In this document: positions 1 to 60,677 of the stretch, piece after piece
How positions within the stretch are numbered: the stretch's first letter is position 1
Layout: the number at the start of each line of letters is the position of its first letter
From: Carcharhinus longimanus
Taxonomy: Eukaryota
DNA: 60,677 nucleotides
NCBI GenBank assembly: GCA_030264375.1
Contig: JASCQW010000190.1
Coordinates: 94,235,050 to 94,295,726 of the forward strand
Direction: 5' to 3'
The notes under the pieces: generated by a model
Told to the model about the DNA's origin: nothing
Seen by the model: only the letters and a program-made list of their open reading frames with translations
Database searches by the model: none
Made by a program: the position numbers and the translations under genes

Positions 1-639
1 GGGGGGGGGGGGGGGGTCCGTTCTGCCTATGGAGGAGCAGTCAGGTCAGGTCGGGAGGGTAGTTGAGTCGGGTCAGAACAGTTGGGGCTGTGAAGGGAGG
101 TTGAGTCGAATCAACCTGTATTGGGTTTGCACGAGAGTTGGCGTGTCATATTGGGTTGGGTTGGCTCGGGCATGCAGGGGTAGGGTCAGGGGGAGGCTCA
201 GATTGGATCAGGTCGAGTGGGGCAGGTGTCAGGTCTGCAGGTTGGGGGAGGGCTAAATATCAGGGTGAGTTGGGCCTATGGAAGGGGCCCCCTGTCGGGT
301 ATAGAGGCTGATTTGGGTTGGGTTGGAGGCTGGGTGGTGGCTGGTCCTGTGCAGGCGAGTGGAATTCCATGGAGCTCCAGGGGTGTGGTTAGTTGGGAAT
401 GTGGNNNNNNNNNNGGGAGTCCAGTTTGGAGTGGTGGGTGGGGATGGCTTTGTGGTCTACTTACAATAGCTTCTCAGCAGTTAGAAGAGATTTTAATTCT
501 TGTAAATTTTTCTGATTAACTGCTGATGTAACCTGAAGTTTGCGATTGTTCACAGTGCAGGGAATTTGCCCAGAGGAAGTTTGCAGAGGGAGTTCCGAGA
601 GGGATTCCCCAGTGCTTCTTTAGTGTCAAAAGCTGCAGA

Positions 640-1250
640 CAGGTCCTGAAGGATGAGATAGGAAGCTTCATCACTGTCACAGTTAAATAGAATGTGATTT
701 GTGATGCTGTTTTGGTTATGTGTCACGGTGGAGGTTGTTGGAGGAATGCAAACGTGAAGTCCCAGGAAAGTTGAGCACAGTTAGGGGATTGACACATTCA
801 AGGATTTGGGAAGTGAAAGAGAGGTTGGATTGGAGATGGGATAGTGGTTTGCAAGGTCAGAGGAGTCAAGGAGTGTTTTTTGAGGAGAGTGGTGATGGCG
901 TAGATTTAAAGGAGGGACCTAACCTGATGAAAGGGAACCTCATCAGCTATCCTGGGCCAGGAGGAGAGGCTGGGGATACCAGTAGTGGGAACAGAATCAA
1001 AGGAATGGGCAATGGACAAGGTGAGTTTCGAGAGGACATAAAGAGAGATGGGAGAGAAACTAGAGAAAGATGCGAGCTCATAGCTAAGGAATGGTAGATT
1101 TTACAGGAAATTTGCCTGGTGGGTTAGTGGAAGGGAGAGTGTTGCAGAGGCAACAGACAATGGTCTCAGTCTCAAGTGACTGAGAATTTCATGAGCTCCT
1201 CATACTTACTGTTGGAGGAGAGATAGATGAGATGGGGTCAGGGGTTTGTC
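640..1250 (-). mobile_element. Degenerate L2-clade LINE RT fragment
   Basis: Minus strand gives remnants of the PLLKK..LD...L.NYRPISNL.F.SKILE motif (about 790-900). Confidence 0.55.
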
Positions 1251-1339
1251 AGTGTTAAGTAGCACCTAAATCTTTCTACTTCTATTACTGAGCCTGTCCC
1301 CCACTGCAGAGCATGACTTACGATGAGACTGAATCCGGG

Positions 1340-1993
1340 CCCAGCCTCCCCTCCTCCACTGCAGCCAGGGGTGTTTCACTCCAGTGGGATTTGCAACAGC
1401 TCCTAACTAGCGGGGAGCTGGAGGCCCAACCCAGCTGGAATGAAGCCAAGGAAGCCCACCAGGAGGTCGGGGGTAAGGGAGGTGTCCCCTGGGCAGTGCA
1501 AGCCTGGTCCCCTGGGAGTGCCCAAGAGGCAAAGTAGCAATTCCCAGAGGGCACCTTGGCACTGCCCACTGGGCATCAGGCAGTATCAAGGGGTTGGGCC
1601 CGAGGCCTATAAGGGAGGAGGGATCAGTGGAAATGGGGTGGGGTCCCACTGAAACTCTGCACTCAGCCGTGACAGAGGGAGGGAGGCCGGTGATCGGGGC
1701 TGGCCATTGGGATGGGCATGGGGAATGGGGAATTTGGAAATAGGCTCTGCTGGGGGGTAGGGGGGTAGATTGAGGTGGGCTGGGGGGAAAGGGATGCAGT
1801 GATCAGATGGTGGAGGTGTCGTATAGCCAGTGATCAGGAGGCCAGCAGTGTGGGACTACTGCACATGCACTGATCTCTGCTCTGATAGAACACACATGCA
1901 TAGTGGCCCACCCAGCACTATGCTGCTGGCCTCTCCAGCAGGAACTTTTATGCGAATTCGACACTTAGAATTTTTTGGGGAGAATCCCACCCT
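1340..1993. mobile_element. GC-rich non-autonomous DNA transposon (Harbinger-like MITE family)
   Basis: Internal similarity to 8850-9720 and 21165-22075; ends GGAGAATCCCACCC. Confidence 0.5.
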
Positions 1994-2544
1994 ATACATT
2001 GTTAAACGAGGTCTAACTGGGTTTTAAAGAAATCAACTAAGACCATAGTTACTGCTGAAAAATCTCTCTGACCCTAAAAACCTAATTTTATATTTGTGGA
2101 ATGTCACATTTCTTCACTATGATAAATTTCATATTTTTTTCAAAATATTTTTTACAGAGATTTCTATATAAGAGTCCAGCTTCCAGCTTTTTCTACCAAA
2201 TCATTTGTTTTATCTTCTGCAAAATATCGTTAAAAGTGAAGCATAATCAGTGAATTTTAGTCCCTAGCATTTTGTCTGTAGGAATACTTCAATGTGATTG
2301 GCCACCTACTTTCCTTCACTGTTGTTGAATGCCCAAAGATCCCTTTGACTTGTCGTCAGAATCAAAGTTATGTTGGGAAAGGGGTATCCATGTCATAGAG
2401 ATTCCTTGGTTTTGGGAGCAGCTTTCTTCAAGACCAGAGATAAGCAATGAATCTTTGTTACTGGCCACAAAGTCAGAATTATTCTTTTATATTGGCCCTG
2501 GGAGTGGGCAAACATAAAAGTGTGACTGAGCGGGGGGGGGGGCT

Positions 2545-2990
2545 CATCTAAGGCAGAAAGCTGTGGATTTAAGCCCCATTTTAGGGAATTGAGCCTATAC
2601 TCTGGCCTGACACGTCCATGCAATGCTGATAGGGTGCTGCAGTGTCAGAGATGCAATCTTTCAACTACACTGGTAACGAGAAGCCTTTTCAGCTATCTCA
2701 GTAGGAGTGTAACAGGTCTCAGTACGCTATTCATTGAAAAGCAAGAAAAGTATCAGGATCATCATTTAGCTTTCAACCAACATCAGAGATTTCCTGATCA
2801 TTTCTCCTTGCTGTTTATGGGATCTTGCAACTTGCAGATTCCCTGCTGACTTTCCCTATCTTTTTTGGTCCAACAATTAGGCCCCCTGCTGTCATGACAA
2901 AATTATAACAGTTCAAAAAATAATTAATTGGCTGTGAAATTCTTTAGAATGTTCTAAGATCATAAAAGGGACCATGTAACTGCAAATTAT
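2545..2990 (+). mobile_element. DeuSINE (SacSINE1/AmnSINE-like), old copy
   Basis: Deu-domain-like TTGCTGTTTATGGGATCTTGC and tail ATTGGCTGTGAAA..; related copies near 7860-8160, 8170-8410, 6420-6560 (-) and 44585-44950 (-). Confidence 0.5.
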
Positions 2991-3213
2991 CAAGTTTTAA
3001 CTCATTACCACCAATATATTTCCAGATGTTTCTGCCACAAAATTGGCAAAATCTGTTTTCCTCCCTATTTTTGTGGAAAACTCTAAAATTTTTCATTTCA
3101 TAAAATCATTCAGCAAAGCAGGTGACCATTTGGCACATACTCTCTGTAACAGTTCTTCCAGCTACCATAATGACTTTGAACTCTGTAAATCTCTACTTAA
3201 CATAAAGTGAAGT

Positions 3214-3478
3214 AAATGTTTAGTTATTAGTGACAACCAAGGCTTACATTAACACTGCAATGGAATTACAATGAAATTCCCCTAGTCGCCACACTCCAGC
3301 ACCTGTTTGATTCAGTGCACAATCAGACTGTGGGAGGAAACCAGACCACTTGGAGGAAACCCACACAGACACAAGGAGAATGTGCAAACTCAACATAGAC
3401 AGTGGCCCAAGCCGGGAATCAAACCCAAGACCCTGGTGCTGTGAGGCTTCATTGCTAAGCTCTGTGCTACCAGGCCAC
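3214..3478 (-). mobile_element. HE1-like tRNA-derived V-SINE (internally deleted)
   Basis: V-domain GGTTTCCTCCCACAGTC and tail ..CATTGCAGTGTTAATGTAAGCC. Confidence 0.8.
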
Positions 3479-3561
3479 TCCACTGGTCTAAGGAAACCAA
3501 CTGCACCCCATCCTGGTGGTAAATCTTCTCTCCATAGTCTTTACATCCTAAGTTTAAGGTT

Positions 3562-3841
3562 AAAAGTCCATTTATTAGTCACAAGTAAGGCATACATTAA
3601 CACTGCAATGAAATTACTGTGAAAATCTGCTTGTTGCCACATTCCGGCACCTGTTTGGGTCAATGCGCCTAACCAACACATATTTCAGAATGTGGGAGGA
3701 AACCGGAGCACCTGGAGGAAACCCACGCAGACACAAGGAGAACGTGCAAAGTTCACACAGACAGTGACCCAAGCCGTGATTTGAACCCAGGCCCCTGTCA
3801 TGTGAGGCAGCAGTACTAACCACTGTGCCACCGTGCCATCC
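3562..3841 (-). mobile_element. HE1-like tRNA-derived V-SINE
   Basis: Head GGCACGGTGGCACAGTGGTTAGTACTGCTGCCTCAC with A/B boxes; V-domain. Confidence 0.85.
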
Positions 3842-5397
3842 TTATTTGGAGCATTCATGTTGAAGTCCAGTGTGTCATGTGAGTGGAGTGTCCAAGTCTC
3901 CAAAATGGTATACATGCTCATCTCCAGCCACCTTGGAAGATCCAGGCCAACACTCAGATTGCTCAAAGCATCTTGCACAAAGATTCACAAAATGAAATGT
4001 CTCTATTCTTAACAACAACAAAATGCATTAAAAGTTTAGCCCATTATTAAAATATATTGGGCCAAATGTTCCTGAAAAAATAACAGTGTATTAGTGACAT
4101 ATGCCGTTATTAACATGCAAGCATGGTCAGGGAGTGAACAAATACGGTGTGAGTTGCAAATCTTCATATTGTGCTTGTTGATTTACACTGCTCTGCTGTT
4201 TGCCTTGCGAAAACAACTCCTCTCTCTTAACTTCCCCAATATTTATTTTCAGAAATGAATGCATCTGCACATTAATTTCCCTTTAAACTCACCACAGAAT
4301 GTTTAGGTTGATAGTTCACAGTGTAAGTATCCTTTCAACAGCATAATCTTCGCCTAATACAATAAAAATCAAACTGGCACAGAAGAGGATTGATTTAAAT
4401 CTCAGTAGTAAAGTCTTCATCGAAATGTCATTTTAATTTTTCTTTTTCTCTTTGGTGCTTTTTTTTCTCTCACTCAGTTCAATCCTTCTTTCCCTCTCAT
4501 TATTTGGCTTTCAGTGCATGATTTGAATTTAAATCACAATGTTTCTCTTTTGTTTTTGTTTCTTTTTTAGTCCTCAATAGTGAAGAACTAATCAATCCTG
4601 TCGATCTTGTCATTCCCGAAGATTCCAGATTCCCCCATCGACCTGGCTATGCCATTTATCAGCCCATGTTGCCAGCAAATTATGGGGAGAAATATCTTCA
4701 GGCTAAAGGCTGCAGGAAAAGATCTAACTAACGGGGCATGCTACAAGATACCACACTCCAGCAAGGTTTGTTTGACATACCTTTTTTTATTTCCAGTCAT
4801 CTGTTGATTTAATTTTTAAAAATTGTCTGTTTGAACAGTGGAAACTGATTGTTTTGGCTCAGTGAAAATACACATTGTAATTGGAACCACAACCATATAG
4901 ACACCTGTATAGAATGCCTACTATAAAAAGCACCCTTAATATAGCATGCTCTGATACCATATCGATCATTCACAGCTCTGCAAGAGGATTGCATATAAAA
5001 GCCTTCCATGTAAGAGATAGGCAATTACAATCATGCCTGCAGCCCATGCATACATGAAGTCTGAATTTTAGGTAAGAACTAAATTAATGTTCATTGAAAA
5101 CATTCATTTTCACTTTAATATTCTTTGGATAAATTGGCATTTTTTTTTAGAAATTATGAATAAATTCTAACATGTTTATAAAAGGGTTTAACACCAATTT
5201 CCCCATTACTCTATAATTATGAAATGATGGCAATCCGGATTACTGCTTCCTGAATTATTGTCCTTTAAACATAATACCCATTTATTCATAAAGTATAAGC
5301 TATTTTACACTTGAAAGACTCCAGTCCTGAACCCATCATGCTGACAACTTAGGGGAAAAAGTGTGAAACTGAAAAAGCTGAACACAAAGAAACTCAC

Positions 5398-5446
5398 CCG
5401 ACAAACCCCCGCCAATGATTATCACGTCTTGTTTTCCACTGGACAT
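5398..5446 (-). CDS. First coding exon of a flavin-containing monoamine oxidase (MAO)-like gene; remainder not found, presumably beyond window start
   Basis: Reads MSSGKQDVIIIGGGLS-G, then a perfect GTGAGT donor (phase 1). A at -3 and an in-frame upstream TAA. This is the FAD-binding GxGxxG start, with the intron at the position of MAOA/MAOB intron 1 (MAOB MSNKCDVVVVGGGIS-G). Only 16 codons are available. Confidence 0.7.
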
Positions 5447-6725
5447 TTTCACCTTATCAGCTTACACCTGCCTTTTGCGTAGATGACCTTCGATGTGGCT
5501 GCTTGCTGATTTCTGTTCTCTTTGTACAACTTGGTGGCGTTTGGCTCTAGGCTGCAACTAAATCAACCAGTGTTTGTTTGTATGGTCTGAGCTGCACCTG
5601 TTCATGCTTTAGACTGCCTGACACGGATGTACCTCTTTTATCACAGTGTGATGTCTCCTGCTCAGGAGGAGGGACCACTAACAAGATGGTTCTAGGTTAT
5701 GCATTCAATTCTTCGAGCGAAGAATCAAAAATGGAAATCTGATGTGGACAGATACAAATAAGAGCATCACATTTGAAAACAGAGAAAGGATAAAACAGAA
5801 ATATTGAATTACTTTACTCAGAGCTGTTAATTAAACCATATTCTGAGGTTCTTTAGTGGCCTGCATTTCGGATCACAGTGTTGAGCAGCTTAATGATTTA
5901 TTATTACTATCTAAGTTAATTCATCTATTGTAGGGATAGAAACCAGACATATTTATGTTTTATTGGCAAGAATCAACATATGTCTCAAAAGTTCCATGGC
6001 TGCGAGTATATGCTAGCTATATTCCAATAACACTACGTCGACCATTTTTAATAACTGTGTCATTTTATCTTCTCAGGTTGGTTTTATTTTTCTGGAAACA
6101 TGGAATCAGCTATTGTAAAGTATTTTTTCTTTTCACAGGGAACCAGTTGATAGACCCAATGAACATCGAGATGTTACAGCGCAGTATTACCAATTCATAT
6201 TATTATTTGAGTCAGCCAATAATATGTAAGTTGAATCTCAAAGATGATCAAAGGATGGTACAGTAAAAAACATTCATTGACACTGAAATTTTCAAAATTA
6301 CTTGTCCTGCATATTTATTACCATGTCCAACTGGGAATCAAAGATACTCTAGGGGGGAGCACATTGAAAGAGGGAAGTGAAAAAAATGGAAAATTATGAG
6401 TGAACTAAATTCCAAAACTTTAGTATGCCATCTGTCATTCCAAAGTACTTTACAATCAACTGATTACTTTTTAAGTGAAGTCACTGTTGTGCTGTAGGTA
6501 AACATAGCAGCCAATTTGCATGTAGCAAATGATCTGTTGGGATAAATTATAGGACAATCAGGACCCAATTTTAACTCTGTGGATGGGATTTTACAGTCTC
6601 ACGCAGACAAGACCGGAAATTCCTACCCAAGATCAACAGAGATTTCTGTTGCCGGACCCTTGCCCGCGCTGATTCTATGGTGGGCAAGGTGGAAAAGTTC
6701 CGATCTCAGTTTGTGAATGGATTTT

Positions 6726-7125
6726 GGGCAGCACATGGCACAGTAGTTAACATTGCTGCCTCACAGTGCCAGGGACCCAGGTTCAATTCCATCCTTGGAT
6801 CACTTTCTGTGTGGAGTTTGCACATTGCACAAAGTGGAACTGATCCACTTCAGATCAGCCACGATCTTATTGAATGGAGGGGCAGGCTCGAAGGGCTAGA
6901 TGGCCTACTCCTGCTCCTATTTCTTATGTTCTTATGTTCTTATTCTCCCCATGTCTGGGGAGAATTTCCTTCAGCTGCTCCGGTTTCCTCCCACAGTCCA
7001 AAGGTAAGCTAAATTGATTCTAGTGTCACGGGGATTAGCAGGCTAAGTATGTAGCATTGCGGGAATACAGCCTGAGCGGGATTGTGGTCAGTACAGACTT
7101 AATGGGCAGAAGGGTCTCCTTCAGA
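6726..7125 (+). mobile_element. HE1-like V-SINE with a nested CR1 3' tail (about 6827-6941)
   Basis: SINE split at CACATT|CTCCCC by a CR1 tail ending (TTCTTATG)n. Confidence 0.8.
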
Positions 7126-8849
7126 ATTTAATCTAGGAATTTTGTGGATTTTCTGATTGTGAGTGATTTAAAATCAGACCCAGCGGGATACTCCAGGATC
7201 ATACTGAGTTGGATTTTTCAGTCAACACTGTTATGATGGCTCTCACTGCTGACCTGAGGAAAGCTGCCCACCTAGATTTGGCAATCTCTGTGGCACAGAG
7301 CTCCCCATGACCAGTGTCAGATTGAATCATGTACCAAATCAAAGGGATCTCCAGGCATCCCACTGCAATGAAATCACCAAGCAGGGTTAGTAGCCAAATA
7401 TTCTTACTGACAGCAAACTGTTAAGTAAAAATCACTGAATCTATTCACGTTCAATTTTTAGATTGCAAGATGTCAAAAAAAGGGACACAGATGGGATTAA
7501 AAGAGAAGCTAAAATATCAGAAATTTTAAGAATGGAATTTCTTCCATAATGGAGAAAACTGAAGTTCTAAAAATAAAAAAAAATGCTCTTTCAGGTAATG
7601 TAATTATCAACTTAGTAAATCAAATTAGATTAACTTTATCAAAGGTTTCTTAATGGCTCTTAGAGTGGAATTTCAAATTAGTTCAATGGTATCAAATTAA
7701 CTGCATTTTGGAGGGACTTCAATAAGACATTCTTAAGAGAAGCAAATGATGACGAGTGCTGATAAATTCACTACAAAATCAGAATGTAAAATCAGGCTGA
7801 AATCTAGGCAGACCTTTCAGTGAAGCAACAAGGGAATGGTATTGGTGTTTTATTTTAGATGGGAGATTAAATGGTGACGCAGTCTACTCTCAACTTGACG
7901 TTAAAGACCTCATGGTACTGTTTGAAAAGAGCAAGGGAGTTCTCCCAGTGGCCTGACCAACATTTGTCTCTGAATCAATAATATTTAGATTACCTGACCG
8001 TTTATCTCATTGCTGTTTGTGGTATCTTGCTGTGTAATAATTTCTTACTACATGTATCCATACAATAACTGCAATAATGCTTCAAATGTACTTCTTTGGC
8101 TGTAAAACTCTTTGGGAAATCCTGAGGTTGTGAAAGGCATCATATAAATTCTGGTTCTCAAATGTATTCATAAGTCAATGCCCCGCTACTTGAGCACATG
8201 GTTATGAGTCTATGGTGCTATTAAAAGAAGAGCAAAGTTATCCAGCATCCTGACATACAATTGCTCCCTCAACATGCTCAAAGGTAATATCAGGTCATAA
8301 TCTACCCTTTGTGTGACCTTGCTTTGCGCAAATTAAAAGCCATATTCTGCTGCAATTGATCAGACTTCAGAATAAATTAACTAGTTGTGGAGTTCTTTAG
8401 GAACTGGTAATTTATGTAAATATGTTTGTTCTTCCCCTTACCAGTTATAAAAAATGAATAAATTCAATGTATGCTTGTAACATGATGTGGTTGGATAAAC
8501 AATTCCACATGTTGTATCTTGGTAGGATTGGCTGCAAAGTGATTGTTGAGACATGGATATTGCTAAACAATAGCTTTTTTTTATATGTAACAGAACTATA
8601 TAGATATACATAACTAGATGCTACTGTGAAAGTTAAAACATTCTTCCACTTGGTTATGTGTCTCCTACATCATCATCATTATAGACAGTGCTGTTTATAC
8701 AGTTTCACATATTAACCTGTCTCCCTCAAGTCTTTGTCCAATTATACTTTTACTAGCCCATCTCACATCCTAAATCTCTGACTTTGTAGATTCAGTTGGT
8801 CAAGAGGCTTCATAACTCTCCCTGAACATTATCTTGTCAGACTTGTATT

Positions 8850-9722
8850 GCGTGATTTTCCCAGCACTGCTCAGATAAGACCGAGAAATGTCAGTAAGGG
8901 GTCTTTTGCGGCATTCCCAGGCTATTTTTTAAAAATGTAATCAGACTCATGCTGGAAATCAGTGTGAGGCTGATATCCATGTTGAAATTAAACTTTCAAT
9001 ATCATTAGTGATCCCGGGATGGTATTGTCCAGACTTGCCAATGTTTCCCCCCCATTGCAAGAGAGATTCCTCCTCATCAATGGGTACCAGCTATGATGGC
9101 CTCACTGGTGAGGACAGGGGCCATTAAGACCACCTGGAGGGTAGGGAATTATGGGGGTGGGGGAGGCAGGAGGTGCCCCTTGGGCAGTGCCAGCTTGTCA
9201 CCCTGGGACTATCGACCAGGTATTGGGCAGTGGCAGCCTGGCACCCTGGGACCTTGACCGGGCACTGGGCAGTGGCAAGGGGGTGGGACTGACTATGGGG
9301 AGCAATCAGTGGTGGTGGTGGATGGTCCGCTGCACACTCTACATTAGGGATTGGCGAGGAGGGAGGAGGAGCCGATCGGGTTTGACCATTGTTGGGGGCT
9401 AGGGGTCGCCCAGGGAGGCCAGCAATCAGGGAGGGGGCTGTTGTGAGCTGGCAGTTGGCGGGAGGGTTAGGGAAAATACCGGGAGGCTGGCAACTGGGGA
9501 GGAGGCAGTCCGCATGCACCAATCTCTTATTGACAGATTGGCACGTGAGCAGTAGCCTGCTCAGTGCGTTGTGCTGGCCTCTTGGGTGGAATTAGAACCC
9601 ACCCTGCCCTCCCTTACTGGTGTGAAGCTCCTAACGAACTCTGTTGACCACAGAGTGCCGGAAATTCATTCAACTTTTCCTGCACATTATGTACTTAGTT
9701 ACTTTTTGAGAAAATTGCCCCC
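8850..9722. mobile_element. GC-rich Harbinger-like MITE family copy
   Basis: Ends GCGTGATTTTC / GAAAATTGCCC (imperfect TIRs); body similar to 1340-1993. Confidence 0.5.
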
Positions 9723-11259
9723 ATAAAATCTGTAGTCTCTCTGAACTTTTTCTTAACTTGGTAAGGCTTCATTGAGGGTTGCAGTATCTCATTCTTTGTC
9801 AATTTCTGATTCAACATCTGGTTCTTCCTCACGTACAACTAATGATTGCTTTTGAGGAATAAAGACAAGATTCCTCCTGTTTCTTTATTTAGTACCTGCT
9901 GAAATATGTACTAAATAAGATCTCTGTTGATTTTCATCTCTGGATTGATACTCCTTTTCTGCTTTATTTTGATCTAGACTCAATCCTTTTCTTCCTCTCT
10001 TTGCTTTTATGCTTTCTCAATCACTTGTCTCTCTGCCTTGGATGGATTTTATAGGTTTATCCCTCCATGCATTTCACATGCTCCCTCTCCTTGTGTGTTA
10101 AGGTGGTTCACTTGAATGGTCTTTTCTGTCTTTCCTTATTTCTGGAGTGATGAGTCCTTGTGGTCACTCATTCTCAAACTCAGATAATCTAGGAAGACTA
10201 TAAAAAATTGTTTTGGTAGATTGGGCAGTTGTGAGAAAACCACTTGATCAATACTTAGTTTCCCTTGAAATCCAGCAGACCTGGTGTAGCAGTAAAGTTA
10301 CTATCTTCCAACATAGAAAAGGCAGACATTGCATGTCTTGTTGACCTGTAAAGTTTTTACTTCAGCACGACTTCCCCAAAGCACCAAATCTTTTGCAGAG
10401 AAAGCATTCTTCAGTATTTGCAGGACACTGTTCCTGTCTATGGATTTTTTTGGTGTCATGGCACTGGCAGGTAAAAAGGCATCCTACACTTTTTGTCCAA
10501 ATTATTGCTTCTTCCCAGATGTTTCATATGTATTCCTATGCTAAGGTACTGTACTGGAGGTTTCCTGAGCCAAGCTTTTTCATCTCTCACTGTTGCCCTG
10601 TTCTGTTTACAGATCACTGTTTGTCTCAGGGTAGCACAGCGAAGCAAGTGGTTAGCGCTGCTGCCTCACAGCTCCAGCAACCGTGATCAAATTTGAATCA
10701 ACTTCAAAGGTCATAAAAATTCACACAATTAAGATGAATGATGCCTGAATTATGAGCATTGTTCCCCAAGTAATCACAGTGGATTTATTTTAAAGACAGG
10801 AACATACCAAATAAAATATTATTTATCTACTAAAACTTAAATGTGTGTATGTCCCTTTTGTGCCTACAAGTCTAACTGCTGCTATGTATTGCTCTTCAGA
10901 CTGGAAATCTACATCCTAGACTTTGAAGACAATCTGGAGTCTTCAGCCCTTTGTTTTTGGTTCTGGAGACATTGCCTGTTCTTTAAAAATTACTCTTTCT
11001 GTCTGATTAGAAATAATGATGTGTGGTGAATAGTACGTGCATTGGTATGTTTTTATATTACAAATAAGTTCCAAGCGTTAATGCTCCAAGGAATCAGTTG
11101 TAAACTGTACAAAATAACATCAAGACAAATGACTCGATGAATAAGTCAAATCATGACTTTAAACAAGCCTTTTTTAAGATTCAATGAACATGTACATATG
11201 GAAAATATTTAAGGCAGCAAATGCTTTTATACCTTATGTCAGATCAATAGAAAGCAGGT

Positions 11260-11265
11260 TTTATT
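11260..11265 (-). terminator. Probable distal polyadenylation signal of BRCC3 (others near 11902 and 12084)
   Basis: AATAAA on the minus strand ~1.45 kb after the stop, at the end of an AT-rich UTR-like stretch. Confidence 0.45.
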
Positions 11266-12719
11266 CTTAATACTATTTAATTACAAATTACATTTTAAAT
11301 ACAAATATCAATTTATCCCATAACCATATCAGTGCATATCTAAACTGAAGGCTACAAGGCTGCTTTGGTTGATCTATAGAGGTCAGTCCACCTTACCAAA
11401 AATCACAAATGGGAAGTTAGTGCAATGATAGTAAGCAAGTCAAAATTTTTATTATCCATGGAAACTACAACTTGGCAAGAAGTGCAGCACCAGTCATTGT
11501 GGGATATGTGTAAACTATTTCTACAAAGTACTAATTCAAATCCTATAGAAACTTTCAGTGCATTTCAGACTGAATTGTGGCTGTATCATCTAACAGCTCA
11601 TCAGATGTATATTAATAACTAAGTGTATTCAGATTGAGCTCGAATACCAATGAATGAAGTAATTCAAATTACGCTTCAGATTTCAGGAAAAAAAGGCACA
11701 TTCAAAACTGTTTAAACATGATAGTAGATTGCAAAGTGGTCCTGTCACAACGTAAGCCAAGCTATGTAGCTTTGTTGCAAGTCAATGATTTCCCTTCTCA
11801 TCAGAAACAGAGAAATAGTCTATGTGCAATTTACTTGTCCCTCTTCCCATAGCTCCTGTAATTCCTTTCCTTTCAGAGGTGATGAAAAAAACTGGCCCTT
11901 CTTTATTGAAATTCCAGGATCTGCTTTTTGTCTAAGGTAATGGTCCACTTAGACGTCACAGGATAAAGGGGCCAAAGTGTTGAATTACTCAATATAATGC
12001 TGACTGGTGATGTGTTGACCGTCTGCTCCAGATCTCATACCATTGTAAATATATCTGGAGTTGAGACACAGAATTTTGTCCACTTTATTCACTAAATCCA
12101 TTCTCAGGGAGAATAGTGAAAAATAAACAGTCTATCCTCCTTAGTTGTAGCTGAATCTTGTGGCTTTGAAAGATTTGTTCTCCAGTATCCGCCAGTTCTA
12201 ACATTTTCCAACATCTGGCACGTATAAAAAGATCAGAACATCTACTGGCTAACAACTGTCTGATATGCAGGCAAATAAAAACACAAGCAGCCATTGTTTT
12301 GTTGACAAATTTATCAAACAGTCAACAATTGTTTTCTTGGTTTGAGAAATAATATTGATTAAACCAACATCTAACACCACATTGTGCAACTGAAAAGATA
12401 ATTAAAACATTGATAGAAAACTTGTTAATACAACAACTTTATGTAAATAGCGCCACCCAATTCAGTGCTGGACTCTTGAAATGTAGACTCCTAAGTCCAA
12501 TAATGATTGAAACAGTCCCCCTTTGACACAAAAGCCAACCAAAGCTGCAAAGTGCCTGCTTCCATTTGTTTGGGCATTAGATTGGCTTGATAAGCAAGAT
12601 GAAGGGTAAAAGAAAAGGGGATCTTGGTTGCAGTCCAATAGCTTCCTTGTTCATCAGTAACCAAAGAGTAATGTGTGTGCAATTTCCTGTCCCTCTTTCC
12701 AAAGCTCCTATGGCTCCTT

Positions 12720-12871
12720 TCACTTTAAGGCTGCTAGTTCCTGGAGGAGCTGTTCTTTCTCCCGCTGAAGTTCCAGGATGTGCTGTTTGTTCTGATCTAG
12801 GCGATCCTCCAGCCATTGCAGCAGAGGACCACTAATGGATGACATCTGGCTACACAGATTCTTCGTGAAAA
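12720..12871 (-). CDS. BRCC3: BRCC3 coding exon 8 (last)
   Basis: tctag acceptor; (V)FTKNLCSQMSSISGPLLQWLEDRLDQNKQHILELQREKEQLLQELAALK*; C-terminal coiled coil of BRCC36. Confidence 0.96.
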
Positions 12872-13440
12872 CTAGACATAAAAGATGAAAAGTCAGTCAA
12901 GAAATTTTAAAACCACATAGGGTATATTTCATGAGTGAATATTTTTGTACTGACAATATGCTAACAAATGTATAACTAATTCAGAGAAAATAAGTGTTAC
13001 AAATAGAATTCTAAAGCAATGTATGTCTCACCCTAAATTTAGCTCATTCTTACTTAAAAAAATGTTTAGAATTACACCGATGGAGTGATTTTTCACATTT
13101 TGTAAATGTCAGGTCAAAGAGCTCAATCATACTTTGTACCATTTATTTTAATTGGATCTATAATTTTACACAAAAATGGGAACATTACAGTAAAATACTG
13201 CTTCCCCATCCTCTTATTCTCATTTAATTCATCTGGTGGTATTTAATAATAGGATTGCTTCTGAGATGGCACTTTCCAGTTTAAGGTGCGTCACACCATA
13301 TGTCCAACAGCAGATAGTGAGAAAGTTTGCTAAATATCAGACTTCTCAAACAGATTTGGAAACCCTTTTCTCTGTTTTAAACTAACTTAAAGATAACTTC
13401 TGTAACACTGCCCTTTAAAAGCAAATACTCTATTGTATGA

Positions 13441-13660
13441 AAAACTGAAAATGCTGGAAAATCTCAGCAAGTCTGACAGTATCTGTGGGGAGAGAATACA
13501 GCCAAAGTTTTGAGTCAAGATGACTCTTCTGATGGAGGGTAATCTAGAATTGAAACATTGGCTCTATTCCCTCCCTACAGATGCTGTCAGACCTGCTGAA
13601 ATTTTCCAGCATTTTCTGTTTTTGTTTTAGATTCCAGCATCCATGGTACTTTGCTTTTGC
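13441..13660. repeat. Palindromic Penelope-derived terminal repeat (about 85-bp inverted arms)
   Basis: AAAACTGAAAATGCTGGAAAATCTCAGC... pairs with ...GCTGAAATTTTCCAGCATTTTCTGTTTT; single arms recur near 15620, 22465, 37200 and 53225. Confidence 0.7.
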
Positions 13661-15262
13661 ATACTCTACTATATCATTCGTTTGTGGAACTCACTAGTTA
13701 TGGACCTAATGGTGCACAGTCTCAGAACCCTTTTATACTCTATATCCAATCCATTACAAAAATCACGTATTTCAATTGGTAACATTACTTATTTCTATTC
13801 CTATTTCACCATCCTGATTTCCACTGAAACTCTCATCCATGTCTTTGTCAACTCAAGGTTCTCAACTTCTTGAATATTGTTCAAGCTTCACAGGTTGTAA
13901 TTCTGCCAGGGCTAGACACAAAAACTTTAGAATTCTGCATACTCCTTCAACATGCTGACCTCACTCCTCCTGCAACAATTAGCATTTGCTTTCCTGGGGT
14001 GGGATGGTGTTGCTAGGGTCCCGAGGGACATTACCTAACTAAATTTTGAATTTTTCAAACTACCTTAACAATAATTATCCTTTCCCTGCCAGTTAGAAAT
14101 TCTACTGGTAAACTCCATACAGTATGCTGGCACTTTTACTCCACCTTCCCCCAGTGCAACAGTGCCCTTCCCTTTGCCTTCATTTAAAAATGCAGAGTAT
14201 TCAAAGAAAGGATGAGCTTTGTTCACTATAATCACTTTGCATCAACAACAGTATTCAGATATAATATTAATCAATGATGAAGAAAGCATATCCAATAATG
14301 CATGACAGGCACACACTAAACAATTAATAATGAGCTCTACTTCAGGGAGGCAATTTCACAATGCACTCCATGTTTAACCTAGTGCTAGCAGTTCTACCGA
14401 TCAACTATAATTCTACAACTGTAATGTGACATACACTGCAATGTATCTGTGGCACAGCTCGAAATGTGCTCCAGACATATGGCAAANNNNNNNAACCTTT
14501 CCATCTTACTGAAAATCAGGCAGCCTTACAGCAGTATCTTACACCAGTTTCTTACACATTTTTCAATTTAAAAAACGTCAGCTTATGGCAGCAGTAACCC
14601 TTCAAGATCCCCTCAGTGCTGTTATCTGTAATTTTTGTCTCCTATATAGCAGTCTGGAGGTCTTGTAACACATTAGATAGTATCCTGCTTCTAAGCCAGA
14701 AGCCCCAGTTCAAGTTGTATTGATGGCCAAGGAAAGTGTATTCATAATGCCAACAAATAGGTTGGGTATCAACTTGTAAATCCATCCAAATATGGCAGTA
14801 AAGTGGGACAGATTCCTGATCAGCCATGTGATGGGAAGAAATTGGGACCTCTACCATCATTATCCATAGCTCCAGACTGCAAGATGCATGTACAAATGTA
14901 TATTGCCACAGCAACTCAGGATTCCTTGGAAAAGCTAGATTGCTAAGTTGGCTGGGCAGTGAGTATGGATGAGATTGGTATCAACAGCACGGCATTCAAT
15001 CCCCATTCTGGCTGGGAGCATTCAGCAATTATCTCCTTGCCTAACCCATGATGGAGGTTGTGGCACTGTGGGTCAGACCCGCCTTTGGACAGAGAAGTCA
15101 AGAAGAAGGAATATAAATTTCAGCTCATAGTTAACCATTCTTCCTACAGAAAACCTTTGTAAACTAAGGGCAAGGGGGAGAAAAAGACCCAATCTGTGAA
15201 ATAGCCATCTTTCATCTACATAGTTCTCCCCTTCTTATTATAGCTTCTCTAACTCTCTCATC

Positions 15263-15580
15263 ATAGAACCTCACAGAATCCCCACAATGCAGAAGGAAGC
15301 CATTCAGCCCATCAAGACTGCACTGACTGTTCGACAGAGCATCTACATCCATCACTCCTCCTCTTCCACTCCCCTAAACCATGGATAATCCATCTAATTT
15401 ACATACATTGGGACGCTAAAGGGCAATTTAGAATGACCAATCTACCTAGTTTGTCCATTTTTGGAGTGTGGAAGGAAACTGGAGCACCAAGAGAAAACCC
15501 ATGCAGACACCATGAGAATGTGCAAACTCCACACAGACAATCATCCAAGGCTGGCAGTGAATCTAGGTCCTTGCTGCCCA
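15263..15580 (-). mobile_element. HE1-like V-SINE with CR1-type tail
   Basis: V-domain plus tail ..GGGATTCTGTGAGGTTCTATG. Confidence 0.75.
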
Positions 15581-15812
15581 GGGTCATAGACACAGGTCTC
15601 CAACTATACTCTTCAATTACGTAAAAGCAAATTACTGCAGATGTTGGAATCTGAAACGAAAACAAAATACTGGAAAATCTCATCAACTCTGACAGCATCT
15701 GTGGAAAGAGAACAGAGCTAACTTTTCAAGTCAGGGTGACGTCAATTATGAACTTAATGTGCACTTTTTTTTGTTAAAAATATGGTTTTGGAGGCACAGA
15801 GCCATTATCTAC

Positions 15813-15856
15813 CTGATCCATTGTGAATCTTGGTTATAGGGTCCAGATGTGTCAGG
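15813..15856 (-). CDS. BRCC3: BRCC3 coding exon 7
   Basis: tttcag..gtagat; (S)LTHLDPITKIHNGS; phases match neighbours. Confidence 0.95.
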
Positions 15857-16739
15857 CTGAAAGAAATGGTAGAGAGTTTCAGCTTATGGAGAGCTTTCCA
15901 TTGGATACAAACATCTATTGACAGCAAGAAAGTAAACTAGATGAATAAACTTTGCACATACAAAAACAAGGCAAAGGGCACAGTATAATCTAGTAATCCA
16001 CCTGAAAATCATTATTTTGTTTCCAACAATACAAACACCAATAAATAAAAACAAATTAAGGTGGGAGACGAGAAAGCAGATTAACCGAGTCTTCTGCTAT
16101 AGGGAGAGGAATATCTCAGGATTGTTCGTACAAGAGATAATGAATCCAACTGATGCTTGTGACAGTTACAGAGTTGTTAGTATCATCAATTGCTTTTAAT
16201 TTGGCTTCTAAATAATGGCTTCAACAGAAGTATTCTGTTCAAAAACTCTGGAATTTCAGATTGAGAAATGTTTTGTAGACATGAACAGTACCATCATATA
16301 TTTTCACTGGAATATACATTAGTTTTGATTACATCAAATAAAAAAAAATTGGGTTAACTGAATCAGGATCATAGTGTTTGATTATTGTAAGAAGAGAAAG
16401 ACTGGATGATCCACTGAGCTACTGGCTGCCCTTTCACTCTGGGGGAGGGGGGCGCAATGGAGTTGGGCCCAAATGTACATNNNNNNNNNNNNNNNNNNNN
16501 NNNNNNNNNNNNNNNNNNNNNNNNNNNNNNNNNNNNNNNNNNNNNNNNNNNNNNNNNNNNNNNNNNNNNNNNNNNNNNNNGGATGGGGTGGGGGGGGGCA
16601 AAATTCACTGTCTGAAAGCCATCAATCGTATCAAGTAAATAGGTCTTGGCAGTCCCAACCACATACAAGTGAGCTTGAATCTTCAGCAAAAAATAATTAA
16701 TTCAGGTTCTAATAATCAAACATAAATCTGATGCCGATG

Positions 16740-17100
16740 AGGAGGTGGTGGCATCATGGCATTGTCACTGGACTAGTAATCCAGAAACCCAGGGTAATGC
16801 TCTGGGGACCAGAGTTTGAATCCCACCATGGCAAATGGTGGAATTTAACTACAATAACAACACCTGGAATTAACAGTCTAATAATAACCATGGGACCATT
16901 GGTTCACTAATGTCCTTTAGGGAAGGAAACCTGCCATCCTTACCTAGTCTGGCCTACATGTGATTCCAGATTCACAGCAATGTGGCTCTGAAATATCCTC
17001 TGAAATGGCCCAGCAAGCCACTCAGTTCGAGGACAATTAGGGGTGGGCAGCAAATGCTAATAACCTTGCCAGAGATGCACATATCCCATGAAAGAATAAA
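16740..17100 (+). mobile_element. tRNA-derived SINE whose tail matches a CR1-superfamily LINE 3' end
   Basis: Head with GTTTGAATCCC B-box; tail CAATTAGGGGTGGGCAGCAAATGCT..CCCATGAAAGAATAAA shared with 48355-48870. Confidence 0.65.
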
Positions 17101-17569
17101 GAAAACAAAGGTTTAACTCAACACTAATTTCAGTTTATTGTTAATCATCTAGCTTACTGATATGATAAAGTGATAAAGAGGGTGATCTTGAAACATATGC
17201 ATTAGCACACTGTTGGAGCAAATTATCTGTATCTGACCCATCTTATACTTGGTTTTCAGGTTCTTGATGCTAGGCTGCAAATTAGCATTGCAGCATTAGC
17301 ATCATCTGTTTGATAAGTGAATTAAAATGTTTGTATAAAAACAAGTCAACAAAACCATAATGCCGCTGACAAAATCTTAATCACTTCTATGATATGCAGA
17401 AGGGAATAAAGTGCAATCCTTTAGTTTGCACTATAATATAGATTCCTTTACAGCACTGACCTCAGTGTTTTTTCTCCAGAGTGATAATGCATCCACTCAA
17501 CAGAACTGAAGGACTTCATTGACAATTGGTCACATATATAATATATAAACACACATATACATAAATTCA

Positions 17570-18470
17570 ACATAGGAAGAGGACCAGGTCAGTTAGTCTC
17601 CAAGCCTTTTCCTCCATTGAATGAGATCATGGCGATTTGTGACCTAACTCCATATACCCAGTTTTGCCTCATAACCCTTCATGCTTTTGGTCCACAAAAA
17701 TCTACCAAATTTAAAATTAATACTTGATCTATATATGGGAGTCGATTAGCCCAGTTGGCTGAATGGTATAGAATGATATAAATGACACATATACAATCCC
17801 CATACTGGCTGTGATAGATTACAGAAGCCTTCCCTTTTGCCTTGTCCCATTATTAACATGGGAGTGGTGCTCCTCAAGCTATGGTGAACAATGACTAATT
17901 CTTTAATTGATCTATCATCAACTGAAGTTTGTGCAAGGAAGTTCCAAATTTGTACCATTCTTGACATGAAGAAATGCTTCCCAATTTCACCTCTAAAAGT
18001 TCTGGCTCTAATCTTTTGACTAATCTCCTTAACTCCAAACTTCCTGACTAGAGGAAATTGTTTTTTCCCAATCTATCCTCTTTGTTCCTCTTATACCTTG
18101 AAAACTTTGATCAAAACAACCCTCAACCTCTAAATTCTAGGGGACATAATCCTAGTTTGTGTGATCTTTCCTCATAATTTAACTTTGGGACAAGGCATCA
18201 TTTTAATAAATCTATGCTGCATTTCTTCCATAGGCTAATATATCCTCCCTAAGGCATGACATTCAGAAATGCTCATTGTGTTCCAGTGTGATCTAAACAA
18301 AGCTTCACATAGCTGAAGCATGTCTTTTAATCCATTGTATTCCATTCCTCGTGATATAAAGGCCATCATTCCACTAGTTTTGTTGATAATTTTCTGTACC
18401 TGTTCATGACATTTTAATGATCGGCATACCTGGAAGCCAAAGTTTCTTTAGACCGCCATTGTTTCTACCT
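17570..18470 (-). mobile_element. CR1 LINE 3' fragment (interrupted by a short SINE near 17735-17890)
   Basis: CR1 3' UTR and C-terminal ORF2 remnants. Confidence 0.6.
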
Positions 18471-18526
18471 AGTCGCTAGTTAAATAGTGTCAAATACTCA
18501 AAGTTACATCTCATTTCTAACTTTAC

Positions 18527-18658
18527 CTGTGAATTCTTCTGTAAGCATCCTGCTCCTCTTGACAAAGAATTTTTGGAAGTTCCACAGCAGACTCCAGACA
18601 CACTTTACCAATGGTTTCATGGGGAACAACATGAATAGGGATTTCTATGCGTTCATAC
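18527..18658 (-). CDS. BRCC3: BRCC3 coding exon 6
   Basis: tacag..gtaaag; YERIEIPIHVVPHETIGKVCLESAVELPKILCQEEQDAYRRIH. Confidence 0.96.
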
Positions 18659-19063
18659 CTGTAATCAAATTATCAAAAGGTTAGTGAGATTTGGACAATA
18701 TCCTAGCCTATAAGCTTAGGTCAAGTACTTTATACTTGTATGACCCCCAGATTAAATTACAGCTCTACTAACTTCTATGTATTCTGAAAATTAAATCTCT
18801 GTAAATTGATATTGTTTTCTCCACTAATTGGTTATCTCACACAATGTTCACACCCTGACAGAGAAGGCAAACGGTCAGCTCCCAGCCTTTTTGAAAAGTA
18901 CTACGAGGACATATGCATGCATGGGCCAAATGTCCGACTTTTCCATTACTTCCACTTAGCATTTTCCCATACTTATAACATTAATCGTCTCATATTAAAA
19001 ACGATGGTCCTCAGTTTAAATTATTTTCATTAGAGTAACATACTTAGTATACATTATACTTAC

Positions 19064-19119
19064 TCAGAACCTTTCTGTGCTTGAATTGACTGGAAACAGG
19101 TATAGAGAACTCGGCCAGT
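19064..19119 (-). CDS. BRCC3: BRCC3 coding exon 5
   Basis: tttcag..gtaagt; TGRVLYTCFQSIQAQKGS(E). Confidence 0.96.
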
Positions 19120-19814
19120 CTGAAAAAACATGTAAAAAACATATTCTTTAATCCTGCTGCCTAATTTTTCTATTGTCTTCTTACTTTAAACCACAAATCC
19201 TTCCAACTGGTGCTTTTTACAATAAGAGCTACCGTAAAATTTAGGTGAAATTCAATTAACTATTCACATCCTGAAGCATGAATCATAATAATTTTGCAGG
19301 AAAGCACTCATGCCTTAATTAAACTTATTCTGAAATCAGCCTCTCTCTTTATGAGCATATATTCAAATCTAAGCTAGACTGAAGGGATAAATGTGGCTTT
19401 TACCTTTGGTAGCAGTAAGGTATGGATGTGAAACACATTTGGATCAGTATCAACCCAAGTCCACAGCATGAAACTAGCAATAAATCGTTACAAATTGGCA
19501 ATCATGCTCATCAATGCAACAAGGAGGATTTGTCTGGGCAACATTATATTGTTGCAACAGATAGTCCTTTTTTAAGCTTGGATTTTGAAAAATTAATTCA
19601 AAGCATGTGAACGTCATGGGCAAGGACTGATTTATTGCCCATCCCAGAAGGTGGTAGTAATTCTTCTTAAACTAACTGCAGTCCATGTGGTGATATTACT
19701 CCCATATTGCTGTCAGGTAGGTGGCTCCAGTGATGATGAAAAAACCAACATGTTTTGTTCTGAGCTCAGTTGATGTCACTATTGAACAGTGTTTCTTTGG
19801 AGTATACAAGGACA

Positions 19815-20445
19815 TCCAGTCATGAGTCCACCATTAGCACGAGATTTCAATGATGTAGTGGCAATGGATCAAAAGATATGGAGCAGTGACAAAGACAGCT
19901 ATCTATTGCACTTTGTGGACATGGCCACCCAGTTTAGCCTATCTACGGTGATTTACAACAAAGATAAAAAGACCATTATAGATAAAATTCTGGATTTAAA
20001 CAGGATTGGGGACACCATCTAAATTTTTGACGGTGAATTCGCAAATGATGAGTTTCAAGGTGTGTGTGAAAATTTAAATATTGTAATAATGCAAACTGCA
20101 GCAGAGAGCCCATTCAGCAATGGGCTCTGTGAAAGGGATCACGCAGCTACAGATGACATGGTGCATAAAATTTTGGTGGATCAACTGGGCTGTAAATTGC
20201 AGGTTGCATTACCATGGGCAGTGCATTCGAAAATTCTTTATAGATGGTGGGGGGCCCTGCGGAGAAACATATAGTCCATACCAGTTGGGTATGAATCTAA
20301 AATTGCCATCAGTATTAACAGATGCTTCTCTGGCACTAAAAGGGTCACACATTAGCTCCATGTTTTTGGCAGATTTTAACACTATGCACGCAGGGAGAAA
20401 GGTCCTCATTAAGGCCGAGGTTTCAAAACGGGCAAGAAGGGCCCT
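19815..20445 (+). mobile_element. Decayed retroelement integrase (rve/DDE) fragment
   Basis: FNDVVAMD..LHFVDMAT..GEFANDEF..TAAESPFSNGLCER..SPYQL, broken by frameshifts. Confidence 0.75.
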
Positions 20446-21164
20446 TACTCCAAACTTGGGGCCTTGCCCTGGGCCTATCCAAGCTCCCCACAATTCCCAA
20501 CAGGTTCTTATTTGTAGTGATATTATTCATATCTGTGAACTATACCTATATCTATTGAACTATATTTATAGTTCTTATTTATAGCTAACTGTGGTCAGAC
20601 AATACCCCACACTGAAACCAAGTGGCAGATGCCATCCAATTGAGCTTCTGTAGATTTCTCCTCAAATCCTCCAGATGATTATTATACTGTGAGTCAATTG
20701 ATCTCAATGGACTCTGGCTTTCACTTGAGACTTGCCAAACTCTGCTCTTGAAAAGACACACCTTAAAACCTCCTTTTAAACAATGTCTTCCCTCAACTAT
20801 TTCCAACAAGGATCCATTTACAGAATTTGCAACTTCACTTTCAGTATTTCTTTGAATAACTGCAAGCTTTCAAACTTGCACATAACCTTTCAGGGATCTA
20901 GCCACCAATTGCTTCAACTTTAACTTCACAGGCTATACTAAGTTACCACCAATTTCAGGAATGCTTCTGATATCTCTAGCTTTACTTCAGTGTTCCTGGA
21001 CACTTCTCTTAATTCTCTAGTTTCTATGACTATTCTTTAGTTTCTGGTACCTGCATTTTTGCACATTACTCCACTGTTCTGCATGTAACAGGGCAGAGAG
21101 AGCAGTTCTGTCCAGCTGTTGAGCTCCTTCTGTCAGGGTCCAGTTAAACCAAAAACATTGGGGG

Positions 21165-22075
21165 GGCGGGGGATACAATTCTTCCAGCCCGCTGCGCTAA
21201 TTTTTTAGTGTCCAGTTCTGAGCATGTCTCCCAGCGCCGGATTTCCAGCATTGAGCTGCATTATATTTCAGACCCTGATTTTAAAATGATTTAAATATAA
21301 TTAGTGGGCCCAGGACTGAAGTCTTCAGGCTCGCTAGCCTCTCCTCACCTCTGCCAGGATTATTTCACTCCAGTGGGTTTATTATAGGTCCCACTAACGG
21401 GGAGCTGACGGCCCAACCCCGCTGGAGTGAAGGGGGCAACTGAGGCCCCCCAGAGGGTCAGATGTTGGAGGAGAGACCCCTGACCATTGCTACATTGACA
21501 GTGCCAGCCTGGGCCCCCTGCACTGTCCAAGGGGCAAAGTGCCAATGCCCAGGGGCACATTGCCCCTTTGCCTGGTGAGCAATGCCAATCAGTGGGGGAC
21601 GGTGTCCTGCTGCCACTACAGTTGGGGGAAGGAGAGAGGCCAGCGATTGGTGGGTGGGGTCAGCAATATGGTGAGGGGTGAAGTCGAGGTGGACTGGGAG
21701 GATGAGGTCAAAGGTGGTCCGGAATGTTCGGGGGGCCAGCGATCAGGCTATGGGGGGCTGAGAGGGTCAGCACTGCGTAGTCGTGGGGATGGCCAGTAAT
21801 TGGGAGGCTGGCAGACAGACGCCACTATGCGTGTACTGACCTCGGCTTTGACAGATCGGTGCGTGCACAGTAGCCCAGTCTGCGCTATGCTGTCAGTCTT
21901 TCTAACAGGAATAGGCCCCGTCCACTGATTTTTAATGAGATTTATGCTAGCGCATCTGCAGTACAGAGTGTGGGAGATTCATTTTGAAAATCCCACTGAA
22001 AAAACTGGCGTGGTTTACTCCAGTATTCATGCAAATTCAATATTTGGAATTTGTTTGTGGGATTCCTCTCCAGTT
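21165..22075. mobile_element. GC-rich Harbinger-like MITE family copy
   Basis: Shares TTTCACTCCAGTGGG..CGGGGAGCTG..GGCCCAACCC.GCTGGA.TGAAG with 1365-1446. Confidence 0.5.
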
Positions 22076-22650
22076 TTTTTCTTAAAGGTGGCCCATGGTT
22101 GCTATGCAACAGCTCATTCTTTCTCCAAGCTCACAACATAAGCACAATAGAGACACAGACGTGCAAACACCTTTGTTTAACATAGAGTATTTTCTTACCC
22201 AGAAAAACTAAATTAAACTCACTTAAATCCATACCTTACTTCTGATACCCAACAGTACAAACGTAGGTTATTTAAAACTGCCTTGGCTTTCTGACAGTTT
22301 CTAAGTCAGGATGGAATTTATTGACAAGAGATTTTTCTTCACTAAACTTTCATTTCGGTCTGTCTGGCAACAACAATGCTGTTCGTCAACAGCCACTAAA
22401 GGGCAAAAGCAGGTCAAATGATTTTCTCTACCATCCTTTGAAAAAGTAGTGAACCATGAAAATAAAACCAAAATACTGAAGATTCTGCAGATCACAAATA
22501 AAAACAGAAAGTGCTGGAAAAGCTCAGCAGTTCCATGGAGAAAGAAACAGAGTTATGTTTCAAGTCCAATCTGACTTTTTTTCAGAAGCAGTAAACCGCC
22601 ACTGGCTGCCACCAAAAGGACACACATTAGAGTAAAGAGCTGGTACGTAC

Positions 22651-22739
22651 CTTGGTATTCTTGTCCTCAATGAAACAGGAGAAGATCAGCCCTACAAAGC
22701 CCTGGTCCATCATCTGGTACATGGCCTGAGTACGGACAT
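22651..22739 (-). CDS. BRCC3: BRCC3 coding exon 4
   Basis: gtcag..gtacgt; (D)VRTQAMYQMMDQGFVGLIFSCFIEDKNTK. Confidence 0.96.
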
Positions 22740-23599
22740 CTGACAGAGATAACAGAGAATATAAAGAAATTGATCATGTTTGCTTCTTGAATAGATTGAT
22801 TGTGTAAATTGAACTGGCAAGGAAACTAAATGTACTCCAAACCATTCCAGCAAAAAGACATTAACAGTTAGGATCTGAATTGGTATATTACAGACTTAAG
22901 ACAAATTTTACTGGCAAGGTGCACTTCTATTATGACATAATGCATAATATCCGAAGGGCTAACATAACTGTCTGCCCTCATGCAGACAGTTACTGTTAAA
23001 ATCCTTAAGGAAATATATCCACTCCTGCAAAATGAAAAGCAAAGGACCAATTTTCTCTTTTAAGCAGACTCAAACAAAACACTGTGAGATCACAGAAGCC
23101 CATGCTGCATGACAATATTAGAAACCAAAGTCACTTAACAAATTTAAGCCACTGGATAAAGCTCCCTGACGACTTTGGGGTAAAAACCATCCAAAATGCT
23201 TAGTAAAATGTGAAAAGCCTTTTGGTTTATCTAGTTTATTTTTAAATGGAAGCATCCGTATGTCTCTTTGATAACATGAGTCCACTTGACCCAAAGATTC
23301 CAGATTCTGTTCTGATTTTGCCAGTCTTTGGAATCAATGGGGATACTTCAACTAGGTTGTAAACCACAAAGCCAGGCAGGAAGAAGAAAATACAAATAAG
23401 TGATCCTCTGTAAGTACACGTGCTCCGGACAATTAGCTAAGATACAAAAGTCAATTTTTTTTTCAACTTCTATTGAAGATGATAGGAAATACTGGAAGGT
23501 GTGCACAACGAACATTCAATCCACAATGCTAACATCAACATCTGTCAGTGAACGTTAAAAGTCTATCTCACAGTGTCCTAGCTCATACATAAAAATAAT

Positions 23600-25465
23600 T
23601 TATTTGAGTAAGGTATCAGAAGAATGCTATGGGAGGCGAAGCAAGAAATTGCAGGGGTTCTGACACAAATTTTTAATTTCTCTCTGTCCACGGGGGAAGT
23701 GCCAGACAACTGGAGGACGGCTAATGTGGTTCCACTTTTCACAAAGGATGGTAGAGATGAACCAGGCAATTACAGACCGGTGAATCTCACATCAGTGGCA
23801 GGAAAATTATTGGAGAAAATTCTGAAGGAGGGGATTAACCTCCATTGAAAAGACATGGGTTGATTAGGGATAGTCAGCATGGCTTCGTCAGAGGAAGGTC
23901 ATGCCTAACAAATTAGAGAAACTTCTTCCAAAATGTAATCAACTCTGTTGATGAGAGGAGTGCAGTTGATGTAGTTTATATGAGTTTCAGCAGAGCTTTT
24001 GACAAGGTCCACATGAGACACTGATTGAGAAGGTTGAAGCACATGGAATTCAGGGAAATTTGGTGAGATGGATCCAAAACTGGCTTAATAATAGGACACA
24101 AAAGGTGGTGGTAGAAGGCTACTTGAAGGTAGAAGGCTGGTGTCCACTGTCATACCATAAGGTTCAGTGCTGGGTCCCTATTATTTGTTATATACATAAA
24201 TGATACAGATGTGGAGGAAATAATAAGCAAGTTTGGAGTTGACACCAAGATTAGCACTGTATGAAATGAAAGCGAGGGTCAATGTATTTGTGGATATGTC
24301 AACCGACACAGAATGGCAAATTTAGGGTATTAGAAGTTTTGTCATTTCAGTGTTCAATTTATATGAAGGTCGTGGATTTATTTGGAGTGGCAATTGTTGG
24401 NNNNNNNNNNNNNNNNNNNNNNNNNNNNNNNNNNNNNNNNNNNNNNNNNNNNNNNNNNNNNNNNNNNNNNNNNNNNNNNNNNNNNNNNNNNNNNNNNNNN
24501 NNNNNNNNNNNNNNNNNNNNNNNNNNNNNNNNNNNNNNNNNNNNNNNNNNNNNNNNNNNNNNNNNNNNNNNNNNNNNNNNNNNNNNNNNNNNNNNNNNNN
24601 NNNNNNNNNNNNNNNNNNNNNNNNNNNNNNNNNNNNNNNNNNNNNNNNNNNNNNNNNNNNNNNNNNNNNNNNNNNNNNNNNNNNNNNNNNNNNNNNNNNN
24701 NNNNNNNNNNNNNNNNNNNNNNNNNNNNNNNNNNNNNNNNNNNNNNNNNNNNNNNNNNNNNNNNNNNNNNNNNNNNNNNNNNNNNNNNNNNNNNNNNNNN
24801 NNNNNNNNNNNNNNNNNNNNNNNNNNNNNNNNNNNNNNNNNNNNNNNNNNNNNNNNNNNNNNNNNNNNNNNNNNNNNNNNNNNNNNNNNNNNNNNNNNNN
24901 NNNNNNNNNNNNNNNNNNNNNNNNNNNNNNNNNNNNNNNNNNNNNNNNNNNNNNNNNNNNNNNNNNNNNNNNNNNNNNNNNNNNNNNNNNNNNNNNNNNN
25001 NNNNNNNNNNNNNNNNNNNNNNNNNNNNNNNNNNNNNNNNNNNNNNNNNNNNNNNNNNNNNNNNNNNNNNNNNNNNNNNNNNNNNNNNNNNNNNNNNNNN
25101 NNNNNNNNNNNNNNNNNNNNNNNNNNNNNNNNNNNNNNNNNNNNNNNNNNNNNNNNNNNNNNNNNNNNNNNNNNNNNNNNNNNNNNNNNNNNNNNNNNNG
25201 TCCCCTCGAAAGCTTGTGAGTTTACTATCAAATAAATCGGTTGGACTAAAACCTGGTGTTGTCAGACTTTTTACAAGGTTATGGAGGCCAGGAACCTTAC
25301 AACCTTTAAAAAGTATTTGGATGAGCACTTGAAATATCATTACATTCAAGGATATGAGACAAGCGCTGGAAAATTGAATTACCATGACTTTACGAATAAT
25401 TATTGTTGGCGCAGATTCGATGGGCTGAAGGGGCTTTTCTGCGCTGTACAATTCTATGGTTGTTA
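23600..25465 (+). mobile_element. CR1 LINE (RT region and 3' end) spanning an assembly gap
   Basis: WRTANVVPLFTK..PGNYRPVNLTS..SQHGF..SRAFDKV..GSVLGP..DTKI before the gap; CR1 3' end after it. Confidence 0.8.
24401..25199. other. Largest assembly gap (others near 405, 14488, 16481, 28453, 31592, 47219, 52759, 54973)
   Basis: Runs of N. Confidence 0.99.
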
Positions 25466-25594
25466 ACAACTTTGGCATTAAGGAGAAAAGGGGAGAAAAG
25501 TCTTCACTAGCAGGGGATATCTACTCTCTTAACTGCTCACATAGATCACCATAGCTTCACTGTTACTTGATAACTAATTCAATCATTTACTTAC

Positions 25595-25682
25595 CCACAT
25601 GTGAAGGCCATACTGTGATATGAGGGTGAGAATGATACCATCCTACCACTCTCATTGGGCGACCAGTCATTTCAGCTAACCT
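25595..25682 (-). CDS. BRCC3: BRCC3 coding exon 3 (JAMM motif)
   Basis: AC acceptor..gtaagt; RLAEMTGRPMRVVGWYHSHPHITVWPSHV; with the next exon gives the intact HxHx7Sx2D JAMM Zn motif. Confidence 0.96.
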
Positions 25683-26867
25683 GTGCGAGTTGTCAAAGAT
25701 CATAAATGAAACCTCTGCCGCATAAGCTTTAAGCGATGCATCTTCGAATCATAAAATCACCTTCCCAGAATCCTGCAAATTCATAAACTCGATATAATGC
25801 AAACCTCCCTAGAATCCTCTGACATCAAAGCGCATCAAAAAATATGAATTTCTCCTAATCCAAATAGAAAAACAGAAAAATAAGGTTGTGAAGGAATATT
25901 ATGATTTAAAAAGACATTTTCCTGTCTCATCTCAGTAGCTTCTAGTTAAATAGGCAAGATTAAATTTGTTTCATACATTGATATAGCAGCATGGAGGGAG
26001 ATTTACTCTTCATCTGCTAGTAATTTGAGTCTGCATTCAACTTCAAAACCCACATGTAAGACTAACATTCTTTTATCCTTATTAAGAACCAAGAATTTGG
26101 TGTTGTAGAAGTGGGGGGTGACATTTTGAAGCAGATCACATCCTTTCTCAGATTTCTTGTCAGTGGAGCTATGTTTCTAAACTCAGTGGGCCCAGCAGTA
26201 GTATACCAATGCATCCCTATCAGCTACTACTTTCAGCTGTTGCTCTGCTGCACTACTACTGACATTTAAATGACAATTTTCCCTCTCATTCTTGTCCAGG
26301 CTTTCTTCTCCGATTTTTTGAAGTGAGCAGGGTAGATACAGGGAGAAATGCAAATTCAGCAACAGCCAGCACTAAAATCAAAGCAGTCACTGAAATTTCA
26401 TAACAATAATGGAGTGGAATACACTAATGGGAAGACACTGTATGAAATGAAAGCAAGGGTCAATGTATTTGTGGATATGTCAACTGACACACAATGGCAA
26501 ATTAAGGGTATTAGAAGTTTTGTCATTTCAGTGTTCAATTTATATGAAGGTCGTGGATTTATTTGGAGTGGCAATTGTTGGTTGCCTTGTACCTGAGTAA
26601 AAATGGTTACAAATACTATTATCTGACCTCAGACTGTTTCACAAGGCAATGGGGGAAGCAAGCTTTACTCTTCATGTAACCTGAATTTATCCGATCTTGG
26701 TCTGCTGAACAGAACATTGGCTGCAAAAGATCCTTATTTCTGAGCATTTAGATGTCTCATCTTGATAATTTTTTTTAAACTATGGTAATGTATTGCTAGC
26801 CAATTAAAATGTGATCATACATGAATCTCAGAGTCTGTCCTGATAGTAATCTTTATGGAAAGGATAT
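25683..26867 (-). other. BRCC3: U12-type (minor spliceosome) AT-AC intron of BRCC3
   Basis: 5' end ATATCCTTTCC; branch-like TCTTTGAC ending 9 nt before the end of the intron (..GCAC); only this junction keeps the AE|RL frame. Confidence 0.92.
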
Positions 26868-26987
26868 CTCAGCTTCAGTAGAAGCTGCAGAAAGCTGCTC
26901 TGGAGAAATTTCCACACGATCCTTGCGTTTGTCTGAACGGCGAAGAATGATGACAGAATGAATATGAACTATTCTGCTTGTGTCAAC
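26868..26987 (-). CDS. BRCC3: BRCC3 coding exon 2
   Basis: tttcag acceptor; VDTSRIVHIHSVIILRRSDKRKDRVEISPEQLSAASTEAE. Confidence 0.96.
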
Positions 26988-27639
26988 CTGAAACAAAAAT
27001 GAAGAAGTTAATTACCTTCTGTTTCATTATAGCATATTAAAGGGAATTGGTGGCAAACTGAGTTAGAACATTATCTCTTATCCCTGGAAGCTGGTCTCAT
27101 GTCCAGCCAGAGAAAACAGATTAAAATTTTATGTCTGCTGACTGTGAGCTTTTGCTGTTCTAATTAAACTTGAGATGATTGTAGAAATGGAAATGTCACA
27201 CAAGTGCAATGCAGAGTGATCTACCGAGATTCCAAATAATTGGAGTATTGGAGTAAGATAGAGAGACCTCTGCATCCTATTCATGTTATACCTGAGTGAT
27301 GCTGATACTGATTAGCTAAAATGAAAGTATTCTGTTACCCTATTGGCAACATGCTTCAGAACCAGGTAAACATAACACAAAAACACTATCGATGCTGTAT
27401 TTCTCCAATCAATCATTTGGCAGAAGTGTTGCCATGTGGCAAAAGACTGGGCTTCCATTAATCTTGAGGTTTATTTATTCAGTGTGTGCAGTCACAGAGC
27501 CAAGCAACAGCCTTGTAAATGGCTAGATGGAGTTCCTTAAGCCCTTCAAGTTTAGTCACTGGATATTCCTCAACCATAAAAGATAAATGAAAGAATGAAA
27601 AATATTAGATCTTGAGCAGTCTTGTCAGGACAAGTGTGA

Positions 27640-27925
27640 AAGGCATATTTCTGTAGTGGGAAAATCTACAATAGGGCCTATTTAGCAGGTGAGGAGAAAT
27701 ATTTTCCTCTAAGAGGGTTGAAAGCCTTTGGAACTCTCTTCTCAAAAAGCAGTGAAAACAGAGACTGAACATTTTAGGGCAGAGCTAAATAAATTTTTGG
27801 TAAACATGGGTTAAAAAGTAATGAGGGGCAAGTGGGAATGCGGAGTTGAGGTTCCAATCAAATCAGCCATAATCTTATTGAATGGCAGAAACAAGCTTGA
27901 GGAACCAAATGGTGTACTCCTACAA
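27640..27925 (+). mobile_element. CR1 LINE 3' end, old
   Basis: ..ATCAGCCATAATCTTATTGAATGGCAGAA.. tail. Confidence 0.6.
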
Positions 27926-28696
27926 CTTGTTCATATGGCAATGTGAATCTTTGTTTGGGCCACACCATAGCTGCAGCTGGGAAGGTATTGGTGACCCAAT
28001 AATATTACATGGCTGTACAGAAGCCATGGCCGGTCTGGAAAGCTTAGAAGGGCCCACTATTGCCATGGGAGGTCAAAGATGGGCAGTGGGGTCTAGGATG
28101 AGAGTGGTTTCTGGTGAATGTTTTCTCCTGCCATAGATCCTCAGTGTAGTGGGTTTAACCATACAGGCTGCTATGATGGAAGGCATACTGCTTATGGATT
28201 GAAGAGGTCATTCAATAAGGACAGTTGGAGTAGAACTTCTCTAGTACCTTCCCTGGTGCAATTAACCCTTTAACATATGGAGGCAAGGGTGACAATGTTA
28301 TTGAGGACTGGGAGATGGGGGAGGTGAGTTGGCTGAAGAGTACACGATAGTGCACATTGTTAAGTTGCATGTCGACAACTTTGGTGTGGACAGATTGGTA
28401 GTACATTCATGCACAGTATTCTTGTAGTGAGTATGTGATTGGGGGGGGGGGCNNNNNNNNNNNNNNNNNNNNNNNNNNNNNNNNNNNNNNNNNNNNNNNN
28501 NNNNNNNNNNNNNNNNNNNNNNNNNNNNNNNNNNNNNNNNNNNNNNNNNNNNNNNNNNNNNNNNNNNNNNNNNNNNNNNNNNNNNNNNNNNNNNNNNNNN
28601 NNNNNNNNNNNNNNNNNNNNNNNNNNNNNNNNNNNNNNNNNNNNNNNNNNNNNNCAGATTTGGGCACCTTGTCTTTCAGTGGTCATGTTGTGGAAA

Positions 28697-28809
28697 TGCC
28701 GGTGTTGGACTGGGGTAAGCACAGTAAGAAGTCTCACAACACCAGGTTAAAATCCAACAGATTTATTTGGCAGCACTAGCTTTTGGAGTCTCAAGCTCCT
28801 TCATCAAGT
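28697..28809 (-). mobile_element. Short Penelope-associated repeat with a decayed hammerhead-like core
   Basis: TTGATGAAGGAGCTTGAGACTCCAAAAGC..AATAAA..GTTGGA..AACCTGGTGTTGTG; related 3' half at 25200-25275 (+). Confidence 0.55.
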
Positions 28810-29029
28810 AAGATTTCTTTCAGCGGTCAGCAGCTTTGCAATAGTGTCATTTAGTGTGCCTTCCAACTCAGGGTACATCTCTCAGCTAATATGTTACAGC
28901 AGATGTTATCTGCAAAGATAAACTTCAGGGATTGGGTTGGAGGTAGACCATTGTTGTACAAGGTGGTTGGAGTTAAAACAGAGACCTGGGCTTGCCCTTT
29001 CTTCAGGTTCTAATTTTGTCACCCTATGC

Positions 29030-29490
29030 ATTCGAACCACCTGTCCCAGACTAGCAGTTCAATGGGATCAGTAACCAAGAGGGGGAGAAATCTTGAAGTT
29101 CAGGTGGTTGATTGAGAGAATCTTGGAGGAAGTACCCAAAAATAGTTTGTCCCTATTGGATTGAATCTGGATATTATAGTTATCTTGCAGTTCCTGGAAA
29201 TATTTCTACAGCACTGACCAAAAGGAGAGCAGCTGAGTAAGAACAAAGCTGGTGATAAGGTGCAGTGGGAAGATCAAGTCTAAGAGCAGGAGGATTTGGA
29301 GCTGAGCGAGAGCAGAGCTGGAGGAGGAGCAGAGTTTGCTAAAAGGTATAATGGCAGAGCAAAGGTGTGGCCAGAAGGATCACAGGCAAAAATGGGATGA
29401 GTGAGGTCAAAGTCAGTGCAGAGAGCAAGAAACAGCAGAACCTGAAGGAGCCAAGATCAGTGTCAAGGGCAAATATGAGCTAAGAATTTA
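29030..29490 (-). mobile_element. Degenerate L2-clade LINE fragment
   Basis: Purine-rich plus strand; LRSAERLWRK-like remnant on the minus strand. Confidence 0.4.
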
Positions 29491-30080
29491 AGAACTAAGA
29501 TAAGGAACTAGAATTATTGAATCAGATTTTAAATCTTAAATGTTCTTTTTCAGAATTTTACTTAGTCGTCCTAGAACTAAAGATGTGACTGGACACTTCA
29601 GTCTAGTTAGGAACACATCTAGTTTCACATGGGAACTCCAGGAAACTTCTCATGTCCTGGACAATGACATGTGCAGAACACGTTTGAACTCCAGGTTTTG
29701 GAGTTTGAGTGGAGCTAAAGTCAGAGAGTGCAAACACAAGACTGGGCCTCTTTTAAGGTCAAACCAAATAAACTCAAGTTAAATCAGACCACAAGACTGG
29801 GTTTCATAGGTAACACATTTCAACAGATGGTCACCCTACAGGTTATGGATGTGGCAACAGTGGTTACTTTAACCATAATGGTGGGAATGTTTTTAGAAAT
29901 TATAATCAGGGATAAAATTAACAAGCACTTGGATTTGGGTTGATTAGTTAAAGCAAACTAGCACAGATTTGTTAAACACAAACTATATTTTAATTAATTT
30001 GATTGAGTTTTTTCACAGGTGGCCTGTCCTGGTACCTAACCACGAATCAAATTTTTCATGCAAAGTTAAGTGAAACAAAA

Positions 30081-30424
30081 TGGGTGGCATAGTAGCACAG
30101 TGGTTAGCACTGCTGCTTCACAGCTCCAGGGATCTGGGTTTGATGCCCGACTTGGGTCACTGTCTGTGTGCAGTTTGCGCATTCTCCTCATGTCTGCGTG
30201 GGTTTCCTCCAGGTGCTCCGGTTTCCTCCCACAGTCCAAAAATGTGCAGGTTAGATTGATTGGCCATAATAAATTGCCCCTTAGTGTCCTGATATGCATA
30301 GGTTAGAGGGTTAGTGAGTAAAATATGCAGGGATATGGGGATAGGGCCTGGGTGGGATTGTGGTCGGTGCAGACTTGATGGCCGAATGGCCTCTTTCTGC
30401 ACTATAGGGTTTATATGATTTCTA
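30081..30424 (+). mobile_element. Full-length HE1-like V-SINE with CR1-type tail
   Basis: tRNA head, V-domain, tail ..GGCCGAATGGCCTCTTTCTGCACTATAGGGTTTATATGATTTCTA. Confidence 0.88.
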
Positions 30425-31482
30425 AATGCATTCACTAATTTTCTTCCACCCCATGTGCCTGCCTCCCTCGAATCCAAATCCTAAACCTTTTAATTTGATC
30501 CGAATGCCTGGATTAATTTCTTGTTGTTCTGTTGACACATAACGAATGCTCGCATTTCTCATCTCAAAAAGACAGTCTTCTCTACATTTCTTATCAATAT
30601 CTGAATGCTTTCACAAATGAAACTTTCAACACAAGAACAGAATAGCAAACTGTTAAGGAACAGTGAGCTCCAGGCAATTCATGGAACAAAACCGAGGCTT
30701 AGTTGGCATTAGGTGCTGACCTTGTTCTCCCCTCCATGAGTTATAAACTATGATGGCTAACAGCTGGTTTCTGGGCTGAGTTATTCAGTTTCTGTGTCCA
30801 TTCAGTAGTAGAACAAACACTTTGGCCTGTTGCTGTGATGATGGTGGCTCAAATCTCTGCTGGAGGTAATGCTATAATCAGATACTTATTGGAATTTTAA
30901 TAATTTCACAGCATTATTATGAACTAATCCAAAATAGTGCAAAATTGCATAAAGCAGGCTCTCCAGCTCCAACGCAATGTGGCTAAAAGGGAATTCAGAA
31001 GAATTTGTTTTCCCTTTATTCTTTCAAGGGATATGAGCATCGCTGGCAAGGCCATCCTTAATTTCCCTTCCATTGAGAGGGCTGTTAGGCCATTTTGGAG
31101 GGCAGTTAAAATTGTTGTGAATTGGAGTCACTAGTAGGCCAGGTTCTGTGCTGTAACAATTCTGTGAATTACTCTACTGTAGTGCAGGGGTCCTAACAAC
31201 GATCTGACCAAAACCCAAATAGCAGAGAGCTGGGGAAGCATAGATCCAACATCACTTGTTCTTCCCAAGCAAACTACAGTTATCAAATTTAAATAACTCA
31301 TACCATTAGAATGGTCTACAATGGTTCAAAGCGGCTCACATTACCTTCTCAAGGGCCATTAGGGATGGGCAATAAATGCTGACCTGGCTAGTGACGCCCA
31401 TATCCCGTAAATGAATTAAAAACTCAAAATGTTACTTTGTCAGGAAAAAAAATTCTATTTGAATAAAACAATAACAGCTTTC

Positions 31483-31920
31483 ATAAGAACATAAGAAATA
31501 GGAGCAGGAGTAGACCATATAGCCCCTCGAGCCTGCCCCGCCATTCAATAAGATCATGGCTGATCTGTCGTGGCTCAGTTCCACATTCCCGNNNNNNNNN
31601 NNNNNNNNNNNNNNNNNNNNNNNNNNNNNNNNNNNNNNNNNNNNNNNNNNNNNNNNNNNNNNNNNNNNNNNNNNNNNNNNNNNNNNNNNNNNNNNNNNNN
31701 NNNNNNNNNNNNNNNNNNNNNNNNNNNNNNNNNNNNNNNNNNNNNNNNNNNNNNNNNNNNNNNNNCATGGGTAGATAGGTTTTTCATAGACAAGGAAATT
31801 AAGGGTTATGGGGAGAAAGTGGAACTGATCCACTTCAGATCAGCCATGATCTTGTTGAAAGGTGGGACAGGCTCGAAGGGCTAGATGGCCTACTCCTGCT
31901 CCTATTTCTTATGTTCTTAT
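31483..31920. mobile_element. Two oppositely oriented CR1 3' ends flanking a gap
   Basis: 31483-31567 is the reverse complement of 31836-31920 (about 7 mismatches in 85 nt). Confidence 0.8.
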
Positions 31921-32109
31921 TTTGAAAAGGACTATTTAGAGAAGTAATTGCAAAACCTCGACAGAGGTGGGGATGGGATGAATGGTCTCCTGCAGTATTA
32001 TTTTGTAAGCAGCATCGCATTGAAGGAGTGATAGAAATTCAGGCAGTGCCAGATGGTTGGTCCTGACGATGGGATGGAACAGCCTCATGAATGATGCCCA
32101 TCCCATCCC

Positions 32110-32710
32110 CAGGAAGGCCGGGGGAGGGGGAGGGGGTCAGGGAAGGGATGGGGCTGGTTGCCAGGGTAACAGTGCTCTGACCGGCTGGGGAGGGGGGCGG
32201 TTGTCAGGGTGACGGTCTCCCGGTTGCGTAGGGAAGGCTCGGGCGAGGTACCTCTCCGATGCAGAGTCCCATCACTTCCTCCTTCTCGGTGGACAGGGCA
32301 TGATTTAAACAGACCAGGAACGCGTCCGAGTCCAAGTGAACCCCGCACACCGCCATTGTCCGGCCCCCCGGATCGGATGTAAACTCCCTTTAACCAAAAC
32401 CGGATCCCCTTCCCCGGCAAACATGGGCAGCAATCGGTGCCGGGTGGAACAACGCGGCGGCGCAACTGGGTTCCGGAACATTCGCCGAGTGAAATCGGAG
32501 CGAGCGGCAGCAAAGAAAAATAAACCGAGTGATCACACCAGGCGTGGGGAAGGCCGAGGGAGTCCGCGTTGTTCACTCGGGGGGCTGTCAGGCGGGGTTG
32601 AGATGTTATTTACCCCTCAGCGGCTCATACTGAGCTGAACCCGAGCAGATTATGAAGTGACACCGGCTCTCCAGCAGGTGAAGGGCAGGAGGAGACTGAA
32701 TTCAGGCTGG
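32110..32710. promoter_or_regulatory. CpG island / bidirectional promoter shared by BRCC3 and CMC4
   Basis: The only strongly CpG-rich tract in the window; contains the BRCC3 ATG, palindromic ETS-like TTCCGGAA (32471-32478) and candidate plus-strand donors CAG|GTGAAG (32677) and CTG|GTGAGA (32709); same head-to-head layout as human BRCC3-CMC4/MTCP1. Confidence 0.8.
32252..32356 (-). CDS. BRCC3: BRCC3 (Lys63-specific deubiquitinase BRCC36) coding exon 1
   Basis: acaATGG start; MAVCGVHLDSDAFLVCLNHALSTEKEEVMGLCIGE; gtacct donor. Joined CDS is 786 nt = 261 aa + stop. Confidence 0.96.
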
Positions 32711-32923
32711 TGAGAAAAATACATCACTGTTCACATGAGTTATAATCTTTAAACAGACTCATAAAGAAAAGCTATTAACTTTCACATCCTGAGATTCAAA
32801 GGAAGCTGCTCTTGCATAAACCTCCCCCCAGCTAAGAGTCCAAATGAAGTGGAATAAAAATATTAATCCTAGTTATTGCAAATTAACGTCAGTGAGTCTT
32901 TGACCAAAGGAAGAAACTGGTTT

Positions 32924-33212
32924 AAAGTTTTATTAGTGTCACAAGTAGGCTTACATTAACACTGCAATGAAGTTACTATGAAAATCCCCTGGTCTCCACA
33001 CTCCGGTGCCTGTTTGGGGACACAGAGAGAATTTATCATAGCCAGTTCACCTAACCAGCGCATCTTTCAGACTGTGAAGGAAATCAAAGCATCTGGAGGA
33101 AACCCATACAGATATGGGGAGAATGTGCAAATTCCGTGCAGTGACTGGAGCTGGGAATCAAACTGGGTCTCTGGCTTTGTTTATCAGTAGTGCTAACCAC
33201 AGTGCCACCGTG
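32924..33212 (-). mobile_element. HE1-like V-SINE (second tail type)
   Basis: Tail ..GTAACTTCATTGCAGTGTTAATGTAAGCCTACTTGTGACACTAATAAA. Confidence 0.8.
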
Positions 33213-33829
33213 AATGCAAACACATGGAGATTTCTTCTATGTAGTTGAGAGATATACCAAAGTAGGTAAACTAAAGTCACCTCAACTTGAGTGTTTAGGA
33301 GTAGGATATATCTTGATGGGAGGACGTAATTTTAGAGGCATCAGCAAACTTAGCAGAGGTTTTGAAACCGGCTCAAGATAGTGTTTACACTTGTTGCCAT
33401 ATCCAAAACCAATAGTGGGCAGTAATATGGTCAACTTTGGATTTTAATGTTAACTTTGTAGACACCACATACAGTGATGGTACAATCATGGGATACTTAT
33501 TGCTGTCTACAGCTAAATATAAATGTTTTAGCTACTGCCAGAATTTGGAACAAAATTCCTGCTAGGCAATGTAAACAGGGTGGAGCTGGTGATTATAATA
33601 ACAATAGTTTTGAAACTTGGAACAGAATTGTTCATTTTTTGAATTTTTAAGTTTTGGAATTTTTTGACACTTATTTGGAAATTTTGAAAATATAAGGTAG
33701 CTGCCCAAAACTCACTTCTTAAACAGAACTTCCCTACTTATTGGTTTGGTATGACGATGAAGGCACCAGTTCTTAAAATTTGAAACAGACGTACCTTCTC
33801 TGGAGAGTCCCATATCAGAACTATTCAAA

Positions 33830-34095
33830 AATCAGAGATCATTGATTCAGGCTAAGTGGCAGAAAGATTAGAGGGGACGTTAAGATTTTTTTACGTGGAG
33901 GATGGTGGGTGCCTGGAATTTGCTGTCTGAATTGGTAGTGCAGGCAGAAACTTTTAAGAAGTACCTGGATCTGCACCTTAAGTTCTATAAGCTGGAGGGC
34001 AGTGGGCTGTGTGCAGAAAAATGGGATTAGATAGGGCAGCTGCATGTCTTTGGTTCAGCTTGGACAAAATGGGCCAAATGGTCCCCTTCTATGCT
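33830..34095 (+). mobile_element. CR1 LINE 3' end
   Basis: ..GGGTGCCTGGAAT..AAGTACCTGGATCTGCAC..GGGCCAAATGGTCCCCTTCT. Confidence 0.6.
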
Positions 34096-34745
34096 TCGTT
34101 TCTCAAATGATGTAGAGACTTCAGCATGTTTGTGAAATAGAAACTGAGAAGTTACAGTATAAATGCACTTTGGGACTTTTTTTTCCATTTAAAATGACTA
34201 AATGAACTCTTAAATGTAACTCTTATTTCTGACCTAAACAAGAAATCTGGCATCAGTGTTGGCAGCTCCATGCTGTTGAGCTGGCTATGACCTTATTTAA
34301 TTACAAATGAAATCAACAGATTTCTAATCATCTCATGAATTTTTATTGTTTCTCTAAATATCTACTTAAAAGTCTTGCATTTTGCATATGGCTATTACAG
34401 CTCAATATCACATGAAAATGTTACAGATGCAAAATGTGAGTAACACTTACAGCTGATTAGCTCAGATATACAGGATATTTTATATTCGGAGATCAATATT
34501 TCATTTGCAACAATTAAAAGGATATTTTTTCTACTTAGACCATGTAGTCAAGGTTTGCTGAAGGATGGAACTCTATTCTTTGCCAACTGCATATCTTTGC
34601 TGCAGGAACAGAAAAATACCATCTACTACACAAATGATCACATCAGTTCCTTATAAAGCTCTCTCAATCAGACTTGATTTAGTCCTGAGCTCAATAAAGA
34701 TGCCAGATCCTGTTTGCTAACTGACGAGAATTTCAACTCAACGTA

Positions 34746-34930
34746 AAAACAGAAAATGCAGGGAAATCTCAGCCGGTCTGACAGCATTTGTGGCGCTATG
34801 ACAAAGGATCATCCAGGCTCAAAGCATTGGCCCTATTTTCTCTCCTCAGATATTGTCAGACCTGCTGAGATTTTGCAGCATTTCTGTTTTTGTTTCAGAT
34901 TCCAACATCCACAATATTTTGCTTTTATCT
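34746..34930. repeat. Second palindromic Penelope-derived repeat
   Basis: AAAAACAGAAAATGCAGGGAAATCTCAGC.. / ..GCTGAGATTTTGCAGCATTTCTGTTTTT. Confidence 0.65.
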
Positions 34931-35182
34931 TAGAATTTCAACTTAGTTTGGGCAGGTTTCTAAAGCATCTTTTAAAGATGCATCACTCAGTTATTAGACT
35001 TTCTTAATAAGCTTGGAATATGACCTATAATTGTGAGTGTCCTGCCTTACATAAATTTGATAAACAGATCATTTTCCTATGATTGAGGCTTTCTTTTTAG
35101 AGTATCCAAGGGAAGTGAGACAACTGTATAAAAATGCAAAACAAAAAGTGACATATATGCTCTCTTTTTCAGGCATACTGCC

Positions 35183-35240
35183 ATGTCTACCAAAGATCCC
35201 TGCCAGAAACAGGCCTGTGAAATACAGAAGTGCTTACAAG
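35183..35240 (+). CDS. CMC4: CMC4 (Cx9C motif-containing protein 4, p8MTCP1) coding exon 1
   Basis: ttttcag acceptor at 35172, gccATG; MSTKDPCQKQACEIQKCLQ; gtaaaa donor. Confidence 0.95.
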
Positions 35241-35358
35241 GTAAAATTCAGCATTTTCCCATTTCACTCCATGTACTTAGTTTGAAGTATCTCAGTCTAA
35301 CACTCATATATACAGTATTATGTATCTTAAATTAATTTTATTGAGACACTAAGATAAT

Positions 35359-36937
35359 GCACGTTCTTTGAGAGTGGAGATTGGAAATCCTTATGTAAAA
35401 GAAAGAATTCCAGTGAGACCAGCTGGCTCACAGTGGGACAAGAGCTGAGAAATCTGTCACAGTTGTTTTGGGTGGCATCTGCCACTTGGTTCAGAGTTTG
35501 GGATATCTGACCGCTGTTTGCCTCTTGGTTTACTTGGACTGAAAACTGACTGAGAACATTAGAGTATAAGATAAATTTTGTCGATATTTTCTGTGTTTCA
35601 CATGGTGTTTGACACTTTATCACTAATATTAAATATACAATTTTCTGTCGCGTTGTTGCATGTTGCTGATATATAACCCAGGCATTACTGCAGTACAGGT
35701 GTGTGGTAGTAACAAAAGTCCTAGTGTACAGAACAGCTGTTATGTTACAGTGGTCTTTGTGATCAAACACTGTTGCTTGTAATTTGTAGAAGGCTGAACT
35801 GCCCAGGCTGACCAAATGTTGAATCTCCTTGCCAATTGAGGCCTTTTGATCAAAATGGCCAAATTATGAGACGTGCTCAATGTATTCCAGAGTCTCTCCT
35901 TCAGTAATATCCCACAATTCAATGGCCTGTCACAGAATATCAAGATCTGCATACAAAGACTGGCCATTTGAACCCACAGAACCATGAGTTAGTGCCTTCA
36001 TAAGAGGAAGAGAAGCTGATGGGCAAGAAACACGTGGTTCAGAAATAGATATAGTTTTAGGTAATCTATATTTGCTTTATGTGAGTTGGGCATAAGATAT
36101 AGTTTAAAGTTTAAGTTTCATTTTTAAAAGTTGCCTGTAAGGCTGTGGGTTTGTTTAGATGCTTACGTTTTTAATAAGGTTATTACAGATCTAAAAGAAA
36201 TACAATACAAAAAACTGGGCTTTTGCCTGGCAACCAAGGGCCCACACAGAAAAGCAAAGGCAACTTGAGTGCAGTTGAAAGAATATAACCTAGAAGCAAG
36301 GAGCTTTGCACTGAAATGGCCAGAACAGACAATATTACAGAAAACAAGTCCCAGAAACCAGGGAATGTGACAGAAGAGGGTTCCAGAAAGAAAGTGAAGT
36401 CAAGAAACAAGGACGGGAATTTGAGAAACAGGTCATGTTCAGTGAAGTTCAGGTAGGGGCTCCAAGTTAAAAAGATAAAGCTGCAGAAAGCAGATGGAAA
36501 GCAAAGTGGGCTTATGAGAAGCCAGAGGTCCAAGATGACCATAAGGATGTCGAGTCCTTACTACGAGCCTTAGAAGCAGTTCTGTTGGCATAGCTGGGTA
36601 TCTGTGAGATTGTGTAGAAAGGAAGCTTGAATGAATCTGGTGCTGCAGGACAGTTGAAAATTGGAGGTGGATCCTTGATAAAGACTTCGAGAGAAAGCAT
36701 CCTTTGAGGAAGATTTCAAGGCATGTTCTTTGAGAGTGGAGATTGGAAATCCTTATGTAAAAGAATTCCAATGAAACCAGCTCACAGTGGGACAAGTACT
36801 GAGAAATCCATAGAAGTTGTTTTTGGTGGCATCTGCCACTTGGTTTCAGAGTTTGGGATTTCTGACCACTGTTTGCCTTTTGGTTTACATGGATTGAATA
36901 CTGCCTGAGAACATCAGAGTATAAGATAGATTTTGTA
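35359..36937 (+). repeat. About 220-bp direct repeats (35359-35581 and 36721-36937), LTR-like, flanking an RTE-like LINE remnant (about 35630-35990, minus)
   Basis: Direct alignment of both copies by eye; SAFYKLQATVFDHKD..LY...AWVIYQQH resembles the RTE-clade C-terminus. Confidence 0.6.
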
Positions 36938-36974
36938 TCCTGGTGTTATCAGTACAAATCTATATATATCAGAA

Positions 36975-37192
36975 ACGGTAAAGGTGCCATAGTCCCAGAT
37001 GATCATAGGTTGCTGTCCCCATTGAGGGAGAGTGCCGACTGGTGGTGATTTAACCTGAGGATCGCCACACCACACACAAGGGAGAAGGTTCAGAAGGCAG
37101 GGCCATCACGAATAACCTCGACCGGTACATGAATTGAACCTGCGCTGTTAATGTCGCGCTACATCACAAACCTGCTATCCAGCCAACTGAGA
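36975..37192 (-). mobile_element. tRNA-derived SINE (partial copy also near 50290-50380)
   Basis: Head CTCAGTTGGCTGGATAGCAGG..GGTTCAATTC; tail ..CTGGGACTATGGCACCTTTACC. Confidence 0.6.
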
Positions 37193-37684
37193 GAAGATGC
37201 AACAAAAACAAAATGCTGGAAAATCTCAGGTCTGACACCATCTTTGGATATATGAACAGAGTTAATATTGAATCTGGATGATCCTTCGTTAGAGGTATGG
37301 TATGAGTCAAAGACTGGTGTAACATAATTAATATTTTGTCTGATAAGTGTAAGCTGACTCCTGTCGCTCTGTTCAGTAACAGCCATCCACATCGCTAAAC
37401 AAAAAAAAGGTTAGGTCTCCACCCTAGATCTGACTTGTCCAATAGTAACAATGAGCTGGGATCATAACAGTTTTATCTTCATCACATTGTATTATGGTTT
37501 AACTTCTCAACGTAAACTAATGAACTGAACAGAGTAATTTCTGGAGGAAAAGAATTTTGGCTTTCTGTTCGGTGCTGCCAGACAACTAGCTGGGGTCTGT
37601 GATAGATACTCTGTATGAAAGAAATACTGGGATGAACACCTATGAAACGGGGTTGATGCATACTTTTTCATGCTTCTTTTATAG

Positions 37685-37830
37685 CTTACAATTATCAGGA
37701 GAGCAAATGTCAGCATGTGATCCAAGAAATGCGTAAGTGCTGTCAGATATATGCAAAGACATCTGTTTGTTGTTCAGGCTTTTTGAAAGAAGACAAGAAA
37801 AGACTACAAACATCAACTGATTGCCAATGA
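37685..37830 (+). CDS. CMC4: CMC4 coding exon 2
   Basis: ttttatag acceptor; (A)YNYQESKCQHVIQEMRKCCQIYAKTSVCCSGFLKEDKKRLQTSTDCQ*; twin Cx9C; 67 aa total. Confidence 0.95.
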
Positions 37831-37995
37831 GCGCAAATCCTTTGCTCATGCCTCAGCTTAACAGATTGCCATGTCACATCACTACTGATCACGACGAATT
37901 TGAAAAAGAGGATATAATGATAACAGCGATGACTTTAAATCAGTCAAATGTTAAATCAAATGTACAGAATTACACAAAAATTAATTGAATAATGT

Positions 37996-38001
37996 ATTAA
38001 A
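37996..38001 (+). terminator. Probable CMC4 polyadenylation signal (ATTAAA)
   Basis: ATTAAA ~165 nt after the stop. Confidence 0.4.
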
Positions 38002-38164
38002 GTTTAACCCGTTGTACAATTTTCTGGCCATCAACTCCACATTATTTCTTAAACTACCAATAACTGGTATCACAGTTATTTAATCCTAGAATGTGAATAT
38101 CATTTTGAAACAAGAGCAGCCTAATGATAGAGACTCTGTGTAAGATTTAAACAGAAGGACAGTC

Positions 38165-38750
38165 AGAACCTGGGTGCATGTGTGCAGAAATTGCTGAAGG
38201 CCTGTTGAAAGTAGTGAATGAAACATAAGGGATCCTGGGCTTTATAAATAGAGGTATTAAACAAGAAGATTATGGTCAACCTTTATAAGCCACTGGTTCA
38301 GCCTCAGCCAGAGAATTGTGACCAGTTCTGGGCATTGCACCTTAAGAAAAATGAGAAAGTTTTAGAGTGGGGGTACTCTAAAAGATTTACAAGAATGGTT
38401 CCAAGGATAGATTGAAGTTGGGGCTGTCCTCCTTAGATAGGATTGTGAGGAGATTTGATAGAAATGTTCAAAATCGTGAGGAGTCCGAACAGAATAGATG
38501 GGGAGCTATTGCTCCAATTGGCAGTATTCTCGAGAACCAGAGGATACCAATTTAAGGCAATTGTCAAAGGAAGCAATGACAACATGATGAGAAATCTTTT
38601 TATACAGTCTGGGTTGGACCTGGAATATGGTGGATTTATTTGAATTATTTAAGTACCTAAAGAGAGGTTTTCAGGACTGTAGGGGAAAGAGACTAACTGA
38701 TTAGTTCTTAGAGAGCATAGATGTCGAGAGTCAAATGACTAACCATTCTA
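38165..38750 (+). mobile_element. CR1 LINE 3' fragment
   Basis: LYKPLVQPQ.E.C.QFWA..GDLIEMFKI..SRTRG remnants. Confidence 0.7.
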
Positions 38751-41439
38751 TCTATAATTGATGTAATTTGCTCCTTGTTAATCTATATATCAGAATGTCT
38801 AGGTATTTACTGGCAAAGAGGTACTTGCCTCTTGGCTCCCTCCAGAGGCATTACTGTGCACAGAAAAACAATTTCACCATTCCCCTTATAAGATAGCCAT
38901 CACATACTAATATGAATTTATTACAGCAAGATTTGAAACACATTTACTGATCTCTATCAGGTCACTGAATCCTGCTTAGTAAAAATACTCCTATAGGTAC
39001 AAGGAATTCTCGATAGGTACCTTATTTCCCCCATTTAAGAAATTACCATGATTAGAAGTGTCATGTCTCTTTCCCAAGGTTAACACCCGTTTGATATTTT
39101 AAAGCTTTCCTGGGTTGTCTGCATTTGTTATAGATACAACATAGCAGTTGTATGCCTAAACCCCAACCATACATTATTTAGATGAATCTTAATTCCAGTG
39201 CCAGTCTCTTGTTCCCAACCCATCACACAGAAAATAAACTTTTGTTATGTCACTAGATTTATCCATTTAAATCTGCTGGGCTCAGCATACATGTCATTCT
39301 ACCAATGCAGCCCCTAGCCCAACACGCTGCCAACTTATTATACACAACATAATAATAATGCATGCATAGCAACTTTTAAAAATGTCCAGTTTTCATACAT
39401 TATTATCTGTTTTTGGATATCCAGATTTCAAATGCAGTTCTTGTATTATTAAAATATGTCCTTTAGTGATGACAGAAAACCCAATGAACAGTGACACCAG
39501 TGCAGTTGATGGTATCGTCTCTACGCAAAAGGAATCATCAGTAAGGTGCACTGGATCACTTCCACAATCAACATATAAAATGCATTTCTGTATAACACAT
39601 TCATGAAATGAGAATGGAAGAATTCCATGAACATCTTGATGTATATTCAAGCATTAAATAGGACTTTGTGATGAAGTAAAAGTAACAGAGTTTAGGATTC
39701 TTAGAAATATGGAAGGTCATGTGTCTGATTGACATTGCTACAATTGTGAAAAACCATATCCAAAGCTATATGTGCAAACATGGTCTTAGGTGATACTTTG
39801 TAGAACTAGAGTCCATCTCACAAATGGACCTGTCCCCAAACACGTTTTCTTCTTCAATCTTCCATATATTTTGCCTCCTTCAAAGAATATATGTGGAAGA
39901 TTACTTGGTCCACCTCATCTGTCTAGCTCTTAAAACACTCAGCTTCTTCTTAAATGATTCAAAGTCATTTCCTGCCATTCTTGTATCCAGAAGCCTAATG
40001 CACATGGCATTTACTCTGTTTGAATTTCCTGACAGTAGCCAATAATGCTAGAATCAGAAAATAGATTCTCCTTGCAAAGACATCTGCCTCAGGGCACATT
40101 ATTTCCATCTATTTCATCTCAAAATACATTCCTCCTCATCTTTCCACCGAGGATGAAAGGCCAACGGCACCAAAGACAAATATTGCAAGAATTATGTCAT
40201 GTTTCTCGAGTGGCAGAAATTCATCAGGGTTTCTTCAGATGAACTACCTGTACCACCTAGAAAGACAAGTGCATCATCTTCAAGCCAAACACCAAACACA
40301 CTTATGTGAATGGATGTTCCTCCTTTTCACTTGGTCAAAATCTTGGATTTTACTATAACCCAACAGTATTTTGAGAGTCCTTTCATCATCTTCTGTAACT
40401 TCAAGCATGTCCACCATCACCTTCTTAGGGCAACAAATGCTGACATTGTCAGCCACACCTAAATTCCAAGAATAGATTAAAGCAACTGGAATTCCCCAAG
40501 GATAATTACGCCAGGGATCAAGAGAATATATTCTTGTCTTCCTTCCAAAGAAAATTTAAGAATTGCAGATTTCCAAAATTATCTTATGTAAGACTAGTTT
40601 CCATGCACCTCAGTGCTTCAGTTTACAAAACAAATCTCTAGGCCTGATCAAAGCTTTCCAATATTCACAATGACTAATGTCATAGGTTGGCCAAAGAAAA
40701 TCAGTTTGAATCATAGAAAAGGGCCAGTGAAATGGAGACATTCTGTCCAATTGTAAGGAAGTTGTAAGAGCATTGCTGAAAAAAACATTTTATTGAAGCT
40801 TTTTGTCTTGCAGTCTTCAGGACAGTCACAAGAATATAATGTTAGGGAAATAAGTTTATAGTGTATGAAAAGGGAGTACTGATTTGTTGGCAAGTGGACT
40901 TGGACAGATGCATTGGCATAGCAAATGCACCAGTTAATTGTCACTGACAGTTAACTGCCAAGCATTGTTTGAAAATTTAAACCAGCCAACATGACTCTCG
41001 TCAAAGCACTGCTCTGAGGAATGAAGCAACAAATGGCCATCAATTATCTTGTTTAGCTGAAACAGGCACAATGCATGTACATGTTGTTTCCGTCTGCGAA
41101 AAACAGGACCCTGCATATTAACTTATATAGTTTCTGGTATATGCAAATATGCCACACTGTGACCCCCTCTTACAATCTTAAATTGGTTGTCAGCATAATG
41201 TTTTAGCGCATCACCATTATTTAGCAAATGTTGTCCAATCACAGAATCACATCTAATATTGGACGTGTTTTGAGTTTTGCAAGCACTGGTTAGTTGAGTA
41301 CAGGATGTACCTAGGCCATTGGGAAAGGCAGAAAGGACATGCCGTTAAGATTCACCAGACTTGGGGATTTTCATCCTACACACCCAGCATCGTACTGACA
41401 CAAATTCATAAACCACGTTACTCATGTATCACAGGCTTA

Positions 41440-42665
41440 TCAAGAGTATCCTGAAAGTGATGAATACATCTTAGTGTTGCAAGGCCTAAAAGCCAACCCA
41501 ATCATACACATCAATAAACCTGACAAAAGGATGGGAAAAGTAATTTTTAGCAAACGTGACTGTATCACCAAAATGCATGTCATTCTTAAGGATCCAAATT
41601 TGTATCCATTGGACCTGCTGCTCAATAACGACTGGATTAGCTTGCTCGAAAGTAAGCTAAAATAAAATCAATTTGTTGGACTTGTGCAAGAGCAATAAGT
41701 TGCCATGTGATATATATGACCGGGTTCATCCTTACAGCTCACTGCATCCACATGTGTGTAGGGGCTACCTTAGATACATAAGAGTGATGTCCCTTACACC
41801 CTCTTATCTATGACTGGTTCAGCACAGCATAAATTGGCCAAATGGTTGGGTGAATTTAACAAAGTTTTCCACGTGTACAGTGAGGGATTCCTTCACATTT
41901 GCAGAAACCATACAGGACTTGCATATTGATAGTAATGCTGTGTCCACATGCTCATTTGACATGGTCAGCCTATTTACCAATGCTCTGAGGAAGCCATAAA
42001 TATTTGTGCTGCAGCACTATATCATGGCGATCTAGATGCACCACCAATACATAAATCAGTACTTAGAGCTTATGAACTCAACAGTTCGTGCAGTTGAGTT
42101 CAGCTTTGCCAATACAATTAATGCCCAAATGGATGATGTTGCCATGGGATCCCCCAGACCCAAACAATTTAGCCAGGTTCCATGAGTAACACTCTTCAAA
42201 GGAAGGATACCTAACATCCTACCTCGTGCATATATCCTATATGTGGATGATATATTTGCTATATTTAAATCCATAACAACATATAATAATATCCTTACAT
42301 CGTCTTGCTGGGCTCCATAATTCATTTTTGAAAATGAACAGTCTAATGAACTCTCCTTGGTTTGATGTACTAATTGAGAAATCTACCAGGAGTTTCTCTA
42401 CAATGCTGTACCCCAAGCCTACTTTCACTGATCAATACACAGGTTGGGATTCATACAGTTCCATGTGCTATAAGATTGGTCTTAGGGCTCAAGCCATTTG
42501 CTCACCATGCAAACTTGATGTTGAAATAAGGCACATCAAAGACATCTTGTGAGATAAAAGCTGCATGTCTGCAAACTCATGAATGCACCTTAGGCTGTCA
42601 CTTTCAGCCCTGAAAAGTGCCCAGTCTACCTCAGATTACCCTGGAAGAGCCAGAAATCTCAAAGA
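41440..42665 (+). mobile_element. Decayed Penelope-like element reverse transcriptase
   Basis: KPDK, G-L-P-.-I-H-K, SFDMVSLFTN, VAMGSP, YVDDIF, FDVLIEKS and KPTFT motifs in order, with stops and frameshifts. Confidence 0.8.
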
Positions 42666-45600
42666 CTGGCAGATCACATCAAACAGCATGTCCCTTCCGG
42701 TGTTCACAGTGGGCAAGGTACAGATTGTACCCGACCAATCCTTGCTTGCAAAACTCAAAACAGTGCCCAACATTTGATGTGATTCTGCGGTTGGACATAG
42801 CTAAATAATCCTGTGTGTTAAAAATTACACTGACAACCAATTTATGATCAGCTAAATGGCCACTTTTTGTGCCCCGATCCTTCTCCACAGAAGGGAAGCA
42901 TGACTGCTTTTTTTTATTGTAAAGGCCACACTGTTGCCATACCAGTGATTCACTCCACTTGCTGGCACCTCTGGAATAAGCACTTCTGACATCCAGTGGC
43001 AACTCTATCAGAATATCTTAACATATGATAACCAAAGATTTCATATGGGACTGTTGCAGTAACTTCACAGCTTGATTATTGTCACATTAGGTGACAGATG
43101 GTTAGGCCATGTTGCCATGAGATCTCACTGTAGATTGGGATTAATACAAAAAGCAATGAGATACACAACATTTGGTAAAACTTTATGCAGCACTTTCTCC
43201 ACACCAAGTTATCAGAATAGTGCATTTTTTCAAGAAACAATATAATTAAAGTACAATCATAAACATAATGTAAATAGGAGGCACAACGTGGCAAAATATT
43301 CAGTAAAGCACATATATGTACTAAGCATAAAGTAACTGTGTACACTTTAAAAATAGATCTCTACATACATGAGAATTTAATGCAAATGATCAGTTTCTCA
43401 AATGCATATTAGATTGCAGGCCACAGTACTGCCTTCATCTTGGCACACTTATAAATGCATTTAAATACAGTACACTATTGCAACAACATACATGCCCTTC
43501 AGCTGCATTGTTAAATTTAAATCAGGGACACATATTTGACAACAAAATCTCTAATGCATTAATTTTTTCAGCAAAGAACTAACTGCCTCTAAAAATACTG
43601 CCTTTTGGCTATAAAGACAAGCAAATATGTTTAAAAATGAAAAAAGCTATATTGTCTTTTCACTGAATGAATATAGAATACAGCTGTAGCAGCCGCATCC
43701 TCCAACCTTCCCTTCACATCCTGTTATAGTTATCTGTGAATAAGACAAATTTAACCGGTGGTGACGTAGGAGAGAAAGAAATGACAATTTTCTAATACTA
43801 ATTTGAAAGGCATTAGATTTTGTTTAGAATCAGTGATTGAAGACTAGGACACATTTTGCAATGTTACTGCAATGATCCTTTCCCATAGGTGCATTAATTT
43901 TGAAAGAAAAAGACTCCCCATTTCAGATCATTAACGCAGTGACTAAATAACAAACATCTTCAAAATTGTTAGTATATCTTATTCTCTGGTAGGTCAAGGT
44001 CTTCAACTTAAGAATTGTAATTACAATCAGTAATTTTTGTGTGGTGGACAGAGGCAAGTGCACATATAGCTGTCTTGTGGCCTTGTATCTTAATTTCCTC
44101 AAATTGAAGACACAATTCTCAGACAAGTAATAAATTAGCGACACAATTATCAACGTCCCCATGATAGAACTTACATTTCAATCCAAGTTCTGAGTAGGAT
44201 GGCAAGGGTGGAGGACAAAATCAACCGAGGACATAAAATTAAATGAAAGTGACTACCTAAATTTTTGTTAATTAGTAAATGGAAATTTTAAATATTGGAA
44301 AGTCATTCAGTAAAACAGATATGAAAGATTTAGATTGAAGAGTTATGTTTGGGTCCCATTCTGAATAGTGCAGATAAAAGCTACTATCTGCTTTAAGTGG
44401 ATAACTGGGGATTTTTTTTAAGAACTAAGTCACTAGTTCATCCAAAAATTAGGTATTTAAGTGTAGATTATAGGTCTTATAGGCCTACACCAAAAACACA
44501 AGTTAGTGTCTTATCTTCCGTTTTCATTAGTAGCAAATAGAAATTTGAATTTAGCTCACTTTTAAAAGTTAAAAAATAAACTCACATTTACACCACACTT
44601 TCCATGTTCTCAAGATGCCCCAAACCCTTCACGTTCAATTAAGTACTTTTGAAATATAGTCACTGTTGTCGTCAAACACAACATCCAAATCTGTACACAG
44701 CAAGGTCGTATGGTAGCTAGATAATCTGTTTCAGTGATCCTAGATAAGAGATAAATATAGGTCAGGACACTGGAACTCTCAAACAATCATAGGATCTCTT
44801 ACATCCATCCAAAAAGGAATGGGAGGCCTGAGTATAACATTTCATCAGAAAAACACCACCTCTATTAATGCAGCACTCACTCTGCTACAGTGTCAACCTG
44901 GATTTCATGCTGAAGTGGGATATGAACATATGGCTTTCCAATTCAAAAGCGAGTCTTAACTTTAGAAGTGATAACAACAGTGCAAATATGGAAATGGCAA
45001 GGCATCATAAAACCCAGTACTATAACATGCTTCGAGTACTTTTCCATTTACTGTGACAAGAAGTCTTGAAGTCCCAACATTACAAATCTTTTAATCACTA
45101 CTGCTGAAGCTAAACAAGTTCTAACCCCTAGGTGTACTGCAGCAGTTGAACTATAAACATCAATCTCTAGAAAAGCAGATGTTGATTAAGATTTTGCTTG
45201 TAAGCGACATGATCTGAAAACAACTGTGGCAAAGCTATTAATCAGAATGGAGACATCTAGAAGTGACTTTAAAAGCTAGAATATTATCAAGATGCTCAAA
45301 GGACAAAGCAAAACAAGGAAGTGTTTATAAAAAGTCATCTGAACTCAAGATATTGTGATACCCTTACAATACTCTCAAGAGTCCAATTTCAGAACTCAAA
45401 AATCGCATTGGATTTGTCAATATACCCGTGTCATGCTGCTAATTACAGCATGTGGTGTAATACAAACAAGTGACATAGGTTCCAGTCTTTCTAAAGTGTC
45501 ATTATGCAGTGCCCAGCCTTCATAAACATCTCAACATTTAGAAAATACATACTGTTGGCAATGTGCAGCATATAGCTCAACAAACCTACAAAGATAGGGG

Positions 45601-46037
45601 CAATGTCAGTTCTGAGTTACACATGGTGATAAAATGTGCAAGATGTCATTTATGAAATATCATAATTTTATATTCGGCAGGGGAAGATCACTAGGGTTTG
45701 TGATCATACTATGAAACAAGTTGAAATGTGAATCCCATTCTTCAAACAATGCTACCAACCATTTTAAAGCATTGTACTACAATTTAGATTATGGTTATAA
45801 ACCAGGGTAAAAGCAAATGCTGATAGTCTTCTGAATCACACATTAAGAATATTGAGGCCACAGAGTCAATTCAGTAATACAAATCCCCTCCAGTACAGTA
45901 TACTAGCTTAGCACTGTCTAAGGGGCGCTCATACCCTACATAAAAAGCACATACAATCTATCAATGGTTTCAGGGGCAGGGAGGGAAGTAATAATGGAGT
46001 GTAGTTCTTCAATTTAAGTAAAGTCTTCAACTAATCC

Positions 46038-46115
46038 TCATGAGGCAAGTCCAAGTAGGAATCCACCAACAAAACCCCCAGTGAGGACGATGTTCTTCTT
46101 AACAAACACAGTGAT
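46038..46115 (-). CDS. FUNDC2: FUN14 domain-containing protein, last coding exon
   Basis: acacag acceptor; ITVFVKKNIVLTGGFVGGFLLGLAS*. Confidence 0.88.
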   Translation of the reverse strand: MTVFVKKNIVLTGGFVGGFLLGLAS

Positions 46116-46409
46116 CTGTGTAAGAGAGAATAAAATGATAGAACGGTTAGCATCCAACAGCATCTGCAGAGAACAAAGGACACCCTACGTCATGGAACAA
46201 GGCTGCAAGTTTAAGCTGTTTCTAAAACAGTGATATTTAACAATGCAAATCATAAATGTATCAGATTTACATTGTCTAGAGCTGTAATGAGAACTCACTA
46301 CACACTGCGAAATTTTGTTTTGGCAGCATTTAATCAAGCAAAGCTTAATGATCAAGTTTAATTAACAAAAAAAATCTCTCAAATATCAATAGGTTTAAAG
46401 TAGTTTATG

Positions 46410-48260
46410 AAAGGGACAAGGGACAAAGTGAGGATACTTAACTGGAAGAGAACTAATTTCAGTGAACTAATAAAAGGATCCGACTCAAATGGATTGGAAA
46501 CAAAGATTGATTAGTAAAACATTAACTGGGCCTTGGGAGACCTTCAAAGCAGACATTGTTCAAGTACAGAAGAGACATGAGTAAAAGGAAGATGAGGAGC
46601 AAGGTTTAACTACTAAATGGGTAATTTACTTTTGTCTTTGCAAAATAAGAGGATGCTGGCAAAATCATAGTAAAAGGAGGAGATAGAAAAATTGGAGAGG
46701 ATAAAAATATTTAGAACTCAAAAGTGCAAGTCATTTGATCCAGAATCCTAGGATGGTGAGGGAAGTAAAAGGAGTAATGACAAAGGCTTTTTCCACAGTC
46801 TTTCAATCCTCCTTAGATATGGAAGTGATGTCAGAAGACTGACAACTACAGTCCAGTTAACCCACTTGCCGGCAGTAGAGAAACTTCTAAAGACAGTATT
46901 CACAGAAACCGTCACCCAGAAATACATGGGTTGCTAAATGACAGCCAGTGTGGATTTGATAAGACAATCTGGTCTGATGAATTTGATTAAGTTCTTTGAT
47001 GAAGTAACAGAGGGGACAGTGCTATTAATGTGCATTTGAAATTTCACAAAAGTCTTTGATCAAATACAACATAATTGACTTTTTAGCAAATTTAAAACTC
47101 ATTGGGTCAAAGGAGCTATAGCTGTGTGGATACAAAAGTTTTAAAATTTGTTTATTTGTGTCACAAGTAGGCTTACATTAACACTACAATGAAGTTACTG
47201 TGAAAATCTCCTAGTCACNNNNNNNNNNNNNNNNNNNNNNNNNNNNNNNNNNNNNNNNNNNNNNNNNNNNNNNNNNNNNNNNNNNNNNNNNNNNNNNNNN
47301 NNNNNNNNNNNNNNNNNNGCCCTGACACCAGGGTCAAGTTAGCATGGACAATCAACCTAACCCACACGTCTTTGGACTGTGGGAGGAAACTGGAGCACTG
47401 GGACGAAACCTACGCAGACACGGGGAGAACGTGCAGACTCCACACAGACAGTGACCCAAGCCGGGCATCGAACCCGGGTCCCTGACGCTGTGAGGCAGCA
47501 GTGCTAACCACTGTGCCTCCGTAACACTGTCTTCTCTTTCCTGGCTGCTGGGATCCAAAGTGAAGTGTTTCTGGCAGGTTGAATTTTCACTGCACAGCAC
47601 CTTGGTTGGAATTCTCTGGCCGTTCACACCACGTCACCACTATCAGCGAGGACGGAGAAATTGACACTCAGCCGAATCTCCTGCCACGCTGCTGGGAAAC
47701 CTATGGCAGAGGGTGCGTGGCTGCCGGAATCAGAGAATTCCAGCTGGTAACTTCATTCTGGTGGGGGAGCGACATTTCTCCGAGATGGGACAGCGTGGAG
47801 AGAGTTTTAGACAAGTGACGGTGGTCTAACCGACCGGGGAGCGGTTGGTCCTTGCACTGTCATTTAACTGGAAGCAAAGTTCATTGACAACTCTGCAATG
47901 TCAAGAGAAGCTGAGCAAAGAAGATTAAAAGGGAGAACGGTCTTGATGGAGCAAATAAGGAGAAATAGGTTTGCAGTTGACAGAAGGATTGGGAATCGAG
48001 GACACCGATTTAAAGTAACTTGCAAAGGAACCAGAAATGAGGCGAGAGTTTATTTTATGTAATGAGTTGTTATGGTTGGGAATTTGTTGCATTAATGGTC
48101 TAGCAGTAACTGTGGCCAAATTGGATAACTACCTGGAGAGTAACAATGTTAGGGCAATGGGGAAAAACAAGTGGTTGGAACTAATTGTGAAGCTTAAAGA
48201 ACTGACACAGCGGTGAGGGGCCGAACAGCCTCCATACACGCTATGATTTTGTGATTCTGT
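46410..48260 (+). mobile_element. Fragmented CR1 LINE interrupted by an HE1-like SINE (47143-47521, minus) and a short MITE (47603-47744)
   Basis: CR1 RT remnants (SQCGF..NL.KFFDEVT); MITE TIRs GGTTGGAATTCTCTG / CAGAGAATTCCAGCT. Confidence 0.6.
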
Positions 48261-48354
48261 ATTCTTGAGGAGCATCAAGATCCATAAATATCTTGAGAAA
48301 AATTCTGGGTCTTTGTACAATTTGTGCCTATACATGGACTCGACAAGGAAAGTT

Positions 48355-48870
48355 CTTTAAAATTCATTTATGGGATCTGAGGGTCACTGGCTGGGCCAGC
48401 ATTTATTGCCCATCCCTGGTTGCCCTTCAGGAGGTGTTGGTGAGCTGCCTTCTTGAACTGCTGCAGTCTCTGAGGTGTAGGCACACCCGCAGTGCTGTTA
48501 GAGAGGGAGTTCCAGGACTTTTGACCCAGTGACAGTGAAGGAAGAATTTATTTCCAAGTCCGGATGGTGAGTAGCTTGGAGGGGAACTTGCAGTTGGTGG
48601 TGTTCCCATGTATCTGCTGCTCTTGTCCTTCTAGACAGTGGTGGTGAGGGGTTTAGAAGGTGGTCTCTAAGAAGGCTTGGTGAATTCCTGCAGTGCATCT
48701 TGTAGATTGTACACAATGCTGCTACTGTGCGTCAGTGATGGAGGGAGTGAATGCTTATGGAAAGGGTATCAATCAAGGAGGTCCTGGATGGTGTCGAGCT
48801 TCTTGAGTGTTGTTGGAGCTCCGCCCATCCAGGCAAGTGGAGGGTGTTCCATCACATTCCTGACTTGTCT
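48355..48870 (-). mobile_element. CR1-superfamily LINE 3' end (partial copies near 19600, 31310, 40150, 52180 and 57560)
   Basis: P.AWM....TTLKKLDTIQD..CTIYKMHC.NSP.LL remnants; tail GGGATGGGCAATAAATGCTGG. Confidence 0.7.
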
Positions 48871-49097
48871 TCCACATGGTGGACAGGCGACACTGGGAAG
48901 GTTGAGTGTATTTTTGTGCCAAATCTCTATGCCTTGGAACTGTCTCCCTTGCTACTTCTCTATCCAGCTTCAGAAGCCTCTTCAATCATTTGCCCTATGC
49001 TTTCAGTGATCTCTCTCTATTCTGCTTGGCGTCATGCTCCCAAGGCTTTGGGGTTATTTGTGTGAGAATGCTATGTGTGCAAAATACACCTAAAATT

Positions 49098-49371
49098 TAG
49101 TCATTGGTGCCACAAGTAGGCTTACATTAACACTACAATGAAGTTACTGTGAAAATCTCCTAGTCACTACACCATAGCACTTGTTCGGGTACATAGAGAG
49201 AATTTAGCCAATGCAGCTAACCAACTACTTTTTGGACTGTGGGAGGAAACTGGAGCACCCGGAGGAGATCCATGCAGACACGGGGAGAAAGTGCAGACCC
49301 CACACAGTGACCCAAGCCAGGAATCAAAACCCAGGTTCCTGTGAGGCAGCAGTGCTAACCACTGTGCCACC
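49098..49371 (-). mobile_element. HE1-like V-SINE (second tail type)
   Basis: tRNA head, V-domain and tail. Confidence 0.82.
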
Positions 49372-49489
49372 ATAAAGCACAGTTAGTAGCAGATGGAGGT
49401 TTTTCCAGGCCAGAGCCAAGTAGAGTTATGTTCAGCAATGGGGTTACTGATCTTTTTGTTGTAGATTTCAAAGTTTGTAATTTCAAATT

Positions 49490-50190
49490 AATTTCAAAGT
49501 TTGCAGATGACACAGAAATCTGAAATGTAAACAGCAAGGAAAATGGCTGACTTTAGGAAGTGGAAACTAAAGTCTGACATAGAGGGATCTGCGTATGCAG
49601 GTCCATGGGCCCCTGAAGGTGGCAACAGAGGTGGCTAAGGTGATCAAGAAGGCATACAGCATGCTTGCTTTCATCAGCTGGGGCAGAGTATAAAAGTTGA
49701 CATGTTCTAGCAATATAAAACCTTAGTTAGGCCACATTGACAGTTCTGGCCACCACACCACCAGAAGGACGTAACTGCTTTGGAAAGGGTGCAAAAAATG
49801 TTTATCAGGGCCATGCTTGGTCTGAAGGATTTTAGGTATGAGGAGAGGTTGGATAAACCCAATTGTTTTCACTGTTAAGACAGAGGCTGAGGGATGACCT
49901 GATAGAAGTCTACAAAATTATGAGAGGCATATATAGGATAGAGAGGGGCTTTTTCCCAGGGTAGAACATGCAGCTACAAGGCGGCAGAGGTTTAAGGTGA
50001 CAGGCAGTGAGTTTAAAGGGCAGGATGTGTGGGGAAAGTTTTTCACACAAGGATGGTGGGTGCCTGGAATGCAGTGTCAATGGAGGTGATGGAAGCAGGC
50101 AAGTTAGCAACGTTGAAGGTGTATCTTGACACATGAATGGGAGGCAAAGGGGGGATTGAAACTGCATATCAGCACAGGCTTGGTGTACTT
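49490..50190 (+). mobile_element. CR1 LINE 3' fragment
   Basis: SKFADDT..YKTLVRPH..DDLIEVYKIMRG.. Confidence 0.75.
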
Positions 50191-51321
50191 TGTCCTTTGT
50201 CAAGTGAATGTGAAAGTGTGCAAAATGGACATGTTACTGGAGGACTAGCAATGCATGTGAAATAGATACTGTAGCATGAAATCAGGAAATGTAAATGTCA
50301 CCAATGTCCCAGAGGATCATAGGCTGCTCTTCCCTTTTGAGAAACAGCTGACTGATGGTGATTTAACCTGAAGGTCATCAGTATGATGAAGAAAAAAGGG
50401 GAGAAACCAGGAAGAGAAAAAGGGAGAAACTGAAAAAAAACGTTAAATCGCTACTGTCCTCAATTACTGTGGGAAAGTGTTTTAAAGAATTAGTTGAAGT
50501 TAGTGTTTACTAATTGTCAACATGATGTCAGCAAGTTAAAAAAGGCTATTAGAAATGTATTGGCACATATTGCTCACTATAATACTTATACCTCAACTAT
50601 ACGTGTTCCAGATTTTTTGCATTTAAAATACATTTAATACATTGTAGCAATTTACTCAAATCTTATGGGAAATATGTTCATTGTTGTTTCTGTATTCATA
50701 TTGAAAGCTTCCCCCTCAACACTGATGGTTGACACCACAAATATGGCACCACATTTTCCACAGTTTCTTTTTATATAACTGCTTCTCACATGCAAGAAAA
50801 CATCCAAGTATTTAAATGCGGTGGGACACTAGACAGGAGAAATGTAAAAGGGTCAGGAACTGTTTGAAGGGAGACTGATTGACAGATTAAGAATTTTTTT
50901 AGTAAGCTCAAGAGAAAGGCGAGCTTACAGGGCAAAATGGTCTCAGAAAAGATTATACAATTAAAGCAGCTTAATGTTGAAACAAAACTTAGATATTTTG
51001 ACAGTAATTTTAAAGAAATAACATTGCTCTTACAGAAATAAAATAAACTAGTTGCCCAGCTTTGGTAAAGACACCATTTTGAAATCAGAAATCTAAAAGC
51101 CATTGCTGCTAGGTATGGCACAAAATTACAGCAATCCATAGTGTTTTTCATCTTTATTTAGGAGTCACTTAAACCAAAATTAAAGAATGCAGCTTCATTG
51201 ATAAGGTGAAATTGAAAACAAGTGCCAAGAGAATCAATTGTTTTTAACCACTGACTTTTATTTGCTTACTAAGACTGTGCTGCATTAACAAAAGTATACC
51301 ACTCTGTCATTATCTCCTTAC

Positions 51322-51450
51322 CTCATCAACTGCACCATGTACTTCTGGAGTAACTTTATTCTTGCCCATTTTCAACTGCTTCTTTGCTTTGTTCACATCC
51401 CTCTCCACTCGCTTCCAATCAATAGTGATATATCCGGTGTGATTGGCAAT
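51322..51450 (-). CDS. FUNDC2: FUN14 domain-containing protein, coding exon 4
   Basis: ttacag..gtaagg; IANHTGYITIDWKRVERDVNKAKKQLKMGKNKVTPEVHGAVDE. Confidence 0.88.
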
Positions 51451-51852
51451 CTGTAAAAAAGCTAGAGTATCACCACATCCACCTAATGGGGAGGCTTTAA
51501 CAATCATTAACACCAAACCCTGTGAAAAGTAAAGAATTTCCTAGTGTATAAATGCATTATTTAGTTCTGAATCATGAGAAAAGCTTGCTTTTTGCCATAG
51601 AATATTGTCACTATAGTTTGTCTCTTCCCCCTCTACCAAGTGAAACAAGAACACCTTCTTAGGATGTTGTTTTTCACCATTTCCACAGAAGCAAATGCGG
51701 ACCCTTTTTCATTTGTATTCCGGAAACTGGATTAATTTCTCTGCTCAACAGCATTCAATCTGCTATCTCCTCTTGGGATAGGGAATAACAAACACTATAT
51801 ACAGGTTGATAAACACAGGCATGCTAAATCACAGTGCAACAGGACATTCACG

Positions 51853-52165
51853 GGTGGCACAACGCTTAGCACAGCTGCCTCAGAGCGCCAGGGACCCAGG
51901 TTCAATTCCCGGCTTGGGTTGTTGTACATGTGGGGTTTCCACGTTTTCCCCATGTTTGCGTGGGTTTCCTCTGGGTACTCCGATTTCCTCCCACAGTCCA
52001 AAGATGTGTGGGTTACGTGGATTAGCCATGCTAAATTGCCCCTTAGTTTCAAGGGGCTAGCTAGGGTTAATGAATGGGGTTATGGGGATAGAGCCTGGGT
52101 GGGACTATGGATGGTGCAGATTTGATAGGCTGAATGGCCTCCTTCTGCAATGTAGGATTCTATGA
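51853..52165 (+). mobile_element. HE1-like V-SINE with CR1-type tail
   Basis: Head, V-domain, tail ..GGATTCTATG. Confidence 0.85.
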
Positions 52166-52444
52166 GATCCGGACAAAACCAGCTTTAATTGCCCATGAAC
52201 AACTGCCCTTGAGAAAGTGGTAGTGAAGGTGCTCCCACAATGATATTGGGTAGGGAGTTCCAGGATTTTGACTGAGCAGTGATGAAGAAAAACAATTTTT
52301 TTCCAAGTCAGGATAGTATGTGACTTGGAGGAGAACTTGTAGGTGGCAGTGTTCCAGTGCTCCCACAGTGTAGGTGGTAGTGTTTGCAGAGCTGGAAGGT
52401 CACTAATGAAGCAGCTGAGAATTAATTGAGCCTATGACACTGCC

Positions 52445-53030
52445 ATAGAATCCCTTTAGTGCAGAAAGGGGCAATTCAGCTCATCAAGTCTGCAGCAACT
52501 CTCTGAAAGAACATCCCACCCAGGCGCTCCCCTCTGGCCTACGCCCATAACCCCATGCATTTGTCACAGCTAATCCACTTAACGTACACATCTTGGGACA
52601 CTAAGGGGCAATTTAGCATAGCCAATCCACCTCATCTGCATATCTCTGGACAAAGAACAAAACAGCCCGGGAAACAGGCCTTTCGGCCCAACGAGCCCGT
52701 GCCGCCATTTTAACATTATGAGTCCCCCCTCCACCCATGACCCTTGTCTATGCTTATGNNNNNNNNNNNNNNNNNNNNNNNNNNNNNNNNNNNNNNNNNN
52801 NNNNNNNNNNNNNNNNNNNNNNNNNNNNNNNNNNNNNNNNNNNNNNNNNNNNNNNNNNCCACCTTGCTTGGCAGAGCATTCCATACCCCCACTACCCTCT
52901 GTGTGAAAAACCTCCCTCTAACATCCAAATTATACTTTGCCCGCCCCCCTCAACTGTGGGAGGAAGCGCAGTACGAGGAGAAAACCCACACAGGTACAGG
53001 GAGAACATGCAAACTCCACACAGTTATCCA
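52445..53030 (-). mobile_element. HE1-like V-SINE with a nested CR1 3' end, across a gap
   Basis: SINE tail at 52445-52645 and SINE body at 52950-53030, separated by CR1 sequence. Confidence 0.65.
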
Positions 53031-53271
53031 AGGTGTAAGGAGATTCTGAAGTAATATCCTGGAGCTGAGATGACTGTCATCCCCAAACTTCCTTTGCGCT
53101 TCATCCAGCTAGTGAGAACTTTCCCCTATTCTCATTGACTTCAATTTTGATGACACACTCAATCAAATGCTGTCAAAGGCAGTCAGCTCTTTCATCCACA
53201 TTTGGACCAGAGGTAAAATAAAAGTAAAGTACTGAAATAAAGACAAAGTGCTGGAAAATCCCAGCAGGAAG

Positions 53272-53665
53272 TAAGAGCTGTGAACCTGTGGAATTTTCTA
53301 CCACAGAAAGCTGTTGAAGCTAGTTCCTGAAAGAAGTTTATAAAATTATGAGAGATACAGATAGGATGAACAGTTGGAAGCTTTTTCCCAGGGCAGAAAT
53401 GACAGTTACAAGCAGGGCACAAGTTCAAGATAAGGTGGCGGGGAAAGTTCAGTGGAAATGTGTGGGGAAAGTTTTTTTTAAAACACAGAGGGCGGTGAGG
53501 GCCTGAAATGCAGTGCCAAGGAGGTGGTTGAGGCAGTTACATTAGCGACATTTAAGACTTATCTTGATAGACGTATGAGCAAACAGGGAATAGGAAGATA
53601 ATAGCAATGGTCTGGATATGTAAACACGATCGGCGCAGGCTTGGAAGCCAAAGGGCCTGTTCTTT
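53272..53665 (+). mobile_element. CR1 LINE 3' end
   Basis: EVYKIMR..RGHKFK..FFTQR remnants. Confidence 0.7.
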
Positions 53666-53669
53666 GTTA

Positions 53670-54780
53670 GCAGCTCCAGTGGAGAAAGAAACAAAATTCA
53701 AGTCCAATATGACTCTTCTAAGAGATAGGTATGATCAGTTTTGTACTATTGCAAAACGGGCAGGTGGAGCAAAAGAGAAAGTTAATGATAGGTTAGAGGG
53801 TAGGGCAGGTTAAATGACAAAGATATCACTGGACCAGGGGCAACGGGAGTGGCAATGAAGGTATTAAAGAAACAAAGGGTCGGTCCAGAGTAGGTGTGAA
53901 TAGCAGAATAAAGGTCAGTCCTGTCTGAAAGCATAACGAGATGCAGATATATCCCAGAATTTAGGGAGAAAAAAATCATAATGGAGGACAGAGTGCATGG
54001 TCTCAAGTTGTTGAACTCAATGTTGAGTCCAGAAGGCTGTAAGGTGCCTGGTTGGAAGATGAGGTGTTGTTCTTCTAGCTTGCGATGAGCTTCACTGGAA
54101 TGCTATAGCAGGCCAAGGACAGAAATGCGAGCATGAGAACAGGGTGGTCAGTTTAAATGGCATGCAATTGGAAGGTTGCAGTCATGTTGCGGGCTGGGAG
54201 AAAGTGTCCCTCCAAGCAGTCACCCAGTCTGCATTTGGTCTTCCCACTGTAGCAAAGACTATTATAATCAGTGGATACAGTAGATTAGATTAAAAGTAGT
54301 ACACAAAAATCACTGGTTCCTCTAGGAGGAGTGCTTGGGGCCTTAGCCAATGAGGAGGGAAGACAAAGGGACATACACCTCCTGCAATTGCATGGGAAGG
54401 TACAATGCAGACAAAATGAGGTATTGGAATGATAGAAGAGTGGACCAGTGTGTCATTGAGGGAATGGACACATTGGAATGCTGATTGGGAGAGGAGGGAA
54501 AGAGGTGTTTGGTGGTGGCAGCATGCTAGAGAACAAGGGGAATCCTATCACGTGTCTGAGGGGGTAAACAAGAGGTGAAGGCAGAAGTGTGGAAATGAAT
54601 TGGACACGGTCGAGGGTCCTATCGACCACGGTGGGGGTGGTGGATCCTTTGTTGAGGAAAAGGCAGACATGTCAGAAGTGCCATGGAAGATAGCATCATC
54701 AGAACAGATGCAACAGAGATGGAGAAAGTGGGAAAATTGAATGAGTACTTATAGGAAGAGTGTGAGGTGTAGTCAAGGCA
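53670..54780 (-). mobile_element. Penelope-like element 3' part (GIY-YIG endonuclease remnant and terminal repeat)
   Basis: Minus strand about 54215-54290 reads IYCIH..LCYSGKTKCRLGDC (GIY-YIG-like); followed by the pLTR-type repeat near 53670-53722. Confidence 0.65.
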
Positions 54781-55271
54781 TCTTTTAAAGACAATAAATG
54801 AATGAATTAAATACTTTTCATACACAGTCAGTGATGAACTAATGAATATGCTTTAATTAGTGCAGGTGTTTTCATTTATTTGTTCGTTGACTATCAGTCC
54901 AAATCCACCCAGTGTTTTTTTTTTTTACAGGATTAAATTCCTAGAACAACAAATATATATTAGCCCCAAAATNNNNNNNNNNNNNNNNNNNNNNNNNNNN
55001 NNNNNNNNNNNNNNNNNNNNNNNNNNNNNNNNNNNNNNNNNNNNNNNNNNNNNNNNNNNNNNNNNNNNNNNNATGATCTTATTGAATGGCGGGGCAGGCT
55101 CGAAGGGCCAGATGGCCTATTCCTGCTCCTATTTCTTATGTTCTTATGACAGACCACTGCCAGATTGTGTACTGACTCAGCTTTTCAGGCCCTCTCCACA
55201 GCTGTACACTGTTCCTGAAGTCCATTATTCCAGAATGTCATTGAATTGGTAAATCAAATACCAAGTCTCAC

Positions 55272-55347
55272 CTGGAGCAGGAAGAAGCCTCCACCGACTG
55301 CTGTTGCAGCTAATTTTCCAACCTTCTGAAACAGGAACCCTGCACAC
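55272..55347 (-). CDS. FUNDC2: FUN14 domain-containing protein, coding exon 3
   Basis: ttgcag..gtgaga; (W)[25 protein letters not shown]. Confidence 0.88.
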
Positions 55348-55989
55348 CTGCAAAAGAAAAGTGGAAGAAAAATTACAAACAGATGGAGAAAATGATAGAG
55401 TTATTCACCTCTTCCAAAAAGAAACTTCATTACATTTTAGATTCAGTTGACAATGGAGAGCTTCTTGTACAAATTATTTTGTAAAGTAACTCGGGACTGT
55501 ATATTGCAATTGGATATAAAATTGAAGATGAGTCTGAATGCAGCTTAGACTAATAGTATGAAAGGGTTAGGAAATAAAGACCCTGGGTAAAATGAAATAG
55601 CGGAAGCAGCTTAGTTCCTATAAACTATGAATCCACACTAACTATCCAAAAGTTTGCACAAATTTGAAGCCACACTCAAGAAATAAGGATGGCTGCTAAA
55701 GCAGACGTTTGAGGCTGAAATTATCAGAGTATTGGGCACTTGACCAGGGAGTGCTTCATGCTTATACCTAATGCAAAAAGTATTGAAACCACCATTCTTC
55801 AATTTGAGGTTTTGAATCTGTTTTAATACTTACATGAATGAAATCCGGCAGGAACACACCAGTAATTAGAAGTGATTTAAGGAACAGTCAGTGATTCAAA
55901 TGGGAACATGGAATTTGTGTTTAATTAAATTACTCTATCTCATCTATTCACCTAACCAAAAACTATTTGAGCTACTTTGATCGTCATGT

Positions 55990-56258
55990 GCCACCGCTGG
56001 CAGAGTGGTTTGCACCGCTACCTCACAGCCCTAGGGAGCCGGGTTCAGTTCCCAGCTTGGGTCACTGTGTGGAGTTTCCTCCGGATGTTCTGATTTCCTC
56101 CCACAGTCCAAAGATGTGCAGGTTAAGTGAACTGGCCATGCTAAATTGCCCCTCAGTGTACCCGAACTGGCACCGGGGTGTGCCAACTCTGTTTACTGTA
56201 ACTTCATTACAATGTGAATGTAAGCCTACTTGTGACTTTTAATAAATAAACTTAACTT
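55990..56258 (+). mobile_element. HE1-like V-SINE (second tail type, internally deleted)
   Basis: Tail ..GTAAGCCTACTTGTGACTTTAATAAATAAACTTAACTTTA. Confidence 0.75.
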
Positions 56259-56627
56259 TATTGATGCAAATCACAATAGATGGATACTCTAGATACTTTC
56301 TTCAATTTACATAGACTTAGACATGGTACTTTATTACATTTGCAATCCATTCACAGGATATTGCAGTGGAATGGAAATCTTTCATTTTACTTCACCATCA
56401 GAATGAATTTGCATAGCTTCAGTCTCAATGTTTCCTGGAAAAGTAACCTCACCTGGCAACAATCATACTACTTCACCATTAGTGTTTGTTAATCTGTTCA
56501 CCACATGAGTTTTCAAATACAATCTGAAACATCATAACTGTATCCTGATATATGTGACAATAATAAAATCAACATCTGCCCACTCTCTTCATTCAAACTG
56601 CAATACCCAACAAGCAGAAAAATACCC

Positions 56628-56940
56628 TCTCGGCCTTTTGGCTAAGATCAAGTGTAGTATTCACATGCTGTGCTTGGTTGGAAGTCATTAGGTTACATTT
56701 TAGCTTCATTTGAAGCAATTTTTAAAAGCGGCATCACGGCCTTTTGGCTAAGATGCAAATGAGATCAAGCCTTGGAAGAGGAGCTATGCTTACTCCAATC
56801 AGCTTGGATCATGCAGATCAAGCCCAAGACAGGAGGTGAAAGCCCTGTCTTGTCAGCTTGGATCGGGAATGTCTCAAAGTGTTGAGATTCTGAATTGGAC
56901 TCGATTTGCTTGAATTGGAATAAAAACAACAAAAAAAAAA
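56628..56940 (+). mobile_element. U2 snRNA-headed SINE-like retroposon (A-tailed, approximate TSD)
   Basis: 56628-56660 = U2 nt 7-39; second U2 motif at 56737-56754; hairpin-rich body; AATAAA at 56919 plus A-tail; flanks AAAAATACCCTCT / AAAAAACCCCTCT. Confidence 0.75.
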
Positions 56941-56981
56941 CCCCTCTGCTTAGGGTCAACATTTAAAAGTTCAAAGCTCAC

Positions 56982-57138
56982 CAACCACTGGCTCCTCCAA
57001 TCATCAGTTGTGTTGCAACTGTATATTTTTCAGCAATTGGTCCAGAATTTCTTCCAAAGAATCGGTTCCACCATCTTTGTCGTTTGGCATATTCAGCTAA
57101 ATCCAACACCTCAAACTGACCATTATCATTGCCCTGCT
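56982..57138 (-). CDS. FUNDC2: FUN14 domain-containing protein, coding exon 2 (exon 1 not found, probably beyond window end)
   Basis: ctccag..gtgagc; [51 protein letters not shown](W). Family is certain; FUNDC2 rather than FUNDC1 rests on adjacency to CMC4/BRCC3. Confidence 0.86.
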
Positions 57139-60080
57139 CTGGAGAGAAACAATAAGATCTCAGTTTTTTTTTGCAGAGAATATCTAAATGTATCATTTGC
57201 TATCTGTAGTAAATTCTTCCAAGCTGCACAGTCATCCATAGAATGACAGGGTGAACAGATAGCAACTCTCAAGGGGTTATTGGATGGACAGTCTTATTGG
57301 TACAGAGAGCACCACTACATATTTTGAACAACGGAAAGAAGTGCTGTGTAATAATGTTACTCCTTTATATAGGTCTTAATTATTATGGCATGGTGTTCAG
57401 ATTTAATACTTCATGGAAAATTTGCATTTTTGGTTTGTAAGTTTACAAAATGTTGGTAAGATCATTTGACCTAGCGAATCCAACATCTTAGACGGGAACA
57501 AAGAGTATATTAACGATCAAAATCGTAGGGTTCCCACTGACTTGAAACAGAGCTGGACCAACTATACAAATGTTGCAGCTACAAGAGCAGGTGAGAGGCT
57601 GGGAATTCTGTAGACAGTAACTCACGTTCTGGCTCCTATCCACCATCTAGAAGACAGAAGTCATTCTCCACTTGCCTGGATGAGTGAAACTCCACCGACG
57701 CTCAAGAAGCTTGACACCATGCAGGACAAAGCAACCTGCTTGAATGGCACCTTCAATACCCACTCTCTCCTTCAGTTCACTGTCACCATCTCAAGGGTAA
57801 TTAGAGATATTCACTCATGGGATGTGGGAAGTAGTGCCTAAAAAAACTGCACATTTCTTCCCTTCCAATATTGTGCTCCTGATCTTCTGACCATCATGGT
57901 ACATTGTACAAAATCACTTACAAACAGGTGTAATGGAACATTTTCTTCTAATCCAAAAACTTTAGGAACAATGAAGGTGCAACATCCCAATTTATACATT
58001 TGAAGTGGTACGGGAAGTGCATTTTTAACTTCCAGTATTGCCAAAATAATGATTTAATAATTGGGTTGAGGGATGTCTGCCATTGCAGAATATAGTTATG
58101 TCATGGTTCAGTGCTCAGTGGAACATGTGTCAGAACCTGCTAATGGCATTTATAGGCACAGGAGACTAGCTTTTCTTTTTAAATAGAAGATATGATAATT
58201 AACAATCAACAAAACCTGGTGGGTACTCCTGCTGAGAACAGTTTCCCCATGATGACCATAATGACTGTAATGCTTCACTATGGTGATCAAAGAAAACATT
58301 ACAGGTTATTGAATCCAGGACAGCACAATCACCGAGTAAAACCAGAGATATGAACTTGAACATACCAAGCAAGTACACTTCGCAAGAATTTATTTTTAGT
58401 TTCATAATTTTAACTCGGATCTTTGCAGTGTAAAGTACAAAATTATATTACGAGAAGAACAAACAGCCACAAAGGCCAGCTTGGAGACAGTCACATTTTA
58501 GATCTCAGACCAGGAATGCCAAACGGTTATCAGCTGGGGTTCTTACTAATTTTTCTTACATTCTTCTTGCACACAGACACAACTGATGTATCATGACATG
58601 TCGCTATTTAACATCACAACTGAGTAGTTGAATAACAAAAAAAAATCATGGTTTTAAGAGATGTAGAAGATAGTTATTCAGTAAAATGACTGAGCAAGTA
58701 AAAGTGTTGAGGCAATTATATTTGGCAATCAGCTGCTGACATTTAGATACCATGTGAACTGAATGAGCCTGAGATGCACCGACCCTCTTCTGTATGTCAT
58801 CCATTCCACTTTTTAAAGTTTGCAAACAAACTTGCAGCTGAAACCATTTCGGTCTAGCCAAAATCAAAGACGATTTGACAGTCCTGCTGTTTAATCCCAA
58901 CAACCCACATCAGCTGTCACTTTTCAGTCTGCACAAACCATGAAAAGAATGCTTGCAGGATTCCCATGCGGCAGCTGTAAAATGACAGACATTAGCAGCT
59001 GCTTTTAGTACACGGGCCCAAAGTAGGTCTGTATGTAATCAAATGAAGATAAGGTAAAAATGTTTCTTGAGACATTCTTATATCAGTTCCAAAATTCTGT
59101 TCAAAAAAGGTAGTGCTCTATTTATTTCCAAACCAATTATCCAGCATCTCCCCATGTGCCATTTTTAAAGTAAATGAGGAAAACAAGTGTTAGTAAGCAA
59201 GACAACAAGGAGATGAAAAGTCCAAACCTTTATATTTTATAGTACAGATCATCTAACAGTCATCAAAATCAGTAACCCAAGCTGACTTCTCTATCATTGG
59301 CTAGAATGCTACAGAATTATGATCAGGTAAAAATGGATGCTGAGCCAAACTAGGACATGTTAGGAAAGTGATCAAAAGTTTTATGCAAGACTGAAACATT
59401 TAAGGAGAAATTGTAGTGTGGAGCCTAAATAATTGATGGCATAGGTCAACAAGAGATCAGAATGGAAGAACAGAGTTTGTGGGGGAGGAGCATTGTTGGT
59501 GGTCAGGCAGTCATAGGGCTCAAGGAAACTATGGAAAAACAGCAGAGGGATAAGGCCATATGTAGGGATCCAAATACAGGGTTAAAAATTTTAAATTTGA
59601 CACATTTGGGAAACAGAAGCCAATGTCAATCAGCAGTGATGTCACTTGTTTTGTTATACAATATGCATGAGCTGGAGTTTACAGAGGAGAGAGGATAGAA
59701 ATAAAGTATTGGAATAGTAAATTTTAAAGGTTAAATTAGAAACTCATTGCATTGTCTAATAGGATAGAAAGATTGCACTTATTCTGGTTTAACTCAAGGT
59801 AGTGGTCAAGGAGGGTGACAGAACGATTGCAATGGGTAGAGAGATATTGGTGGGTTTGATGACATTAAGTTCAATCTTGTCAATGCAGAACAGGGATTGA
59901 TGTGACAACATTAGTTCAAACAACCAAAATGGGGAGTATAAAGATTTTCTTGGGTATGAGCGTTTTATAAATGGAGATGAGTAAATCAGTTGCTGTAGAA
60001 ATATGGAAAATGGAGGGGCAAAAGCTCACTTGTTGGTACCTTGGATGTGCAATTATAAGTGACATGAAGGCAATTATTTG

Positions 60081-60677
60081 GTTCCTATTTTCAAGAAAGG
60101 GAACAGGAATAGCCCCGGAAATTATCGACCGGTGAGTCTGACTTCAGTGGTTGGTGAGTTGATGTAGAGAATACTGAGGGACAGGATTTATGAACATTTA
60201 GAGAAGTTTAGTTTGATCAAAAGTAGTCAGCACGGCTTTGTCAAAGGCAGATCGTGCCTCACGAGCCTGGTTGAGTTCTTTGAAAATGTGACTAAACACA
60301 TTGATAAAGGAAGAGAGGTAGATGTGGTTTATATGGACTTCAGCAAGGCGTTCGATAAGGTCCTCCATGCAAGACTTATTGAGAAAGTGAGAGGGCATGG
60401 GATCCAAGGGGCCATTGCCTTGTGGATCCAGAATTGGCTTGCCTGCAGAAGGCAGAGAGTGGTTGTGGATGGGCCTTTTTCTGCATGGAGACCGGTCACC
60501 AGTGGAGTGCCCCAGGGATCTGTTCTGGGATCCCAGCTGTTTGTGATTTTTATAAATAACCTGGATGAGGAAGTGGAGGGATGGGTTGGTAAGTTTGCCA
60601 ATGACACGAAGGTTGGAGGTGTTGTGGATAGTTTGGAGGGATGTCAGAAGTTGCAGCATGACATAGATAGGATGCAA
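60081..60677 (+). mobile_element. Relatively young CR1 LINE ORF2 (RT), 5'-truncated, runs off the window
   Basis: VPIFKKGNRNSPGNYRPVSLTSVVG..SQHGFVKGRSCLT..YMDFSKAFDKV..GVPQGSVLG..KFANDTKVGG; one in-frame stop; FADD mutated to FAND. Confidence 0.92.

Follow-up and report, generated by a model that had tools for sequence, protein, structure and literature searches.

A probable MAO F gene beside BRCC3, CMC4 and FUNDC2 in Carcharhinus longimanus and its likely origin by genome duplication

MAO F was described in 2025 by Merello Oyarzun et al. in Genome Biol Evol (PMC11833248), and a preprint (10.1101/2024.08.20.608864) gives the same account under the name MAO C. An earlier paper, PMC10244343, is credited in PMC11833248 with a hint of the MAO F clade; its passages on "MAO" hold no statement of a MAO F lineage. 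According to PMC11833248, MAO F arose in the jawed-vertebrate ancestor through what is termed only "a duplication event", carries CMC4 and BRCC3 on its 5' side, an arrangement conserved in cartilaginous fish, and was lost in the tetrapod ancestor, being absent from all tetrapods. It has also been kept in coelacanth, lungfish, bichir, sturgeon, gar and early-branching teleosts, in coelacanth and lungfish without the conserved neighbourhood, and the list given in that paper includes no MAO F for later-branching teleosts. MAO A/B, which has GPR34/GPR82 and NDP/EFHC2 as neighbours, is present in sharks as a single gene, with no tandem pair (PMC11833248). The tarpon, the only species whose MAO F was assayed according to PMC11833248, has a mitochondrial MAO F that carries out the FAD-dependent deamination of six amines, releasing H2O2, and that is inactivated by clorgyline and untouched by deprenyl.

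The stretch of Carcharhinus longimanus DNA analysed here (60,677 nucleotides, hereafter the window) carries FUNDC2, CMC4, BRCC3 and then MAO F exon 1, in this order. In the initial annotation, a monoamine oxidase-like exon in this neighbourhood had been read as a possible additional MAO paralogue from a vertebrate genome duplication. The exon is real and the inference of a MAO paralogue is correct; as MAO F, the gene has already been published together with its neighbours and biochemistry. We regard it as very probable that this is the first exon of MAO F, likely a mitochondrial outer-membrane FAD amine oxidase (acting on amines such as serotonin, dopamine and tyramine) and likely a whole-genome duplication sister of MAO A/B that dates from early jawed vertebrates. 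Three features tie it to the published MAO F: the exon 1 peptide, which agrees at 14-16 of 16 residues with the four shark and skate accessions compared from the list in PMC11833248; the position of BRCC3 and CMC4 5' of the gene; and a cartilaginous fish as host. No separating feature was found. In the published arrangement the GABRA3/GABRB4 region lies on the 3' side of MAO F, which in this case would be beyond window position 1. The locus is one more shark MAO F, ordinary in itself and adding little beyond confirmation. The earlier suggestion that the gene was kept in sharks and lost in mammals stands as far as its presence in the former and absence from the latter are concerned, but the loss had already occurred in the tetrapod ancestor and fishes other than sharks keep the gene too (PMC11833248). 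Likewise, the contrast that had been drawn with a tandem MAOA/MAOB pair does not apply to sharks, which have a single MAO A/B (PMC11833248).

The coding part of MAO F exon 1 is located at 5398..5446 on the minus strand (49 nt, phase 1; MSSGKQDVIIIGGGLS plus one G) and is followed by GTGAGT, the splice donor of intron 1 (5392..5397, minus), which was read both in the sequence and from the contig breaks in sequencing runs X1, X2 and X3. The start ATG occupies 5446-5444, with an A at -3, and an in-frame TAA is found upstream at 5464-5462 with no other ATG between them. Every detail that had first been reported for this exon, i.e., its 49 nt, its end at G|GTGAGT and the upstream in-frame stop, held when the minus strand was read again. 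The 49 nt represent the coding part alone; exon 1 is likely longer by a 5' UTR (5447..5474, minus), because the X2 and X3 contigs, which come from another organism and are guessed to be RNA, match as far as 5474 and 5471, respectively. The exon codes for the first strand and for GxGxx of the FAD-binding GxGxxG loop, which is N-terminal in flavin monoamine oxidases (PF01593) and reads here GGGLS, followed by G at the phase-1 junction.

When a full shark MAO protein was compared with the window by tblastn, 20 of 21 residues were identical at this exon (E 3e-6) and this was the sole match under E 0.8, which argues against a chance match. The window has a single instance of a pattern of start, aliphatic strand, GxGxx and donor, and none of 300 first-order Markov resamples contains it, a weak control given that the pattern was taken post hoc from the feature itself. 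Pfam assigned no family to the 41-aa stop-to-stop frame around the exon. No second MAO exon was found at 1-5397 by tblastn with six MAO proteins, so that intron 1 (1..5397, minus) is longer than 5.4 kb and extends past the window edge. The proteins of several relatives begin 3-5 codons further upstream (MVK, MAK or MDTVK, as does the loose end of the X1 contig). In the window, the minus strand at 5447-5464 has non-ATG codons at the start positions of these relatives and an in-frame stop just before, which indicates that the Carcharhinus longimanus copy has a short N-terminus.

Splicing at the exon 1 donor was seen in contigs of other organisms whose RNA status is guessed. Four of nine listed runs were compared with window positions 4300-6500, and none of the nine is on record as RNA; X1-X4 had a small word share and were guessed to be RNA, and X1, X2 and X3 represent other organisms (two organisms, from two studies). 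The X1 contig matches 5396-5450 and continues with 1170 letters unlike the window, the X2 contig matches 5396-5474 and continues with 69 such letters, and the X3 contig matches 5396-5471 and continues with 479. In each case the match runs two bases past 5398, to 5396, as expected if exon 2 begins with GT. The X6 contig spans 5380-5764 and reads straight across the donor. Independently of these runs, 8 of 16 public MAO models that were inspected have a different N-terminus joined exactly before LSAA, and these foreign N-termini mark the same exon boundary. The earlier claim that exon 1 of MAO A/B ends at the same position is borne out by an identical length and boundary and by these models, broken exactly before LSAA.

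With regard to the identity of the exon, a protein search with the 41-residue frame returned a lone match (one of nine candidates), a sawshark amine oxidase of 524 aa that is identical at 20 of 21 residues with a weak E value of 0.47. This sawshark protein matches PF01593 and the human MAO A/B structures with E of about 1e-255, and its cluster includes XP_032886353.1, which is listed in Table S1 of PMC11833248 as the new lineage, MAO F ("MAOC"). Of 19 cartilaginous MAO F proteins, 15 match the exon 1 peptide at 14-16 of its 16 residues (six of the 19 at 16/16) and the other four are without it; of 18 MAO A/B proteins, 17 share only 10-13 residues and the other one is without the peptide, and identity over the exon thus splits F from A/B without overlap. 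Gln6 and Leu15 of the peptide occurred in 15/15 MAO F proteins scored and in 0/17 MAO A/B proteins.

A tree was built from 61 of 186 fetched proteins, comprising cartilaginous species with both copies, some tetrapods and the PMC11833248 accessions. Left out were fragments, duplicate isoforms, lamprey, amphioxus and the majority of the teleost and mammal rows; the tree was rooted at its midpoint and is effectively unrooted. In this phylogeny, a MAO F clade (26 rows) and a clade of MAO A/B, MAO A and MAO B (35 rows) were split with support of 100/100, and all 8 rows labelled MAO F and all 5 labelled MAO A/B in the paper fell on the expected side. As the window holds 16 of about 520 codons, the placement is that of the best matches of the exon rather than of the gene itself; these matches sit in the MAO F clade with the PMC11833248 accessions (100/100). 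MAO A/B and tetrapod MAO A and MAO B belong to the same family (about 67-73% identity to sawshark MAO F) and share the exon 1 boundary and the catalytic residues, but form a separate clade on another chromosome with other neighbours. The exon 1 peptide, the split between the clades and the BRCC3-CMC4-FUNDC2 neighbourhood all agree with the proposal of an extra MAO paralogue outside the MAOA/MAOB lineage. The exon 1 peptide is absent, or partly or wholly replaced, in the public models of cartilaginous MAO F from Mustelus, Carcharodon, Hemiscyllium and Scyliorhinus torazame (4 of 19), probably through failure to detect the 49-nt exon; this short exon is often overlooked or replaced in public shark gene models.

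The neighbouring genes were placed by motif, Pfam and tblastn searches, and the presence of BRCC3-CMC4-FUNDC2 beside the MAO exon, as initially described, was confirmed by the Pfam families, tblastn and the FUNDC2 identities. BRCC3 (12720..32356, minus) has 8 coding exons with the Pfam families JAB and BRCC36_C; it is encoded on the same strand as MAO F, with 7.3 kb between its stop and the MAO F start downstream. CMC4 (35183..37830, plus; Pfam CMC4) has two coding exons and is divergent from BRCC3. Exons 2-5 of FUNDC2, a FUN14 gene, lie at 46038..57138 on the minus strand (exon 1 was not located) and are identical to Mustelus FUNDC2 at 143 of 145 residues. It had been considered that this gene might really be FUNDC1; its identity to FUNDC2-labelled proteins from nine cartilaginous fishes is 93-99%, in a comparison that includes no shark FUNDC1, and to percomorph-type teleost FUNDC1 it is 70-75%. 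The eight shark and ray proteins other than that of Mustelus account for 93-97%, and the value for sharks, 95-99%, identifies the host as a shark. A shark FUNDC1 for comparison was not found among the 35 FUNDC matches or the cluster members listed (15 of 26 in the shark cluster). In a quick 37-row FUNDC tree, where labels are database names, the window row fell among the shark FUNDC2 rows, and a 12-row clade with all 9 percomorph-type rows labelled FUNDC1 was set apart (SH-aLRT 100). A Polypterus model labelled BRCC3 joins FUNDC2 exons to BRCC3 exons, which is likely an annotation artefact and a sign that both genes are close together on one strand there too.

A genome duplication took place in the jawed-vertebrate stem, and human FUNDC1 is adjacent to EFHC2-NDP-MAOB-MAOA. 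Taking into consideration this timing and the ohnologues FUNDC1 and FUNDC2 that flank the two MAO loci, MAO F is likely to be an ohnologue of MAO A/B that arose by genome duplication, and the ancestral FUNDC-MAO linkage suggested in the initial annotation is likely as well. FUNDC1 and FUNDC2 have been reported as strict ohnologues (PMC5526904), and the window represents the FUNDC2 end of that pair; the main text of PMC5526904 contains no MAO, BRCC3, CMC4 or EFHC2. In 10/10 comparable cartilaginous species, FUNDC2 and MAO F are on contigs of equal size, which indicates the same chromosome and not adjacency, and in tarpon the two genes have consecutive locus tags (MATL_G00166890/900). Eel proteins named "FUNDC1-like" are likely misnamed, because the Anguilla cluster-mate groups with FUNDC2 and has an accession two numbers from that of eel MAO F. 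A Conger "FUNDC1-like" protein, on a contig whose size is shared with a MAO entry, was considered as a case of FUNDC1-MAO A/B linkage and rejected, given the grouping of the eel cluster-mate with FUNDC2.

Alternatively, MAO F could have originated from a small-scale or segmental duplication followed by transposition. The main text of PMC11833248, in which a term search found no FUNDC, WGD, whole-genome duplication, ohnolog or paralogon, would be compatible with such an event, as would the different neighbours of MAO F in lungfish and coelacanth. We nevertheless regard a small-scale origin as unlikely, at perhaps one chance in a few, since the FUNDC2 gene beside MAO F is reported as a strict ohnologue of FUNDC1 (PMC5526904), zebrafish has a FUNDC paralogue on chromosome 9, where its MAO A/B is also located, and GPR34 is labelled at both loci in the Fig. 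S1 text of PMC11833248, of which the layout is uncertain; the timing also fits the jawed-vertebrate genome duplication. In the open-access literature, no paper on GPR34/GPR34-like synteny in sharks and no ohnologue statement linking monoamine oxidase or MAOA to FUNDC or to sharks was found; supplementary ohnologue tables of genome papers lie outside this search and may list the pair. The likely origin by genome duplication is the sole part of this account that is absent from the literature searched. If true, tying MAO F to the FUNDC1/FUNDC2 block would supply a mechanism and a date for the duplication that PMC11833248 leaves unexplained. On balance, we favor a history in which a block of FUNDC and MAO, two genes of the outer mitochondrial membrane, was doubled to give FUNDC1 with MAO A/B and FUNDC2 with MAO F, tetrapods then deleting the MAO at FUNDC2 and re-duplicating the other in tandem, and in which the deprenyl resistance and slow turnover of tarpon MAO F may not extend to sharks, where the gate is mostly Phe/Leu.

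In a Rossmann fold, the first strand and the glycine loop bind the FAD pyrophosphate, and exon 1 supplies this strand and loop. Judged from the residues of its relatives, the product would be an amine oxidase of the outer membrane with a specificity like that of MAO A; such an enzyme is likely because residues equivalent to human MAO A Cys406 (FAD-linked), Tyr407 and Tyr444 (the two-Tyr cage), Lys305 (at the O2 site) and Phe208 are retained in 19/19 cartilaginous MAO F proteins. The second gate residue is Leu in 15/19 of these proteins and Met in 4/19 (three skates and Heptranchias). In tarpon, the gate of MAO F is Phe/Met, and MAO A/B has Leu at the second position (PMC11833248). The Phe/Leu gate of most cartilaginous MAO F proteins therefore suggests that the tarpon Phe/Met gate is not general among MAO F and, being that of tarpon MAO A/B, that the tarpon inhibitor data may not carry over.

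By analogy, MAO F of Carcharhinus longimanus is presumably intact and would work as in tarpon. It is very unlikely that MAO F has become a pseudogene here, with this first exon as a remnant. Although the window holds no downstream MAO exon (all would lie beyond position 1) and MAO F was lost in tetrapods and is not listed for later-branching teleosts (PMC11833248), the start, frame and donor are intact, the peptide is identical at 16/16 residues to 6 relatives, none of the substitutions listed for the X6 relative (40 of 43) falls within 5398-5446, and full-length MAO F proteins are found across sharks and rays.

The possibility that the exon is exon 1 of an ordinary MAO A/B gene, with a FUN14 gene that is really FUNDC1, is already largely refuted and has very little probability left. 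MAO A/B exon 1 does agree in length and boundary, and the peptide is matched at 13/16 by one unnamed A/B protein. Nonetheless, Gln6 and Leu15 are F-specific in the compared set; BRCC3 and CMC4 are the published neighbours of MAO F, NDP/EFHC2 being those of A/B; and the FUN14 gene groups with the shark FUNDC2 labels, away from the FUNDC1 clade. In place of the GPR82 and NDP-EFHC2 neighbours and the peptide type of MAO A/B, the window has BRCC3-CMC4-FUNDC2, Gln6 and Leu15. This is also not the only MAO to be expected in such a genome, as the initial annotation had considered: a second MAO is present in sharks and rays on a separate contig, MAO A/B being on a different contig from MAO F in 8/8 cartilaginous species. 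Least probable of all, to the point of being negligible, is an exon of another GxGxxG flavoprotein: a PDB search with a 22-aa stretch gave assorted weak flavoprotein matches other than MAO (best E 0.55), including protoporphyrinogen oxidase and thioredoxin reductases, but the peptide matches MAO F proteins exactly at 16/16, N-terminal residues included, and lies in the MAO F neighbourhood.

Apart from the MAO F exon, the window has a few features of its own. BRCC3 intron 2 (26867-25683, minus) is of the AT-AC minor-spliceosome type, with the donor ATATCCTTT, a branch-like TCTTTGAC and the acceptor AC; a U12 intron in BRCC3 is common to human and Arabidopsis (PMC2831892). A fragment resembling a LINE reverse transcriptase was found at 23612-23848, along with many SINE-like repeats, from the ORF list, and a LINE-type reverse transcriptase fragment (RVT_1, E 2e-17) is located at the window end, at 60168-60677 on the plus strand.
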